This document shows positions 1 to 64,000 of a stretch of 64,000 nucleotides of DNA, one piece after another; the first letter of the stretch is position 1, and the number at the start of each line of letters is the position of its first letter. The notes below the pieces were generated by a model. It worked only from the letters and a program-made list of their open reading frames with translations. It was not told where the DNA came from and did no database searches. The translations under genes and the position numbers were made by a program. Source of the stretch: Planctomycetota bacterium (GTDB lineage: Bacteria > Planctomycetota > UBA8108 > SXIK01); NCBI GenBank assembly GCA_965223845.1, contig CBDCXR010000004.1, positions 5,632,001-5,696,000 of the forward strand, read 5' to 3'.

Positions 1-1
1 C

Positions 2-466
2 CCGGGACTCCCGAGCGTCTGGCTCGATCGCGAGAAGACGAAGCGCATTCTGATCAATCTTCTGAGCAACGCCTGCAAGTTCACCGACCGCGGGAGCGTC
101 ACCGTCACGGTTTCCGCTTCCGGCGAGCGCATCCGATTCGTCGTCGAAGACACGGGAATCGGTATCGCCGAGGACCACCTCGAGGTGATCTTCGATCACT
201 TTCGCCAAGTCGACAGCGGCGAAAACCGGATGGCGAAGGGTACGGGGCTCGGCTTGGCTCTCGTCAAAGAACTGACGGAGTTGATGCGCGGCGCGGTCAC
301 CGTCGAGAGCGATCTCGGCCGCGGAACGAGGTTCTCGATCGACCTTCCCGTCGCGCTCCCGAATCCGCCGGACGGGCTGCGAAATCAAATCGAACAAGGC
401 GCGAGCGGCCACCCGTGCGCCGGGGACATCCCGGCAAGCGCTGATCAAACCGTCGTGCGGTCCTGA
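2..466 (+). CDS. Sensor histidine kinase, C-terminal HATPase_c domain (5' truncated by window)
   Basis: Frame is open from base 2. Contains the N-box ILINLLSNACKFT, G1 box VEDTGIGI, F box IFDHFRQ and G2 box GTGLGLAL. Stop TGA ends at 466. Confidence 0.9.
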   Translation, partial: PGLPSVWLDREKTKRILINLLSNACKFTDRGSVTVTVSASGERIRFVVEDTGIGIAEDHLEVIFDHFRQVDSGENRMAKGTGLGLALVKELTELMRGAVTVESDLGRGTRFSIDLPVALPNPPDGLRNQIEQGASGHPCAGDIPASADQTVVRS

Positions 467-506
467 ATTCTCCCCGCGATAACAACGTCTCCTACCCGGC
501 AGCACC

Positions 507-1628
507 ATGACGCAGCGAATCCTCATCGTCGACGACGAACCCCTCAACGTCGAGGTGTTCAAGGACGCCTTTCGAGGTACTCCGTACGAGATTCGAAGCG
601 CAGGGTCCGCAGAGGAAACGCGGGAGGCTCTCGAAGAATGGCTCCCCGATCTCATCGTGCTCGACATCATGATGCCCGGTACGGACGGCATCGAGCTGTG
701 CCGGGAGCTGAAGGGCGACCAGAGGTACACCCCGATACCGGTGATGATGCTCACGGCCCGAACGGGAAGCGGCGACATCGTTCGCGGCATCGAGGCCGGG
801 GCGGAAGACTACGTTACGAAACCGTTCGTGCGCCAAGTGCTACGCGCGCGCGTGCGGGCGATTCTCCGCGCCCAGGCGAGTCTCGCCGCTCTGAGGAAAA
901 GCGAACGCGAGATGGCCGCGTTCGTCGCGACCGTGGCGCACGATCTCAAGTCGCCGCTCGCGGCGCAGATCGGACTGATCGACGCGCTCGCGTTCGACCC
1001 GACCGCGCCGGAGAGCGAAGAGCTGATCCGTCGCATCGCGGCGAACGCTCGCTACTCGCTCGAGTTCGTCAAGGACCTTCTCGAGCTCATGCGAGCTCAG
1101 ACCGCGCTAGCGCCCGTCCGCCGCGTCGAGACCGGCGAGCTCATCGAACGTGCGCTCTCGCGTATGGCGGCGGAGATCTCGCGCAGCAACGCCGTCGTCT
1201 CTTTTCGGAAGGACGATTTTCCGGAAATCCGCTGCGATCCGGATCGGCTGACGCAGGTATTTACCAACCTCATCGGGAACGCGCTCAAGTACGTGGCGCC
1301 TGGCGTCCATCCCATCGTAGAACTGGGATGCGTACCTTCTTCGAAAACTGTGACGTTCAGCGTTTCCGATAATGGAATCGGCATCGACCCAGACAACCAC
1401 CAACGAGTGTTCGATGCGTTCGTGCGGCTGCACGAGCGATCGAGCTACAGCGGCACCGGCATCGGTCTCGACATCGTCAAACGCATCGTCGAGGCTCACG
1501 AAGGTCGCGTGTGGGTCGAGAGCGAACCGGGGCGGGGCTCTACGTTCTTCGTCTCGCTCCCTCGCGAAGAGATCCTTTCTGCGAGCGCGGACGACGACGC
1601 CTCGCTCGCCGCTGCTCAGCGCCCGTAG
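507..1628 (+). CDS. Hybrid response regulator / histidine kinase (REC-HisKA-HATPase)
   Basis: REC motifs ILIVDD, LDIMMP, TKPF. H-box VAHDLKSPL, N-box NLIGNALKY, DNGIGI, GTGIGL. Confidence 0.93.
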   Translation: MTQRILIVDDEPLNVEVFKDAFRGTPYEIRSAGSAEETREALEEWLPDLIVLDIMMPGTDGIELCRELKGDQRYTPIPVMMLTARTGSGDIVRGIEAGAEDYVTKPFVRQVLRARVRAILRAQASLAALRKSEREMAAFVATVAHDLKSPLAAQIGLIDALAFDPTAPESEELIRRIAANARYSLEFVKDLLELMRAQTALAPVRRVETGELIERALSRMAAEISRSNAVVSFRKDDFPEIRCDPDRLTQVFTNLIGNALKYVAPGVHPIVELGCVPSSKTVTFSVSDNGIGIDPDNHQRVFDAFVRLHERSSYSGTGIGLDIVKRIVEAHEGRVWVESEPGRGSTFFVSLPREEILSASADDDASLAAAQRP

Positions 1629-1700
1629 TCCCGAACGGAGCGACTCGCAGCAGATGGTCCATCGCATCCCCCATCCGCGGCGGGAGCGCATCGATCCGTC

Positions 1701-3665
1701 ATGACGCGCGAGAGCCAGGTCCCACTTCTGCTCATCGTCGATGACGACCAGGACATGACCTACGCCCTGTGCATGCTTCTCGAGCGGACGGGGTATCGCA
1801 CGGTCACCGCGGGAGACGTGTTCGCTGCGAATCAACTCGCGCAGGAGCAATCCCCGGATGCGATCGTGCTCGACCTCATGATGCCGGCGGGTGGCGGTCG
1901 GCGTCTCATCGAGTGGCTCCGCAGCAATCCGCGCACGCAGCACATCCCCGTCGTGATCTACTCGAGCGACGACGACGCCTCGACGAAGAACGAGCTCATG
2001 GTGCTCGGCGCTCGCGCCTACGTGAGCAAGTCCGCTCCCCCCGAGACGCTTCTCACTCAGCTCTCCGCGGCGATCGGCTTCGGCCCTCCGCCTCCGACCT
2101 CCGCGCGCGCAAGTGCGGCACCGAGCGCTCGACCGGCTCCCTTCGACGGAACCGCGGGAGGCGCCGCGGGCGGTCCAGCCGCTCAGTTCGCCACTCCGAG
2201 AGAGACGACAGCTCCGGGGTTCGCGTCGCCACCGCCGAATCCGGGCGCGGGCGGCACCCACGTCCCTCCGGGCGGCGTGCCCTACCCGCTCGGGAGCCCC
2301 GCAGCCGCCAACGCCCCGCAGCCGGCGACCGGACGATCACCGGCGGCGAGCCGCGACGCTTCGTTCCGCGGACCGGCGGGTTTTCCCGGAACTCCGCCGG
2401 AACCCGCTGCCGCCCGACCGCCGCCCTCGCACGCGTCATCCGGAGAGGCTCTGGATTCGATCTTCGGTGGTCCTCCGGCAGCGTCGCAGCCGCCGGCGGG
2501 TCACGACAAGTTCGGCACCTCCGGCGAACCGCCCCCTCCTTCGCGGCCTCCCGCCGGTGAGGCGCCGCCGCTCTTTCCCGATCTCGCGCCGGCGAATCCG
2601 GCGACGTCGGCACCGATGCCGCCGCCGTCGCACGCTCACCATCACCCGTCGGCGCCGCCACCGGGAGGAATGAGAGAGAGCGGCGCCGGCGGAGGCGACG
2701 TAGGAAGTCCCACGATCGAACGGTTTCCACGCCGGTCGTCCGGTTCCGGAACGCTCAGCTTCCGTTCGCACGCTTCGGCCGACGATGCCGCGCCCGGCGC
2801 CGACGCGAACCAGCACGGCGACATGCCCCACGGGACCGGAGCGCAACCCGCGCCGCCGTCCTACCCGCCGCCGAACCCGCCCGCTCCCCCGGCGCCTCAA
2901 GCCCCCGCCCGACCGGCGGGCTTCACGACTGGACACGAGGCGCCTCCCGACCCGAACGCCTGGTCGCACCCGGCGGCCTCACCACCGCCGCGCCAATCGA
3001 CGGGCGGACACGCCCCGCCGGGCGCCGTGCCGTTTCCGATCGTCGGACCTTCGGAGCCCGCACCCATGCCGGCGCCGCAGCCACCTCCGGCCGCGCCCGC
3101 TTACGATCCATTCGGTGGCGCAGGCGGGTACGCAGTAGGCGCAGGCGCCCCGCAACCGCCCCAAGCTCCGGCTCCACCGCGCGCGCCGGCCCCCGCGCCG
3201 CCGCCGACGATTCCCCCCGCCGATACCGAACCGCCGCGACTCCTCATCGTCGACGACTCTCCCGACGAGCGCTTCGCTCTCGCGACACGACTCGAACGAA
3301 AGGGCTTCGTCGTCCTGCAAGCGAGCGACGGCAGTCAGGCGCTCGAGATCGCCCGCCAACACCGGCCGGACTACGTGATCTCCGACGTCCACATGCCCGG
3401 AGCATCCGGCACGTATCTCTGCAGCGAAATCTCCGCCGATCCGCAGTTGTCGTCGGTCCCGGTGTTCCTGATGTCCGGGCTTCCGCAAGAGCTCACCAAG
3501 GCGAAGCTCGAACGGATCGGTGCGGCGGGGTTCTTCGAGAAGCCGATCGAAGTCGACCTACTGCTCGCTCTCCTTCGCAACGTGAAGAAGAAACAAGCGA
3601 AGCCGAAGGAGAACTTCGGCTCCTTCACGGCCGAAGCGCTCGAGCGGCTCGACGAGCTCTTCTGA
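1701..3665 (+). CDS. Protein with two receiver domains joined by a ~380-aa Pro/Ala/Gly-rich linker; no output domain
   Basis: REC1: LLIVDDD...LDLMMP...VSK. REC2: LLIVDDS...SDVHMP...EKP. Low-complexity middle section. Confidence 0.88.
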   Translation: MTRESQVPLLLIVDDDQDMTYALCMLLERTGYRTVTAGDVFAANQLAQEQSPDAIVLDLMMPAGGGRRLIEWLRSNPRTQHIPVVIYSSDDDASTKNELMVLGARAYVSKSAPPETLLTQLSAAIGFGPPPPTSARASAAPSARPAPFDGTAGGAAGGPAAQFATPRETTAPGFASPPPNPGAGGTHVPPGGVPYPLGSPAAANAPQPATGRSPAASRDASFRGPAGFPGTPPEPAAARPPPSHASSGEALDSIFGGPPAASQPPAGHDKFGTSGEPPPPSRPPAGEAPPLFPDLAPANPATSAPMPPPSHAHHHPSAPPPGGMRESGAGGGDVGSPTIERFPRRSSGSGTLSFRSHASADDAAPGADANQHGDMPHGTGAQPAPPSYPPPNPPAPPAPQAPARPAGFTTGHEAPPDPNAWSHPAASPPPRQSTGGHAPPGAVPFPIVGPSEPAPMPAPQPPPAAPAYDPFGGAGGYAVGAGAPQPPQAPAPPRAPAPAPPPTIPPADTEPPRLLIVDDSPDERFALATRLERKGFVVLQASDGSQALEIARQHRPDYVISDVHMPGASGTYLCSEISADPQLSSVPVFLMSGLPQELTKAKLERIGAAGFFEKPIEVDLLLALLRNVKKKQAKPKENFGSFTAEALERLDELF

Positions 3666-3710
3666 GTCGAGTCCGCCCGCCCGCGGGGAGCTCGATCGCC
3701 GCAAGGGGCA

Positions 3711-4115
3711 TCACCGCCCGGAAGGAGCGTCCGCCCGTGTGTCGCCGGGATCGTTCTCGCCGTCCGGTTCGACGTCTTCGCGCTCGGCGCCCTCTCGCGC
3801 GGCGACTTCGTCCGGAGTGAGCTCGTCGCCCGCGGCGGCGTCTTCGATCCCCGCTCCGCCCGAAGTCTCGTCGGCCGCGGCGGTCGAGGACGACGGCTCA
3901 CCCGCGGCGGGATCCTTCTCGCGCTCGGCGGCGTCCACTCCCGCCTCTTCGCGCCCGGTCTCGAACTCGCGAACGAGATCGCCGAGGGCCGCGCGCGCCT
4001 TCGACGCGATCGCGCCGGCCTTCTCATCGAGGCCCTTCTCTTTCGCCTTCTGCTTCAGCCGGCCGGTCGTTTTGCCGAGCTCTCGCGCGAGCCGTTCGAA
4101 GAACGATTTGGCCAT
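3711..4115 (-). CDS. Hypothetical protein (basic helical N-terminus, acidic disordered C-terminus)
   Basis: ATG at 4115 (MAKSFFERLARELG...). Codon usage matches the host. Fills the gap between neighbouring genes. Confidence 0.65.
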   Translation of the reverse strand: MAKSFFERLARELGKTTGRLKQKAKEKGLDEKAGAIASKARAALGDLVREFETGREEAGVDAAEREKDPAAGEPSSSTAAADETSGGAGIEDAAAGDELTPDEVAAREGAEREDVEPDGENDPGDTRADAPSGR

Positions 4116-4342
4116 CGGATCGGGTCTCCGTCCGTCCTGCTTCGATTGTAACGCCGAGCCGCGCGTTTCGAGACTCGTATCGAGCCGAGCCGCGGGTTGA
4201 CCTCGGTGCGACGCGCGGTTCTGATCTGTAGCCCGCCTAGACTCCGGCGGCGCCACCCACTCGTCCGGCAAAACCCGATGCCGCTCGGCGCGAAGTTTCT
4301 TTGTCGCGCGCCGTTCGAGCGACAATGACGCGAGGACACTCC

Positions 4343-6085
4343 ATGGCGGCAGAGTCATCCCGAAAAATCGAGGCGGATCGGAAGCTCCTCGAAGAGGCGC
4401 GAACGAAGGGCGGGCTCGCCACGATGTTCGCGTACGTGAAGCTCTCCGGTCCCGGTTGGCTTCAAAGCGCGCTCACGCTCGGCGGCGGATCGCTCGCATC
4501 GAGCCTCTACCTCGGCGTCCTTTCCGGATTCGCGCTCCTCTGGCTGCAGCCGATCGCGATGGTGCTCGGCATCATCATGCTGAGCGCGATCGGGTACGTG
4601 ACGATGTCGACGGGCGAGCGGCCGTTCGCAGCGATCAACCGTCACGTGAATCCGGTGCTCGGGTGGAGCTGGGTCCTCGCGTCGCTCCTCGCGAACATCG
4701 TGTGGTGCTTGCCGCAGTACTCACTCGCGAACGGCGTGCTCCAGCAGACTCTGCTCCCGGGGGTCTTCGGTGCCGACGGACCGCTCGGCGATACCGGGAG
4801 CAAGCTCGTGATCTCGATCGCGATCCTTCTCTTCACGACGACGGTGACGTGGAGCTACGACCGCGGTGGGCTCGGCGTGCGTCTCTACGAGCTCGTGCTC
4901 AAGATCATGGTTGCGGTCATCGTCCTTTGCTTCTTCGGCGTCGTGTTCAGCCTTTCGACGTCGAGCGAGGGTCTCGCCTGGGGCGACATCCTCGGTGGTT
5001 TCATTCCCGACCTCAGCCGAATCACGAGCCCCGCAGCTTCGTTCGAGCCGCTCCTCGCCGCGACGGGTGACGGCCGGGAGTACTGGTCGAATCTCATCGT
5101 CGACAAACAGCGCGACGTCTTGGTCGCCGCCGCAGCGACCGCAGTCGGAATCAACATGACGTACCTCTTTCCCTACAGTCTCCTCAAGCGCGGCTGGGGA
5201 AAGGAGTTTCGCGGCTTCTCGAAGTTCGATCTCGGGACGGGGATGCTGATCCCGTTCGTGCTCGCGACGAGCTGCGTCGTCATCGCTTCCTCGACTCAGT
5301 TTCACGCAGCGCCGCAGCCCGGACTCGCGACGCCGGTCGCCGCGGGTGAGGCCGCGCCGTCGAAGAAGCAGCTTTCTCAGTACATCGGTCTTCTCAATGC
5401 GCGTTTGGAAGCGAAGGAAGAAACGAAGGTCGCGACGAAGGACGGGGAGACCGATCGCGATCTCGCGATCGTGGCGAGCGAGCTCGCCGAGCGAGTGCCC
5501 GAGCCGGACCGCGTCCTCGCGGCGACGCTCGTCGAGCGCGACGCTCGCGACCTCTCACGCGCGCTCGAGCCGCTGCTCGGGAAGTTCTTCGGCGATGTCG
5601 TATTCGGGATCGGCGTCCTCGGCATGGCGCTCTCGACGATCACCCTTCTCATGTTGATCTCGGGGATGATCGTCTGCGAGCTCTGCGGTCTCCCGCCGAC
5701 CGGGAAGCCGTTTCGCCTCGGTACGCTCGTGGCGGCGGCAGGCGTGCTCGGCCCCTTCCTCTGGAGCAAAGCGGCCTTCTACCTCGCCGTGCCGACGTCG
5801 GTATTCGGCTTGATGCTCCTCCCTCTCGCGTACTTGACGTTCTTCTTCCTCATGAATCAGAAGAAGCTTCTCGGCGACGAATGTCCGACCGGGGGACGTC
5901 GCGTCGTTTGGAACGTGCTCATGGGGATCGCTGCCGGGGTGGCGACGTTCGCGAGTGTGTCCATGGTGTGGATCAAGGCCGGGTGGTGGGGAATCGGGGC
6001 GATCGGGGTGATCGTGCTGGCGGCTTTGGTGGTGCATTTTCAGCGCCGGGGGCGCAGGGACGATCTCGAGCACATAGACTCCTAG
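4343..6085 (+). CDS. NRAMP-superfamily membrane transporter with a non-canonical substrate motif
   Basis: About 11 hydrophobic segments. GPGWLQSALTLGGGS in TM1, where canonical NRAMPs have GPG...DPGN. ATG at 4343 follows GAGGA. Confidence 0.8.
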   Translation: MAAESSRKIEADRKLLEEARTKGGLATMFAYVKLSGPGWLQSALTLGGGSLASSLYLGVLSGFALLWLQPIAMVLGIIMLSAIGYVTMSTGERPFAAINRHVNPVLGWSWVLASLLANIVWCLPQYSLANGVLQQTLLPGVFGADGPLGDTGSKLVISIAILLFTTTVTWSYDRGGLGVRLYELVLKIMVAVIVLCFFGVVFSLSTSSEGLAWGDILGGFIPDLSRITSPAASFEPLLAATGDGREYWSNLIVDKQRDVLVAAAATAVGINMTYLFPYSLLKRGWGKEFRGFSKFDLGTGMLIPFVLATSCVVIASSTQFHAAPQPGLATPVAAGEAAPSKKQLSQYIGLLNARLEAKEETKVATKDGETDRDLAIVASELAERVPEPDRVLAATLVERDARDLSRALEPLLGKFFGDVVFGIGVLGMALSTITLLMLISGMIVCELCGLPPTGKPFRLGTLVAAAGVLGPFLWSKAAFYLAVPTSVFGLMLLPLAYLTFFFLMNQKKLLGDECPTGGRRVVWNVLMGIAAGVATFASVSMVWIKAGWWGIGAIGVIVLAALVVHFQRRGRRDDLEHIDS

Positions 6086-6097
6086 TCGGAGGATTTA

Positions 6098-6260
6098 ACA
6101 CGAAGGGCACGAAGGACACGAAGGAAGACGAAGAGGGAGAGAGAGAGAGAGAGAGGGGGAATAGGAGTAAGAGTAAGAGTTAAGAGTAAGAGGGAGAGGG
6201 AGAGTAAGAAGTAGGAATGGGAAGTGAGGGGGAAGAGGGAAGAAGGAGGGGGTGAGTTGA
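6098..6260. repeat. CACGAAG-type repeat arm followed by a polypurine (GA)n / (GAGTAA)n tract
   Basis: ACACGAAGGGCACGAAGGACACGAAGGAAGACGAAG (6098-6133) resembles 10221-10258. It is followed by a (GA)n run and GAGTAA repeats at 6165-6207. Confidence 0.85.
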
Positions 6261-6310
6261 GAGGGAATGGTGGATGTTGCGAGTGATTGTTCGTGAGGGT
6301 CGACCGGAAC

Positions 6311-9300
6311 GTGCCGGCGGATGAGTCGCCTTTGGTTTGGCGGTTTTCTGTCGATACGGGCGGCACGTTTACTGACTGTGTGGCTGTCGACCCCGATGGG
6401 GTGGTTCAGCGTGTCAAGGTGTTGTCCTCTGGTGCGCTGCGCGGGGCGGTCGTTCGGGTCGCGAGTTCCCGCCGGATTGTCGTTGCGGCGGAGTGGCTGT
6501 CGGGGGCGAACGCCGAGCGGGCGAGTCGAGCCGTTGTCGGGTGTGAGTTTCGCCCTCTCGGCGTCGAGCGGGACGCTCCCGGTGCGGTCGTTGTCGCGCT
6601 CACTCCGGAGTCGAAGCAGCTAGAGCTCGATCGTGCTCCTTCGTTCGAGCTGAACGCGGGCGATCGCTTCGAGCTGCGTTCGTTCGAAGAAGCTCCTCTT
6701 CTCGCCGCTCGTCTCCTCACGGGGACGGCACCGGGGAACCCGCTTCCGCCGGCGGTGGTTCGTCTCGCGACGACGCGCGGTACGAACGCGCTCCTCGAAC
6801 GACGCGGCGCGGCGACGGCGCTCTTCATCTCTCGCGGATTCGGCGATCTCCTCGTCATCGGCGACCAGACTCGGCCCGACCTCTTCGCGCTCGATGTCCG
6901 TCGTCCGGCGCCGCTTTACGATTCCGTCGTCGAAGTTTCCGGCCGGCTCGACGCCGACGGATCCGAGCTCGAAGCGCTCGATATCGAGCCTCTAGGTGAG
7001 CGAATCGACCAGCTTGTCGCCCGCGGAGTTCGCTCCGCTGCGATCGCTCTCCTCCACAGCTATCGCGACTCGAGTCACGAGGAAGCTCTCGCGGAGTTCC
7101 TCCTCGCGCGCGGGTTCGAGCACGTCTCCCGCTCGTCGGCGATCGCCCCATCCATTCGCATCCTTCCTCGCGCGGAGACGGCGACGGTGAACGCCTATCT
7201 CGCGCCGATCATCGCCGAGTACGTCGACGCCGTACGCACTCCGATCGCGACCGGAACTCTCCATGTGATGACGAGCGCCGGCGGTCTCGTCGAGGCGGGG
7301 GAGTACCTCCCGAAGGACAGTCTTCTCAGCGGACCCGCCGGAGGAGTAGCGGGGGCGGCGAGTGTCGCCCGCGCCTGCGGCCGCGAGCGTTCGATCTCGT
7401 TCGACATGGGCGGAACGAGTACGGACGTTGCGCGCTACGACGGCGACTACGAGTACGCATTCGAGCACCGAGTCGGCTCGGCTCGGCTGGTTGCGCCAGC
7501 TCTCGCGATCGAAACCGTCGCGGCGGGAGGCGGATCGATCTGCTCCTTCGACGGCCACCGACTCCTCGTCGGTCCCGAGAGCGCGGGAGCGTTTCCCGGT
7601 CCCGCGTGCTACGGAGCAGGCGGCCCGCTCACGATCACCGACGTTCACCTCCTCGCCGGACGGCTCGCGCCCGATCGCTTCGGGATCCCGATCGACAGCG
7701 AAGCTTCTCGGCGCGCGCTCGCCGAACTCGTCGCGTCGCTGCGCGCGGCCGGCGACGACGCTTCGGAGGACGATCTTCTCGCCGGGCTCCTCGCAATTGC
7801 GGATGAACGCATGGCTGACGCGATTCGAAGCGTCTCCGTACAACGCGGGTACTCTCCTGCGGAGTACGCGCTCGTGGCCTTCGGTGGCGCGGGCGGACTC
7901 CACGCCTGCTCACTCGCCGAGCGCCTCGAGATCACGGAGGTGCTCGTTCCCGCGGAAGCGGGCTTACTGAGCGCGCGCGGCATCGCCGACGCGGCCGTCG
8001 AGCGCTTCGCTTCCGAGCAGGTTCTTCGCCCGCTCGCGGAGATCGATGCCGATCTCGACGATCTCTTCGCGAAGGTCGAGGAACGGGCGCTCGCCGCACT
8101 CGCAACCGAGAACATCGCGAGGGAAAGCGGACGCATTCGTCGTCGCATCGCGCTCCTTCGGTTCTCCGGTCAGGACACCGTCACGGAGATCGAGTACCGC
8201 CGCGGGATGGAGATCGCCACCGAGTTCATCGCGGCGTACAAGAGGATCTACGGCCATCTTCCCGGTGCGCTCGCGATCGAAGTCGAGTCGATTCGCGTTG
8301 TCGCGTCGACGAGCGAGGAGGACGTCGACGCTCCGGCCGATCCCGCGTCGCCCTCCGCCTACACTCCCGTCGCGGCGCCGGCGGAGGCGGCAAAGCTCGA
8401 CCGGAACGAAGCGGAGATGCTCGTCGGAGCCAAACGTAAACGAGTGCCCGTTCTAGCTCGCGACTCACTCGCACGAGGTGACGTCGTCAACGGTCCGGCG
8501 ATCGTCGCCGACCGCTACAGCACCGCGGTCGTCGAAGACGGTTGGCGCGGCACGGTCCTCCCCGACGACACACTCCGCCTCGACCGCATCCCGGTCGCGC
8601 GTACCGAGAGCGCACCTCGCTCCGGCCCCGCGCGAGGTTCGCGTTCGTCCGCGGTCGAGCTCGAGCTCTTCACGAACCGCTTTCGCGCGATCGCGGGCGA
8701 GATGGGCGACCTCCTCCAGCGGACCGCGCTCTCGACCAACATCAAGGAGCGTCTCGACTTCTCGTGCGCGCTCCTCGATCCGTCGGGGGAGCTCGTCGTC
8801 AATGCGCCGCACATCCCGGTCCACCTCGGCGCACTCGGTCTCTGCACTCGGCGGGTGGCGTCCTCGCTCCCGCTCGCACCGGGCGACGTCGCGCTGACGA
8901 ACCACCCGCGCGCAGGCGGATCGCATCTTCCCGACGTCACGGTGATCACGCCGGTCCACTCGACAGACTCCGAGCGGCTCCTCGGCTACGTTGCGAGCCG
9001 CGCCCATCACGCCGAGATCGGCGGCGTGCGCCCGGGCTCGATGCCGCCGTCGGCGCAGAAACTGATCGATGAGGGAGTGGTGCTTCCCCCGGCGCTCGTC
9101 GTTGCGGGCGGGCAGCCCCGATGGCGCGAGATCGAGGCGAAGCTCGCGAGCGCGCCGCACCCGAGTCGAGCCGTAGCCGACAACCTCGCCGATCTCCGCG
9201 CGGCGGTCGCCGCCAACTCCCTCGGTGCCGAGCGCCTGCGCGCCCTCGCCGAGGACGTCGGCGCCGAGACGGTCGGCCATTTCATGAAGACTCTCGAAGC

Positions 9301-10267
9301 GAGCGCCGAGCGCCACCTCCGCGCCGTGCTCGCGGGCCTCCGCCTTCCGGGCGATGATCCGCGCGAGCGAACGGTCGAAGAATTCCTCGACGACGGAACT
9401 CGCCTCCGGGTGCGCGTCGCGCTCGAATCGGGAGGCGCGGCGATCGACTTCACCGGAACCTCCGGCGTCCACGCGGGTAACCTGAACGCGACGCCCGCGA
9501 TCGTTCAGAGCGCCGTTCTCTACGTCCTTCGCCTCCTCGTCGACGAGCCGCTCCCCCTCAACGACGGCCTTCTCAGGCCCGTCCGCATCGTTCTTCCCCC
9601 CAACTCCCTCGTCGATCCCGTCTTTCCCGAGAATGCGCGCGAGTGTCCCGCCGTCGTCGGGGGCAACGTCGAGACGAGCCAGCGCATCGTCGACACTCTC
9701 CTCAAGGCGTTCGGAGTGGTCGCGTGCAGTCAGGGGACGATGAACAACGTTCTCTTCGGCTCGGGGAGTTTCGGCTACTACGAGACCATCGGCGGTGGTG
9801 CCGGCGCGGGAAACGGGTTCGACGGCGCGTCCGCCGTCCACAGCCACATGACGAATACGCGCATCACCGATCCGGAGATCCTCGAGCACCGCTATCCCGT
9901 GCGACTCCTTCGCTTCGAGATCCGGCGCGGCTCGGGCGGCGACGGACGATGGTGCGGCGGCGACGGAGTCGTGCGCGAGATCGAGTTCCTCGAGACTCTC
10001 GAGCTCTCGCTTCTCAGCCAGCACCGGCGCGAAGGTCCGTACGGCCTCGAAGGCGGAGACGCGGGCTCACCAGGGCGTCAGCGGCTCGTACGAGCGAGCG
10101 GTGACGTGGAGACTCTCGAGGGCATCGCCGAGCGCACGGTGCATGCGGGGGATCGCTTGGTCTTGGAAACGCCGGGCGGAGGTGGATTCGGGGCGGTGGC
10201 GAGTTCGAGAGTAAGAATTGCACACGAAGAGCGCGAAGGACCGCGAAGGAAGACGAAGGGAGATTAA
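6311..10267 (+). CDS. oplA: 5-oxoprolinase / hydantoinase A+B fusion (ATP-dependent)
   Basis: Motifs VDTGGTFTD, SGPAGGV, DMGGTSTDV, GPESAGAFPGPACYG, STNIKERLDFSCA, HIPVHLG, GGSHLPD, SQGTMNN, HMTNTRITDPE, TPGGGGFG. Start is probably GTG 6311. Confidence 0.93.
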   Translation: MPADESPLVWRFSVDTGGTFTDCVAVDPDGVVQRVKVLSSGALRGAVVRVASSRRIVVAAEWLSGANAERASRAVVGCEFRPLGVERDAPGAVVVALTPESKQLELDRAPSFELNAGDRFELRSFEEAPLLAARLLTGTAPGNPLPPAVVRLATTRGTNALLERRGAATALFISRGFGDLLVIGDQTRPDLFALDVRRPAPLYDSVVEVSGRLDADGSELEALDIEPLGERIDQLVARGVRSAAIALLHSYRDSSHEEALAEFLLARGFEHVSRSSAIAPSIRILPRAETATVNAYLAPIIAEYVDAVRTPIATGTLHVMTSAGGLVEAGEYLPKDSLLSGPAGGVAGAASVARACGRERSISFDMGGTSTDVARYDGDYEYAFEHRVGSARLVAPALAIETVAAGGGSICSFDGHRLLVGPESAGAFPGPACYGAGGPLTITDVHLLAGRLAPDRFGIPIDSEASRRALAELVASLRAAGDDASEDDLLAGLLAIADERMADAIRSVSVQRGYSPAEYALVAFGGAGGLHACSLAERLEITEVLVPAEAGLLSARGIADAAVERFASEQVLRPLAEIDADLDDLFAKVEERALAALATENIARESGRIRRRIALLRFSGQDTVTEIEYRRGMEIATEFIAAYKRIYGHLPGALAIEVESIRVVASTSEEDVDAPADPASPSAYTPVAAPAEAAKLDRNEAEMLVGAKRKRVPVLARDSLARGDVVNGPAIVADRYSTAVVEDGWRGTVLPDDTLRLDRIPVARTESAPRSGPARGSRSSAVELELFTNRFRAIAGEMGDLLQRTALSTNIKERLDFSCALLDPSGELVVNAPHIPVHLGALGLCTRRVASSLPLAPGDVALTNHPRAGGSHLPDVTVITPVHSTDSERLLGYVASRAHHAEIGGVRPGSMPPSAQKLIDEGVVLPPALVVAGGQPRWREIEAKLASAPHPSRAVADNLADLRAAVAANSLGAERLRALAEDVGAETVGHFMKTLEASAERHLRAVLAGLRLPGDDPRERTVEEFLDDGTRLRVRVALESGGAAIDFTGTSGVHAGNLNATPAIVQSAVLYVLRLLVDEPLPLNDGLLRPVRIVLPPNSLVDPVFPENARECPAVVGGNVETSQRIVDTLLKAFGVVACSQGTMNNVLFGSGSFGYYETIGGGAGAGNGFDGASAVHSHMTNTRITDPEILEHRYPVRLLRFEIRRGSGGDGRWCGGDGVVREIEFLETLELSLLSQHRREGPYGLEGGDAGSPGRQRLVRASGDVETLEGIAERTVHAGDRLVLETPGGGGFGAVASSRVRIAHEEREGPRRKTKGD

Positions 10268-10443
10268 TGAACGAGATGAAGAGAGAGAGGAAGAAGCTCG
10301 TTTGAACTCTGCTGTGCTGTGAGCCTTTGCAACCGCAAGACGAAAAGCGAGAGTCTCGTCGATTCTCGCCTCGATCACTTCCCACCCTAATTCTCTCTTC
10401 TCTTTCTTCGTCTTCCTTCGCGGTCCTTCGCGCTCTTCGTGTG
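10221..10443. repeat. 223-bp element bounded by perfect 38-bp inverted repeats (MITE/REP-like)
   Basis: 10221-10258 CACACGAAGAGCGCGAAGGACCGCGAAGGAAGACGAAG is the exact reverse complement of 10406-10443. It sits between convergent genes. Confidence 0.92.
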
Positions 10444-10453
10444 AATCTCTTCC

Positions 10454-11325
10454 TCAGGACCCACCGCGACTGGAGAAAGAACAACGGGCTCCACCTTCGA
10501 GCACGCGATAGTCCTGCCCCAGTTCGTCGCACCGACGGACGAACTCCTCCGGGGTCGCCGTATTGAACGTGAACATGTCGTAGTGACACGGAATCGCGCT
10601 CTTCGCCCCGATCGCGTGTGCGAGCTCCGCCGCTTCGCGCCCCCAGAGATTCCCCGCGACGCGCCGCTCGGGCGCGCGTCCGTTGATCGGGAGAAACGCG
10701 AGGTCGACTCCAAACGGTCGCAGCCACTCGACCATGCCGTCGTAAAGGATCGTGTCGCCGCTGTGGTAGACGGACCACGGCCCGAAGCGCGCGACGTAGC
10801 CGAGATACCGGTAGCGCCCGTGCTCATCGCGTTCGAGCTCTTCGTGGGCGGCCGGAACGGCGTGCAACTCGAACGCACCGATCGTCACCTTTTCGCCGGC
10901 GTCGATCGACCGGAGGGAATCGGGCGCGACGCCGAGCCGCTCCGCTGCGAACTCGCGATTCGCCGACGGAACGAGGATCTCGAGGTTCTTGCTGGCACGG
11001 CGAATCGCGGTCAGCGTCTCACCGTCGAGGTGATCGGTGTGGTTGTGGCTCGAGCTGACGATGTCGACGAAGTCGAGCCGATCGGGCGCGACGACTCGCT
11101 CCGACATCCGTACGTGCGGCTTATCGGTCGCCGCGTACTTTCGGGTGAGCGAATCCGAGAGATACGGATCGAACAACAGATGCCGGCCGAGCCACTGCAC
11201 GAGAAACCCGCTCTGGCCGAGCCACCAAACGTGCACGGACTCCTCGCCACTCCTCGCCGCGTCCACGTCGGCGAGGAACGCGTCGTCCTTTTGCGCGGCG
11301 GGGATGAGCTCGCGCCCGGATTCGC

Positions 11326-11329
<4 letters not shown>
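10454..11329 (-). CDS. MBL-fold metallo-hydrolase (UlaG-like lactonase family)
   Basis: WLGQSGF, DPYLS, SHNHTDHLD (HxHxDH), YHSGDT, IPCHY. ATG at 11329 overlaps the upstream stop (ATGA). Confidence 0.9.
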
Positions 11330-12359
<1,030 letters not shown>

Positions 12360-12363
<4 letters not shown>

Positions 12364-13163
12364 GCGTCCCCGTCCGTTCCGTACGCTTCTGATAGACCCT
12401 GGTAGAGTGCCGATACGCGCTCGGCGTGTTCATCGTAGGCGGCGTCGAAGAGCTTTGCCGCTCGTTCCGTTCCGACGACACAGCCCGCCGCGAGAACGGG
12501 CGGCGGCTTTCCGGCGGCGGCGAGCCGCGCGGCAACCTCGGCTTTCACCGCATTGACGAGCGCGACGCTGCCGATCGTCGAGCCGGGCGAAACGGGCGCG
12601 TCGAGTGCGTCGAGCGTCACCATCGCATCGCCCGCAGGCGCGCCGGTATCGAGAACGAGGTCGGCGATCTCGGAGAGCTTCAGTCCGCGCGGGTGGCGAC
12701 TCGCGCTCGCTTCGGAGTGCGCTCGGCTCACGATCGCGACGACCTTCATCCCGGCGGCTCGGAGCCCCTCGGCGACCTCGATCGGGACCACATTGCATCC
12801 GCTCGATGAGATCACCAGGCCGGCATCCCGAGACGAGAGGTGAAAATTGCGCAGGATCTTCGCCCCGAGGCCGGCCGTGTTCTCGAGGAACATCGCCTGG
12901 CGCTGACCATTGGCGCCGACGACTTGATTGTGAAAGGTGAGCGATAGCTCGACGATCGGGTGGAAGCCGGGAAACGATCCGTAACGCGGCCACATCTCTT
13001 CGACAGCGATGCGACTGTGTCCCGAGCCGAAGACGTGGACGACGCGTGCATCGAGGATCGCCGCGGCAAACCAATCCGCCGCGCGAGCGATTTCGCTCGA
13101 CTGCCGTTCGACGAGGTCGAGGATCTCGCGGCACTTCGCGATGTAGTTTTCACTCGGTGTCAT
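12360..13163 (-). CDS. SIS (sugar isomerase) domain protein
   Basis: HVFGSGHS, ISSSGCN, DLVLDTGAPAGDA, SPGST. Stop overlaps the start of the MetE-like gene. Confidence 0.9.
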
Positions 13164-13187
13164 CGGCGCTCCGTCCTCGTTCGGGAT

Positions 13188-13982
13188 TCACGGGCGGTGC
13201 TGCCCTTCGCTAACGCTCCACCCGCCGTCCACCGTCAGGGTTTGACCCGTCACGAACGACGACGCGTCCGAAAGAAAAAAGACGATCGCGGCATCTACGT
13301 CTTCCGGAACACCGATCCGTCCGCCGGCGAGGGGCTGCTTCGTAGCGATGAAATTCAGGATCTCTTCGTTCTCTTGCGCACGTTCCGACATCGGCGTCTC
13401 GACGAGCGCGGGCGCGATGACGTTCAGCCGAATGTTCCTCGGCGCGTAGTACGACGCGGCGGATTTGGTCAAGCCGACGATCGCCGCCTTCGTCGCCGCG
13501 TAGGCGTGCGTCGCGAAGAACCGCGGCGACGGCGAAAACGCGAGAACGCTGCCCATATTGAGAATACTGCCGCCGCGTCCGTCGGCGAGGAGTTGGCGTA
13601 CGGCCGCTCGATTCGAATAGACGAGAGAGGTCAGATTGAGATCGATCGTATGCCTCCAACCTTCGTCGGTAAGCGCATCGAGGGGGCCGTCGCCCGCCGC
13701 GCGGCCGCTTCCGCCAGCGACGTGATACAGCCCGTCGAACCGTCCAAAGGCATCGATCGCAAGCTCGATCGCGCGCGGAGCCGTCGACGGGTCCGTCGCA
13801 TCGGCTACGAGCGAGCGAGCTCGTTCACCGAGATCGGACTCGGCTTCTTTCGCAGTACTCGCCGTGCGGCCGACGACAACGACGCTGGCGCCAGCGCGGA
13901 TGCATGCGCGCGCAGCCGACCGGCCGAGACCGGTCGTTCCGCCGATGATGACGATGCTCTTAGCTTCGAGAAGACCCTTCAT
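13188..13982 (-). CDS. SDR family NAD(P)-dependent oxidoreductase
   Basis: GGTTGLG, YAATK, NVIAPA, VTGQTLTVDGG. ATG at 13982. Confidence 0.93.
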   Translation of the reverse strand: MKGLLEAKSIVIIGGTTGLGRSAARACIRAGASVVVVGRTASTAKEAESDLGERARSLVADATDPSTAPRAIELAIDAFGRFDGLYHVAGGSGRAAGDGPLDALTDEGWRHTIDLNLTSLVYSNRAAVRQLLADGRGGSILNMGSVLAFSPSPRFFATHAYAATKAAIVGLTKSAASYYAPRNIRLNVIAPALVETPMSERAQENEEILNFIATKQPLAGGRIGVPEDVDAAIVFFLSDASSFVTGQTLTVDGGWSVSEGQHRP

Positions 13983-14043
13983 CACCGCGGCCAAGCTACG
14001 AGAGCTCGCGGGCGATGTCCAGCGCTCCGCCCGCGCGCCTCGG

Positions 14044-15993
14044 TCAATCCCCGCCGATTGCGTCGGAGAGGCCGCGCACTTCGCTCGCCCCCGCCGGCAC
14101 CGTGACGGACGAACCCGCGAAATCGCCTCCGATCGGCTCGACGCGACCACCGAGATGCTCCGCGAGGAACCCCTCGACGATCGCGAAGAACGAGAGCCGA
14201 TTCTCCGGTCGCGCGAACCCGTGTCCTTCGTCAGGGTAGAGGACGTACGTGACGGGGATCTTCTTCTCTTCCATCGCTTGCACGATTTGGTCCGATTCGG
14301 ACTGCTTGACGCGCGGATCGTTCGCGCCTTGAGCGATGAGAAGAGGTCGCTGGATTCGATCGGCGTAGGTGAGCGGAGAGATCTCTCGGAGGTCCTTTAG
14401 TCCCTCGTCGGTTCGGTGATCGCCGACGCGCACGGTGAACATCTCGATCATCGGCTCCCAGTAGGGCGGAATCGTCGAGAGAAGCGTGACGAGATTCGAC
14501 GGACCGACGATGTCGACGCCGCACGCGAATCGAGTCGGCGTCATCGTGAGTGCGACGAGAGTCGCGTAACCGCCGTAGCTCCCCCCCATGATCGCAACGC
14601 GATCGGGGTCGGCGATGTTCTCGCTGACGGCCCATTCGACGGCATCGAGAAGGTCATCCTGCATCCGCTTCGACCACTCGCCGTTCCCGGCGTTGATGAA
14701 CGCCTTCCCGAAACCGGTCGATCCGCGGAAATTGACGCTGAGAACGGCGTAGCCTCGGTTCGCGAGCCACTGGTGAGTCGGATCGAAGCCCCAAGAGTCG
14801 CGCGCCCACGGTCCGCCGTGAACGGAAAGCACGAGAGGAAGCGGCGTTTGAGGTCGACCCGACGCCGCGGGATCGCTCTCCGCCGGAAGGCTGAGGTAGG
14901 AAACGAGGTCGAGCTCGTCGCGCGAGCGGAGAACGGTCGAGTGCATCGGGACGAGGGGCAGACTCTCGAGGCTACTCTGGTTCGAGAAGAGCAGCCGCGC
15001 CTCTTTCGACTCGCGCGAGTAGTGATAGTAAAACACCGGCCCGTCGTCGCGCGAATCGGTGACGATCCAAGCCCGGTCGTCGAGTGTCCGGCTCGTCACG
15101 TTGACGTCACCGCGGGTGATTCCTTCGAGGATACGAAGGTCCTCGCCGATCGAGTCGTCGAGGATCTGCCAGCTCACGCGCTCGTAATTCGTCGAGACCG
15201 CCTCGATCGTCTTCTCGGTCGGGTGGGCGAGCACACCGCTCACATCTGCCTTCGGATCGGAGGCGAGCACGCGCGAGGCGCCGGAGGTGAGATCGAGCTC
15301 GACCAGAGCGGCCGTGTCCCGCTCGCGGCTGTCGAGCATGTAGAGCCGATTCCCCGACCGGTCGAAGTCGTAGAGATGCGTCGTCAGACTGTCCTCCATC
15401 TCGACCTCGAGGAAGCTCTCCCAACTCCCGTCTTCGAGTGGCCTCAGGTACTCCGTGCCGCCGCTCGCGTTCATTCGATACGCGAATCGGATGCGGTAGT
15501 CGTCATCCGGAACGAAGCCGGCGTAGCCGTCGTTTTCGAGGAGGAGCTCGCGCTCGCCCGAAAGGAGATCGATGCGATAGGCGTCGTGGAGCGCCGGATC
15601 GCGATCGTTGAGAAAAACGAGGATGTGCTGGGGATGGAGATGGCTCACGTGCCGAAGCTGCGCGGCGACGTTCTCGTACGGCGTGAGATCACGCGTCTCT
15701 GCCGTCTCGACGTCAACCGCATACACGCGCCAGTTCTCGTCTCCGTCCTTGTCCTGCAGGTACACGATGTGTCGGCCGGTGTACGTCCACAGATGCTCGC
15801 GGATCCCTCGCTTCGTGTCGTGAGTGATCGGCCGCGCCGCGGCGGGATCGTCGGGCGGAGACACCCAGATGTTGAGCACACCATCTTCCGGAGCGAGGAA
15901 CGACAGCGTCTCGCCGTCCGGACTGAGGCGAGCCTGAGCTCGCTCCGGATTGCCGAAGAGGATCTGACGCGGGATGAGTTCCGGCGGAGTCAT
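14044..15993 (-). CDS. S9 family (prolyl oligopeptidase / acylaminoacyl) peptidase
   Basis: VHGGPW, NFRGSTGFG, GGSYGG (catalytic Ser), GANDPRV, DEGHGF. ATG at 15993 (MTPPELIPR). Confidence 0.95.
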   Translation of the reverse strand: MTPPELIPRQILFGNPERAQARLSPDGETLSFLAPEDGVLNIWVSPPDDPAAARPITHDTKRGIREHLWTYTGRHIVYLQDKDGDENWRVYAVDVETAETRDLTPYENVAAQLRHVSHLHPQHILVFLNDRDPALHDAYRIDLLSGERELLLENDGYAGFVPDDDYRIRFAYRMNASGGTEYLRPLEDGSWESFLEVEMEDSLTTHLYDFDRSGNRLYMLDSRERDTAALVELDLTSGASRVLASDPKADVSGVLAHPTEKTIEAVSTNYERVSWQILDDSIGEDLRILEGITRGDVNVTSRTLDDRAWIVTDSRDDGPVFYYHYSRESKEARLLFSNQSSLESLPLVPMHSTVLRSRDELDLVSYLSLPAESDPAASGRPQTPLPLVLSVHGGPWARDSWGFDPTHQWLANRGYAVLSVNFRGSTGFGKAFINAGNGEWSKRMQDDLLDAVEWAVSENIADPDRVAIMGGSYGGYATLVALTMTPTRFACGVDIVGPSNLVTLLSTIPPYWEPMIEMFTVRVGDHRTDEGLKDLREISPLTYADRIQRPLLIAQGANDPRVKQSESDQIVQAMEEKKIPVTYVLYPDEGHGFARPENRLSFFAIVEGFLAEHLGGRVEPIGGDFAGSSVTVPAGASEVRGLSDAIGGD

Positions 15994-16271
15994 GGCGGTA
16001 AGGCTGCGCGACGGAAGAATCGAGGTCGTCTCTACACCGATCGACGAGCGCCGGGACGCGGCGCCAGTACGGAAGCCGAACATTGTCGCCGCCGGGAGCG
16101 GAATGTCGATCGTCGAGTTTCGGTCCGGCGACAGCGCCCGAGCTGGCGCGCGAGACGCGGCGTCGGATACGCTGTTCGAACCCCGTTCGAACGCTCGAGT
16201 CCCCGCACGAACGAGATTCCGGTGCCGGAACGCGAGGGAGGAACGGCGTCCTCCGCCTATCCGCCAAGTCT

Positions 16272-17525
16272 ATGATTCCTCGATTCGATCCCGCTGCCTA
16301 TCGGTCGCAGTTTCCCGCGCTCCGACGTCAAGTCGACGGCCGCCCCGCCGTGTTCTTCGACGGTCCGGCGGGAAGCCAAGTGCCCGCGCGGGTCGCCGAG
16401 GCCGTCGCGCGTTCGCTCCTCCACGAGAATGCGAACGTCGGTGGAACGTTCGCGACGAGTCGAGAGGCGGAGAGCTCGCTCGAAGCGGCGCACCGCGCCG
16501 CCGCGGATCTCTTCGGCGCGTCGGATCCTCACGAGTGCGTGTTCGGTCCGAACATGACGAGCCTCACATTCGCGCTCAGCCGCGCGCTCGGGCGGCGCTG
16601 GCGCGCCGGCGACGAGATCGTCGTCACCCGGCTCGATCACGATGCGAACGTCTCGCCGTGGATCCTCGCCGCTCGCGATGCGGGCGCGACGGTGCGGCAC
16701 GTCGGGATCAGGGAGGACTGCACGCTCGACCTCGACGAGTTGAGCGCCGCGGTGAACTCACGCACGCGTCTCGTCGCCGCCGCGTGCGCGTCGAACGCAG
16801 TGGGAACGATCCATCCGGTCGAAACGATCGCTGCGATCGCGCGAAACGCCGGCGCGCTCGTCTTTCTCGACGCCGTCCACTACGCCCCGCACGGTCTCCT
16901 CGACGTCGCGGCATGGGACGCCGACTTCGTCGCGGCGAGCGCCTACAAGTTCTTCGGGCCGCACGTCGGGATCCTTTGGGGACGGCGCCCGCTGCTCGAT
17001 GAGCTGCCGGCGTACAAGGTAAGGCCCGCGCCGAGCGCACCGCCGGGAAAATGGATGACGGGAACGCAGTCGCACGAAGGAATCGCCGGGACGCTCGAGG
17101 CGATCGACTACCTCGCGGATATCGGGCGCGACATCGAGCGAGAGCTCACTGGTGAAGAGACGCGGCGCGCTGCGCTCGAAACGGCCTATCGAGCCATCGG
17201 GGAGTACGAGCGATCACTCGTCGCCCGACTCCTCGACGGCCTCGCGGAGATTCCAGGCGTAAAGGTCTGGGGCATCACCGATCGCGGTCGTCTCACCGAG
17301 CGCGTGCCGACGCTGGGCATCACGCACGCGCGCCTTTCTCCGCGCCGCCTCTCAGAACATCTCGCCGAACGCGGGATCTTCGTCTGGGACGGTAACTTTT
17401 ACGCGCTGCCGCTCACGGAAGCACTCGGGCTCGAGCCGGAGGGAATGGTGCGAATCGGCCTCCTCCACTACAACACGATCGAGGAAGTGGAGCGGCTTCT
17501 CGGAGAGCTCGAGTCGCTCGCGTAG
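16272..17525 (+). CDS. Cysteine desulfurase-like PLP enzyme (VC1184 subfamily)
   Basis: FFDGPAGSQVP, LDHDANV, DAVHYAPH, SAYKFFGPH (PLP Lys). WDGNFYA replaces the usual RxGHHCA. Confidence 0.9.
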   Translation: MIPRFDPAAYRSQFPALRRQVDGRPAVFFDGPAGSQVPARVAEAVARSLLHENANVGGTFATSREAESSLEAAHRAAADLFGASDPHECVFGPNMTSLTFALSRALGRRWRAGDEIVVTRLDHDANVSPWILAARDAGATVRHVGIREDCTLDLDELSAAVNSRTRLVAAACASNAVGTIHPVETIAAIARNAGALVFLDAVHYAPHGLLDVAAWDADFVAASAYKFFGPHVGILWGRRPLLDELPAYKVRPAPSAPPGKWMTGTQSHEGIAGTLEAIDYLADIGRDIERELTGEETRRAALETAYRAIGEYERSLVARLLDGLAEIPGVKVWGITDRGRLTERVPTLGITHARLSPRRLSEHLAERGIFVWDGNFYALPLTEALGLEPEGMVRIGLLHYNTIEEVERLLGELESLA

Positions 17526-17845
17526 GTTTCCCCCACGCCCTCGCGAGATCACGCCCTGCACCAGCTCAGCGGGCGCGCCCGACGCCGGCACCGCTCTGAT
17601 CGGATTAAGCGTTACGGTCCCGGCGAATCAGGTCTCTTAGAGATCGCGGAGCCTTCGCCGAGGCTGGACGCCAAGGGCGATGCGCTTCGCAGATTACGCT
17701 TTACAGCCTGCTCCTTGCGGCCCGATCCTGCGAGTGGACTGCGCCGCAAACCGAGAATTCATCGTTGGTTGTGGGGAAGGGCCACCGTGGGAGTCGCGCT
17801 CCTTCCCTGGGTATTCGCAGTGCTCCGGCTGGGAGGGAATGAGCC

Positions 17846-19993
17846 ATGCTCGCTCCACGCTTCGTTGTGTTCGTCGGTCTCTTGGTCGTCTCCTCCTCGA
17901 CCGACGTGATTCCTCAGGAACTTTCGGACGAAACTCCGGTGACACTCCCGCTCAGCCGGGAACGCCACCACTTCAAGTCGCTCCTCCTCTCTAACCCCAA
18001 CTATTTCGGCAATCTGCCGGACAGCGGTTTCGATCCGGTCGTCTCGATCGCCGGAAACACGACGTACGAGGAGCTCGTGTGCGTGGGGTTCGAGCCGAGA
18101 TCGAGCCGACTCAACGGTGTCGTCTACGTGTACCAACCGGTCGGGTACGGCGGCGGCGTCTGTACGAACGGCACTCCGGAGTACGTTCGGTTCTACGTTT
18201 CCTTTGACGACGGCGCCACGTGGAACGACGAAGGCACCGTGGCGTTTCGCGCCTACGACATCCCGGGCACGACGAAATCGAGACGCCTCGAGTACGCGGT
18301 CTCGCTCAAGATCGAACCACCGCGGAAGTTCTGCACCACCGAGAACATCGCGCTCGTCCGCGCGATCCTCTCCTGGAACCAACCTCCCCCGCCGAACCAA
18401 CCCAACTGGCCGCCGGTCTGGGGAAACGTTCACAACACCTACATTCAGATCCAAGCTAGGCCGCAGCTCACCATCACGGATCTCGCTTCGTTCGGCGAAC
18501 TCAACATCCCGAACTCGGTCCTCGAACTCTTCGCGACGAACCAACCCCTGGCCCTCGCGACACCGACGCCTTCTTTCGGATCGGACGTCATGCGCCGGTA
18601 CAAGGAGGCCAAGGTCGAGCCACTCCGCTACAAGTTCCCGATGATTCAGAACCTCCTCAGCTCGTCGTCGAACGAAGCCTTGTCGGATCCGTTGTTCTCA
18701 AGCGTGTTGGACGATCTCGGGCCGGTGATCGACCTCGACGACATACTCTTTCCTACGAACGGCAACACGAGCTACGAGAATCTCGAGTGCATCGGGCTGA
18801 ACACGAATGAGGACACTCTCGAGGCAGTCATTCGGATCCGAAGGCCCGTTGGCTACGGCGGAGACCTGTGCTCGAAGGGCAGTACCGAGTACGTGACGTT
18901 CTGGGCCGACTTCGATCAGAACGGCTCGCTAGAGTCTTGCCTGGGGACCGCGTCCGTACGAGTTCATGACATCGCCTCGATCCCGAGTGAAGGCCTCGAG
19001 TACGGCGTCTATCTGCCGATCGATCTCACGCACCAGCGCCGGCTCTGCACGTCGGGTCCGAAGGTAGTGCGCGTCCGAGCGATTCTGGCTTGGCAATCGC
19101 CCCCACCCTGCTCGAATCCCAACTATGTCCCCACATGGGGAACACGTCGCGACACCTTCGTGCACATCACACCTGGTCCCGAGATTCCAGTTGGCGCATT
19201 CCTGCCACAGATGTCGATCGTCGGCGGCATTCCCTTCGAGCAGATCAGCACGGTCAACGGTATGACGACAGCCGACGCGCTGTTTGCTCTCAACGGATTG
19301 CCTCCCGATCCATTGGAGCGACCGTGTCCGTTCGGTCGCCGCGTGGTCATTCAGGGTCCGCAGTTCCCGGGCAAGCAGTACCGAGTACAAGTTCAAAGAC
19401 ATGGCGAAACGGGTTGGACGACCGTCAATACGCCGCTGAAGGTCGTCAACGCATCGGGCGTCGTCTCCACTCGATTCCCGTCGGACGACGGCGTGTTCAC
19501 GTATCTGACGCACGCCCAAAACATCTCGAACGTACTCGCGTGGTGGAATACGAGTGGCGACGGCGATTGGCGAATTCGAATCGAGGGATTCGTAGGCGGT
19601 GCTCTTTCGGGCGCGCAAACGCTGCCGATAATTCGGCTCGACAACACACCGCCGAGTACGTCGATCTCGATCAGCACGGGAACGGGCGACTGCGGCAAGT
19701 TCCCGATCGGCACTTCTCTCTCCGGAACGTTCACCGCGCGGGACATTCACTTCCGCGAATTCAGCCTCGTCGTGAAGCCGCCGATCAACACGTCGCCCGT
19801 GGGCGTCCCGAGCCCGTCGTCTGGAATGAGCCAGACGTCTTTCGTCGGAGACCCGTGGACTCTGAACACGACCGGCATGACGGCGTGCGGCTACATCGTC
19901 GAAGTCGACGCGCGCGATCGGTCGATCCTCAACAGCGCGACTGTCGGTCACTACCGGGAAGCGTCCGTCGGGTTCTGTCTCGACGACGAGTAA
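17846..19993 (+). CDS. Secreted Cys-rich hypothetical protein with an internally duplicated domain
   Basis: Signal-peptide-like N-terminus and GGAGG RBS. Two copies of GNTxYExLxCxG...GYGGxxCxxGxxEYVxF...VRAILxW...PxWG. Confidence 0.85.
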   Translation: MLAPRFVVFVGLLVVSSSTDVIPQELSDETPVTLPLSRERHHFKSLLLSNPNYFGNLPDSGFDPVVSIAGNTTYEELVCVGFEPRSSRLNGVVYVYQPVGYGGGVCTNGTPEYVRFYVSFDDGATWNDEGTVAFRAYDIPGTTKSRRLEYAVSLKIEPPRKFCTTENIALVRAILSWNQPPPPNQPNWPPVWGNVHNTYIQIQARPQLTITDLASFGELNIPNSVLELFATNQPLALATPTPSFGSDVMRRYKEAKVEPLRYKFPMIQNLLSSSSNEALSDPLFSSVLDDLGPVIDLDDILFPTNGNTSYENLECIGLNTNEDTLEAVIRIRRPVGYGGDLCSKGSTEYVTFWADFDQNGSLESCLGTASVRVHDIASIPSEGLEYGVYLPIDLTHQRRLCTSGPKVVRVRAILAWQSPPPCSNPNYVPTWGTRRDTFVHITPGPEIPVGAFLPQMSIVGGIPFEQISTVNGMTTADALFALNGLPPDPLERPCPFGRRVVIQGPQFPGKQYRVQVQRHGETGWTTVNTPLKVVNASGVVSTRFPSDDGVFTYLTHAQNISNVLAWWNTSGDGDWRIRIEGFVGGALSGAQTLPIIRLDNTPPSTSISISTGTGDCGKFPIGTSLSGTFTARDIHFREFSLVVKPPINTSPVGVPSPSSGMSQTSFVGDPWTLNTTGMTACGYIVEVDARDRSILNSATVGHYREASVGFCLDDE

Positions 19994-20007
19994 CCGACTG
20001 GCGGGGA

Positions 20008-20040
20008 GCGAGCCCGAGATGCGAGACACCTCGGTCTCGC
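20008..20040. terminator. Hairpin between convergent genes (putative terminator)
   Basis: GCGAGCCCGAG...CTCGGTCTCGC forms an 11-bp stem with one mismatch. There is no U-tract. Confidence 0.4.
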
Positions 20041-20079
20041 TCCCCGTCGAGAGATCGATCTCCCTCTGCGAAATCGCCC

Positions 20080-23000
20080 TTACCCTCGCGTCACCGCCTC
20101 GTCGAGGTTGAAGACGACCCGCGCGACCGTGACCCAAGCAGCGGCTTCGATCGCGCGCCCGGCGGCGACGCCAGCCTCGAGCCCTGCAAACGTACGGGCG
20201 GCTTCCGCGTCGCGCCGGAAGCTTGCGCGCGCCTCTTCGTAGAGCTCGAGGAGAGCGCCGCGTTCCACGTCGTCTGGCTCGCGAGAGACGACGCTCATAA
20301 AAAGCATTCGTGCGCGGTCGCTCGCGCTCTCGTCGGGTGTCGCCGCGATGCGCCGGCCGAGCGCCTGCGCGCCTTCGAAAAGGACGGGGTCGTTGAGCAG
20401 AGTGAGCGCCTGAAGCGGCGTGTTCGAGCGACGACGACGCAGGCAAGTCGTATTCGAGTCCGGTGCGTCGAACGTCGAGAGCATCGGGAAGGGAACGGTC
20501 CGCTGAAAAAAGATGTAGAGACCGCGCCGGTACCGATCGCCTCCGCTCGCGACGTCCCATTTGACGGAGTTCGCGTAGCCGAGCTCGCGCACTCCCTCCG
20601 GAAGCGGTGGACGCACGCTCGGCCCGCCGATCTTGCGCACGAGGAGATCGCTCGAGCCGAGGAAAAGATCGCGTACGGTCTCGGCCGCGAGGCGAAACCG
20701 GTTCTGCCGCGCGAGGAGTCGATTGCGCGGATCGATCGACTCGAGCTCCGGTCGGACGTTCGACGCTTGACGATACGTCGCCGAGCAAACGATGAGTCGA
20801 ATGAGCTCCTTCCGACTCCATCCGAGCCGGCGGTACTCGTTCGCGAGCCAATCAAGAAGCGCCGGGTGCGTGGGTGTTTCGCCCCGCGTGCCGAAATCTT
20901 CGGGCGTTCTCACGAGTCCCTCGCCGAAGAGATGCTGCCAGACTCGATTCGCAGCGACGCGGGCCGTGAGCGGATTGGCGGGATCGAAGAGCCAATGGAC
21001 GAGGTCGATGCGATCGGGGCTGCTCGCCCGGGGCGAAAACGCGTGGAGAACCTCCGGCGTTCCCGGACCGACTTCCGCGCCCGGCCGAAGAAAGTCCCCG
21101 CGCGCGAGGATGCGCGTCGTTCGACGCGGAGTTCGTTCGCGCACCGTTCGGGCGATCGTCTTCGGCGCAGCCGGCTCGAGCTTTCGGTGCGCATTCAGTG
21201 CTGCCTGGCGCTCGCGCACCGCAGGATCGAGATCGCGATAGAAGCCCCGGATGCGGTTCGCGTCGGACTCGCCTCTCTCTTCGCGCGCGACGCGTGCAAT
21301 GCGGAGGATGTCATCGGGAATCGAGTCCGCGCGACCGTTCTGCGGCGCCGCGCTGAGATCGACGCGAAAGCGACCGATCGTGTGCTGCGAGCCGTGAACC
21401 TGTTTCAATCTGAGCCGTACACGCGCGCCGGGTGAGAGCTCGACCGGCTCGGCGAGCTCGAACGTCGCCGAATGACGCCGTCCGTAATGGGGAGCGATGC
21501 CCCAGCCCGTTTCGGGTTTGCCGTCGATCGTCGCCGTCACCGGCCAACGATTCTGCGAGTGCTCCGCGCTCGCGGCGGCGAGCTTGATCGGTTTCGCCTT
21601 CGCCGCGTCGCCGTCTGCGATCTCGAGCTCGACCTCGGAGAGAACGAAGTTCCCGTGCTCCGTGCGACCGGGACCCTTGGCGCCGAGACTCTCGTGCGGC
21701 AGCGCGTGCACGCGAAGCGCGTGAAGCGCGCGCAAGTCTGCCTTCCCTTCAAGAAGATATGTATCGCTCTCCGGTCGCTCCCCGCTCGCGAGGATCGAGC
21801 CGTCGTCCAGAGTCGCGAGCGTCGCTCCTTCCGTCGAGCTCGCGACGGTCACTTCGAGTGGCGTCCACGAGACGAGGTCGGCGAGCGTTCCCTCCCATTC
21901 GCGCTGTCGCGCGGCGAGACCGTCTCGGTCGACCGACGCCACCGCGGCGACAAGTTTCGCGTCCTCGAGATCGAACGACGCTTTAGCCGCTCGGTACGCT
22001 TTTGCCTCTTCCTCGAGGGCCGCCGGCGTGGTCGTCTCATCGATCGAATTGAAGAAGGCGAAGAGACGATAATACTCGTGCTGCGTGATCGGATCGTACT
22101 TGTGGGAGTGGCACTGCGCGCAGCCGAAGGTGAGACCGAGCCACACGCTCGCCGTCGTATTGGCGCGGTCGACCGTCGCCTTCACGCGAAACTCCTCCTG
22201 GTCCGTTCCGCCCTCGGTGTTCGTCAGCGTGTTGCGATGGAATCCGGTCGCGACGAGTTGCTCCGTCGTCGCCCCAGGGAGAAGATCTCCGGCGAGTTGC
22301 TCGAGGGAGAATCGATCGAACGGAAGGTCCTCGTTGATCGCTCGAATCACCCAGTTCCGGTAGCGCCACGCGAACGGCCGGGGTCGATCCTTCTCGTAGC
22401 CGTCGCTGTCGGCGTAGCGCGCGAGATCGAGCCAGTGCCGCCCCCAGTGCTCGCCGAAGTGCGGTGATTCGAGCAAGCGATCGACCGCCCGCTCATAGGC
22501 ACCGGCGGCGCGATCGGCGAGAAACGACGCGACCTCCGCCGGCGACGGCGGGAGGCCCGTCAGGTCGAGGGAAAGACGACGCAACAGCGTCGTTCGGTCC
22601 GCCTCGGGAGAAGGTTCGATCGCTCGCCGCTCGAGCTGCGCGAGGACGAACGCGTCGATCGAGTTTCGAATCCACTCCGCTCGTTTCACCCGGGGTGGCG
22701 ATGGGTCGGCGATCGGCTGGAACGCCCAGTGGTCGCTCGTCTGCGCGATGGTGACGCCAGCCGGCCACTCGAGTCCGCCGTCGATCCACCGGCGGAGAAC
22801 TTCGATCTCGCGCGTTGTGAGGCGTTCGCCTTCGGGCGGCATGACGAGCTCCGGATCGGAGCCACTCACGAGCTCGACCAGCCGACTCTCCCCGCTCGAG
22901 CCGGGGACCGCTGCCGCTCCACCGTCGCCGCCGCGGAGCACCGCCGCCCGCGAGTCGAGCCGAAGTCCGCCCTTCGCCTTGCCGCCACCGTGACAACCGA

Positions 23001-23190
23001 TACACCGCTTCGCGATGATCGGAAGCACGTCGCGCGCGAACTCGACCGCACGCGGTGAGCTCGCCTTCGAGACATTTTCGTCGCCGAAAGCGACTCCGAC
23101 CGCACTCAGAGCGAGCGCGAACGCAAAGGCGGGCGGGAACGACGAACGGGGCTTAGGCCCCGCGCGGAGCCCGATTCGGATCGAGAGCAT
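20080..23190 (-). CDS. Planctomycete cytochrome c + DUF1549/DUF1553 (PSD1) protein
   Basis: Signal peptide, CIGCH, HWAFQP, LRRLSLDLTGLPP, WLDLARYADSDG, CAQCHSHKYDP, TPTHPALLDWLA, TPLQAL. Confidence 0.93.
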   Translation of the reverse strand: MLSIRIGLRAGPKPRSSFPPAFAFALALSAVGVAFGDENVSKASSPRAVEFARDVLPIIAKRCIGCHGGGKAKGGLRLDSRAAVLRGGDGGAAAVPGSSGESRLVELVSGSDPELVMPPEGERLTTREIEVLRRWIDGGLEWPAGVTIAQTSDHWAFQPIADPSPPRVKRAEWIRNSIDAFVLAQLERRAIEPSPEADRTTLLRRLSLDLTGLPPSPAEVASFLADRAAGAYERAVDRLLESPHFGEHWGRHWLDLARYADSDGYEKDRPRPFAWRYRNWVIRAINEDLPFDRFSLEQLAGDLLPGATTEQLVATGFHRNTLTNTEGGTDQEEFRVKATVDRANTTASVWLGLTFGCAQCHSHKYDPITQHEYYRLFAFFNSIDETTTPAALEEEAKAYRAAKASFDLEDAKLVAAVASVDRDGLAARQREWEGTLADLVSWTPLEVTVASSTEGATLATLDDGSILASGERPESDTYLLEGKADLRALHALRVHALPHESLGAKGPGRTEHGNFVLSEVELEIADGDAAKAKPIKLAAASAEHSQNRWPVTATIDGKPETGWGIAPHYGRRHSATFELAEPVELSPGARVRLRLKQVHGSQHTIGRFRVDLSAAPQNGRADSIPDDILRIARVAREERGESDANRIRGFYRDLDPAVRERQAALNAHRKLEPAAPKTIARTVRERTPRRTTRILARGDFLRPGAEVGPGTPEVLHAFSPRASSPDRIDLVHWLFDPANPLTARVAANRVWQHLFGEGLVRTPEDFGTRGETPTHPALLDWLANEYRRLGWSRKELIRLIVCSATYRQASNVRPELESIDPRNRLLARQNRFRLAAETVRDLFLGSSDLLVRKIGGPSVRPPLPEGVRELGYANSVKWDVASGGDRYRRGLYIFFQRTVPFPMLSTFDAPDSNTTCLRRRRSNTPLQALTLLNDPVLFEGAQALGRRIAATPDESASDRARMLFMSVVSREPDDVERGALLELYEEARASFRRDAEAARTFAGLEAGVAAGRAIEAAAWVTVARVVFNLDEAVTRG

Positions 23191-23337
23191 CGCGGCGATT
23201 CCTTCCGGTCCAGCCCGCTCCAAAAGCCGAAAGCGGGTACGATCGGGAAACGATCGTCACCATCATCGCGAATCTCCGCCGCTCGGGCAACGGAAGAGCT
23301 CGCGCACGGGCGCGCTCGTCCGGATGCCGTCCGATGT

Positions 23338-24333
23338 TCAGGTCGCGCGGTCGGCGGTGATCAGGTTGAGGATTCGCTCCTTGTCCCCGAGCGCGATGAG
23401 CGAATCGCCCTCGCGGATGTCCACCGCCGCACCGGGGGTGGTGAGGAGCTCGCCGTCTGCCCGTCGAATCGCGACGATGATGAGCCCGCGATCGCGGAGA
23501 TCGGTGTCCTGAAGTCGAGCCCCCGCGTAGGGCGAATCGGCCGTGATCTGAATCTCCGCGAGATCGAGCCCGGCGTCCTTTGTCGTAACGAGCTCCATGA
23601 ACTCCTGAACGTTCGGGTTGACGAGCCAGCGGGCCATTTTCGTCGCCGTACTGTGATAGAGATTCACGACCTGATCCGCCCCGGCGCGGAGCAGCTTCGC
23701 CTCGCCGTTCTCGTCCGAGGTGCGTGCGACGATGAGCAGTCGCTTCGAATCGCTCGAGAGATGGCGGACGGTGAGCACGACGTAGAGATTGTCTGAGTCG
23801 CTCCCGAGCGTCGCGACCACGCCGCGAGCCTTGTCCACCCCTGCGCTGAGAAGCACGCGATCCTCGGTGCAGTCACCGTGGATCACCGGCCATTTGCGAT
23901 CGCGACACTCTCTCCCAGCGGCCTCATCGACCTCGATCACGACGAACGGCATGTTCATCGCTTCGAGCTGCTCGCACACGATTTGACCCATACGCCCGAA
24001 GCCGCACACGATGAAGTGGTCTTCGAGCGAGCTCTTGATGTTCTCCATGCGCCGCGTCTCCAGCCAGTCGCGCACCACACCTTCGACGAGGAGCTTCCCG
24101 AGCTCCGCCATGCAGAAAACGAACGCTCCGATGCCGATCCCGAGGTAGATCGTGACGAAGACTTTTCCCGTCGTCGAGAGGGGCTGAACTTCTCCGTAGC
24201 CGACCGTGGTCAGAGTGATCACGGTCATGTACGCGCAGTCGACGAGGCTCCACCCTTCGACGATCCGAAAACCCAGGATGCCGACGATTGTGAGAAGCAA
24301 GAGGATCGCGGCGATTCGAGCGAGGTACGCCAT
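23338..24333 (-). CDS. Potassium channel protein with TrkA-N/TrkA-C (RCK) domains
   Basis: Selectivity filter TTVGYG, two TM helices, Rossmann motif IVCGFGRMG. Confidence 0.93.
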   Translation of the reverse strand: MAYLARIAAILLLLTIVGILGFRIVEGWSLVDCAYMTVITLTTVGYGEVQPLSTTGKVFVTIYLGIGIGAFVFCMAELGKLLVEGVVRDWLETRRMENIKSSLEDHFIVCGFGRMGQIVCEQLEAMNMPFVVIEVDEAAGRECRDRKWPVIHGDCTEDRVLLSAGVDKARGVVATLGSDSDNLYVVLTVRHLSSDSKRLLIVARTSDENGEAKLLRAGADQVVNLYHSTATKMARWLVNPNVQEFMELVTTKDAGLDLAEIQITADSPYAGARLQDTDLRDRGLIIVAIRRADGELLTTPGAAVDIREGDSLIALGDKERILNLITADRAT

Positions 24334-24645
24334 AAGAGCTGTTCTGACCGACTTCGGCTCTACTTAACGCCGGAAGTCTACCGCGTCACGCGTTCTCGCC
24401 TCTTCCGAAAAAAGCGACCTCGCGCGAGTCGTTCGCGCTCTCATCGTCGTCCGGTCGGAAGCGTGAACTTTCCTCTGCTCCTTTCCGGCCGGAAGGTACG
24501 ATAGTATATGGAGACGGCCGGTGACAGCCGGCGCCTTCGAGGGAGCGAGCGGTTCGACGTAGTCCCGCGCGGAGTTTCGACCGGGCGAGGGCGGGATCGG
24601 CTCGCGTCTTCGATTTCGACCTTCCCCCGAGTTCGGTGTCCCAGA

Positions 24646-24945
24646 ATGAGCGGCACGACCGAAGGACCCGCGGTCCTCGAATCCCCGGAGACCACCGCTG
24701 AGACGCGGCTCGATCGGGTGTGGAATGTCGTCGTCTGGAACGATCCGATCAACCTGATGAGCTACGTGACCTACGTGTTTCAGAAGCTCTTCGGCTACTC
24801 GCTCGAGAAGGCGACGCAGCACATGCTCGAGGTCCACCACCGCGGCCGGTCGGTCGTCGCGAGCGTCGAGCGGGAGAAGGCGGAGTTCTACGTCGGCCAG
24901 CTGCACGCCTACGGCCTCCAGGCGACCATGGAGAAGGTCTGCTGA
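24646..24945 (+). CDS. clpS: ATP-dependent Clp protease adaptor ClpS
   Basis: [23 protein letters not shown]...[12 protein letters not shown]...[11 protein letters not shown]. Confidence 0.93.
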
Positions 24946-25475
24946 TGCTGCGCGCGCAGAAGCTCGACGACGGCGACTACGAGGTCCATCTTCCGCCCCA
25001 GGCGCTCGAGCTCTTGTGGCATCTTCCGCGTCGATTGCGGAATCTTCTCGAGAGCCCCGACTTCGAGGATCGCGTCGTTCGACGACTCTTCCCGGTCGCC
25101 TACGACGACGAGGAGAAGGAAAGCGAGTACCGCGAGCTTCTCGGCGACGACCTGCGCCAACGAAAGCTCGCCGCGATCGATGTCTTCGAGGAGATCTTGC
25201 GGTCGGGAGAGATCCACCGGCGCGAGGCGCATCTCTCGATCCCGGCCGAACGATTCGATTCGGTCCTCGGGTTCATCAATGACATGAGGCTGCTCCTCGG
25301 CGTCGAGCTCGACATCACCGACGACAACTGGCAGTTCGAGATCTCGCCGGACCATCCCCGAGCGGAAGAGATGCTCCTTCTCGACTTCCTCGGCTTCCTC
25401 CAGCACAGCCTTCTCGAGGCGACGGGGATGGCCGACCTCGAGGGGATCGATCTCGCTCCTCCTCCCGAGGCCTAA
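24945..25475 (+). CDS. DUF2017-like protein coupled to clpS
   Basis: TGATG overlap with clpS. RRLFPVAY, INDMRLLLG and FLGFLQHSLLEA motifs are typical of the clpS-adjacent family. Confidence 0.8.
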   Translation: MLRAQKLDDGDYEVHLPPQALELLWHLPRRLRNLLESPDFEDRVVRRLFPVAYDDEEKESEYRELLGDDLRQRKLAAIDVFEEILRSGEIHRREAHLSIPAERFDSVLGFINDMRLLLGVELDITDDNWQFEISPDHPRAEEMLLLDFLGFLQHSLLEATGMADLEGIDLAPPPEA

Positions 25476-26010
25476 GGGCCGGATCGCGCCACGGTCGAGC
25501 GTTCGGGCTCGGACTGGGCTCAGTCGGTCGCCTCGCAGTCGGTGCGTACGCGTGAATCGGCGATTCACGCTCGACCACCGAAATGAGCTGCCTCGTGCGG
25601 CGGCAATCGTTGTGCGCGCTCGATCGGGTGGATCTTCTGCGCGGAGAGCTTCGGCGGGTGCGACGGTCGCGAGAACCGGAGTCGGCGCCGGCGGCGCCGG
25701 TGCGTAGACCGTCGGTGAATCTCTCGCCGGATGCGCGAAACGAGAATAGCCGAGGATCACGAGCCGGTGCACCCAGCGTCCGTTTCCTTCGCAGTTCGAT
25801 CGGACGGAAAGCTACGCAACTCGTCCGCGAGCAGTCGCACATGCTGCCGAAACTCCCCCTTAGCGCATTCGTCGAACGGGTCAGAAAGGGGTCGCGGAAC
25901 TCTGCGGTAAGAAGCGGCGACGCCCGCCGCCGCACCATTCTCAAATGGACTAGACGCTCGCCGATCGACCTCGATCCTCAGAAAACGAATCAGGTGAGAA
26001 TTTCTTCTTC

Positions 26011-27129
26011 TTGACTTCGGCGGGTCAAGGAAGCGTGGGCCATCTCGCCCGAGTCGCCGAGCGAGCACTGAGGCAGATCACCGACGCACTCCCCGGGGTC
26101 GCAGGCAAGAACTGTTATGGCAAGTTCGCTTGCCTTGCGTTTCGCGACTACGAGACGTACTACGAGTACATCTCGTATTTCTGTCCCGAGGGCGAGTTCG
26201 GCGCTTCCGGCGGTGCCTATCTTGCGCAGGGATACTCCCACTTTGTCCTCAATCACGCAGAACACTCTTCGTTGGAGTTCGTGTTGGTTCATGAGCTCAC
26301 CCACGCCTGTCTCTCCGATTGCCCTCTCCCGCTGTGGCTCGAGGAAGGAGTCACTCAAATCATGGAGGAGGCGATCTTCGGTCACTCGGACTTCGCGATG
26401 AACCGCGAGGAGCTCGCTCGGCACCAGAGTTACTGGGCCGAGAATGGGCTGCGCTGCTTCTGGTCGGGTCGGAGCTTCCAGCGTCCCGACGACGGGATGG
26501 AACTGAGTTACGTGCTAGCGCAAGTCCTGACGCGGAATCTCCTTTCGCGAGGACGAGAGACGTTTCTGCGACTCTTGACGGCTGCGGAGCCCTTGGATTG
26601 TGGGGACAGCGCGACGAGAGAGATCTACGGGTTCGGTCTCGGTGACTTGGCGACTCACTTCCTTGGCGAAGGCGATTGGGGCTGGACGCCTGTGAACGCT
26701 GCCGACTTTTACTCCCGAGCCGTACTGCACCTGACCCGTCGCAAGTACGCGGAGGCGACTCAATACTTCGAGGCGGCTCTCCATGACGGGGAGGATCCAG
26801 AACACTTGAACGCGTTCGCTTGGCTTCTGTGCACCTGTCCCCAAGACAACGTCCGCGATGGCAGTCGAGCAGTTGCGCTTGCGACTCGTGCGTGCGAGCT
26901 GACCCACTGGAGATCCGAAGCAATTCTAGACACGCTCGGCGCTGCCTACGCTGAAGTTCGTGACTTCGCGCGCGCGGTGAAGTGGGCTCGTGCTGCGGTC
27001 GACCTGGCGGCGGACGAACACCAGCAGGGAGACGAAGCTCGGCTGAGGTTGTACGAAGCGGGCGAGCCGTACCGAGAAGACCCTGGGACAACCGGCGATG
27101 CTTCTACTGTCTCGCACGCGAGTCAGTAA
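26011..27129 (+). CDS. HExxH zincin-like metallopeptidase with C-terminal TPRs; possibly 5'-truncated
   Basis: LVHELTHA...PLWLEEG. TPR motif LNAFAWLLCTCP...RDGSRAVALATRAC...LDTLGAAYAE. Start is a poor TTG with no RBS. Confidence 0.75.
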   Translation: MTSAGQGSVGHLARVAERALRQITDALPGVAGKNCYGKFACLAFRDYETYYEYISYFCPEGEFGASGGAYLAQGYSHFVLNHAEHSSLEFVLVHELTHACLSDCPLPLWLEEGVTQIMEEAIFGHSDFAMNREELARHQSYWAENGLRCFWSGRSFQRPDDGMELSYVLAQVLTRNLLSRGRETFLRLLTAAEPLDCGDSATREIYGFGLGDLATHFLGEGDWGWTPVNAADFYSRAVLHLTRRKYAEATQYFEAALHDGEDPEHLNAFAWLLCTCPQDNVRDGSRAVALATRACELTHWRSEAILDTLGAAYAEVRDFARAVKWARAAVDLAADEHQQGDEARLRLYEAGEPYREDPGTTGDASTVSHASQ

Positions 27130-27538
27130 AAAGCTCGGCATCTACTTCGCACGCGCCCAGGCCGCGACCTCGCCCGGCTCGGATTCGGCCGCCCGGCCGC
27201 CGAGCCGCCGGAAGAGCGGGCAAAAGTGTCATCCGAGCGGTAATTTGGGTGGAGGCTGCTAAGGCAGGTTTACGCTCGCGCTCCCGCGCGACACCGCGCC
27301 CGCCCCGCAAGCCATTTCCAATTCATGGCTTAGGTCGTCTCGACACGTCTCCGTCACGCGCGGCGAGCGGCTTGCGCAGAAGCAGTCGGCCGAATGAATC
27401 TTCGTCGAGCTCCCGCGACGATCCCCTCGCATCGCCAGCGTCTCCCGCTCGCACCACCGCCCCGCGAGGCACGGAGATTCGCCTTATCTTCGTCTACTTG
27501 TTCATTACTAAACCGTAATACTGAGCAACTCGCGCTCG

Positions 27539-30500
27539 ATGCCCTCCGACGATCCCCACCGCCTCGCTCCCGCCGGATTCGGCCCGCGGTACGAAACCAT
27601 TCGTACCCTCGGCCGCGGCGGAGCGGGGACGGTCTATCTCGTCCGCGACGCCTACCTCGAGCAGGAGATCGCGCTCAAGATCCTCGACACGCCCGAGACG
27701 CGAGATGCCGTCGAGGAAACGCAGCGGGAATTCACGCTTCTCGCTCAGATCGACCACCCCGCGATCGCGCGCGCCTACGACTTCGGCTACTTCGGCGATC
27801 GACCGTACTTTACGAGCGAGTACATTCGCGGGGCGCTTCCCGATGCGCCGATCGGCGAGTCCGATGCGCTCGCGCGCATCGGACTCGACATCGCCGAAGC
27901 GCTCGAGTTTCTTCATGCGCACCGGATCCTTCACCTCGACGTCAAGCCGAGCAACATCGCGATCCGGCGCGACCCACCGTCGCACGCGGTGCTTCTCGAC
28001 TTCGGCTTATGGCGGAAAGCCGGTCCCCCGGCGACCGGCCGCCTGCGCGGCTCGCTCCCGTTCATGGCGCCCGAGTACTTCAGCGGGGGCGAGCTCGGAC
28101 CGTGGACGGATGCGTACGCGCTCGGCGTGACTCTCTATCGACTCGCGACGGGCCGGTTTCCGCGCCCGGGCGCCGCCGGCGCGCAGCTCTCGTCCGCAGA
28201 GGACGTCCCCCATCCTTCCGACGAACGTGCGTGGTTTCCCGCGCCCGTTCCTCCGTCGCAAGTGGTCCGTGGTCTCTCGTCCGATTTCGATCGTGTGATC
28301 CTCGAATGCCTGGCGCTCGACCCGGCCGCCCGCGCGATCTCGCCGCGGGATCGGCTCGCGACACTCACGAGACGCGGTTCGTGGAGCCGTCGACTCACGC
28401 GCCCGCACGCCATGCACGAGACGGTCGGGCGAGCCGCTGAGCTCGACCTGATCGATGAGTTTCTGAACGACGACGAGGCGCCCGCCCTCGTCGTGACGGG
28501 ATCGCCGGGTGCAGGCGTGAGTCACGTCCTCCGCGAAGCCAAGCGTCGCGCACAGATCGCCGGCCGAAGCTCGTACCTCGAGCGTGCGGAGGCGCTCGAC
28601 GCGCGACCCGGCAGCGTGCTGCGATGCCTGGCGGCGCATCTCGGCGAAGATGCGGACGCTCGTCGCCGCTGGCGAGAGTTCAGCGATCGACTCCAGCGCC
28701 CGCGAAAGGCTCGCCACCACGGACAGCGAGATAGCACCGCGGACGCCGAACGACGTCTGCGGCGAGTGAGCGAACTCTCCCTCGCGCTGGGCGCGCTCTC
28801 GAATCCGCTCGTCCTTCTCGTCGACGATCTTCACGCATTCGATGAAATCTCCGTTGGACTGATCGCCGATACGCTCCGCGCGATCGCCGCATTCGAAGCT
28901 GACCGTCGACCACCGATTCGAATCGCGGTGGGCTACCGCGAAGAGGGGTCCTCGGTGAGTTTGCTCCGCGAGATCTCGCAACTGGTCGAAGGCGAGAGCC
29001 TCGGCAGGACCTTGACCGTCCTCCCGCTTTCGGCGACCGATACGAACCGTCTCTTCACCGCGGCGGCGCGAGATCTCGGCGAGGAGGCGCCCACGACGAC
29101 GAAGAGCGCGATCGCACGCTACGAAGAGACTCGCGGTCTCCCGGCCCGCATCATCGAGGCGGCGCGGGTGGTCGGACGCGACGCGAAGCAGCGATCGCGG
29201 CGAGAAGAGAAAGAGCCGCCGATCCTTCCCGACGACGAAGGCTCGCTGGCCGTTCTCCGCATCCTTCAGCTTCTGCGCACTCCAGCCTCGGCAAAGGAGA
29301 TTGCGGGCGTGCTCGATCGCCCGCGCCCGCAGATCGAGCGCGATCTCGCGCGGCTCGCCGAGCGTCATCTCGTCCGTGGCGAGGACGACGACCTCCGCCG
29401 TGGGACTCGCTGGCGCGCGCTCGACGGCCTTGCACCAGTCTCGAGCGGAGCGACGAAGACCGAAGAGAGGCGTACGCACCGTGCCGTCGGCCGTATGCTC
29501 GTCACGCGCGCGAAAACGGGAGACGAAGCGGCGATCGTCGAAGCGGCCGGACACTTCGTCCGCGCGGGAGACCGCACCGCCGTGGCCGAGATCGGGGCGG
29601 AGGCGGCTCGTTATTTGACATCGACGTTTCAGAATTGCGCCGCACGCGACATGCTCGCGCGCGTTCTCAAGGCACTCCCTACTCGCGCTCGCGCGCGACG
29701 TGTCGAGGTCGCCCTCGAGATGGCCGATCTCTATTCGCGCACCGGCGACCTCGAGCGCGGGATCGATCTTCTCCGCTCGATCCTCGCGGGCACGCCCGCC
29801 CCGAGCGGCTCGACACGACTCCGCGTCCTCCTCAGCCTCGCGGTCCTCTACGGCCGGCGCGGCGAGTTCAAGCACGCCTCCGCACTCTTCGGCGAGGTGA
29901 TCCCGCGCGACGTCGAATCGGTCCGCGGACTCGAGCGCGAGGAGCTCATTCATTTCGTGAACGAGTACGCCGCGATGAAAGGGTTCACCGGCGACTACGA
30001 GGGCGCGATCGCGCTCTGCGAAAGCGCGATGAAGCTCGCCGGACGAAGCCGCTCGACGGCGATCCGCGACGCCGTCCTCAATCTCTACGCCACGCGAGCC
30101 GCGGTCGCGGTGCGCACGTACGACTATTCCGGAGCGAGCCACCACTTCGAGAGTGCCCTTCAGATCGCCGAGGCGATCGGCTCCGTCACGAACCGCGCGG
30201 TGATCCTCAACAATCTCGGTATCGTCTACAACCAATGCGATCGCTACGCCGATGCGATCCGAGCGTTTCGGGAAGCTGAGCGCACCTGCGTCCAGCTCGA
30301 CGAGGGCCCTTCGCTCGTCTCGATCCAGTGCAACCTCGCGATCCTCTACGCCAAACGCGGCGAGTTCGCCGCCCAAGAGCGTGCGATCGCCGAGGCCGAG
30401 CGCCTCCATCCCGCGGCGGTCGGACAGAGACAGGCTTTCTTCTTCGATCACGCTCGCGGATTGTGCTCCCTCTACCGCGGACGCTTCGCCGAGGCGCGGG

Positions 30501-32350
30501 CTCACCTCGACCGGGCGATCGAAGTCGGAAGCGCCATGGGCGACGAGCACGTCGCGGCGTTCGATCGAATCTACCGCGGGGAGGCTCTATTCTTTCTCGC
30601 CGAGTACGAAGGCGCGGTGCGTGCGCTCGAGGCGGAAACCCGATCGACGCTGCCGACTCGAGTCCGTCAGATGGCTTTCGCACGCCTCGCGCTCGTTCAC
30701 GCGATGACGGCGCTCGAATCCAAGGCGCAGGCGGCTATCGCCGCGCACGCGAGCCTCGCCAACGAACGACCGGTGCCGTTTCTCGATGCATGGGACGACC
30801 TCTTTCTCGGGTGGGCTGCGTCGCTGCTCGGTGATCGCGAGCGCGTCGAAGAACGCCTCGCGCGCGCGGAGCAGTTCTTCGCGCGACACGGCTTCGCACC
30901 GGCTCACGCTCTTACGCGCTGGGTGCGCGCGGAGAACGATCTCCTCGCGGGCGATCTCTCTCGCGTGAGCGAGGCGCTCCGCGGGGTATCCGACGGGAAC
31001 CATCTCACGGCCGTACTCTGGCTCCTTCTCGAGGCGCGAGTCGCCGCCCACGCACTCACCGAGACGCGGGATCGCCAGCCGGTCGGCGATCTCATCGCGC
31101 GATCGGGAGCGGCGCTCGTCGGGAATCCGCTCCCGGAGTGGGAAGCGCGCCTCGAGCGGATTCGCTCCAGGCTCTGGGGCGGGAGAAAGGAAGAAGCGGT
31201 CGACGCGGATCGCGCGCGCTGGGTCGCACACCTCGAAGCATCCGATCGAGATCGCTACCTCGAGAGCGAACACTGGCGCGCTTGGACGGCGATCGATCGC
31301 CTCGACGTGCCGAGCGAACAGCCCGTCGCGCTGGATCGCGCGGAGCTTCCCACCGCGAGCGCGGCTTGCGGTCCGCTTCGCGACGGTTTGGTCACGCGAT
31401 CCCCTGCGATGCGGCGCATCGCGCAGACACTCGACCGCGTCCGCGGAACGGACATCCCGATTCTGCTCACGGGCGAGACGGGAGTTGGAAAAGACTTCAT
31501 CGCGAACATCATTCACGCGGAGAGCGAGCGCGCGAATGAGCCGCTCGCAGTCATCTCCTGCGCAGCTCTCGCGCCGGAGCTCCTCGAAGCGGAGCTCTAC
31601 GGCGCCCGGGCGGGCGCGTACACGAGCCTCGAAACCGACCGTCCGGGCATCCTTCGCGAGGCTCACGGCGGCACCGTTCTTCTCGACGATATCGGTGCGC
31701 TCGGCGCGGAGTCTCAAGCAAAGCTCCTCCGAGTCTTGTCCGCGCAGACGTTTCGGCCGCTCGGGAGCGACGAGGAAATCGAGGTCGACGTTCGCTTTCT
31801 CTTTACGTCCGCGCGCGATCTCGAAGCGGAGGTGACCGCAGGGAACTTTCGCCGCGATCTCTTCCACCGAATGAGCGTTCTCACGATCGCCGTGCCTCCG
31901 CTTCGCGAGCGCGCGGAAGACCTCGAAGCGCTCGCCGGAATCTTTCTCGCCGAAGAGACACGGGCGAACGGATCGCGTCAGGAGCGGATCACGAGCGATG
32001 CCCTCGATTGGCTCCGCCGCCGCGCCTGGCCGGGAAATGTGCGCGAGTTTCGCAATCTCCTCGCGCGGATCCGCGTCGAAGACTCGCGCTCCGTCTCGGT
32101 CGACGCGCTCGAACGAGTGACGAAAACGGACGACACGGTCCACCTCTTCCCGGGAAACGTGCTCGAGGTGGAGACGCTTCCCGTGCTCAAGGAGCGACTC
32201 GAGCGCGATTATGTCGTCTATCACTTCCGGCGGCTCGGCGGGGACACCAAGGCGCTGTGCCGATTCCTCGAGCTCGGTCGACGCCAACTCTATCGGCGCT
32301 GCGAGCGGCTGGGGATTTCGCTCCGCGCGGAGCGAGCGCGGCTGCGGTAG
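27539..32350 (+). CDS. Ser/Thr kinase - STAND(AAA_16) - TPR - sigma54-interacting AAA+ - HTH fusion protein
   Basis: Kinase: GRGGAG, IALK, HLDVKPSN, DFG, MAPE. STAND: VGRAAEL...GSPGAGVS, LVDDLH. TPRs: ILNNLGIVY. bEBP: GETGVGKD, GAYTSL, LLDDIG, WPGNVRE. C-terminal HTH. Confidence 0.9.
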   Translation: MPSDDPHRLAPAGFGPRYETIRTLGRGGAGTVYLVRDAYLEQEIALKILDTPETRDAVEETQREFTLLAQIDHPAIARAYDFGYFGDRPYFTSEYIRGALPDAPIGESDALARIGLDIAEALEFLHAHRILHLDVKPSNIAIRRDPPSHAVLLDFGLWRKAGPPATGRLRGSLPFMAPEYFSGGELGPWTDAYALGVTLYRLATGRFPRPGAAGAQLSSAEDVPHPSDERAWFPAPVPPSQVVRGLSSDFDRVILECLALDPAARAISPRDRLATLTRRGSWSRRLTRPHAMHETVGRAAELDLIDEFLNDDEAPALVVTGSPGAGVSHVLREAKRRAQIAGRSSYLERAEALDARPGSVLRCLAAHLGEDADARRRWREFSDRLQRPRKARHHGQRDSTADAERRLRRVSELSLALGALSNPLVLLVDDLHAFDEISVGLIADTLRAIAAFEADRRPPIRIAVGYREEGSSVSLLREISQLVEGESLGRTLTVLPLSATDTNRLFTAAARDLGEEAPTTTKSAIARYEETRGLPARIIEAARVVGRDAKQRSRREEKEPPILPDDEGSLAVLRILQLLRTPASAKEIAGVLDRPRPQIERDLARLAERHLVRGEDDDLRRGTRWRALDGLAPVSSGATKTEERRTHRAVGRMLVTRAKTGDEAAIVEAAGHFVRAGDRTAVAEIGAEAARYLTSTFQNCAARDMLARVLKALPTRARARRVEVALEMADLYSRTGDLERGIDLLRSILAGTPAPSGSTRLRVLLSLAVLYGRRGEFKHASALFGEVIPRDVESVRGLEREELIHFVNEYAAMKGFTGDYEGAIALCESAMKLAGRSRSTAIRDAVLNLYATRAAVAVRTYDYSGASHHFESALQIAEAIGSVTNRAVILNNLGIVYNQCDRYADAIRAFREAERTCVQLDEGPSLVSIQCNLAILYAKRGEFAAQERAIAEAERLHPAAVGQRQAFFFDHARGLCSLYRGRFAEARAHLDRAIEVGSAMGDEHVAAFDRIYRGEALFFLAEYEGAVRALEAETRSTLPTRVRQMAFARLALVHAMTALESKAQAAIAAHASLANERPVPFLDAWDDLFLGWAASLLGDRERVEERLARAEQFFARHGFAPAHALTRWVRAENDLLAGDLSRVSEALRGVSDGNHLTAVLWLLLEARVAAHALTETRDRQPVGDLIARSGAALVGNPLPEWEARLERIRSRLWGGRKEEAVDADRARWVAHLEASDRDRYLESEHWRAWTAIDRLDVPSEQPVALDRAELPTASAACGPLRDGLVTRSPAMRRIAQTLDRVRGTDIPILLTGETGVGKDFIANIIHAESERANEPLAVISCAALAPELLEAELYGARAGAYTSLETDRPGILREAHGGTVLLDDIGALGAESQAKLLRVLSAQTFRPLGSDEEIEVDVRFLFTSARDLEAEVTAGNFRRDLFHRMSVLTIAVPPLRERAEDLEALAGIFLAEETRANGSRQERITSDALDWLRRRAWPGNVREFRNLLARIRVEDSRSVSVDALERVTKTDDTVHLFPGNVLEVETLPVLKERLERDYVVYHFRRLGGDTKALCRFLELGRRQLYRRCERLGISLRAERARLR

Positions 32351-32361
32351 TCGCCGGAGCG

Positions 32362-33795
32362 CTACGGGTTTCCGGGTGACTCCGCCTCGTACCAGTAGTC
32401 GGGCAGACCGTCCTTCGTCTCCCGCAGGATCTCCACGATCTGCGTGCGCTCCTTGGTCCCGAGATGCGCGAACTTCTCGGGGAGCTCGTTCGCCGTGAGG
32501 ACGTTCCAAAGGCGGCGGTACACGAGGTCTTTCATGACCGGCGGGAGCGCCGCGAACGCGCGCGAGTAGATCATGAAGCTGCACCGATGCTTGAAGAGCC
32601 GCCGCTCGAGATGGAAATCGCGGAGCGAGCGGCCGCTCGAGCTCGCGCGCCGCGTGCGGAGAAAGGCTTTCTCGAATCCCTCGCCTCCTCGAACGCCGCC
32701 TCGGAGCTTGATCTCGCCGGCAAAGAGGAGCCTCTCGACGACGCGATCCGCTTCGCGCTCGACGATTTTCCGCCCGACTCCGCGCAGGCCGCCCAGGGAA
32801 TCGTCGGCGTGCCGGGCGACCGCTTCATCACCGAGCTTCGTGCGAACGTCGCGCTCGTCGAGAGGCGCATCCGCCGCGCCCACCGTACGCTCGAGAACAC
32901 TCCGGCGATAGAGCGCTTGCCGCGTCTTGAAGTTCGCGCGGACGAGCGCGTTGTGAACACCGAGCTGATGCTCGAGCACCATCAGCGCGACGATGTCGCT
33001 CGTCGGAACGAGATAGGGTTCCGTCCAGAAGTACTGCGCGAGCGACGTTTGGTTCGCTCCACGATCGACGTCGAACTCGACCGAGGTCGACGTGCGCGAT
33101 GCGATCGCGTTCCCCATGTGACGTTGGCTGCCGTGGGTCCCCGTGACGTACCAACCGCCCCAACGCTCCTCGAGCGGGCTCCGATCGGTGGTGACGAACG
33201 ATCCTGCCGAGAGAATCGGGAAGCCGCGCTCGTCGGGGTAGACCGAGCGAACGAGGAGGCCGGGAACTCGCCCCGTCCTCCCGCTCGCGTGACACGAGAG
33301 GCAGCCGTTGTCGCGGCGAAAGCGCGGCCGCTTCGTCCCGCGCGGGTCGAGCTGGTAGAACGTCGTGCCGAGCTCCGGATCCGAGCAGGCCACTTCGATC
33401 GCTCCGTTCTGCACCCAGCCGACGTAGCAATCATCGGAGAAATAGACCGCGCGCGGAGTCGAGGGAGAGATCGCGCGGAGCTGAAAACTGGTCTGGGAGA
33501 AGACGAGCACCTGCGACTCGACCGGAACCTCGAGCCGCTCGAGCACTTCGCGCAGAAACGCTCGCTGATCCTTCGGATCCGACGACCAGCCGTCGCGCTC
33601 GATCGTCTTCCCGAGTGCCGCGACGGCGTCCTTCGGACTCGCATCCGAGTAGCGAATCGGCGGGTACTCGAAGTCTTCCCGCTGGGCGAACACCGGCGCA
33701 CTGAGCGCGAGCACGATCAGCGCGGAGCGCCCCGGGGCGCCGAGCCGAACGCGCGCAGAGCGACGGGAATTCCGAGCGTTCGATTGGATGTACAT
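32362..33795 (-). CDS. Secreted monoheme c-type cytochrome-like protein (PVC-type conserved hypothetical)
   Basis: Signal peptide ending VFA-Q, CLSCH heme motif, SQVLVFSQTSFQ, RWGGWYVTG, SDIVALMVLEHQ. Confidence 0.8.
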   Translation of the reverse strand: MYIQSNARNSRRSARVRLGAPGRSALIVLALSAPVFAQREDFEYPPIRYSDASPKDAVAALGKTIERDGWSSDPKDQRAFLREVLERLEVPVESQVLVFSQTSFQLRAISPSTPRAVYFSDDCYVGWVQNGAIEVACSDPELGTTFYQLDPRGTKRPRFRRDNGCLSCHASGRTGRVPGLLVRSVYPDERGFPILSAGSFVTTDRSPLEERWGGWYVTGTHGSQRHMGNAIASRTSTSVEFDVDRGANQTSLAQYFWTEPYLVPTSDIVALMVLEHQLGVHNALVRANFKTRQALYRRSVLERTVGAADAPLDERDVRTKLGDEAVARHADDSLGGLRGVGRKIVEREADRVVERLLFAGEIKLRGGVRGGEGFEKAFLRTRRASSSGRSLRDFHLERRLFKHRCSFMIYSRAFAALPPVMKDLVYRRLWNVLTANELPEKFAHLGTKERTQIVEILRETKDGLPDYWYEAESPGNP

Positions 33796-33851
33796 CGCGC
33801 TGACGTCACGTCCGAACGGTACCGGCAGACTCCCGACTTGATCGGGAATCC

Positions 33852-33878
33852 AAAACTGGTATTCTGTGTACCAGTTTT
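33852..33878. promoter_or_regulatory. Palindromic Rrf2/NsrR-type operator
   Basis: AAAACTGGTA-TTCTGTG-TACCAGTTTT has perfect 10-bp arms. It is an AT-rich island between the divergent rrf2 and cytochrome genes. Confidence 0.8.
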
Positions 33879-33905
33879 AATTCGCGGCATCAACCGGTCC
33901 TCCCG

Positions 33906-34340
33906 ATGAAACTCCGCCTCCAGACCGACTACGGCCTGCGCGTGCTCCTCTATCTCGCGTTCGTCGATAGGATCGCCAACGCCGAGGAGATCGCGACGGC
34001 GTTCGCGATCTCGAAGGACCACCTCGTCAAGGTCGGCCAACATCTCGCGAAACACGGCCTGATCCGCACCGTCCCCGGGCGCGGCGGCGGATTCGTGCTC
34101 GAACGCGATCCGGCCGGAATCACCGTGCGCGAGGTCGTCGAAAAGATGGAAGGACGACCGGGATGCCTCGACTGCATTCCGTCTCCCGACGTCTGTCCGA
34201 TGGAGCCGGGCTGCGGGCTCCGCCGGCTCCTCATCGACGCGGAGAACGCATTTTTCGACGTCCTCGCCACCCGCACGATCGCCGACCTCAGTCGCAATCG
34301 CTCGCGCACCGGTGGGCTTCACAACGTCGAAGTCCTCTGA
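33906..34340 (+). CDS. Rrf2 family transcriptional regulator (NsrR-like, Fe-S)
   Basis: TDYGLRVLLYLA, ISKDHLVKV, GRGGGFVL. Cys cluster CLDC...C...C. Confidence 0.92.
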   Translation: MKLRLQTDYGLRVLLYLAFVDRIANAEEIATAFAISKDHLVKVGQHLAKHGLIRTVPGRGGGFVLERDPAGITVREVVEKMEGRPGCLDCIPSPDVCPMEPGCGLRRLLIDAENAFFDVLATRTIADLSRNRSRTGGLHNVEVL

Positions 34341-34353
34341 GCCTGGCCCGCGA

Positions 34354-34370
34354 GTCCAGTTTTGCTGGAC
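34354..34370. promoter_or_regulatory. Palindrome GTCCAG-N5-CTGGAC, candidate upstream activator sequence
   Basis: Inverted repeat about 140 bp upstream of the sigma54 motif. It could instead be a weak terminator for rrf2. Confidence 0.45.
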
Positions 34371-34505
34371 GAAGCCGGCACAGCGCGTGATGGCGCCTTT
34401 ACGCGGCGAGGCGAATCTCGAGCGGAGGCGTTCTCCCCCAAGTCTCGATCTCATCGAGTGTTGCATCGTCCTCGGCGCACTGAGGAGGAGCGCGCACGAG
34501 CGATC

Positions 34506-34522
34506 TTGGCCTCGCGATTGCG
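34506..34522 (+). promoter_or_regulatory. Sigma54 (-24/-12) promoter
   Basis: TTGGCCTCGCGATTGCG matches TGGC-N7-TTGC with exact spacing. It is intergenic, about 95 bp before ATG 34615. Confidence 0.75.
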
Positions 34523-34614
34523 GGAGCGAGCCGGGACCGGCTTTCGGTGGAGACCTTCACGCCGGGAAGCGCCTCCGCCTCAAACGCATTCAGGGAGAAC
34601 CGGGAGAGTCCGCC

Positions 34615-36642
34615 ATGAAACCAGGAACACGCAGCGCGGCGCTGCTCGCCGTGGGACTCGCGCTGACGGCTACGGCGCAAGCCGACACCGAGTTCATTCG
34701 CGGCGACGCGAACGGCGACGGCCGATTGAGTGCCGCCGACGGCCACTACGCGCTCACTCACCTCTTCCGCGAACCGTTCGAGCCCGCGTGCCTCGACGCC
34801 CTCGACTTCGAGCGGGACGGCCACGTCAACATCTCCGACGCAATTCGGATGCTGAACTACGTCTCCCGCGGCGGACCGCATCCCTGCGCCCCGTTTCCCG
34901 ATCTCGGGACGACCGCCGAAGACTCGCCAACGAGCGGCTGCGAGCAGTACGGCTCCGACGAGACGATCAGCGACTCGACTGCCGCCATCGAAGTGAGAAC
35001 TCGGCCCGCGGCCGAAGCGGGAAAAACGGTGTTCGAAATCTATCTCTCGAGCTCGCGTTCGCTCGCCGGATTCTCGGCCGTGCTGTCGGTCGAAGGCAGT
35101 GTCCTCACCGAAAACCAGAACGACTACGATGCCGACTCCGCGGTCGGATCGGAAGAGGAACTCTCGTACGCGTCCGCGGCGGTGCTCGACGGCGAACTCC
35201 GTTTGACACTCGTGAACACGATCTCCGGATTGAACCGGATCGAGCCGGGAGTCGATCGTCTCGTGATGGAGGCGACGCTCTGCACCGCGACCGGCACGTC
35301 CGCGGGCGACTACGCGCTCGCGTTCGAACAAGTCGAGCTGATCGACTGGGAGACCGCACAATCGATCGCCCCGCAGCAGACGAGCGCCGAGCCCGTCTCG
35401 GTTGCGGCAACCGTAACCGAGTCGGGCTGCGATGATCTCGGCGAGATCGAGGGCGGCGCACTGTGCGCGGACGTCGAACCCGATCCGCCGGAGCCGCCGG
35501 ATCCTCCGCCGGGGCCGCAGGCCGACTTCCGTCGCGGCGATTTCAACTCGGACGGGAGGATCTCGCTCTCCGACGCGGTCATGATGCGCCGGACGCTCTT
35601 TCTCGAAGGTCCACGCGACCCGTGGTGCGAGGACGCGGGAGATGTCGACGACGACGGCGGCTTCAACATCGCTGACCCGATCCGCCTCTTGCTCAAGCTC
35701 TTCGTCGACGACTCGGCGATCCCAGGGCCCGGCCCCGAACCGGGCCCGGATCCCACTCCGGACTCACTGGGGTGCGAAGCCTACGATGTCGTCGCGCCGG
35801 AGGAGACGACCGACGTTGTCCGCTTCGAGGACGTCACCGCGGCGCCGGGACAGATCGTTGCCGTTCCCGTCTACATCTCGAACGAGCGACCCACGGAGGG
35901 ATTTCAAATCGTCGTCGATTACGAACCGAGCGTGTTTGAGCCGCGGTACCTCGGGCCACCGGGGGCGGGAACACACGGCCTTTCGATCGGGGTCGAACTT
36001 CCCCACGCGCTCTCGCTCGTAGGTACGGCGTACGAGGGCTACAACCAGGGAGAGAGCAGCGGCTACGCGTCGCTTCTTCCGGTCGACGACGACACCTTCG
36101 TGTTCGCGTTCGTGCCGAATCTCGTGCACGACTTCGACCGCTTGCCCGCGGGCGAGGAGCAGCTCGCGTTTCGCATTCTCGGTGAAGTGAACCCCAACGC
36201 GGTTCCCGGCACCGTCGTCTCGCTCACGCCGACTCACGGGGAAAACAGAGAGGGCGTCGGGCCGTACGAGTTCAGAACGGAGCTCACGTACGAAGGAAAC
36301 GCACGCTTCGTATCGATTCTTCCGGTCACGCAACCGGGGCTTCTCCAGATCGTCGCCGACGTCATGGTCTTCCGCGGCGATGCCAACAGCGATGGCGACG
36401 TCAACATCGCCGACGCGACGTTCACGCTCGATTACCTCTTCACCGACGGCGCGGCCGCGCCGGGCTGCCCGGACGCAGCCGACGCGAATGACGACGGTGC
36501 GCTCAACATCTCCGATCCGATCGCGATCCTCGTTCAGCTCTTCCTGAAGCGCGATGCGATCGCACCGCCCTATCCCTCGCAGGGTGTCGATCCGACGCCG
36601 GATCTCCTGCCCGCGTGCGCGACCCCGTCGGCGGTCGAATAG
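34615..36642 (+). CDS. Secreted protein with three dockerin-like and two cohesin-like modules
   Basis: Signal peptide. Dockerin-like EF-hand pairs FIRGDANGDG (~34693), FRRGDFNSDG (~35527) and FRGDANSDG (~36369). Intervening beta-rich modules, e.g. VTAAPGQIVAVPVYISN...GFQIVVDYEP. Confidence 0.82.
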   Translation: MKPGTRSAALLAVGLALTATAQADTEFIRGDANGDGRLSAADGHYALTHLFREPFEPACLDALDFERDGHVNISDAIRMLNYVSRGGPHPCAPFPDLGTTAEDSPTSGCEQYGSDETISDSTAAIEVRTRPAAEAGKTVFEIYLSSSRSLAGFSAVLSVEGSVLTENQNDYDADSAVGSEEELSYASAAVLDGELRLTLVNTISGLNRIEPGVDRLVMEATLCTATGTSAGDYALAFEQVELIDWETAQSIAPQQTSAEPVSVAATVTESGCDDLGEIEGGALCADVEPDPPEPPDPPPGPQADFRRGDFNSDGRISLSDAVMMRRTLFLEGPRDPWCEDAGDVDDDGGFNIADPIRLLLKLFVDDSAIPGPGPEPGPDPTPDSLGCEAYDVVAPEETTDVVRFEDVTAAPGQIVAVPVYISNERPTEGFQIVVDYEPSVFEPRYLGPPGAGTHGLSIGVELPHALSLVGTAYEGYNQGESSGYASLLPVDDDTFVFAFVPNLVHDFDRLPAGEEQLAFRILGEVNPNAVPGTVVSLTPTHGENREGVGPYEFRTELTYEGNARFVSILPVTQPGLLQIVADVMVFRGDANSDGDVNIADATFTLDYLFTDGAAAPGCPDAADANDDGALNISDPIAILVQLFLKRDAIAPPYPSQGVDPTPDLLPACATPSAVE

Positions 36643-36682
36643 GCTCGCGAGGCGAGCTCGTTACGCGCCGCGATCGCCGCAT

Positions 36683-39600
36683 TCAGCGGCGGTCGCGGCG
36701 CGTCATTTCCCCCCGAAGTGTTCTCACATCGAGTCCGACTTCGCGGAGCCACGCGTAGAGCCTCGACTTCTTGACGCCCAGCTCTGCGCGCATGGCGCCG
36801 AGGTCGCCAGCGTGAGCTCGGAATCGGTCGCGCAGGTAGGCGCGGTCTACGATTCTTCGCACCGCTGCGATGTTCCGTCCGGCGAGGAGCGACCGGGGAA
36901 CGTCGGGATCGACGCCCCCGTCTTCGCTCGGAGTGAGAAGCTCCGCCAGATCCTCCGCGGTGATTCGCTCGGCGATCGAGCGTTCGACGAGAACGCGGAG
37001 CGCCAGCCCTTCGAGCTCTCGCACGTTTCCTCGCCACGGCTGCCCGGAGAGGAGCGCGAAGGCGGCGGATTCAACGACGGGAACGCGCCGCCCGAGCTTC
37101 CGCGCATGCCGCGCGAGCAAGTGCTCAAAGATCGGAGGGATATCCTCCGGTCGATCGCGGAGCGGCGGTATCTCTAGCGTGAGCGCACCGATGCGAAAGA
37201 GGAGATCCTCCCGCAGCGCTCCCGCTTCGTCGCCCGCGCGCGGCAGAGCACGCGAAGTGAACAGGAAGCGGACGTCGATCGGCCGATCGTCTAGACTTCC
37301 GAGCGGACGCACCGTCTGCCGATCGAGGACGCGGAGAAGCTGCGCCTGATGCGCGAATGGTAGATCGGTGATGCCGTCGACGAGGAGCGTCCCTCCCGAG
37401 GCGTGCTCGAGGATGCCGCTTCGGCTCGCCTCCGCGCCGGTGAACGCGCCGGCGGCGTGACCGAAGAGCTCCGCTTCGAAGAGCTCCTCGGGCAGCGCTC
37501 CGCACGCAATGACCTCGAAGGGTTCCGCGGCACGCGGGCCGCGGTCGTGAAGAACCCGCGCGAGAAGGTCCTTTCCGACGCCGGTCTCACCCACGATGAG
37601 AACGGGCTGATCGACGGCGGCGAGTCGCAGCGCCGAAGCGACGAGATCCTCCATTTGCCGCGACCGGACGACGAGCTCGGCGCCGCCGGTTCGGCGCGGC
37701 GGAGTCGTCGATCGAGCCGACCAGCGTTCGACTTTCTCGCTAACCCGCTCGAGTCGAGAAAACCTCTCTTGAGCGAGGTAGAGTTCGCGTCGGCGTGCGG
37801 GAAGCGACGCGACGATGATTTCGCGAGTCTGCCGCGCGCGGTGCACGTGGTGCCGGGCCGCCTCACGTTCGCCGCGACGGTCGGCGAGAACGGCAAGCTG
37901 CTCCTCGATGCGGCAGTCGATCTCGAGGAACGAGCGGCCGACGATCGCTCCCGCGGCCTCCTCGACCAATCGCTGCGCGCGATCGATGTCGCCGAGAAAC
38001 GCGCTCGCTTCGCTTTCACCGAGTGGCGAGAGGACGGAGAGCGCACGGTGGTCGATCGCGGGTGCGCGGTGAAGTGCGAGCTGGAGCTCGCGCACCTCCC
38101 CGCGGTCACCGGCCCAAAGCGCAACGTAGAGCTTCGCGACGCGCAGCCAGCGGTCGAACGCCGGACAGCGGAGATCGCGAAGACACCGTTCGGCTCGCCG
38201 GAGGTGCTCGCGCGCGGGTGCGAATTCGGTCGCCGCAACCGCGAGCCAAAGTCGATCGCAGCCCTCGAGAAAGCCGACGGGATTCGTCGGCAGAGCCTCG
38301 GCTTCAGCGGCGAAGGCAGACGCTTTCTCCGGCGAGCCGAGCCAGCGCTCGAGCGCGGCGCGGCGCGCGAGCTCCATCCGCCGGACGAGCTCGAACCCCG
38401 GCCGCGGGGAGTTCGGCTGCCTTCGAGCGAGGATCCTCAAGGCATCATCGAAGCGCCCCGAGATCATCTTCGCTTCGGCGAGGTAGACGCTGCCGAACCG
38501 CACCATGTACTCGTCGCTCAGCTCCCGGCCGATCGGAAGCGCGCGCTCGAAGCACTCGATCGCCGTCGTTTCCTCACCGAGAAAGTGCTCGACGAGCCCC
38601 GCGGCAAAGTCGACGAAGAACTCGAGCCGCTCGCCCGATTGTTCGCGGAGGAGTCGGCGCGCGCGGCGAATTTCATCGCGCGCTTCGGTCGCGTCCCCCG
38701 TCTTCGCCGCGATCAGGGCGATGTTGCACGCGATCTGAACGAGAGAGCGGCGCTCGCCCGACGTCGAGATCAAGCGCGCCGAGCGGCGAAAATAGTGACG
38801 TGCGCGAGCGTAGCGGTCGAGCTGATTGAATACGATTCCGAGGTTGTTGAGGATCAGCGCCTGCGGTCCGCGGATCCCTTCTCGCTCGGCGAGACGCAGC
38901 GCCGCAGAGAGATGGTCTCGAGCCTCCGCGAGCCGCATCCGCCGAAGCTCGAGATGGCCGAGAGTCGCACGAAGCGTGACCTCCGCACCGTCCACATCCG
39001 CAGAGCCGCCCCTACGGATTTCATCGAGCGCGGCGAGTCCGCGGCGACACGCAGCGTCCGCCTCGTCGTAGTCTCCGCGAAGAGTGTGGAGCTCCGACAG
39101 CTCGCACTCGATGCGAACGGTTTCGCTTCGATCTACGGCCGGCGACGAGATCGCGAGCGCATCGCCGAAGAGACGGACCGCCTCATCCGGCTTCCCGGCG
39201 CGGTGAAAATGCGCCCCTAGCCTCCGAAGGAAGCGCACGCGATCGCTCCGCGGGAGCTTGCGCAAGACCTCGGCTCCCAACGGTTCGAGAGCCGCGATTC
39301 CTTCGAGGTGATCGCCCTCCTCCGCCCGGAGCTCGCTGATCTCTTCGGCGAGCTCGAATCGCCGGCGGAGAGCACTCTCGCTCGCGAGCGCAGCCTCGAG
39401 GAGCGCGATCGCCGTCTGCGCACGCCCCGCACCGACGAGCTCGGAGACCAGCGAGAGCGCGGCTTCGCGTCCGCGAGCTTGCTGCCCGGTCGCGAGACGG
39501 AGACGAACGAGAAGCGTTCGCTGGCGCAAATTCGCCGCCGGCAAGCGACCGAAGTAATCCCGCGCGCGACGATGGAACTCCGCCGCGCGGATCTCCGGCA

Positions 39601-41437
39601 TGGCGCGGCGGACTCGCTCGCCGAGCTCGTGCTCCGCGAGATAGTAGAGTTGACTCCGACCCTCGGGCGACGACGAAACCACTTCGTTCTCACGTAGATC
39701 CCTGAGAACACGGCTCGCGGTTCTCGTCTTGAGCCCGGCCGCTCCGGCGATCTCGGCCACGCGCATCGGCGCGCACAGAAGCGACATGGTCTCGATCACG
39801 ACTCCCGTCTCGCCCTCGAGGACGCCCGGTTCATCGACCCGACGTTCGCTCCACGGGATGCGAGCGAGTGGGTCTTCCGGAACTCGGCCGTCGCGCGCGT
39901 ACTCTTCGAGAACGAACCGCGCGAGTTGGCGGAGGCGAAGAGGTGTCCCATCGACGTCGGCGGCCCACGCTCGAAGCTGCCCGCGCACGACGCGAAGAGG
40001 ACGAAGAAACCGCTCGAGCAAGGTGATCGCGACACCGCGCACGAGACCGCCCAGCGCGAGCAGCTCGCATCCGCTGCCGGCTCGCGCGGATGCGAACGAA
40101 GCGGCCTCCGAGCTCACCGCGGCGACGAAGAGCCCACGGGCGCTCTCTCTTCGCTCGGAGCACGCAAGAGCGAGCGCCTCGACGGTCGCCCGACTCTCTG
40201 CGTCGGCCTCGTCCAGGTTGTCGACGAGAACGACGAGCGGAAACGAGTCGCCGGCGAAGTACGTAGCGACGGCGCGCGCCGCGCGTTCCGGTGGCGACCC
40301 ACCGTGCTCGCGAGCGAGCGGTTTCAACCACGCCACCGCCTCCTTCCCGCGTCCGCGGAATGCGCGCCGGAGTTGGCGCTCGAGAGACTCCGAGCTCCCG
40401 CCGGGCAGAAACTCGACCCCCGCGACGTCGAGCCCCCGCCACTGCGCGCGACGGCGCGCCTCGGTGAGGAGCCGCGATTTGCCGACGCCGCGCGGACCGG
40501 TGATCCAAAACGCCCGAGCATGTCCCTCGCTCACCTCTCGGAGCGCGACCTCGACTCGCTCGAGTTCCGCTTCGCGGCCGAGAGTGATCTCGCCGGGTTC
40601 ACCCGCCGGGCGCTCGATCTCACGTGAGCCGACCGCGTGCGCGAGCGCGCGACGAAACTCCCGCGCGCCGCCGAATCGTCGGTCGGGATTCGCGGCCATC
40701 GCTTTCGCGATCACTCGCTCGAGATCGAGCGGGACTCGAGCCGGCCAACCCGGAATGTCGCGCGGCAGGCGCACGTCGCCGTCGCTGCGGCCGGTGAGGC
40801 GGTAGAGGAGCAACCGGCCGACGCGGGCGATATCCGCCGCCGGCCCCTGCGCTTCGACGCGGAGAAAATCCGCCCCGCGCGGCGAGCGCGACGAGAGGAG
40901 GGCGGTCGAGCGAAGGTCTCCGCCCCCGGGTCGGAGCCCGAAGTCGATCAGCACGGTTCCCCGGTTCGCGTCGCGCGCCTGAATCACGTTCCCCGGGTGA
41001 AGGTCGATCGGGGAGATCTCGTGGGCGTGGAGGTAGTCGAGCGCTTCGAGAAGATCGAAGATCGGCCGGAGAAGCGCTTCGGCCGAAAGAGCCTCACCGC
41101 CCTCGCCCATCGCCGGCCCGGGCTCGAGCGGGAGTCCGTCGACGAAGCTCCGCGTGTAGAAGGGGAGACGCCTCTCGCCCTCGGTGTAGCCGAAGTCGTA
41201 CGCCGCTGCGATCTGCGGATGGCGGAGATCGGCGATGACGCGGAATTCGTCGCGGAGTCGCTCGAGACCCTCGTCGGAGAACACCTCGGGACGAATCAGC
41301 TTGAGCGAGACGAGCTCGCCGCGCTGCTCATCGTCGACGAGGTAGACCGTACCCACGCTGCCCGAGCCGAGTCGACGAACGACGCGGTAACGCCCAGCGA
41401 AAACGAAGTCCGAGCTGAACGCAGGGGAGCCGCTCAT
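36683..41437 (-). CDS. Pseudokinase - STAND(AAA_16) - TPR - sigma54-interacting AAA+ - HTH fusion protein
   Basis: Kinase-like: GSGSVG, VSLK, PIDLHPGN, DFG. STAND: LGREAEL...GPRGVGKS. TPRs: ILNNLGIVF. bEBP: GETGVGKD, GAFTGA, LVDGIT, WRGNVRE. C-terminal HTH. Confidence 0.9.
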   Translation of the reverse strand: MSGSPAFSSDFVFAGRYRVVRRLGSGSVGTVYLVDDEQRGELVSLKLIRPEVFSDEGLERLRDEFRVIADLRHPQIAAAYDFGYTEGERRLPFYTRSFVDGLPLEPGPAMGEGGEALSAEALLRPIFDLLEALDYLHAHEISPIDLHPGNVIQARDANRGTVLIDFGLRPGGGDLRSTALLSSRSPRGADFLRVEAQGPAADIARVGRLLLYRLTGRSDGDVRLPRDIPGWPARVPLDLERVIAKAMAANPDRRFGGAREFRRALAHAVGSREIERPAGEPGEITLGREAELERVEVALREVSEGHARAFWITGPRGVGKSRLLTEARRRAQWRGLDVAGVEFLPGGSSESLERQLRRAFRGRGKEAVAWLKPLAREHGGSPPERAARAVATYFAGDSFPLVVLVDNLDEADAESRATVEALALACSERRESARGLFVAAVSSEAASFASARAGSGCELLALGGLVRGVAITLLERFLRPLRVVRGQLRAWAADVDGTPLRLRQLARFVLEEYARDGRVPEDPLARIPWSERRVDEPGVLEGETGVVIETMSLLCAPMRVAEIAGAAGLKTRTASRVLRDLRENEVVSSSPEGRSQLYYLAEHELGERVRRAMPEIRAAEFHRRARDYFGRLPAANLRQRTLLVRLRLATGQQARGREAALSLVSELVGAGRAQTAIALLEAALASESALRRRFELAEEISELRAEEGDHLEGIAALEPLGAEVLRKLPRSDRVRFLRRLGAHFHRAGKPDEAVRLFGDALAISSPAVDRSETVRIECELSELHTLRGDYDEADAACRRGLAALDEIRRGGSADVDGAEVTLRATLGHLELRRMRLAEARDHLSAALRLAEREGIRGPQALILNNLGIVFNQLDRYARARHYFRRSARLISTSGERRSLVQIACNIALIAAKTGDATEARDEIRRARRLLREQSGERLEFFVDFAAGLVEHFLGEETTAIECFERALPIGRELSDEYMVRFGSVYLAEAKMISGRFDDALRILARRQPNSPRPGFELVRRMELARRAALERWLGSPEKASAFAAEAEALPTNPVGFLEGCDRLWLAVAATEFAPAREHLRRAERCLRDLRCPAFDRWLRVAKLYVALWAGDRGEVRELQLALHRAPAIDHRALSVLSPLGESEASAFLGDIDRAQRLVEEAAGAIVGRSFLEIDCRIEEQLAVLADRRGEREAARHHVHRARQTREIIVASLPARRRELYLAQERFSRLERVSEKVERWSARSTTPPRRTGGAELVVRSRQMEDLVASALRLAAVDQPVLIVGETGVGKDLLARVLHDRGPRAAEPFEVIACGALPEELFEAELFGHAAGAFTGAEASRSGILEHASGGTLLVDGITDLPFAHQAQLLRVLDRQTVRPLGSLDDRPIDVRFLFTSRALPRAGDEAGALREDLLFRIGALTLEIPPLRDRPEDIPPIFEHLLARHARKLGRRVPVVESAAFALLSGQPWRGNVRELEGLALRVLVERSIAERITAEDLAELLTPSEDGGVDPDVPRSLLAGRNIAAVRRIVDRAYLRDRFRAHAGDLGAMRAELGVKKSRLYAWLREVGLDVRTLRGEMTRRDRR

Positions 41438-41819
41438 GGCTCTTAGCGTAAGCTCCGAGCGACGAAGAGCGGCAGGAATTCACGGACGGGTTTGATCTCG
41501 AGTTGACCGTGACGCGAAGCAGCGAAGAAGACGACGACGGTGGCCGCCGCGTGCCGGATGAGAATGGTGTCGGCGATCCTCGCGTCTCCCGGCCGGCGGG
41601 CCGCCGAGATTGTCTCACCTCCGGGAATCCATCGCGCGAGGTCGAAAGTTCCGGACGCGGAGTGAGCGCCGAGATGCGGTCGAGTCGCACCGCTCAGGCG
41701 CCGGCTCGAGTTCATCTCGGTCTGAATGCAAACGAGTTCCCGCCGTCTCAGAGATAATCGAGCCGAGAGGGGAACAGAGATCACCCCTGCGAGAGAACTT
41801 CAACGAACGAGGGCATCCG

Positions 41820-42263
41820 ATGACACGAGCTGCTGTTTTCCTCGCGCCGCTTTTCCTTTTCGTTTCCGCGTGCACGATCTACGTTCCCGTGCGCGAACGT
41901 CGGGCGCCGCGTTACGAGCCCGCACCGCACTCGCCAGTGTCTGCGACGGCCGCGGAGATCGACGCCGCGTGCCGACTCGACATCGACTTTCAGAAGCAGG
42001 AAGCCCTCACTCGGATCGCCCGGCGATCGAATCTCGATCCGGAAGACCAAGCCCAACTAGCGCGCGCGGCTCTCGAATGTCTCTCGATCGATCTTCAAAA
42101 ACGCGATGTGCTCCTCCAGATCATCAACGGGCCCCGCTTCGGAGAGCCGGCGAAGATCGCGATCCTCGACGGTCTCGATTCCCTCGCGATCAGTCACATG
42201 CGAAACGAGATCCTCGCGGCGATCGACGCCCGGGGAGAGCGAGACGCGCTGCCTTCCGAGTAG
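41820..42263 (+). CDS. Small lipoprotein with helical repeats
   Basis: Lipobox FVSA-C. Three similar helical units: LDIDFQKQEAL, LSIDLQKRDVL, LAISHMRNEIL. Confidence 0.75.
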   Translation: MTRAAVFLAPLFLFVSACTIYVPVRERRAPRYEPAPHSPVSATAAEIDAACRLDIDFQKQEALTRIARRSNLDPEDQAQLARAALECLSIDLQKRDVLLQIINGPRFGEPAKIAILDGLDSLAISHMRNEILAAIDARGERDALPSE

Positions 42264-42453
42264 ACGCCGACTGCGGGGCGGGAATCGATGGCGTCGACGC
42301 CATTCGCCATCGCCTCGAGTAGATCCCGCGAAACTCCGGCCACGCGTTTCGGCTTTCGTGCGGGCCGATGAGTCGGTTCTGGAGGAGATCGCCGCCTCGT
42401 CGTACCCTGGAGAGGTCCGTCCTCGGCTCCCCTCCACTCTCGTTGGCTCAGCG

Positions 42454-44118
42454 ATGCGAACTCCCGGACTCGTAACTCCCGTGCTCGCGATCTTCGTGAG
42501 CACCTTGTCGACCCAAGCAGAAACGCTCACGGAGGACACGGTCTGGTCGGGCACGGTCGACGTCGAAGGCGAGCTCGAAGTCGCGGACGGTGTAACGCTT
42601 TCCATCGACCCGGGAACCGTCGTCCGGCTCGCTCCGGGCGCGACCGTCGTCGTCCGCGGACGCCTCATGGCCGACGGCACGGAACCCGAGCCGATTCGGT
42701 TCACCCGCGCGAGCGACACCGAGCCGTGGGAGCGAATCTACTTCATCCGTGCCGACGACAGTCGTCTCCGCTACGTGACCATCGAGTACGCGGACTCCGA
42801 GGGCGACCACAAGGACTATTACGACGACAAAGACGAGAACTGCGAGCCCGTCTCCGAACGAGACCCGCGCGATTATCACGAAGCGGTCGTCGTCATCGCG
42901 AGTCACGTCGACATCGAGAATTGTGTCTTTCAGAATCTTCCGGGCGGCGGCGACGACGAAGGCGATGCGATCGCTGTCATCTCCGACGATCCCGTGCATC
43001 CGGGTGACGCCAGCGCGATCATCCGCGGGTGTCAGTTCCTTTCGATCGGCCAGGGAGTGCACACCCGCTACGCGTACGTTCTCGTCGAGGAGTGTTTCTT
43101 TACGGATCACCACGGGGACAACGACGACGTCGATCTCTACGGCGAAAGCGACCCCCCACCGCTCATCCTCAACAACGTTTTTCTCGATCCCGACCACGAC
43201 GACATGATCAATCCGACGCGCTGCTCCGCGCGGCTCATCGGGAACGTGATCGCCGGGAGCGACGATCACGGGATCGTGCTTCGCGATCGTTGCGATCCGG
43301 TGCTCATCAACAACGTGATCTATGACTGTTCGAGTGCGGGCATCGCCGTTCAGAATTCCTGCGACGCCCTCCTCGTGAACAACACCATCGCGAACTGCGG
43401 GCGCGGTGTGCGCTTCTTCGATCACACGGGACGATGGGGACTCCCGTACTGCCTCACGCCCGGAAGTGGACGTGCGACCGTGATCAACACCATCGTTTGG
43501 GATTGCCCGACTCCGATGTCGCTCGCCGACACGCCGTACGAAGAGGAGCCGGGCTCTCACGTCACGATCGAGTATTCGAGCATCGATGGGACGCTCGAGG
43601 ACTTTTCGGTCGATAGCGAATCGACGGTGACGTGGGGTGACGGGAATCGGAGCGACCCGCCGATGTTCGTCGATCCAGATTCGGGTGATTTCCGTCTCGC
43701 GGAGGGATCTCCGCTCGTCGATCAAGGCACGGCAGACGGTGCGCCCGAGATCGATTTCGACGGCAAGCCTCGACCCTGCGGAGAGGGGGTGGACATCGGA
43801 GCATTCGAGTACGGCGAGTGCGACGACCCGCCGCCGCCCGGACCGCGGTTCGTGCGCGGCGATGCCAACGCCGACGGTAGCGAAGACGTTTCGGACGCGC
43901 TGACGATTCTCTTCTTTCTCTTCGGCGATGGTGCGGAGCCCGTCTGTCGAAAGAGCGCCGATGCGGACGACAGCGGTGAACTCAACCTCGCCGACGCCGT
44001 GTATTCACTCAACTCGCTCTTCCTCCTCGGCCCTGCACCGCCGCTGCCGAACGGCGCCTGTGGCGCGGATCCGACCGAGGATGGACTTCCGTGCGAAGCG
44101 TACCCGCCTTGCGCGTGA
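42454..44118 (+). CDS. Secreted right-handed parallel beta-helix protein with C-terminal dockerin-like domain
   Basis: Signal peptide, NNxI-type PbH1 repeats, DFRLAEGSPLVDQG...DIGAFEY, FVRGDANADG...SADADDSGELNLAD. Confidence 0.85.
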   Translation: MRTPGLVTPVLAIFVSTLSTQAETLTEDTVWSGTVDVEGELEVADGVTLSIDPGTVVRLAPGATVVVRGRLMADGTEPEPIRFTRASDTEPWERIYFIRADDSRLRYVTIEYADSEGDHKDYYDDKDENCEPVSERDPRDYHEAVVVIASHVDIENCVFQNLPGGGDDEGDAIAVISDDPVHPGDASAIIRGCQFLSIGQGVHTRYAYVLVEECFFTDHHGDNDDVDLYGESDPPPLILNNVFLDPDHDDMINPTRCSARLIGNVIAGSDDHGIVLRDRCDPVLINNVIYDCSSAGIAVQNSCDALLVNNTIANCGRGVRFFDHTGRWGLPYCLTPGSGRATVINTIVWDCPTPMSLADTPYEEEPGSHVTIEYSSIDGTLEDFSVDSESTVTWGDGNRSDPPMFVDPDSGDFRLAEGSPLVDQGTADGAPEIDFDGKPRPCGEGVDIGAFEYGECDDPPPPGPRFVRGDANADGSEDVSDALTILFFLFGDGAEPVCRKSADADDSGELNLADAVYSLNSLFLLGPAPPLPNGACGADPTEDGLPCEAYPPCA

Positions 44119-44290
44119 GCGTTTCGTGATCGTCGATGGGAAAGGCTCCCAACGCGCGGGGGATTCCCCTTTCTGTTCTCGATTCCACGACGCGAGCTGC
44201 GCGTATCACCGGGCGCGACGGCGGGCGGCGGTGCGACCGACTCCGGTGCGCGCGGAGTGCGGAGGCGAGCGCGAGGCGGCGGCGGAGGGA

Positions 44291-44320
44291 GAGGAGGAGG
44301 AGGAGGAGGAGGAGAAGAAG
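44291..44320. repeat. (GAG)n/(AAG)n trinucleotide tract between convergent genes
   Basis: GAGGAGGAGGAGGAGGAGGAGGAGAAGAAG. Confidence 0.8.
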
Positions 44321-44369
44321 TTTGTCGGGAACGGGAACAACACGCCTCGGGAGGAGACGCGCGCGATCC

Positions 44370-44795
44370 CTAGTGCTCCTCGCCCCGATAGATCCACATC
44401 GACCGCGTCCGGCCCGCCGGCTCGAAACCGCATTCTTGATAGAATTCCATCGCCGCTCCGTCCGCGACCAGAATCTGCTGGTGAAATCCGGCGTATTTCG
44501 TTTGGAGCATCCGCATCAGTCGTCGCCCGATGCCGAGGCGGCGATACTCGGGAAGAACGAGAAGATGCGGGTAGTAGACGACGAGTGCGCCATCGGAGAT
44601 CGCGTTGCCGAGCCCGACGAGCTTCGCGCCGTCCCAGGCCGATGCGACCGCGTGCGAATTCGCGAGCGCCGAACAGAGCTCGTCCGGGCGATCGGCTGCG
44701 GACCACTCGTTCTTTCGATAGAGCTCGAGGACCTCAGCGCGCGGTAGGTCTCGAGTTTCTTGGTAGCGCAGGCGTTCGGGGTCGACGGACGTCAT
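44370..44795 (-). CDS. GNAT family N-acetyltransferase
   Basis: LLVLPEYRRLGIGRRLM, EFYQECGF. ATG at 44795. Confidence 0.9.
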   Translation of the reverse strand: MTSVDPERLRYQETRDLPRAEVLELYRKNEWSAADRPDELCSALANSHAVASAWDGAKLVGLGNAISDGALVVYYPHLLVLPEYRRLGIGRRLMRMLQTKYAGFHQQILVADGAAMEFYQECGFEPAGRTRSMWIYRGEEH

Positions 44796-44875
44796 GCCCC
44801 TTATTGTAGAAAGATTCCTGGTAGGCGAAAGGCGGTCACGAGTCGGCTCGTCGCAAGAGAAGGAAAGGGAGAAGG

Positions 44876-45337
44876 ATGACCGGCGCGCCTGAACGCGAGG
44901 CGCCAAGCAGGAACGAGCGACGCCGAAGGTTCGTCGCGGTCACCGCGCTACTCGCGGGACTCGCTACGGCAGCGGCTCTCGTCGCGTCCCTCCTCGTCCG
45001 CCACTGGACCTGTTTCAGTGCATGGCAGAGTCCGTCACCGAACATCATCGGCGAGTGGGAAAACGTCTCCCCGCTGTCGGAGTTCGACCGAGTGTCGCTC
45101 CCCCCTCGAGTTGGGTTTTCCGCCGATGACCGCTACCGAACCCTCGATACCGCCGCCGACGAGAGCCGGTTCTGGGCGACCGGGTCGTACCATCTCGAAG
45201 GGTCTCGCCTGACGATCGCCGCGGATCTCTACGGTTCGCGCTTCGATGTCGCGACGGTCGAAGTCTCACGGTTCGGCTGCGATCTCATCATCACCTACGG
45301 AGACCGCACGCGTCTCCACTATCGCCGAATCCACTGA
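44876..45337 (+). CDS. Hypothetical membrane-anchored protein (lipocalin-like beta barrel)
   Basis: One TM segment, IIGEW...GSYHLEGSRL pattern, AAGGA RBS. Confidence 0.6.
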   Translation: MTGAPEREAPSRNERRRRFVAVTALLAGLATAAALVASLLVRHWTCFSAWQSPSPNIIGEWENVSPLSEFDRVSLPPRVGFSADDRYRTLDTAADESRFWATGSYHLEGSRLTIAADLYGSRFDVATVEVSRFGCDLIITYGDRTRLHYRRIH

Positions 45338-45369
45338 ACGAACGCGCGGGCCGAAGACGGCGTCGGAGC

Positions 45370-47010
45370 TCAGATTCGGCCACTCAGCTCACGGATTTCG
45401 TGATTGAGGATGTGATCGTTCTCCGAGTAGTCGACCGGGACATCGATGACGTCGATACCCCGCGAAGCGAGGCTCTGCTCTAAGAGTGGGAGAAGCTCCG
45501 CTGCCGACGCGACGCGATGCCCACGCGCACCGTAGCTCTCGGCGTAGCGGACGAAGTCCGGGTTCTTGAAGTCGAGACCGAAGCTCGGGAACCCCGAATT
45601 CGACTGCTTCCACTTGATCATCCCGTAGGCGCTGTCGTTCAGAATCAAAACAACGAGGTTGAGGTCGAGTCGGACCGCGGTTTCGAGTTCCTGCGAATTC
45701 ATCATGAAGCCGCCGTCGCCGCAAATCGCCATCACCTTGCGATTCGGATCGAGAAGGGACGCGGTCATCGCCGATGGCAGGCCCGCGCCCATCGTCGCGA
45801 GCGCATTGTCGAGCAGCACGGTGTTGGGACAGTGTGCGCGGTAGTTGCGCGCAAACCAGATCTTGTAGACGCCGTTGTCGAGCGCGATCACACCTTCGGA
45901 TGGCATCGTGCGGCGAACCTCGGCGACGAGTCGCTGCGGATAGATGGGAAAGCGGTCGTCGTCCGCTCCGACCTCGACGTGGCGATCGAAGTGCTCCTTC
46001 ACTTCGCAGAAACGGGAAAAGTCCCAGCTCGCCTGCGGTGACACGCGTTCGGCGAGTTGCCAGATACTGTTGGCGATATCGCCCACCATCTCCACCTGCG
46101 GAAAGTAGACGGGATCGACCGCCGCCGACGTGAAGTTGACGTGGATCACCTGGGGCCCGCCGGGTGACATGAAGAAGGGCGGCTTCTCGACGACGTCGTG
46201 ACCGACGTTCAGGATGACGTCGGCGGCCTCGATCGCGCGGTGGACAAAGTCTCCGTCGGAGAGTGCAGCGTTCCCGAGGAATCTCTCGTCGCGCTCATCG
46301 ACGACGCCCTTCCCCATTTGCGTCGTGAAGAAGGGAATCCCGGTGCGATCGATGAACCGCCGGAGCATTCGGCTCGTCAGCTTGCGATTCGCGCCGGCCC
46401 CGACGAGCACGAGCGGCGAACGCGCGGCTTCGAGAAGTTTCGCCGCGCGCGCGACCGCTTTCTCTTCACAGATAGGACGCCGGACCACGCTCGCCGGCCG
46501 CGGCGGGACCGAAGCGTCTTCGGCGGCGATGTCCTCCGGGAGCTCGAGGTGGACTGCACCCGGGCGCTCTTCCTGCGAAAGTCGAATTGCCTCGCGCACC
46601 CGTGACGGGATCGCCTCACCGCTCACGATCTGCCGCGTGTACTTGGTGAGTGGGCGCATCATGTCGACGACATCGACGATCTGAAAATGACCTTGCTTGC
46701 TCGTCTTGATGGGCTTCTGCCCGGTGATCATCAACATCGGCATCGCGCCGAGTTGAGCGTACGCCGCGGGCGTGACGAAATTCGTCGCGCCGGGACCGAG
46801 CGTCGCGAGGCACACTCCGGTCTTTCCGGTCAGCCGTCCGTACGTCGCCGCCATGAAACCCGCGCCTTGCTCGTGGCGCGTGAGGATGAGGCGGATGTTC
46901 GAGCGGGAGAGCGAGTCGAGGAAATCGAGGTTTTCCTCACCGGGAACGCCGAAGACGAACTCGACGCCTTCGGCCTCGAGCGCTTCGACGAATCGATCGG
47001 ATGCTTTCAT
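45370..47010 (-). CDS. ilvB: Acetolactate synthase large subunit (ThDP-dependent)
   Basis: FGVPGEENL, RHEQGAGFMA, TLGPGATN, ThDP motif GDGGFMMNSQE...NDSAYG. Confidence 0.9.
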   Translation of the reverse strand: MKASDRFVEALEAEGVEFVFGVPGEENLDFLDSLSRSNIRLILTRHEQGAGFMAATYGRLTGKTGVCLATLGPGATNFVTPAAYAQLGAMPMLMITGQKPIKTSKQGHFQIVDVVDMMRPLTKYTRQIVSGEAIPSRVREAIRLSQEERPGAVHLELPEDIAAEDASVPPRPASVVRRPICEEKAVARAAKLLEAARSPLVLVGAGANRKLTSRMLRRFIDRTGIPFFTTQMGKGVVDERDERFLGNAALSDGDFVHRAIEAADVILNVGHDVVEKPPFFMSPGGPQVIHVNFTSAAVDPVYFPQVEMVGDIANSIWQLAERVSPQASWDFSRFCEVKEHFDRHVEVGADDDRFPIYPQRLVAEVRRTMPSEGVIALDNGVYKIWFARNYRAHCPNTVLLDNALATMGAGLPSAMTASLLDPNRKVMAICGDGGFMMNSQELETAVRLDLNLVVLILNDSAYGMIKWKQSNSGFPSFGLDFKNPDFVRYAESYGARGHRVASAAELLPLLEQSLASRGIDVIDVPVDYSENDHILNHEIRELSGRI

Positions 47011-47663
47011 TCTGTGCACTCCTCTGGTGTCTGCCGTTCCGAACGAACGGGAGGTGAAGAACGCTCCCGCGATCAGAGGCGATTTCTTTCCCTGCGGAAA
47101 TGGCGGTTAACGCAAATCGCGAGTTCGAGCGCGGGCGAACGATCGCCACGTCCCTCGTTCGTTTACCTCACCACGTTAGCAACTCATTTCTCGTCGGTGA
47201 CGTCAACTCGAGCTTGGTCACGAATCAGTGAGCGTGAGGGCGAGAGGATCGTCGAGAACGAGGGACGAGAAGGGAACGAGGATTGATCGTCTCTTCGATT
47301 GCTCAAGACCAAACCGCGGGCGGGCGCACGAGTCTCGCGAAGTGATTCAGCAACTCGCCTCACCTACTGCAATCCGGTGTCGTCGGGGCTCGTTCCCGAG
47401 GTGAAGGCGTGGCCGGGTCCGGGGCTCCGGGCCTACACCCCGTGTCCCCCGGGCCGAGCCCCCGGCTGCGCCCCCACCCGGTCCGGACCCCGAATTCCGA
47501 GGTCCGGGTGGCAGACCACGGGGTTCTTAAGTCGCTGTTCGCGCGATCCCTGGGCGGGGTGTACCCTGGATGGCTAGCCTGAGGGATCCACGAGGGGATG
47601 CCTCGACTCGCTGTCAGATCGCGCCGGTCGAACGACCGGCCGGTGATCAAGGAATCCAAAGCC

Positions 47664-49508
47664 ATGAAGAATCGTCGATCGCTCTCCCTTCATTCCAGGT
47701 CGCTCCTCCTTGCGGGGACGACCGCGCTCGCGTGCGTCTTCGTCACTCAGCGAGCCGGCGCCCAGGAATGTGACGGCGTCGAGCAGGTCCGAGGCGACGC
47801 CGTGACACTCGAGCTCGTCAGCGAGCGTCTGAATCGCCCCGTCGACGTCACCGCACCGCCCGGGGACGTCGACCGGCTCTTCGTCGTCGAGCAGGAGGGG
47901 TTCATCCGCATCATCCATCTCGCGGATGATTCGCTCGAGCCCACGCCCTTCCTCGACATCATGAGTCGCGTTCGCTGCTGCGGCGAACGCGGTCTTCTCG
48001 GTCTCGCGTTCCACCCCGACTACGCCGAAAACGGAAGGTTCTTCGTCTACTACACGGATCGGCCGGACGGAGATACGGTCGTGTCTCGCTTCGAAGTGAC
48101 CGACGATCCGAACGTCGCCGACCCCGATTCCGAGGTCAAACTCATCGAGTTCGATCAGCCCGCGGGGAACCACAACGGCGGCCAGATCGCTTTCAGCCCG
48201 CTCGACGGCTATCTCTATATCGCCTCGGGGGACGGCGGCTCGGGCTGCGACCGCGCCGGCGCGGGAAACAACGCGCAGAACCCCCGATCGTTCCTGGGGA
48301 AGATGCTGCGGATCGACGTCGACTCCGAGTCGGACGGGAAAGCGTACGCGATTCCGGCGGACAATCCATTTGTCGGCGAAGAGGGCGTCCTCGAAGAAAT
48401 CTGGGCGCTCGGTCTCCGCAATCCATGGCGCTTCGCGTTCGATTCCCTCACCGGCGACATGTACATCGGCGACGTCGGTCAGAATCAGTGGGAAGAGATC
48501 GACTTTCAACCCGGGACGAGCACGGGAGGCGAGAACTACGAATGGCGCCGCCTCGAAGGAACGCGCTCTTCGACCGTCTCGAACTGCTCTCCTGTCGCGC
48601 TCACGGTCGGCGACGCAGCCGGCCCGATCCTCCAGTATCCGCACAGCGGATCCTTCAGCGGCTGCTCCGTCACCGGCGGAGTGGTCTACCGCGGCTGCCG
48701 AATGCCCGATCTCCACGGGACCTATTTCTACGCCGACTACTGCACGAACTGGATCCGGACGTTCCGCGTCGAGGGCGGCGAGGTCCTCGACTCCTGCGAC
48801 CGGAGAGCGGAGCTCAACTCCGGGATTCTTCCCGATCGCGTCGACGATATCTCGGCGTTCGGTACGGACGCGCGCGGCGAAGTCTACGTCTGCGATCTCT
48901 CGACGAAGCTCTTTCGCGTCGTTCCGCACCCGGACGGAGACGGTGCGCCGACCGCACGCATCGAGACCGTAGAAGACGTCGAGCTCGCGGATCCGATCGT
49001 CGCGGTGGCGCTAGACGGATCAGAATCGGACGACGGGGATGGCTGCACAAACGCACTCACCTTCTCGTGGTCGCAGGTGAGCGGCCCAGCGGTCGAAGTA
49101 CCGACCGATTCGCAGGCGACCATCGAACTCTCGATCTCGGAAATCGGCGAGTACGTATTCCAGCTCGAAGTTGACGACGGCGCGACGACCCACACGGCGG
49201 AAACGACGGTCAACGTGATCGAGCCGATCGTCGAGTTTCGCCGCGGCGATACGAACAACGACGCGCGCGTCGACATCAGCGACGCGGTCCGGCATCTCCT
49301 CTTCCTCTTCGGCGACGGCGTTCCGCCGAACTGTTTCGACGCGAACGACGCGAACGACTCGGGAATCGTCGATATCGCCGACGGGGTCTTCATTCTGAAC
49401 TATCTCTTCACGCTCGAGGGCGTCGTTCCGCCCGCACCGGGACCGCTCGAATGCGGCGGCGATCCGACGCCGGACGAGATCGACTGCGCCGAGTACCCGG
49501 TCTGCTGA
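47664..49508 (+). CDS. PQQ-dependent sugar dehydrogenase family protein + PKD-like + dockerin-like domain
   Basis: Signal peptide, ERGLLGLAFHP, NHNGGQIAF, GDGG, GLRNPWRF, GDVGQ. C-terminal FRRGDTNNDA...CFDANDANDSG. Confidence 0.9.
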   Translation: MKNRRSLSLHSRSLLLAGTTALACVFVTQRAGAQECDGVEQVRGDAVTLELVSERLNRPVDVTAPPGDVDRLFVVEQEGFIRIIHLADDSLEPTPFLDIMSRVRCCGERGLLGLAFHPDYAENGRFFVYYTDRPDGDTVVSRFEVTDDPNVADPDSEVKLIEFDQPAGNHNGGQIAFSPLDGYLYIASGDGGSGCDRAGAGNNAQNPRSFLGKMLRIDVDSESDGKAYAIPADNPFVGEEGVLEEIWALGLRNPWRFAFDSLTGDMYIGDVGQNQWEEIDFQPGTSTGGENYEWRRLEGTRSSTVSNCSPVALTVGDAAGPILQYPHSGSFSGCSVTGGVVYRGCRMPDLHGTYFYADYCTNWIRTFRVEGGEVLDSCDRRAELNSGILPDRVDDISAFGTDARGEVYVCDLSTKLFRVVPHPDGDGAPTARIETVEDVELADPIVAVALDGSESDDGDGCTNALTFSWSQVSGPAVEVPTDSQATIELSISEIGEYVFQLEVDDGATTHTAETTVNVIEPIVEFRRGDTNNDARVDISDAVRHLLFLFGDGVPPNCFDANDANDSGIVDIADGVFILNYLFTLEGVVPPAPGPLECGGDPTPDEIDCAEYPVC

Positions 49509-49790
49509 GGAAGAGGGCGAGGCCGACACCCTCCCCGCGCGCCAGATTCACCCCGAGTCCACTCCCGGTCGTCGGTTCGCTCCGGGTGTTCGATCCTTCG
49601 CACTTCGACGGAGCGGCTCCACCGCGAAGTCCTGACGAAGAATCGCGACGCCCCGCCCCGCCGACAACGGTGGACGACGGCGATCTGCCACTCGGTGGAC
49701 GCGATCCGTCTACGAACGAAGCGGCACCGAGCGACGCTGACTCGGTACCGCTTCCGGAGTCTCGAAGCTTTCGCCGCCGACGCAGCGAAG

Positions 49791-50792
49791 TCACACGGAA
49801 ATGGTGGTCTCCGCGATCGGCTGAGCCGCGTCGCGTTTCGGCGGTGCCGACGAGCGACGCTTCTCGCGGTCCCCCCGGCGGCGCTCGCGATCTCGCATCG
49901 CCGGTCCGCGACGACCACCACCGCGGCGCAAGCTCGGGCCGCGCCCGTCTCCTCGGCCGCGATTCATTCGGGGGCCTCGGGGCCCGCCCTCGCTCTTCAT
50001 CCGCGGACCGTGCGAACCGCTGCGGAATCCTCGCTGAACCCAAGGTGGCGCGCCGCGCCCTCGACTCATGCGAGGTCCGCGAGAGTCGCCGCGCAAACCG
50101 CGCTTCACCCACGGCGGCGCGGAGCGACCGCGACTCATACGAGGACCGCGCGAGCCGCTTCGATGACTCCGCTCGACCCAAGGCGGCGCACCGCGGCCAC
50201 GATTCATGCGAGGTCCTCGCGGACCGCCTCGCATTCCCCGCCCGACCCACGGCGGAGGCCCTCGGCGACCGCTTCGCAGCGATCCGCTAGAGCCCCGTGC
50301 CCAAGGCGGTCCGCCGCGACGCGCACTCGAATCACTCCGGTCGCGACCGCGACGCGCACGGTGGCGATCCGGTCGCTCTTTCGCCTCCGCTCGCCTTCGG
50401 CTCTTCTTTGCTTCCTGCCGTTTCTTCGCCTTGGCCTCCGCGGCCTTCCTTCGAGCGGCCTTCTTCGCCTCTCGCTTCTTTTTCTCGGCGCTCGCCCGAT
50501 CGGACTTCTTGGCGCCGTCGCCCGCCTTCTCTTTCTTCTTCTCGACGATGCGCTTTTCACCGTCGCTCGATCGCCGCGGACGCGGCGGTCCCCCTTCATC
50601 GCCTCCGCGTCGACGGAAGCGGAACCTCGGGCCACCGGGACCGATTCGCCCCGGAGGACCGCCGCGCCCGCGAAGCCGTCGCTCGCCGTCGGAGTCTCTT
50701 CGATCATCGCCTCGAGCTTCGTCCTGACCCACGGTAGGTGAGGCGAAGAGCGCAACTAAGATGAGCGCTGAACAAACCTGGATTCGTCGCAT
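49791..50792 (-). CDS. Secreted, highly basic low-complexity protein with 23-aa tandem repeats
   Basis: Signal peptide and AGGAAGGAG RBS. Lys/Ala helix, then repeats of PPWVxRxxRxxxRGPRMxRGRxA. Lies downstream of a two-component pair. Confidence 0.75.
   Translation of the reverse strand: MRRIQVCSALILVALFASPTVGQDEARGDDRRDSDGERRLRGRGGPPGRIGPGGPRFRFRRRGGDEGGPPRPRRSSDGEKRIVEKKKEKAGDGAKKSDRASAEKKKREAKKAARRKAAEAKAKKRQEAKKSRRRAEAKERPDRHRARRGRDRSDSSARRGGPPWARGSSGSLRSGRRGPPPWVGRGMRGGPRGPRMNRGRGAPPWVERSHRSGSRGPRMSRGRSAPPWVKRGLRGDSRGPRMSRGRGAPPWVQRGFRSGSHGPRMKSEGGPRGPRMNRGRGDGRGPSLRRGGGRRGPAMRDRERRRGDREKRRSSAPPKRDAAQPIAETTISV
49960..50260 (-). repeat. 69-bp coding tandem repeat (about 4 copies)
   Basis: The ACCCA(C/A)GG unit (PPWV codons on the minus strand) recurs near 50038, 50107, 50176 and 50245. 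Confidence 0.85.
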
Positions 50793-50874
50793 GGCGGTTC
50801 TCCTTCCTGTTGGTGATCGACGCGCGTCGCTCGATGCTCGCGAGTTGAAACCCCACGCAGGCTATCCGGACCGA

Positions 50875-50893
50875 GGTTAACCGAAGATTAAAC
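50875..50893 (-). promoter_or_regulatory. Candidate OmpR/PmrA-QseB-type direct-repeat box (TTAA-N7-TTAA)
   Basis: GGTTAACCGAAGATTAAAC has TTAA at an 11-bp period, about 85 bp upstream of ATG 50792. Confidence 0.55.
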
Positions 50894-52492
50894 CGCCCGG
50901 GCATTCTTCGACGGAGGAGCGATCGAAGCATCCTCGAATTCGCCGCCGACGATCGGGAGCCTCACCTCGAACGTAGTTCCGCGGCCTTCGACGCTCGCGC
51001 AACCGACCGAGCCGCCGTGCGCTTCCACGATCGCCTTCGTGATCGCGAGACCCAGTCCCGTTCCGCCGTCCTTCGCCGCACGCGCGGAGTCTACTCGATA
51101 GAAGCGATCGAAGATGCGCGGAACGTTCTCGGCCGGAATTCCGATGCCGTTGTCCTCAACCGTTAGCTTGGCGACGTTTCCATCGCGCCCGAACGATACG
51201 CGAACGCGCCCGCCCGCCGGCGTATAGCGAATAGCGTTCGAGAGGAGATTGCCGACGACCTGGGCGAAGCGGCTGGCGTCGGCGCCCGTGGTGATCGAAT
51301 CGATCCCACAGACGATGTCGACTCCCGATTCGGCCGCGAGAGGCTCGACGAGCGCGACACCTTCGCTCACGATCCGCCCGAGATCGACCGACTCGCGGTG
51401 GAGTTGGAGCTCGCCCGAGTCGTTCTTCGCGAGCGTAAGGAGTCCGTCGACGAGCTCGCGCATCCGGCGCGCGACGGTGTAGCACGCTTCGATCACCTCC
51501 CGGTACTCGTCTGCCGAGCGGTCGCGGCGCCGCGCCATCGCCGTCTGCGCGAGAATGACGGATACGGGCGTTCTCAGCTCGTGGGATGCGTCCGCAGTGA
51601 ATTGCGCCTGCTGCTCGAACGCAGCCTGCAGACGATCGAAGGTACGATTCAAAACTCGCGCGAGCTCGCCGAGCTCCGTCTCGGTCGTGCCGACATCGAT
51701 GCGCTCGGAGAGATTGTCCGCGGAGATCGATTCCGCCGCGCGCCCGATCGCTCCGATCGGTCGAATCGCTCGCTTCGCGACGAACCAGCCGCCGAGGAGG
51801 CCGATGGCGAGGACGATTCCTCCGGAAGCGAACACCGCCCCGAGGAGACGGTCGAGCTCAGCGAGTTGTCGTTCGACGGAACGTCCGACGAGGACGATCC
51901 CGCCGCGCGAGAGAGCAAAGATCACCTCGCGATGCTTCCCTCGCTGACGAACGATCGAGGCGCCCTCCGCCGCCGGGGGGTCGGGTGGCTCGAGCTCGGG
52001 TGCTCCGTCGGATCGCCGCAGAACCTCGCCGTGACGCTCCCAGAGAACGAAATACGGTGGAGATTCCCCTTGTTCGGCAAACCGACGGCGGACGGTTTCC
52101 GGCAGATCGATGCGCCGGAGCATCTCCTCGCGAGAACGCGACGGTCCTCGGCGCGCGCCCCGGCCCGGCCCGCGCTCACCGCGACGTCCGGGCCGAGAGT
52201 TGCCGCGCTCGAAGGCCCCGCGTCCGAACTCCTCGCGAAAGAGCTCGCGGAGCTCCGGGTCGTCCATCCATTCGCGCGGCCCACGAAACGGGCCGCGGGG
52301 ACGACTCCCCGGGACGCGACGCGCGCGCTCGGCGAGGATCTGTGCCGCGCCCTCGAGCTCCGCGTCGACTCCGGCGAAACTCGCTTGGCGGACGAGGGAG
52401 TAGAGTGTCCCCCCGAACCCCGCGACGACGACGACGAGAATGAGAGTGATCCACGCGAGGAACGTCGCGCGAATCGAGCGAACTCTAGGCAT
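50888..52492 (-). CDS. Sensor histidine kinase (HAMP-HisKA-HATPase)
   Basis: Two TM segments, ADASHELRTP, NLLSNAIRY, DNGIGI, FDRFYRVD, GTGLGLAI. Confidence 0.95.
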   Translation of the reverse strand: MPRVRSIRATFLAWITLILVVVVAGFGGTLYSLVRQASFAGVDAELEGAAQILAERARRVPGSRPRGPFRGPREWMDDPELRELFREEFGRGAFERGNSRPGRRGERGPGRGARRGPSRSREEMLRRIDLPETVRRRFAEQGESPPYFVLWERHGEVLRRSDGAPELEPPDPPAAEGASIVRQRGKHREVIFALSRGGIVLVGRSVERQLAELDRLLGAVFASGGIVLAIGLLGGWFVAKRAIRPIGAIGRAAESISADNLSERIDVGTTETELGELARVLNRTFDRLQAAFEQQAQFTADASHELRTPVSVILAQTAMARRRDRSADEYREVIEACYTVARRMRELVDGLLTLAKNDSGELQLHRESVDLGRIVSEGVALVEPLAAESGVDIVCGIDSITTGADASRFAQVVGNLLSNAIRYTPAGGRVRVSFGRDGNVAKLTVEDNGIGIPAENVPRIFDRFYRVDSARAAKDGGTGLGLAITKAIVEAHGGSVGCASVEGRGTTFEVRLPIVGGEFEDASIAPPSKNARAV

Positions 52493-53138
52493 CGATCACG
52501 TACCCGAGCCCCCGCCGCGTCGTGATGAAGTCCTTTCCGAGCTTTTTTCTCACGTGTGAAACGTGCACCTCCATCACCTTCGAGAAGCTCTCGTCCGTCT
52601 CGTTCCCGAGGTGCTCGTAGAGATCGGAGCGCGTGACAACTCGCCCGCGGCGCAGCGCGAGAAACTCTACGAGCGCGTACTCGCGCGCAGTGAGACGCAC
52701 CTCTCCTCCGTCCTTCGTGACCGTCTTCGCCGCGGTGTCGATCGCGACGTCGCCGATCTCGATCGCCGGATTCGCGACGCCGGTCGAACGACGAATCACG
52801 GCGCGCAGTCGTGCGAGCAGCTCTTCGAGGTCGAACGGCTTGACGACGTAGTCGTCTGCCCCTCCGTTCAGCCCGCGGACTCGATCGGAGACGTCGTCGC
52901 GCGCCGTGAGCATGACGACGGGCGTTTTCTTCGATTCGCGGAGCCCCCGGAGGACCTCCCACCCATCGCGCTTCGGAAGCATGACGTCGAGAAGGATGGC
53001 GTCGTAGTCCCACACGGACGCCTTGTACATGCCCTCTTCGCCGTCCTCCGCGGTATCGACCGCGTAGCCGTCGTCCGAGAGGCTCTTCTCGAGCGCGCGG
53101 CGGAGGAGCAGTTCATCTTCAACGACGAGGACGCGCAT
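52485..53138 (-). CDS. OmpR family response regulator
   Basis: VLVVEDE, LDVMLP, GADDYVVKPF, winged-helix motif TRRGLGY. Overlaps the kinase start. Confidence 0.95.
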   Translation of the reverse strand: MRVLVVEDELLLRRALEKSLSDDGYAVDTAEDGEEGMYKASVWDYDAILLDVMLPKRDGWEVLRGLRESKKTPVVMLTARDDVSDRVRGLNGGADDYVVKPFDLEELLARLRAVIRRSTGVANPAIEIGDVAIDTAAKTVTKDGGEVRLTAREYALVEFLALRRGRVVTRSDLYEHLGNETDESFSKVMEVHVSHVRKKLGKDFITTRRGLGYVIDA

Positions 53139-53540
53139 GAAACATCTCGCGAATTGATCTCGGTGCCCCCATGGTCTGAAACCCCTGAATCGGTGCCGAG
53201 CTTCGGTTCCATTCGACGGGAGATCAGCGCCTGAGCGCTGGCGCGAGTACGCCCACGGGGCCGAGTCACGCCCAACGCGCAGCTTGGCCGATATTGCGGG
53301 CGTCCCGCGATTCGAAACCGACTGAGCTTGTACGTGATTCTCGCGCCTCCGGTAGCGCTCGGCATCTTCAACTCGACTCGGGTCGGTGCTCGAGTTCGCG
53401 GCGCCGGAGAGTCTGACGAGGAATCCGGGCTCGAGGGAGACTAGAGAAGCTTCGCGTTTCGAGGGCTGCGGAGTGCCGCAGGCAGAAGTTCATCGACGCC
53501 GGGTTGTCGTCCGGCACTCAGGTGCTCGCTCCTCCGGACG

Positions 53541-54203
53541 TCACCGAGCGCTTGCACCTCCTGGCGACTCCTCCTTCCAATGCGAAATCCGCCACAGATA
53601 CAGGCTCGCGACGCTGCGATACGGCGCCCAACGTTCGGCTTCCCGCGCGCACTCCGGCGGCGAGAGCTCGCGACCGACCACTCGCGCGACTCCCGCTCGG
53701 AGGGCGAGATCGCCGGGCGAGAAGACGTCGATCCGCCCGACGGAAAAGATGAGGAACATTTCCGCCGTCCAGCGACCGATGCCCTTCACGCGAGTGAGCC
53801 GTTCGATGATCTCCTCGTTCGGAAGAGCCCCGAACCGGGCGCGGCGAAGATCGCCCGCGTGAAACTCCGTCGCGAGCGCGCGGAGGTATTCCGCCTTCTG
53901 GCGCGAGAGACCGGCGGCGCGGAGACGGGACGGTCGGAACCGAAGCAGCTCCGCAGGGTTCGGTTTCCCCGAGTCGAACATCGCTTCGAACCGCCCGCAG
54001 ATCGTCCTTGCGGCGGCGGCCGCGACCTGCTGTGAAATGATCGATCGACAGAGCGCGTTAAAGTACGGTCGCTGTCGCCGGAGACCCACCTCGCCGATGC
54101 GATCCATCCACCGCCCGAGGCGAGGGTCGTTCGCCCGGAGAGCCGCGCGTCCCTTGCGGAGCGTTTCGCGGGTGAGTCGAACAGACTTCGCGCCGGTCGG
54201 CAT
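53541..54203 (-). CDS. alkA: DNA-3-methyladenine glycosylase II (AlkA, HhH-GPD)
   Basis: SIISQQV, GLSRQK, VKGIGRWTAEMFLIF, PGDLAL, WAPYRSVASLYLW. Confidence 0.9.
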   Translation of the reverse strand: MPTGAKSVRLTRETLRKGRAALRANDPRLGRWMDRIGEVGLRRQRPYFNALCRSIISQQVAAAAARTICGRFEAMFDSGKPNPAELLRFRPSRLRAAGLSRQKAEYLRALATEFHAGDLRRARFGALPNEEIIERLTRVKGIGRWTAEMFLIFSVGRIDVFSPGDLALRAGVARVVGRELSPPECAREAERWAPYRSVASLYLWRISHWKEESPGGASAR

Positions 54204-54210
54204 GCCGCGA

Positions 54211-57200
54211 TCACTCGGTGGGGATTCGATTGAGCGTGTAATGCGCGACCCTCGGCCACAAGCCGTCCGTCCCGTCACCGCCGACGGCATCGTCGACTTG
54301 GATATCGTAGAGGAATCCCGGGCGAAGCGCGCCGACCTCGAGCCGGACCGAACGCCCGGTCGCTGCGAGTCGCGCCGCGATCACCTTCGCTTCGTGCCGA
54401 TCACGATCGGGCGTCGCGTATCCGCCCTTCCAGATTCGCTGATATCCGGAAACGCGATAGCTACCCGGGTCCACCGCCTTCGCTCGTGCGACTGCGCGAG
54501 TGAATTCGATGTCGAATCCGCCGCGCCACGCGCGCACTTCGCGGATTCCCGTCGGCACCTCGTCCGCCGCGAGCTCGAGGCGCAAGATCGAGCCGACGTT
54601 CGCGCCCCCGCCCCAGCCCGAATCGTGCAGATTCCCGACGTAGAGCCTTCCCGCCGGGGACACCGCGCAGCTCAGTGGACCGAGTAGACGCGGGCCATCG
54701 GGTCCGCTTCGACTGAGTGGGTAGCAAGCGCCTTGGTACGTATCCCCGATGCGATCGAGCGTAAATCGAATGAGCATCCGATTGTCGAGCTCGCAACCGA
54801 TTCCGTGCCCTTCGAAGACACCGAACGCGCCGCCCGCTTCGAGAAACGTGATCCCGTTCACGCTGCGCGTCCAGGGATGCGGGATCTTGATCGCCGGTGG
54901 CTCGCCTCGAACCGCTCGATCCGGCTCGGGATCCGTAAGGCTCGGCATTCCGTAGATCTTTCCCGCGCGGAGATGGTTGATCTCGTTGAACGGATTCCCG
55001 ACGCCCTGGTTGTCGCTAAAGAAGATCGCGCCCGTGGAGTTTTTCGCCGCTCCCACGCTGTAGCGAACGCCGCGGGCGACCGCCTCGATATCGCCGCTCA
55101 CCGATACCGCGATCGCCTTCCCGCGATAGAGTGTCGTCGCGCGATCGCGCGCGGCCTGGGCGTAGTCGCTCCCGAGAAACGCGTAGATACGATCGCCCCG
55201 CGGAATGACACCGACCGTCCAGTCGTGATAGTCGTGCGTATATCCCCAGCCCGTCGCGACGACGTCGGCGCGATCGAGAAAACCGTCGCCCGTCGTATCT
55301 CGAAGCCGAAGGATCTCCGGTTTGTGACTCACGAGGAGCGTGCTGCCGTCGAAGGCGAGACCGAACGGCGCGGCGAGCTGATCGGCGATCACGCGGGCGT
55401 CGTCCTCGAAGCCATCGCCGTCGGCATCGCGGAGGAGATACACGTCTCCCTTGAGCGAAGCGACGACCGCCCCTTCGCCCGCGGGCGGGAAAGCGAAGGC
55501 AGTCGGCATGATTCGGCTTGGAAGCGGAAGCTGCTCGACGCGAAAGCCGGGGACGAGCGGGAGCCGCTCTCGAGCGCGTACGATCCCGGTCTCGACGGGC
55601 GGTGCTGCACTCACTTCGAGCGGCTCGCCGGCTTCGAGTGCGTAGCGAAGAAGCGCGATCGACTCGCCGCCCGCCGCCTGCTCTGCTCGCCAGCCAAAGA
55701 CGCGATCGCCCTCTCGCGACCCTCCCGTCTCGAGCGTGCCGACACCCGCGGCGCCGTCCTCGATCGCCGCGAGCGGAAGCGAGCGCTCCCCGCTCGTTCC
55801 CGCAACCTCGACGCGGCCTCCCGGGGAATCGAACGCGAGCGCACCTCTGGCTCCGCGAACCTCCAGCGAGGCCGCGAGCTCGGAATCGAGCGCGGCGAAG
55901 ATCCAAACGTTCCGCTCGCCGTCCGTTCGAACCCGAATGCGTCGCTCGAATCCGCGCCGCGCGCCCGCCTCGGCCCACGCGCGGATCGTCTCGGAAACGT
56001 CGACGACACCGCTCTGTTCGAACTCGAGGCGATAGTCGACGCGCACACCGTCCTCGACGTGGCGCCAGCCGCGAAGTCGTCCGAGCGACTGCGCGTCGCG
56101 ACGGACGCGGTCCCATCCGGCCTCCGATCGGATCCCGATGCTCGCGACGCGAGGGAAACGCCCGACGATCGGCGACCCGAGCGGCTCCCAGAGCCAGGTC
56201 TTCCCTCGCGTGTACTCGCCGGCAAACCGTCCGCGCCACCACGCGCGAAGCGAGAGCGCGTCGAGGTCGAAGAGGACGTTTTGTCCGCCGAGAAATCCGA
56301 TCGCGAACGCTCGCGGCGTCCATCCCTCGCCGAATGGTCCGCGCGCTCGAAACACGTCGCGAACGACGATCGCACGCGCGGCAGTCGGCTCGAGCTCGCG
56401 GACGAGACGATCGGCGGGCGGTGCGGAGAAGCTCGGCGAGTTGATCGCCTCCCAGATCGCGCTCATCTGCGCGTCCCAATCGCCACCGAGAGCGGGAGAC
56501 GATCCAGCCGCGATGGCCGGCATTTCGATGCCGGGCACGATGCGACTCGGATCGCGCATCCACCGCCGAAAGAACTCGGGGCGCATCCAGCGCGAAAGAC
56601 TCGCGAGGTTGACGCCGCGAACGTTCGGCGCGACACCGGCCGGCGAAAACGACGCGAGATCGTGACAGGACGAACACCCGAACCCCGCGGCGCCGACGAG
56701 CCGATGCCCGACCGCGAATCGATCCGTCGGCGGGTCCTCGCGCGCGGGTGGTTCGAGAAGCACCTCCGGGACGCGATCCTCGGCCGCGAACCAAGACTCG
56801 ATCGCGCCTTCTTCTTCGGGCGAAAGATGAGCGAAGCTCGGCATCCGGACGCGAAGCCAGGGACGACGCTCGACGGGAGTGCGCAGCGTGCGCGCAATTA
56901 AGCCGACGGGGAACTTATCGCCGGCCGCCGAGAGCGCGGGAGGCCGGAGCGCGCCCTCTGCTCCGCGGAGGGAATCATCGCGCGCGGTGACCGCCTGAAT
57001 GACTTCGCCGAGCGCGGTGCGGCTGCCGCGGCGGTGGCAGGAAAAACAGCCCTCCGCGTCGATCGCGAGCGCACCGTGGGTCTCCTCGGTGAGAGCTGGG
57101 CTCGGCGATCGGAGATACGCCTCGAGCGCACGTCGTTCCTCCGGAGTCACGTCGTAGCGGGGACGAAACGGCGAGGATGGCGATCGCGGATGGAGACAAC

Positions 57201-58515
57201 TTCGAGAGGAATCGAATGCCGCCGGCGAGAGCGTGGTCCGCTCGGGCGACGCGACGGGATCGGGAAGCGCGTGGCACGCTCCACAGCGCCGAGCCGCGAT
57301 GATCGTTTTCGCCGACGAAGCGTCTCCGTCCCCCGGCGCTGCGGATTCGTCGTGCGTTCGCGACACCTCGCCTTCACCAGAAAGCGACGTCAGAAACGCC
57401 ACCACGTTGTCGAGTCCGCCGTCGCGCCACGGGAGACGCGGCCGGTGGGTCTCGAGCGCTTGTTCGCTCCCAGCGCCCGAGAGCCATCGGCGGAGACCAC
57501 GGACATCGCGATGGTCTACCGCACGATCGAGAGGCCCTCCAGCGTGCCGTTTACCAAGGCCCACGCCGCCGAGCGTGTGGCACGCGAGACAACCGCCTGT
57601 CTCGACGACGCGACGCCCGGCGCGAGCGTTCGGATTCTTCGTCTGAGGGCTCTTCTGCGTGGGCCGCGGATCCGTTCGAGCGGCCGCGGAAGATGCCGCC
57701 GCGAGATAGCGCGCGATGGCGCGAACATCGTCCTCCGCGAGGTCGAACTCCGGCATGCGCGCTCCGGGATGCGCGGCCGCCGGAGACCGCACGCGCGCCC
57801 GGAGATGACTCTCGGTGAGCGTCGGTGCGCGAAGCGCCGGCGCCGAACGAGGCGACGGGAGTCCGGGAATGGCGTGACACGCGGCACACGAGAGTCGGTG
57901 CGCGAGACGACGCCCGCGCTCGCGTTCCGTGAGCGCGCGCGACAGCGGACCGTCGCGATGGAAAACGGCTCCGCCGCCGAGCGGTTCCCACGGCAAGAAC
58001 GATGTCCGCCAATACGCGCTGATTTGCCCTCGCGTCGTCGCGCGGTACTCGACCTCGAGCTCAGTGAGTCCGAAGGGGAGCGCCATCTCGAAACGCACGG
58101 GCGTACCGGGTTCGCGGATCGAGATCGATCCCGATTGAGTGCCGAGGCGGTAGCGCACTTCGCCGGGGTCACCCAGTATCGCGAGCTCGTAGGTTTCGTC
58201 GTCGGGGACGTCGACGAGTCCGCGCCAGCGGCGGACCGTGCTCGGCTGGACTCGGCCGGCGAGCCGCGTGACGATCTCGGCCGGCTCGGCTCCGACCGGC
58301 GAAGCGCCGTCCGAACGCTCGAGGGTCGAGAGAAGACCCGGACGCAGGTTGCGGTCATCCCCCGCGGCGTTCTCCGCCGGCGATGCGCTCGCGGGTATCG
58401 AGGCGGCGATCCAGCTCGCGAGCGCGAGCGCCCGCGCGGCGTAGCGCGCGGGGACCGAGCGCTCTGAGCTGAGCGGAATGGATCGACGAGCGTTCAAACG
58501 GACGGCACTTCGCAT
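54211..58515 (-). CDS. Large secreted pentaheme c-type cytochrome with C-terminal beta-propeller (PVC-type)
   Basis: CxxCH five times (CAACH, CLACH, CGACH, CFSCH, CSSCH). Propeller motifs DADGDG, SDNQG, EINHL. Confidence 0.85.
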   Translation of the reverse strand: MRSAVRLNARRSIPLSSERSVPARYAARALALASWIAASIPASASPAENAAGDDRNLRPGLLSTLERSDGASPVGAEPAEIVTRLAGRVQPSTVRRWRGLVDVPDDETYELAILGDPGEVRYRLGTQSGSISIREPGTPVRFEMALPFGLTELEVEYRATTRGQISAYWRTSFLPWEPLGGGAVFHRDGPLSRALTERERGRRLAHRLSCAACHAIPGLPSPRSAPALRAPTLTESHLRARVRSPAAAHPGARMPEFDLAEDDVRAIARYLAAASSAAARTDPRPTQKSPQTKNPNARAGRRVVETGGCLACHTLGGVGLGKRHAGGPLDRAVDHRDVRGLRRWLSGAGSEQALETHRPRLPWRDGGLDNVVAFLTSLSGEGEVSRTHDESAAPGDGDASSAKTIIAARRCGACHALPDPVASPERTTLSPAAFDSSRSCLHPRSPSSPFRPRYDVTPEERRALEAYLRSPSPALTEETHGALAIDAEGCFSCHRRGSRTALGEVIQAVTARDDSLRGAEGALRPPALSAAGDKFPVGLIARTLRTPVERRPWLRVRMPSFAHLSPEEEGAIESWFAAEDRVPEVLLEPPAREDPPTDRFAVGHRLVGAAGFGCSSCHDLASFSPAGVAPNVRGVNLASLSRWMRPEFFRRWMRDPSRIVPGIEMPAIAAGSSPALGGDWDAQMSAIWEAINSPSFSAPPADRLVRELEPTAARAIVVRDVFRARGPFGEGWTPRAFAIGFLGGQNVLFDLDALSLRAWWRGRFAGEYTRGKTWLWEPLGSPIVGRFPRVASIGIRSEAGWDRVRRDAQSLGRLRGWRHVEDGVRVDYRLEFEQSGVVDVSETIRAWAEAGARRGFERRIRVRTDGERNVWIFAALDSELAASLEVRGARGALAFDSPGGRVEVAGTSGERSLPLAAIEDGAAGVGTLETGGSREGDRVFGWRAEQAAGGESIALLRYALEAGEPLEVSAAPPVETGIVRARERLPLVPGFRVEQLPLPSRIMPTAFAFPPAGEGAVVASLKGDVYLLRDADGDGFEDDARVIADQLAAPFGLAFDGSTLLVSHKPEILRLRDTTGDGFLDRADVVATGWGYTHDYHDWTVGVIPRGDRIYAFLGSDYAQAARDRATTLYRGKAIAVSVSGDIEAVARGVRYSVGAAKNSTGAIFFSDNQGVGNPFNEINHLRAGKIYGMPSLTDPEPDRAVRGEPPAIKIPHPWTRSVNGITFLEAGGAFGVFEGHGIGCELDNRMLIRFTLDRIGDTYQGACYPLSRSGPDGPRLLGPLSCAVSPAGRLYVGNLHDSGWGGGANVGSILRLELAADEVPTGIREVRAWRGGFDIEFTRAVARAKAVDPGSYRVSGYQRIWKGGYATPDRDRHEAKVIAARLAATGRSVRLEVGALRPGFLYDIQVDDAVGGDGTDGLWPRVAHYTLNRIPTE

Positions 58516-59019
58516 GGAAGATAAGGGGGAGAACCGGCGAGAAGCAGCGATCGCCAGATTCTAATGGACGCGCGGAGGGGGACGCGCCGGCGTCCGGCTC
58601 GACTAGGCAGTTGTGAGCGCATATAGATCGTATCTTCGCGACCTATCGATCTTTCGAGCGCGACCGCGGGATAGGCCCCGGTTCGGGCGAAAGCTCTGCG
58701 GAGAACGGTCGCCTTCGATCCCTCGAGCGCCGGAACGGACTCCGGAAGCGTCCGCGGGGTTCCAACGGAGGCGGAATCGCTCGGCGTGGGCTCCGTTAGA
58801 CGCGAAAACTGTAGTGTTCCGGCGACTCTCGTCGTCTTAAGATGCGCGATGGTCGCGTGTTCGATGCGCGGAGGTTTCCGTGGGAACCGCCGCGTGGCGC
58901 CCGCGCGTTGTATCCAACTGCGGGCCTCTCGCGAGGCGCCAACGCGTCCAAGGTACGAACCGAACGAAGCGGATCCCGGGGGAAAACACCGGGGGGGACC
59001 AATACGGAGAGGGAACCCT

Positions 59020-60066
59020 ATGAATCGAGCTCTCAGATACGGCGCGCCGGTCCTCGGCCTGGCCGCGGCGCTCTGGCTTGGCGCGTTCGCGAACGCGACG
59101 GCGACCGCCCCCGCCAAGCTGCAGGAATCGCTGAGCCTCGGCGAGCACTGGTACGGCCCGAAGATCACGGCGAAGGATCTTCTCGGAAAGGTCGTCCTCT
59201 ACGAAGTCTGGGGGAAGAACTGAGGCCCCTGCATCAGTGCGATGCCGCAGCTCGTGAAGCTGCAGAAAGACTACAAGGACCAGGGCTTCACCATCATCGC
59301 GAACCACGCTCAGAACATCCCGAAGGATGAGGTGGTGACGTATCTCCGTTCGGCGAAGGTGAACTTCACCGTGACGAGCGGCGGGCGCGTCGACGTGCCG
59401 AATCGCCTGAGCGGAATCCCAGCGGCGTACCTATTCGACTCGAGCGGGAAGCTCGTCCTCTCCGGACGACCCGCGACGATGAAGCAACAGATCATCGATC
59501 TCATTCAGAGCGAGCCGCATTTCCTCGCCGCCGGTCGGTCGTACAAGAAGCTCGGGAAGATCGCCGCGTCGCTCAAGCGGTCGAAAGCGTACGCCTCGAT
59601 CCTGAAGAAGCTCGACAAGGAAGAAAAGAAGGGCGGTGAGGCCGCCGAAGAAGCCGCGTATCTCTCGAGCCGCATTCGGAACTACGGAAAAGATCGCTAC
59701 CTGGCGGCGAAGAAGCTCGAACGGAGCGACGCCTTCGGGGCGATGTCGATCTACAACGAGCTCAAGGTCACCTTCAAGGGCGAGAAAGCCGGCGACAAGG
59801 CCGACGAACGCATCAAGGCCCTGAAGAAGAACAAGGAGTTCCAAACCGAGCTCAAAGCGGGTGAGATCGCGGCAAAGATCCTCGCCGAATGCGAGAAGCT
59901 AACCGTGCCGCGCGGCCGCTCGAAGCCGGACCTGAGCGGCGGCCAGAACAAGCGCATCGCCGGTAAAGTGCGCGGAATGATGGCCGTTCTCCTCAAGCGG
60001 TACGGCGAGACGAACGCGGCGAAGAAGGCGAAGGCTGATCTCAAGGACTACGGGTTCAGTTTCTGA
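59020..60066 (+). CDS. Selenocysteine-containing thioredoxin-like (TlpA/redoxin) protein, UGPC active site
   Basis: ATG 59020 with GGAG RBS and signal peptide. GKVVLYEVWGKN-TGA-GPC continues in frame to 60066. The TGA at 59221-59223 occupies the first Cys position of CxxC. Confidence 0.88.
59224..59265 (+). promoter_or_regulatory. Putative bacterial SECIS element
   Basis: Stem GCAGCT (59247-59252) / AGCTGC (59258-59263) with loop CGTGA, about 29 nt after the UGA. Additional GCATC/GATGC stem at 59231-59245. Confidence 0.6.
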
Positions 60067-60097
60067 GGTCGGTTTCTCTCAGACTCGTTCGAAAGTG

Positions 60098-60139
60098 AAA
60101 CACCCGCGTGCGGAAGACTCCGCGCGCGGGTGTTTTTTT
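60098..60139 (+). terminator. Rho-independent terminator
   Basis: AAACACCCGCGTGCGGA-AGAC-TCCGCGCGCGGGTG followed by TTTTTTT, directly after the redoxin gene. Confidence 0.9.
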
Positions 60140-60182
60140 GCTCCGAGGGACAGTCGAGCCGCTGGAGGACGGCCATCTCGAG

Positions 60183-60791
60183 CTAAGAGCCGAGCGGTTC
60201 CTGATCGCTGTCCGATTCGTCGATCTCATCGAGCTTCGCGTCTGCGGCAACGTCATCGTCGTAGATATCGAGCAGAAACCAGCCCGCCAGAAAATCTACG
60301 AGTTCTCCTGGGTTCACGCCGAGGCGGAGCCCACCGGCGAGAACGCCAGCGGAAACCTCGAGTTGGGTGTACCTCGGCGCTACGCGTCTCCAGTCCCCAG
60401 CCTCTTCGAAACCACCGAAGTATCCACGGGGATCGGTGTGCGGGTGCCAGTACGGGAGCAAGAAAAACGAGCTGACGTGAAACTCTTTCCTTCGACGGTC
60501 ATCGTCGAATCCCCAAAAACCGTGAAGGAACCCCCAAGGGGGCGCGAAGCTGCAGTCGAGGAACTCGAACTCCGTCCACTGTCCTCCGATCAAACCTCGG
60601 CCCGTTGCGCCCGACGAACTGCAGTACACACCTGGTCCCCAAGGCCCAACCTGGGCTTTCACACCAAAGGTCTGGGTCTCCACCGTTGCCGTGAAGATGT
60701 CGAGGACGTCTCGGCCTCGGTTCGACCAGTACGACGCGCAACCACACGCCATCGAAACGACGCAGACCGCAAGCCCTCGTAGGAACATCAT
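60183..60791 (-). CDS. Hypothetical lipoprotein
   Basis: Lipobox-like MACG-C, then YWSNRGRDVLDIF...GVNPGELVDFLAGWFLLDIYDDD. Confidence 0.75.
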   Translation of the reverse strand: MMFLRGLAVCVVSMACGCASYWSNRGRDVLDIFTATVETQTFGVKAQVGPWGPGVYCSSSGATGRGLIGGQWTEFEFLDCSFAPPWGFLHGFWGFDDDRRRKEFHVSSFFLLPYWHPHTDPRGYFGGFEEAGDWRRVAPRYTQLEVSAGVLAGGLRLGVNPGELVDFLAGWFLLDIYDDDVAADAKLDEIDESDSDQEPLGS

Positions 60792-61032
60792 TCCTAGATT
60801 CGGTCGGCTCGGTCCGGAATGTTCCCGGCTCGATCGCCAAGTGCTCGTCGGGTGCATCGCGATACGACTTTTTCGTGCGGACGACAATTGGACAAGGGAC
60901 GACGTATTCCGGATTTAGTTTCTGATTCCGGCCTCGCTCAGTCGGATCCAATCTGAAACACGCGCGAGTTTTCTCCTGAGAAATCGACGCGCAGACTTGA
61001 GCTGCGAGTCCAGCTCGAACGCCTACGAAGGA

Positions 61033-62367
61033 CTAATTCGCCGGCAACCAGCGCGGATGGTCCGCACCGCGCTCCTCCAGACCGCGAGTGAGTAGACGGG
61101 GAGGGCTTCCGTCCGCATCCATCACGTAGAGTCCAGGCACGCCACCGGTCTCCGCGCGGCAAAATGCGATCTGCCGTCCCGAGGGCGATTCGCTCGCGCG
61201 AAAGTCCCAGACGGGCGGGTCATTCTGGGTCAGGCGCTTCACGGAGCCGTCGCGTGGACTGAGCCGGCAGATCTCCGTCCCTCCGCGCGCCGACTCGGGT
61301 TTGAAGTCACGGTTGAAATGATCGGTGTCGGGCCGCTGCGGTTGGTATTCCCACGGCACCTTCGATCCGGCGAGCCGGCGCGGGAAGAGAATATCACCGT
61401 CGCTCGTCCACGCCGCGAGATTCGACCCGCCGCCGCGGTTCTCTGGACTCCCGTACGTCGCGCCGAACCACATGGTCTGGCCTTCGGTGAGTACGCGGAA
61501 GTCGCTGCCGTCCGGGCGCGCGAGACAGAGGTCGCTCCAGTCGTGACCGGGATCGGTCTTGAAGTGGCAGCTTTGAAAGAGCAGCCACGCTCCGTCCGGA
61601 GACCAGCGCGGACCGAAGTAGAGGTGGTCCGGATGCGCGGCGACTCGGACACGGTCTCCGCCTCGCGTGTCGCTCATCCAGATCTGATATCCCTGCGGGC
61701 TGGCGAGATGGTACGCCACGCGCTCCCCGTCCGGGCTGAGGCTGAGACCGTAGGGCAGACCCTCGCCCAGCCGCGTGAACTCGCGCGCATCCGAGCCGTC
61801 AAAGTTCATGCTGAAGATCTGACCGCCCGCATCACGCACCACTTGCACGAGCAGTCGTTCGTCGGACAGCAGCAACGCCGGCGTGTAGAAGACAGCGAGT
61901 CGGTCGCGCGTGCAGATCTCCGTGAGCCGGTCGCGGTCGAAGTCGTAGAGCCAGAGATGCGTAGGAGTTCGGTGGTAGTACTGATCGAACGGTCGGCCGG
62001 GGCCGTCGCGCCGCGCCTCCATGCTGAGGAAGATCATTCGACGCCCGTCCGAGAGGAACGGCCCCGGCTGCCAGGTCACCTGCTCCTCCTCTCGAAAGTC
62101 GAAGTAGCGCAGCCCGGAACCGTCGGCGCGAATGACCGCGGTGCGGCCTTGCGAAGTGAAGAAGAGCCTTCCCGAGCGAGTCCGGTCGTTGCGACGCGTC
62201 CTCGCAGTCCCGCAGGCCGGCAGGAAACCGAGCGCGGAGGTCGCGACGGCGGAGGCGAGAAACGCGCGCCGGCTTGCGGGCCGAGACGACAGCGGCGAGT
62301 CCGCGCCCAGTGGGCCAGGAACTTCGTGCTTCGGCAGAGCGAGTGTAGTGCGGGGAGGCTGGGTCAT
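61033..62367 (-). CDS. Tat-exported TolB-like (PD40) beta-propeller protein, possibly a lipoprotein
   Basis: Twin-arginine motif SRRAFL, LPAC lipobox-like segment, repeated SPDG/ADGS/PRW motifs. Start position is uncertain. Confidence 0.85.
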   Translation of the reverse strand: MTQPPRTTLALPKHEVPGPLGADSPLSSRPASRRAFLASAVATSALGFLPACGTARTRRNDRTRSGRLFFTSQGRTAVIRADGSGLRYFDFREEEQVTWQPGPFLSDGRRMIFLSMEARRDGPGRPFDQYYHRTPTHLWLYDFDRDRLTEICTRDRLAVFYTPALLLSDERLLVQVVRDAGGQIFSMNFDGSDAREFTRLGEGLPYGLSLSPDGERVAYHLASPQGYQIWMSDTRGGDRVRVAAHPDHLYFGPRWSPDGAWLLFQSCHFKTDPGHDWSDLCLARPDGSDFRVLTEGQTMWFGATYGSPENRGGGSNLAAWTSDGDILFPRRLAGSKVPWEYQPQRPDTDHFNRDFKPESARGGTEICRLSPRDGSVKRLTQNDPPVWDFRASESPSGRQIAFCRAETGGVPGLYVMDADGSPPRLLTRGLEERGADHPRWLPAN

Positions 62368-62737
62368 CGTATCGGGACCTTGGGCAGGTCGAGCGCTCGT
62401 CTGAATCGTCGGGTCTCCGAGCATCGTCGTCCAGGCGGCGGCGGCCGTCTCCCGATCGAGGAGAGGCCCGACGGTGAGAATCGCTCATTTGGCGCGGACA
62501 CGTACTGACCGGCGGGAACCCGCGCGGCGACGTGCCGCTCCGGACAGTGTGATCGAGAAAGATCGCAGAATTCGAGCGCGAAAACCGGTCGACCTCCGAA
62601 CCTGGAGTGCCAGCGTCGACTTGACGTTGGCCGCCAGTGATTCGTCCCGATAGCTCGACGTGAGGACGCCGTACGCGCGACGGCTCCCTCGCGTCGGCCT
62701 CATGCCCAGGGGGTGCAGCCATCTGGAGGTCGAACTG

Positions 62738-64000
62738 ATGTCCCGTACATTCCACCGCACCGTGCTCGGCTTGGCCCTTTCTATCGTCGCGTCGGCGCCC
62801 GTGCTGCCCCAGGACGGCCTCTTCGACGAGGGAAACGTCGAGGAGGTGCCCCTCGGCGGAGTTCGCGTTCTCGGAAGCGCGATCCACGTTCGGCCCGATC
62901 CGCTTTCTCCGAAGGAAGAGCTCATCCGACTCACCACTGGGAAAGAGGGCGACGTCGGAAGCGTCTGGTTCGAGCAGCCCGTCCCGCTCGGACCGCTCCC
63001 CCTTCGCCTCGAGTTCGACCTCTTCGTCAAGTCGGCGAGTGCGGACCCGCCCGACGGGCTCGCGGTCAACTTTCAGTTCGAGAGCGATCTCGCCCTCGAA
63101 GGGCGCGGCGGTGACGGCGTCGGTGCGTGCTTCGAACCCGGGCGTGAGCATCTCTCCTTGGTGTTCGATCAGCGCGACGACGGCTCGCTCGATCCCGAGA
63201 CGAGCTGCGATCTCGCTCGCGGCCCTCGAACTTGCGACTTCGAGGTCCACCGGAACTCTTGTCCGGGCGATGAGCTTCCGCTCGCAAGCAGCTCCGCGCT
63301 CGGCGAGGACGGACCGGATCTCGTTGCTTTGGGAATGGATCGCCGGAAGCTTCGGCTCGCGGTCGAGTACATCCCGCCCGGCGTCGTCGAGGAGCCGAGC
63401 GAAGGCCACATCCGAGTCTCGGTCGAGCCGGCTGGAGCAGTGCGAGACGGCTGGGAGCAGACCTTTCCCGCGCGCCTGGTTTTCGACGACGCCGGCCCCC
63501 GAGGTCCCGCCGCCTGGCTCGGCCTCGCGGGCTCGTCGGCGAGCGCAGATACCGCCTTCGAGGTCGAGAACCTCCGCGTCGTCGTCGTGCCGGAGACTCC
63601 GAGCGGCGACTGGAATCGGTCGATCGAGGCCGTCGCGATTACCCCGAGCGATGAGGACGGTCTCTTCGATCTCCACGCCTTCGTGCGCCTCGATCCGGGA
63701 ACCGATGAAATTCCGCCGCGGCTCGATACCGAGGTCGAGTTTCGCGTCGACGGCGTTCCCGTCGGGGCAGCCACGATCGCGTCGGAAGCGGACGAAGAAA
63801 GTCTCGAGTCGGCTTTGCTCGCCGGAATCAAGCTCGAAGGCGGGGTGACCGTCGAAATTCACGCCCGCCCGGCCGACGGTGCGGCGCCCGAGATCGACTC
63901 TTTCGACGACGCCTCCCGGCACGTCTTCGGCGGAGTGGAGCACTGCTGGGATCGCGGACTCTCGAGTTTCACGATCGTTGAGAACGACGACGAAAGCTTC
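62738..64000 (+). CDS. Secreted protein with N-terminal legume(L)-type lectin-like domain (runs off window; absent from ORF track)
   Basis: GGAGG RBS, ATG 62738, signal peptide MSRTFHRTVLGLALSIVASAPVLPQ. Lectin-like motifs LIRLTTG...GSVWF...FDLFV...DPPDGLAVNF. No stop codon up to 64000. Confidence 0.75.
   Translation, partial: MSRTFHRTVLGLALSIVASAPVLPQDGLFDEGNVEEVPLGGVRVLGSAIHVRPDPLSPKEELIRLTTGKEGDVGSVWFEQPVPLGPLPLRLEFDLFVKSASADPPDGLAVNFQFESDLALEGRGGDGVGACFEPGREHLSLVFDQRDDGSLDPETSCDLARGPRTCDFEVHRNSCPGDELPLASSSALGEDGPDLVALGMDRRKLRLAVEYIPPGVVEEPSEGHIRVSVEPAGAVRDGWEQTFPARLVFDDAGPRGPAAWLGLAGSSASADTAFEVENLRVVVVPETPSGDWNRSIEAVAITPSDEDGLFDLHAFVRLDPGTDEIPPRLDTEVEFRVDGVPVGAATIASEADEESLESALLAGIKLEGGVTVEIHARPADGAAPEIDSFDDASRHVFGGVEHCWDRGLSSFTIVENDDESF

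Follow-up and report, generated by a model that had tools for sequence, protein, structure and literature searches.

Here, we show that two giant regulatory proteins, encoded close together in a 64-kb window of a planctomycete genome (the window being the whole stretch of DNA that was analysed), share one architecture and fall into separate clades of a large family whose members often lie next to a gene for a secreted dockerin-cohesin protein. Our best explanation, to which we give a probability of about 0.6, is that the two genes, A and B, encode independent one-component sigma-54 activators of two old subfamilies, and that B forms the conserved module at this locus together with the cohesin-dockerin gene Y. 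The TPR/STAND part of such a protein would sense a signal, with possible modulation by phosphorylation, and sensing would drive oligomerisation of the C-terminal AAA+ module. This module would then activate sigma-54 RNA polymerase at the promoter of the neighbouring secreted dockerin-cohesin gene. In the window, we infer that B activates Y from the candidate promoter at 34507-34521, while A may have come to lie near B and Y through gene-order shuffling and would have no partner gene here. The features on which this reading is built are collected in Table 1.

Table 1. Features of the A-B locus, numbered by position in the window
Feature	Position	Strand	Length or residues	Remarks
Gene A, A-clade giant regulator	27539..32350	+	1603 aa	ORF, translation, Pfam
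A kinase domain	27590-28336	+	aa 18-266	
A STAND NBD-HD-WHD	28385-29638	+	aa 283-700	
A TPR region		+	about aa 700-1250	
A Sigma54_activat	31391-31888	+	aa 1285-1450	
A AAA lid		+	aa 1456-1528	
A C-terminal tail				HTH-like
Gene X	32362..33795	-	477 aa	signal peptide, CxxCH motif
Rrf2-family regulator	33906..34340	+	144 aa	Pfam Rrf2 2.5e-30; divergent from X
Possible activator-binding block ATGGCGCCTTTAC	34390..34402	+		some 105 nt before the candidate promoter; alignment with G009
Sigma-54-type promoter candidate TGGCCTCGCGATTGC	34507..34521	+		TGGC-N7-TTGC, -24 GG, -12 GC
Gene Y, cohesin-dockerin protein	34615..36642	+	675 aa	Pfam Dockerin_1 4.4e-16
Gene B, B-clade giant regulator	36683..41437	-	1584 aa	ORF, Pfam, motif tables, tree
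B Sigma54_activat	37175-37672	-	aa 1256-1421	
B AAA_16	40169-40582	-	aa 286-423	TPR also present in B
B kinase-like domain	40934-41389	-	aa 17-168	
Weak sigma-54-like element CGGGAACTCGTTTGCA	41727..41742	-		290 nt upstream of the B ATG; lead only
Beta-helix protein with C-terminal dockerin module	42106..44118	+		Pfam Beta_helix 8.8e-16; Y BLASTP match

Architecture, motifs and clade signatures

Both reading frames are free of internal stops, and the Pfam profiles bear out the kinase-STAND-TPR-sigma54 architecture that had been proposed for the two proteins. A matches Pkinase (2.6e-34), AAA_16 (6.9e-12), TPR_12 (7.6e-19), Sigma54_activat (3.4e-52) and AAA_lid_14 (1e-13). B matches AAA_16 (5.3e-15), TPR_12 (1.1e-16), Sigma54_activat (1.7e-49) and, at 1.1e-13, Pkinase; this last match covers only profile positions 1-144 of 263, that is the N-lobe and the catalytic loop, and partial matches of this kind are usual among B-clade paralogues. 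The two proteins are 34-36% identical over two BLASTP segments.

Every motif quoted in the original prediction was found in the translations. The kinase of A carries HLDVKPSN, DFG and APE within a Hanks-type set (G-loop, VAIK Lys, alpha-C Glu, HxDxKxxN, DFG, APE) that is complete and does not vary across the A-clade. The corresponding region of B reads PIDLHPGN and has DFG and no APE. The earlier assignment of B as a pseudokinase holds in part: the catalytic-loop Lys has become His, the HxD His has become Pro and APE is gone, but the changes are limited to these, and the catalytic Asp and Asn, DFG, the VAIK Lys (as SLK) and the alpha-C Glu are all retained. On account of the three changes B is predicted to be a pseudokinase or an atypical kinase. 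At the STAND P-loop, B has GPRGVGKS, which fits GxxxxGK[ST], and A has GSPGAGVS, which does not. The bEBP Walker A is GETGVGKD in both proteins, in agreement with GxxGxGK, and both carry the R-finger region (FRRDLFHR / LREDLLFR) and the sensor II motif GNVRE. The L1 loop is a canonical GAFTGA in B and GAYTSL in A, where the aromatic residue and the T are kept and the final GA is gone; the HrpR/HrpS study (PMC3105312) names F and T as decisive in this loop. The bEBP Walker B reads LLDD in A and LVDG in B.

The proposed NLR-like character of the STAND-TPR part agrees with structure prediction. Residues 283-700 of A were modelled with a mean pLDDT of 87.9, and the best PDB matches to the model are plant NLRs, the STAND-TPR protein 6mfv, MalT (8bob), Apaf-1 and CED-4, with a probability of 1.00, yet with global TM values of only 0.3-0.4. 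The model thus has the predicted fold of a STAND nucleotide-binding domain followed by a helical domain and a winged helix, with the putative TPR sensor downstream. A PDB sequence search with residues 285-1250 of A returned kinesin light chain TPRs as the sole matches.

The 7.9-Mb Planctomycetota genome encodes 12 giants with this architecture, A and B being two of them and therefore no isolated pair. In databases, 617 proteins match A at E<=1e-3, and nearly all of the best 120 of these carry both PF00069 and PF00158. Among the matches listed are records from Planctomycetota, Acidobacteriota and Myxococcota. One database relative goes under the name 'PknK' in its source. Paralogues match the Pfam TPR_MalT model, and no NCBIfam match passed its curated cut-off. 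The family is large, mostly known from metagenomes, and represents a kinase-STAND-TPR-bEBP-HTH variant of sigma-54 activators; literature searches outside subscription journals found no published kinase-STAND-sigma-54 fusion.

In a FastTree phylogeny, from which the short partial row G002_C607p was omitted, an A-clade, a B-clade and a third clade each received SH-like support of 100, with A and B in separate clades. Motif states were counted over 57 A-clade rows and 32 B-clade rows, one protein being entered twice among the latter. The STAND P-loop Lys is found in 0/57 A-clade rows (Gln in 38), where the pattern is GxxGxG[Q/L/H/V][ST]. The A-clade L1 loop follows GA[FY]T[DGS]x, with D/G/S plus L/I/M/Q in place of the final GA: canonical GAFTGA occurs in none of the 55 readable rows, while F or Y is present in all 55 and T in 53. 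Invariant in the A-clade kinase, over an alignment of 37 sequences, are K47, E64, H132, D134, K136, N139, DFG and E179, and in its bEBP module R1438, R1444, N1500 and R1502. Throughout the B-clade the catalytic-loop Lys is replaced by His (32/32) and DFG is kept (32/32); GK[ST] stands at the STAND P-loop in 29/32 rows, and canonical GAFTGA is a signature of the clade. Judged from the tree and these motifs, A and B belong to two old subfamilies with separately fixed signatures.

The bEBP Walker B behaves differently. DE is present in 29 of the 54 readable A-clade rows and in 17 of the 31 readable B-clade rows, and the other 25/54 and 14/31 amount to a scattered loss of about 45% per clade. In this genome DE is kept by 16/17 ordinary bEBPs versus 6/12 giants, and the DD-type giants 3287379 and 4763356 are each solitary, with a Y gene of their own. 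We considered the apparent reciprocal losses of A and B as decay and rejected this, three of the four (P-loop Lys, L1 loop, kinase Lys) being old conserved clade signatures. The fourth, the Walker B Glu, was rejected as a reciprocal loss, being absent from both proteins and missing in this scattered way from each clade.

Gene Y, its linkage to giant regulators and candidate promoters

A and B are convergent and separated by 4332 bp. The interval had been described as a 4.3-kb cassette; its size was correct, but it comprises three separate genes (X, the Rrf2 regulator and Y) and is not one unit. X matched no Pfam or NCBIfam family, and its orthologues lie at unrelated places, including in genomes without giant regulators. 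The Rrf2 regulator is probably a separate unit as well. Y is convergent with B, the stop codons being 40 bp apart. Terminator and sigma-70 scans over 32200-36800 found nothing. The beta-helix gene lies beyond the 5' end of B in divergent orientation, with a likely start near 42454.

The Y protein has a signal peptide followed by a dockerin-cohesin-dockerin-cohesin-dockerin layout. Its AlphaFold model (mean pLDDT 74.5) shows two beta-sandwich domains, and the best PDB matches are cohesin modules, with TM values normalised to the target of 0.64-0.73. Y is thus predicted to combine dockerin Ca-binding repeats with the cohesin beta-sandwich.

Linkage of such genes to giant regulators recurs within and between genomes. 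Y orthologues flank B-like genes in three other genomes (G003, G009 and G014), Y paralogues adjoin 7 other giants of the genome studied here, and A-like genes in G002 and G009 have neighbours with a weaker resemblance to Y. Of the 12 giants, 8 have an ORF with a dockerin module no more than 200 bp away; A and the remaining three have none at that range. Out of 10 ORFs that match Y strongly (E<=1e-20), 7 are found no further than 3.4 kb from a giant, although dockerin modules occur in 222 ORFs of the genome. The conserved module is a giant regulator with a neighbouring secreted dockerin-cohesin gene. Each branch of the family seems to switch on the secreted cohesin-dockerin gene adjacent to it, and we propose Y as a sigma-54-dependent target.

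The promoter candidate of Y lies 93 nt before the ATG. It is the single TGGC-N7-TTGC in the window on either strand, where 0.66 would be expected by chance, and it scores just 8/12 on the full consensus; sites of at least 10/12 are found nowhere in the window. Because a chance core match would occur in about half of such windows, the weight of the candidate rests on its position and its conservation. The Y orthologue in G009 is preceded by the near-identical CTTGGCCTCGCGTTTGC (L049 4601-4615), and the alignment also reveals, in the orthologous region, a counterpart ATGGCGCTTTAC of the upstream block at 34390-34402, which is a possible activator-binding site. The element at 41727-41742 upstream of B also scores 8/12 and resembles GGAAC-N5-TTTGC sites upstream of Y paralogues; we treat it as a lead only.

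Across the family, 10 of the 20 Y-like neighbours of giants have a site of at least 9/12 no more than 250 nt upstream, against 0.62 expected from a genome-wide rather than an intergenic rate, the 20 genes pooling non-independent paralogues and orthologues. Such a site was present upstream of 4/4 A-like-associated genes examined. The genome has two rpoN genes (Sigma54_DBD), so that a sigma-54 gene and a candidate -24/-12 promoter at the putative target are both at hand. We considered whether the variant A-clade loop is tied to a second sigma-54 and rejected this, since at least two rpoN matches occur in 27/31 class-sample genomes, whatever their A-clade status.

Alternative readings of the A-B neighbourhood

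The closeness of A and B may mean something, because by chance only 0.07 pairs of giants would be expected within 4.3 kb. A and B might each control Y through its one sigma-54 promoter, as separate rings bound to different upstream sites or as loosely mixed rings, and so integrate two signals; A's proximity would then be functional and the partnership not obligate. We regard this dual input as possible but rather unlikely. It would fit with A having no Y-type gene of its own while A-like genes elsewhere have such a neighbour, and with the site of Y being the one good sigma-54-type site between and around A and B. Interacting paralogous bEBPs are also known, namely HrpR/HrpS (PMC3105312) and, reportedly, RedR1/RedR2 and the Azotobacter paralogues. 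The comparison with other genomes speaks against it. The A-B neighbourhood occurs in none of those examined, the B-Y module recurs in the three genomes named above without A, and X and the Rrf2 gene, which stand between A and Y, are unlinked to regulators elsewhere.

This comparison covers 7 genomes of one order that carry the subfamily, several of them in short contigs. No adjacency of A-like and B-like genes was found in the loci from G002, G003, G005, G009 and G014, with the G009 contig ending on the 3' side of the A-like gene. A scan of genome contigs with the A-clade alignment, using patterns derived from the kinase domain, gave 79 of 80 loci with unrelated kinases or bEBPs, and the G014 contig alone was useful. 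A metagenome scan with a narrower A-clade alignment gave three short real relatives only (2-6 kb), and the pairing test therefore rests on the 7 genomes.

Somewhat more doubtful is a view of the giants as a network, in which A-like active kinases would phosphorylate B-like pseudokinases, or form mixed rings with them at promoters of cohesin-dockerin genes, so that in the A-Y-B locus two NLR-like sensors would together gate a single sigma-54 promoter. This idea stems from the loss of the Glu in about 45% of both clades with the other ATP-site residues kept, and from the complementary kinase and P-loop states of the clades.

The original prediction was an obligate hetero-oligomer with divided labour, A giving the kinase and the Walker B acid and B the STAND ATPase and the sigma-54 contact. 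We now consider this improbable. It was suggested by the reciprocal motif pattern within the pair, and all four A-clade genomes (G000, G002, G009, G014) do hold B-clade genes too. There is also a precedent in HrpR/HrpS of Pseudomonas syringae, a co-dependent bEBP pair. According to PMC3105312, its subunits differ in their need for the Walker B Glu, some residual activity remains after a Walker B substitution in one of them, and their loops read GAFTGV and GAYTGA in place of the consensus. A and B resemble this pair in being paralogous bEBPs of one locus with non-consensus loops. However, HrpR and HrpS stem from a recent duplication, lie in tandem, are transcribed together and lack regulatory domains, whereas A and B are convergent over 4332 bp, share 34-36% identity, come from different old clades, are not co-transcribed and are not sister paralogues. 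Their supposed losses are signatures found across 57 and 32 homologues. Complementary Walker B motifs had been claimed; B (DG) does lack the Glu, but A (DD) lacks it too, and therefore pairing restores no canonical site. Co-occurrence of motif losses in paired homologues had been proposed as a test of this model. Homologues were instead found singly and with uncorrelated degeneracy, the outcome which the prediction itself had named as refuting it, and in the 7 genomes no pairing like that of HrpR/HrpS is conserved. In G003 (one contig, 91% complete) and G005, B-like genes are present and A-like genes are not, and solitary A-like genes stand beside Y-like genes with sigma-54-like promoters. These comparisons of sequence and gene order argue against a divided-labour complex.

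Alternatively, B could be a decaying redundant copy under relaxed selection that no longer works, which appears a shade less probable still. B has the longest branch of its subclade (1.03 vs 0.53-0.68 in its nearest relatives), and it departs uniquely from the clade consensus: PID replaces HLD, SLK replaces ALK, PPE is missing and the STAND Walker B reads LVDN. Its truncated Pkinase match would point the same way were such matches not common in B-clade paralogues. Yet its frame of 1584 codons is open with a coding-type GC3 of 0.77, the bEBP Walker A, GAFTGA, R-finger region, sensor II and STAND P-loop are intact, and synteny with Y and the promoter is preserved.

A role of the giants as NLR-like conflict or defence sensors, with the bEBP module as a defence-triggering effector, is very improbable: the STAND and TPR fold does resemble NLRs and bacterial antiviral STANDs, and PADLOC gives domain-level matches for the kinase and the bEBP (PD-T4-6, mad6, RtcR-like), but these are generic kinase/AAA+ matches with the STAND-TPR part covered by no defence-system model, the conserved neighbours are secreted cohesin-dockerin proteins and not known defence effectors, and the 12 copies are chromosomal and have orthologues throughout an order.

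Relation to known regulators and implications

As putative independent one-component activators, A and B stand closest to bEBPs of the NtrC/PspF type, with which the giants share Walker A (GETGxGK[DE]), a GAFTGA-type L1 loop, the R-finger region, GNVRE and the lid, together with sigma-54 genes in the genome and sigma-54-type promoters next door. They differ in that some 1250 aa of kinase, STAND and TPR replace the receiver, GAF, PAS or V4R domain, in that the Walker B of A, B and about 45% of both clades departs from hhhhDE, and, for the A-clade, in the L1 loop without the final GA. With activators of the MalT/LAL type the giants have in common a STAND NTPase and a winged helix, behind which a TPR sensor leads to a transcription output. 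In contrast to these, the giants have a sigma-54 AAA+ activator as output module where the others have a LuxR or SARP DNA-binding domain, they carry a kinase fused in cis, and their A-clade has no P-loop Lys. AfsR with its kinase AfsK and M. tuberculosis PknK belong with the MalT/LAL-type STAND regulators among the nearest systems. Y, for its part, shares dockerin repeats and cohesin-like beta-sandwich domains with cellulosomal scaffoldins. Unlike in these, cohesins and dockerins alternate in one secreted protein that lacks both catalytic and carbohydrate-binding modules, and the organism is a planctomycete.

The locus teaches that reciprocal-looking defects of neighbouring paralogues can be lineage signatures and not complementation. 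The giants also challenge textbook rules, since these activators are often without the Walker B Glu and one STAND clade is without the P-loop Lys. If the main reading is true, the family would represent a widespread and unstudied form of sigma-54 wiring, in which the AAA+ activator is joined in one protein to an NLR-like STAND/TPR sensor and a kinase of eukaryote type. It would exist in a dozen copies per genome and be dedicated to secreted cohesin-dockerin proteins, which may build a planctomycete cell-surface matrix.

Domain architecture and lineages of the giant regulators

A and B, the two giant kinase-STAND-TPR-sigma54 activators of the original prediction, are open frames with the same Pfam domain order (Pkinase, AAA_16, TPR, Sigma54_activat, AAA_lid_14) and 34-36% identity, and every motif quoted for them was found in the translations. 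The 4332 bp between their stop codons had been taken for a single cassette but hold three unrelated genes: X, an Rrf2 gene and Y. The modelled middle region of A (mean pLDDT 87.9) has the STAND NBD-HD-WHD fold, and its structure matches include NLRs, MalT, a STAND-TPR protein and Apaf-1.

Features of the window (positions in the 64,000 nt)
Feature	Position	Strand	Description
PSCyt1, PSCyt2, PSD1	20080-23223		planctomycete-specific families
A	27539-32350	+	open frame, 1603 aa
X	32362-33795	-	477 aa, secreted; CxxCH haem-binding-type motif
Inverted repeat	33852-33878		candidate Rrf2 operator
TGGC-N7-TTGC	34507-34521	strand of Y	promoter candidate, 93 nt ahead of Y ATG
Y	34615-36642	+	signal peptide, dockerin repeats (Pfam)
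B	36683-41437	-	open frame, 1584 aa
Small predicted lipoprotein	41820-42263	+	147 aa, signal ending ...LFLFVSAC
Dehydrogenase-like gene	47598-49508	+	glucose/sorbosone dehydrogenase-like, PKD domain, C-terminal dockerin module

A genome search with Pfam scans of the assembly (7.93 Mb, four contigs) revealed 12 giants of 1579-1984 aa, built from a kinase or its remnant, AAA_16/TPR and Sigma54_activat; three of the 12 have a GAF domain ahead of the AAA+ module. The PSCyt1, PSCyt2 and PSD1 families of the window, together with the source names of homologues, assign the genome to Planctomycetota. A database of 5.8 billion proteins yielded 8000 scored candidates, of which 617 match A at E<=1e-3. 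The best 120 of these 617 nearly all contain both kinase and sigma-54 domains and are auto-annotated sigma-54-interacting regulators in Planctomycetota, Acidobacteriota and Myxococcota records. The ~1600-aa subfamily occurs in 7 of 59 class genomes, all from one order. A full-text literature search, with subscription journals mostly outside its coverage, found no published kinase-STAND-sigma-54 fusion.

A FastTree phylogeny of 25 full-length or nearly full-length members (local support values, midpoint root, one short partial row omitted) separates three clades, each with SH-like support of 100. The A-clade contains A and genes of the related genomes G002, G009 and G014, and the B-clade (11 rows) contains B, three more paralogues of this genome (G000) and genes of G003, G005, G009, G017 and G028. 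The third clade is centred on paralogue 4517683. B forms the longest branch of its subclade.

It had been proposed that A and B carry reciprocal losses of active sites. Motifs were counted in 57 A-clade rows and 32 B-clade rows, the latter with one protein twice. In the A-clade the kinase catalytic residues are invariant (37-sequence alignment), the STAND P-loop lysine is found in 0/57 rows (Gln 38, Leu 7, His 3, Val 2, others 7), and the L1 loop reads GA[FY]T[DGS]x, most often GAFTDL (19), with canonical GAFTGA in none of 55 readable rows. B-clade kinase-like domains have His at the catalytic-loop Lys and retain DFG (both 32/32), and APE is usually PPE; the STAND P-loop is GK[ST] in 29/32 and the L1 loop mostly canonical GAFTGA. 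Thus, three of the four supposed losses are fixed clade-wide and, judging from these motif tables, are lineage signatures under long-term conservation. Departures specific to B are PID for HLD, SLK for ALK, the lack of PPE, and LVDN at the STAND Walker B. The altered motifs behind its description as a pseudokinase are present, but B keeps most kinase catalytic residues.

The Walker B glutamate and the proposed pairing of A and B

The catalytic Glu is the sole poorly conserved position of the sigma-54 activator (bEBP) module; Walker A, the first Asp of Walker B, the R-finger region and sensor II are conserved. Walker B reads DE 29, DG 11, DD 4 and ten other readable variants in the A-clade, and DE 17, DD 7, DG 3, DA 2, DS 1 and DH 1 in the B-clade. 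DE is found in 16/17 ordinary bEBPs of this genome versus only 6/12 giants. The LVDG of B indeed lacks Glu, but A, which had been credited with an acidic Walker B, lacks it too (DD), and therefore no canonical site is restored by joining A and B. A Glu-to-Asp change at this position usually slows hydrolysis strongly. Two paralogues of the DD type, 3287379 and 4763356, occur singly. Of two ordinary bEBPs (G000:C4:3422189-3423775 and 7612796-7614829), one has a Walker B DG and the other SGISGS replacing GAFTGA.

The pairing expected for an A-B complex is not conserved in the class genomes and loci examined. A-clade genes are present in G000, G002 (at least four copies), G009 and G014, and B-clade genes in the same four and in G003, G005, G017 and G028; G003 (one contig, 91% complete) and G005 (91% complete) gave no A-clade match. 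In the loci retrieved, the 10.7 kb downstream of the A-like gene of G014 and the 3.4-4.2 kb downstream of two G002 copies hold no B-like gene, the contig with the G009 A-like gene ends on the 3' side of that gene, and no A-like gene adjoins the B-like genes of G003, G009, G014 and G005. The B-like gene of G014 (L053 6937-12034, G014:C204) lies in three frames with an internal stop, being broken or an assembly error, and two Y-like genes adjoin it. X, which has no Pfam or NCBIfam family, has homologues in 12/30 relatives; its orthologues are placed elsewhere, also in giant-free genomes. The 110-bp divergent X/Rrf2 intergenic region holds a perfect inverted repeat, AAAACTGGTA-N7-TACCAGTTTT.

The closest known kind for the pairing idea is HrpR/HrpS. 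These are described as tandem sister paralogues with loops GAFTGV and GAYTGA and an unequal need for the Walker B Glu between the subunits (PMC3105312). A and B have none of the genomic features of such a pair, and a complementary hetero-oligomer is mostly not supported. Nearer to the HrpR/HrpS layout is a tandem at L020 (G000:C4:7722975-7731284), where an ordinary 680-aa bEBP lies 313 bp upstream of the 1984-aa giant on the same strand.

Cohesin-dockerin genes and sigma-54 promoter candidates

The conserved unit is a giant regulator together with a cohesin-dockerin gene. In the model of Y (mean pLDDT 74.5), two beta-sandwich domains are seen, for which cohesins are the top PDB matches. Y orthologues (38-40% identity over >700 aa) face the B-like genes of G003 and G014 convergently, and one is located near that of G009; the A-like genes of G002 and G009 have weaker Y-like genes beside them. 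In this genome, 222 ORFs of 150 aa or more match the Y dockerin modules (E<=1e-6), about one per 36 kb; such an ORF lies within 200 bp of 8/12 giants, and seven of the ten strong Y matches are no more than 3.4 kb from one. This dockerin repertoire is very large for a non-cellulolytic phylum. Another secreted dockerin protein, the dehydrogenase-like one, is encoded 6 kb from B, and the predicted lipoprotein gene, divergent from B, lies between B and a beta-helix/dockerin gene.

The TGGC-N7-TTGC candidate ahead of Y is the only one in the window (0.66 expected per window), and the orthologous region of G009 has CTTGGCCTCGCGTTTGC at the same place with a common upstream block. GG-N10-GC sites (at least 9/12 consensus, within 250 nt of the presumed start) precede 10 of 20 dockerin-type genes beside giants, with 0.62 expected from the genome-wide rate; since the genes are related to one another and the background was taken genome-wide, not from intergenic DNA, the binomial figure is overstated. 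Such a site precedes each of the four A-like-associated genes examined, which suggests that A-clade proteins with their variant loop may work at sigma-54 promoters with no B-like gene beside them. At L013 6864-6878 (+), G000:C4 about 2184709, a near-perfect consensus, TGGCACGATCGTTGCA, is found in the interval between giant 2184846 and the Y-like gene next to it, both of which are on the other strand. TGGC-N7-TTGC also occurs at L020 5433-5419 (-), ahead of ORF 3653-5257 (-). Two rpoN (Sigma54_DBD) genes are located on G000:C4 (7043805-7044275 and 639835-640311). In the class sample, 27/31 genomes have at least two Sigma54_DBD matches, and their count shows no link to A-clade presence.

Proposed mode of action

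Among known systems, the output module comes closest to NtrC/PspF-type bEBPs and the sensor logic to MalT/LAL-type STAND regulators. In MalT-type regulators ligand sensing leads to STAND oligomerisation. Anatomy, linkage and promoter-like sites of the giants are observed; the remaining mechanism we infer. Each giant would be a self-contained sensor-activator. By analogy with MalT, a ligand sensed through the TPR arm would set off oligomerisation driven by the STAND part and so assemble the C-terminal AAA+ modules as a ring on the adjacent sigma-54 promoter. Control by phosphorylation, or a surface for docking, would come from the kinase in the A-clade and the pseudokinase in the B-clade. The family is of interest chiefly for its apparently dispensable Walker B Glu, its lysine-less STAND clade and its dedicated link to cohesin-dockerin genes.

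Follow-up and report, generated by a model that had tools for sequence, protein, structure and literature searches.

The window (the whole stretch of 64,000 nucleotides analysed here) very probably holds, at 59020..60066 on the + strand, one gene for an exported UxxC selenoprotein that is decoded by SelB assisted by a SECIS hairpin and serves as an extracytoplasmic disulfide reductase. The gene has a conserved in-frame UGA at a Cys position, a covarying hairpin behind it and a thioredoxin fold; decoding by SelB, export and the reductase chemistry we infer from what is known of such families.

A single reading frame interrupted by UGA

The table-11 ORFs 58786-59223 and 59242-60066 lie in a single frame, as the initial annotation had proposed when it joined them. 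In the window sequence this frame runs from an ATG at 59020, through the in-frame TGA at 59221-59223, to an ordinary TGA stop at 60064-60066, and it yields the 348 aa expected by that annotation when the internal TGA is read as U. Translation around this codon gives YEVWGKN*GPC, so that the TGA indeed takes the first position of a CxxC motif. We place the start at 59020 because GC3 drops from 0.85 (ahead of the TGA) and 0.84 (beyond it) to 0.62 in the extension 58786-59019, and because a Shine-Dalgarno-like site in the window sequence, GGAGAGGG (59006..59013, +), precedes the ATG. GGAG-type sites likewise stand ahead of the starts in the related loci L001-L005. A start at 58786 was dismissed, the extension being non-coding-like by codon-position GC. 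In the protein collection, the two halves are deposited as separate entries, P0232 (67 aa) and P0002 (274 aa); the split is therefore normal pipeline output, and the prediction that standard pipelines would miss the gene was borne out.

When a codon score was trained on the window, position 59221 came top of 1245 TGA sites for two-sided coding signal. Five weaker TGA sites passed the scan, none of them with a redox motif, and this codon scan of TGA sites turned up no further selenoprotein candidate in the 64-kb window that was convincing. Repeated on relatives, it recovered the site in L001, L002, L004 and L005 and missed it in L003, which has 49% GC. The coding frame is conserved on both sides of UGA 59221. 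The gene appears to be monocistronic. A long hairpin with a T run behind it (60097..60139, +), seen by folding and unlisted by the consensus scanner, is a likely intrinsic terminator. Rfam gave no gathering-level match in the window, three chance-level rows falling near the terminator hairpin.

The UGA aligns with a conserved Cys in related genes

A protein search returned 84 matches in all, the closest set being the 39 with E <= 6e-40 (self excluded). Of these, 38 begin just after the CxxC motif and one is a full-length Cys form. Two of these 38, P0015 and P0025, correspond by N-terminal sequence to L001 and L002, and both loci carry TGA. A scan of GTDB genomes gave 28 loci, made up of 10 family members and 18 distant TlpA-like genes; all 10 family loci belong to Planctomycetota or a class of Planctomycetota. 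Here the first-Cys codon is TGA in five (L001-L005) and TGC in three (L008-L010), the position is Asp in L007, and L006, at a contig end, lacks this region. The proteins of L001-L005 share 39-49% identity with the window protein, and these five with the window gene are called the six TGA loci below. In all six, this TGA is invariant, as is the TGC codon of the second Cys. Among the distant TlpA-like loci, 16 of 18 have TGC or TGT, the other two having been missed by the search pattern. Cys occupies the Sec position in full-length relatives and in the solved structure PDB 28DB, which agrees with the assumption of the initial annotation that the homologous position is a conserved Cys; aligned to these Cys homologues, the UGA falls on that residue, and TGA stands there in five other genomes.

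The CxxC motif is lost in 11 full-length relatives and in L007, all of which keep the two-domain scaffold. These CxxC-less members include L007:5276-6280, P0111, P0118, P0134 and P0176, several of them nested among TGA forms, and they hint that the scaffold has a role other than catalysis. P0233 and P0234 are 71-aa N-terminal fragments that end in ...EIWGS, one residue short of the Sec position; they have either a shorter spacer before the UGA or a different stop.

Trees of 70 and of 160 rows were built without the hairpin columns, all 160 rows by FastTree. The window protein falls in a group of 40 rows (SH-aLRT 93, unstarred); 35 of them are TGA or truncated, 3 are motif-less and 2 are Cys, and one of the two Cys rows is long-branched. 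Nested in a starred (99) subgroup of 23 is the Cys protein P0086, apparently a reversion to Cys. Another starred group combines 9 truncated with 6 Cys rows, truncation being read here from proteins and not from codons. At least nine state changes are required on the tree, the root of which was not inferred. Passages of PMC1794560 lead one to expect a change from Cys to Sec; for want of a root, this direction is expected here, not demonstrated.

A hairpin downstream of the UGA covaries in TGA loci

Within the coding sequence, a hairpin at 59247..59263 (+), GCAGCT-CGTGA-AGCTGC, has a 6-bp stem and the loop C-G-U-G-A, with G at loop position 2 and a folding energy of -7.6 kcal/mol; the loop starts 29 nt past the UGA. 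The bSECIS consensus, in the portion of PMC13188914 that sets it out, comprises a loop of 3-9 nt, a stem of 4-16 bp, G in the first two loop positions, a distance of 16-37 nt from the UGA and an MFE <= -7.5 kcal/mol. With its 5-nt loop, 6 bp, G2-U3, 29 nt and -7.6, the window hairpin conforms to this consensus. On its own it does not stand out from chance: z was -0.15, -1.32, -1.15 and +0.09 under four cuts, not significant, and an equally good G[GU] hairpin follows 78 of the 1243 TGA triplets of the window.

Comparison of the six TGA loci is more telling. Helix columns 27-32/38-43 are paired in 35 of 36 cells and lie 29 nt downstream in every locus, and the loop has GU at positions 2-3 in 6/6. 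Pair 30-40 occurs as GC twice, CG twice, AU and UA, that is, in all four Watson-Crick types; this covariation is one base pair in six related sequences, and the structure was derived from the same sequences. Of 500 shuffled controls, 3 scored as high; slid controls gave 19-36%, and RNAalifold predicts the identical helix unprompted. In the three TGC loci, 10 of 18 cells are paired, and columns 30 and 40 never pair. The L001 change at pair 30-40 leaves the amino acid unaltered on either side and brings in a rare codon each time (CAA, 12/105 Gln; TTG, 12/336 Leu; eight genes). Folded as bare hairpins, L001 (-5.2) and L003 (-3.7, one mismatch) both miss the limit of -7.5 kcal/mol. Covariance model R1 found as strong matches its own six training sites only, the next match being L028, a TGC TlpA, at 23.7 bits. 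Thus the hairpin invoked by the initial annotation holds up in its position at 29 nt, its loop G2 and a covariation limited to TGA loci, and fails as a single hairpin distinguishable from chance. The inferred exported selenoprotein gains support from the conserved TGA at the Cys position together with covariation in TGA loci only.

The pairing of codon 77 with codon 81, and the GU contributed by Val79, make the constraint visible in the protein, where the SECIS print can be read as MP[Q/H]LVK[L/V]Q. Both residues of the 77/81 pair were present in 50 of 67 truncated proteins, as Q-L (40), H-V (5), H-L (2), H-W (2) and E-L (1). Hairpin-compatible residues occur in 46/50 truncated against 29/104 Cys forms, and Val79 in 49/51 against 25/104, counts that leave out 7 generic WATWC proteins and 11 motif-less ones. 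Fisher tests gave p 8e-15 and 4e-19, values we discount because a tree-aware test found five independent pairs with a sign test p of 0.5. The 77/79/81 pattern largely reflects shared descent and is a signature, not a separate proof.

A TlpA/ResA-type domain, predicted to be exported, with a basic helical tail

The first ~26 residues (59020..59097, +) form a predicted Sec-pathway signal peptide with no lipobox Cys, in keeping with the initial annotation. The prediction comes from hydropathy, which peaks at 2.1 over residues 11-21; in the structure model the N-terminus is disordered with pLDDT <50. A hydrophobic N-terminus is present in 99 of the 101 Cys relatives of full length; for a control stretch the number is 13. 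Residues ~30-165 (59107..59514, +) make up a TlpA/ResA-type thioredoxin-fold domain, as indicated by Pfam, the structure model and fold matches. Pfam Redoxin PF08534 scores 34.6 bits when the UGA is read through (cut-off 26.6); by itself the downstream ORF reaches 13 bits. The active site, delimited by comparison of the TGA loci, is U68-G-P-C71 (TGA GGC CCC TGC; 59221..59232, +). In the model (pLDDT 92) it starts the first helix, and Pro134, invariant across the alignment, sits at the cis-Pro loop position of the predicted thioredoxin fold. The best fold matches were 3OR5 (Z 16.2, rmsd 3.9, 134 aligned) and ResA 2F9S (Z 15.0, rmsd 2.9, 130 aligned).

The remaining 183 aa (59515..60063, +) form a basic C-terminal domain that is all-helical in the model and contains 17.5% Lys, much as the Lys-rich helical end had been described. 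No Pfam family covers it. A fold search with a single-sequence model (pLDDT 68) gave no clear match (best Z 8.5), Foldseek gave a best E of 0.33 with BamD-like rows at E 0.3 or worse, and no longer fusion forms of the family were present among 4359 candidates, which is weak evidence. Its helical hairpins have what we take to be a resemblance to TPR. A third Cys, Cys291 (59890-59892), lies in this tail; alignment A1 shows it in the majority of close relatives, though not in every one.

In the mechanism that we favour, SelB on the GU-loop hairpin, 29 nt downstream, would deliver Sec-tRNA to UGA 59221, and the product would be a 348-aa precursor routed to the periplasm by its signal peptide. TlpA/ResA thiol-disulfide reductases combine an attacking nucleophile with a resolving Cys; by analogy, Sec68 would attack as the nucleophile and Cys71 would resolve the mixed bond. 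As to electron donor, client and tail we can only guess. Re-reduction would most likely come from a membrane carrier of the DsbD/CcdA type. The basic helical tail might bind either a client protein or some anionic surface of the envelope, a client being suggested by the TPR-like hairpins. That the protein is a periplasmic disulfide reductase or isomerase with a client-binding tail has, in our judgement, about even chances.

Other readings of the UGA

It is very improbable that this planctomycete clade decodes the hairpin-directed UGA by means other than canonical SelA/SelB/tRNA-Sec, for instance through a selC*-like tRNA that inserts Cys, or by inserting Sec or Cys depending on the selenium supply. 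Such decoding, if true, would also explain the frequent alternation of Cys and UGA alleles on the tree. In one form of it, quite improbable in itself, the hairpin helps the UGA to be read as Cys, either by a selC*-type tRNA-Cys(UCA) together with a SelB paralogue or along some other non-canonical route. Sec and Cys are indistinguishable from sequence evidence, and selC* tRNA-Cys with a UCA anticodon and selB* do exist (PMC7609411). However, the passages of PMC7609411 assign selC* to Firmicutes, Thermodesulfobacteria, Nitrospirae and Proteobacteria with no mention there of planctomycetes, and canonical Sec sets have been reported in planctomycetes (passages of PMC4807772).

A true stop at 59221 is likewise very unlikely. 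The 274-aa ORF would then be made alone from ATG 59242 as a Cys-less cytoplasmic protein, with the 67-aa part as a leader. Met or Val is kept at position 75 in the TGA loci, and the relatives lacking CxxC indicate that the scaffold may function without catalysis. Yet conservation persists in the second Cys codon and in the thioredoxin fold's upstream half, a cut at the TGA would remove strands of the fold in the structure model, and 59242 is not preceded by a ribosome-binding site at the usual spacing. Moreover, the hairpin would sit just behind that start, and its covariation tracks the TGA.

A sequencing error or recent pseudogene is refuted by independent genomes and has next to no probability: the same TGA in five of them and the cut at this point in 38 of 39 near relatives show that it is no assembly error, and the frame has no other lesion. 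Genome-wide reassignment of UGA to Trp or Gly has just as little, being refuted by TGA as an ordinary stop (11 of 23 sampled window genes end with it, as does the selenoprotein gene itself) and by 186 uses of TGG at 66% GC.

Relation to known thiol-disulfide proteins

If it is a UxxC selenoprotein, as we prefer, the window protein has known counterparts, since UxxC selenoproteins with TlpA or redoxin domains are tabulated (PMC13188914, in Table 1; parts of PMC9312934). Like those listed as 'Redoxin family' or 'Thiol-disulfide isomerase-like', it has Sec first in the CxxC of a TlpA/redoxin domain, an in-frame UGA and a coding-region SECIS. It is set apart from them, by description, in its WGxxUxxC motif without a second Trp, its signal peptide and 183-aa helical tail, and its Planctomycetota hosts. 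With the ResA, TlpA and CcmG-DsbE reductases it shares the fold (Z 15-16), the CxxC position, the proline of the cis-Pro loop and a predicted N-terminal export signal; unlike them, it has a predicted Sec and an extra domain, and no conserved ccm or cox neighbours. No model of NCBIfam 20.0 reached its cut-off, the scores for ResA (NF002854, 48.5 vs 170) and TlpA (NF047696, 37 vs 230) lying far below. The closest solved relative is PDB 28DB, a 161-aa 'Redoxin domain protein' (E 8e-24, YWGINCPPC), for which a literature search found no paper. Most 330-360-aa members of the Cys-form WGxNCxPC family share the signal peptide and tail with the window protein; in contrast to it, both 28DB and the WGxNCxPC relatives have Cys, not Sec, and the 28DB chain is without the tail.

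Selenoproteins with signal peptides, truncated in databases, have been described for the SAO system in sections of 10.1101/2022.07.06.499078. The main text of the 2022 and 2026 selenoproteome reviews, as far as available to us, does not name Planctomycetota (PMC9312934, PMC13188914). A search of the literature, chiefly titles and abstracts and outside subscription papers and BSepDB entries, found no description of the two-domain family. It is apparently undescribed, and it may already stand catalogued under a generic redoxin label. The finding leaves the understanding of Sec decoding unchanged; it adds to Planctomycetota an apparently uncatalogued family of predicted exported selenoproteins. 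In dozens of database entries, labelled hypothetical, the protein is cut short at this very codon, and a single HMM would be enough to mend them. Pairs of close Cys and Sec alleles, for example the one involving P0086, offer a ready test of the benefit of Sec to a periplasmic reductase.

Sec machinery and neighbouring genes

A Pfam scan found no sel genes, either in the window or in the regions flanking L001-L006; it covered 66 neighbouring genes, 33 from L001-L006 and 33 from the window, plus 5 further window proteins. A tRNA scan found none in the window and, among the 10 family loci, a single tRNA-Ser, in L007. Four planctomycetes have full Sec sets and one has none (PMC4807772, in the portion consulted), which makes the Sec trait plausible but patchy in this group. 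Table S1 of BSepDB lists genomes analysed, not Sec users (PMC13326102, as excerpted).

No neighbour of the TGA gene recurs in L001-L006, and the neighbourhood is uninformative on function because it is not conserved. Divergent from the selenoprotein gene, 54211-58515 (-) encodes a protein of 1434 aa in which cytochrome c domains are accompanied by a weak PVC-type haem-binding/DUF7133 region; such a haem-binding neighbour would suit a ResA-like role. The convergent gene at 60183-60887 (-) has two stretches that resemble the LIC13411 family (75 bits, cut-off 150). In L001, at 10119-11555, a LysR regulator, presumably OxyR-like, lies divergent from a ferritin-like gene about 5 kb from the TGA gene, an arrangement not seen in the other loci.

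Elsewhere in the window, 17867-19990 (+), 32365-33714 (-) and 62762-64000 (+) are long, coding-like ORFs without a Pfam match. Adjoining a two-component system, the 333-aa ORF 49791-50792 (-) begins with a signal-like sequence and contains tandem Arg/Gly/Pro-rich repeats. Two proteins of 1550-1600 aa, encoded at 27539-32347 (+) and 36686-41356 (-), combine TPR and sigma-54 activator domains, the former also carrying a protein kinase domain and the latter an AAA domain.
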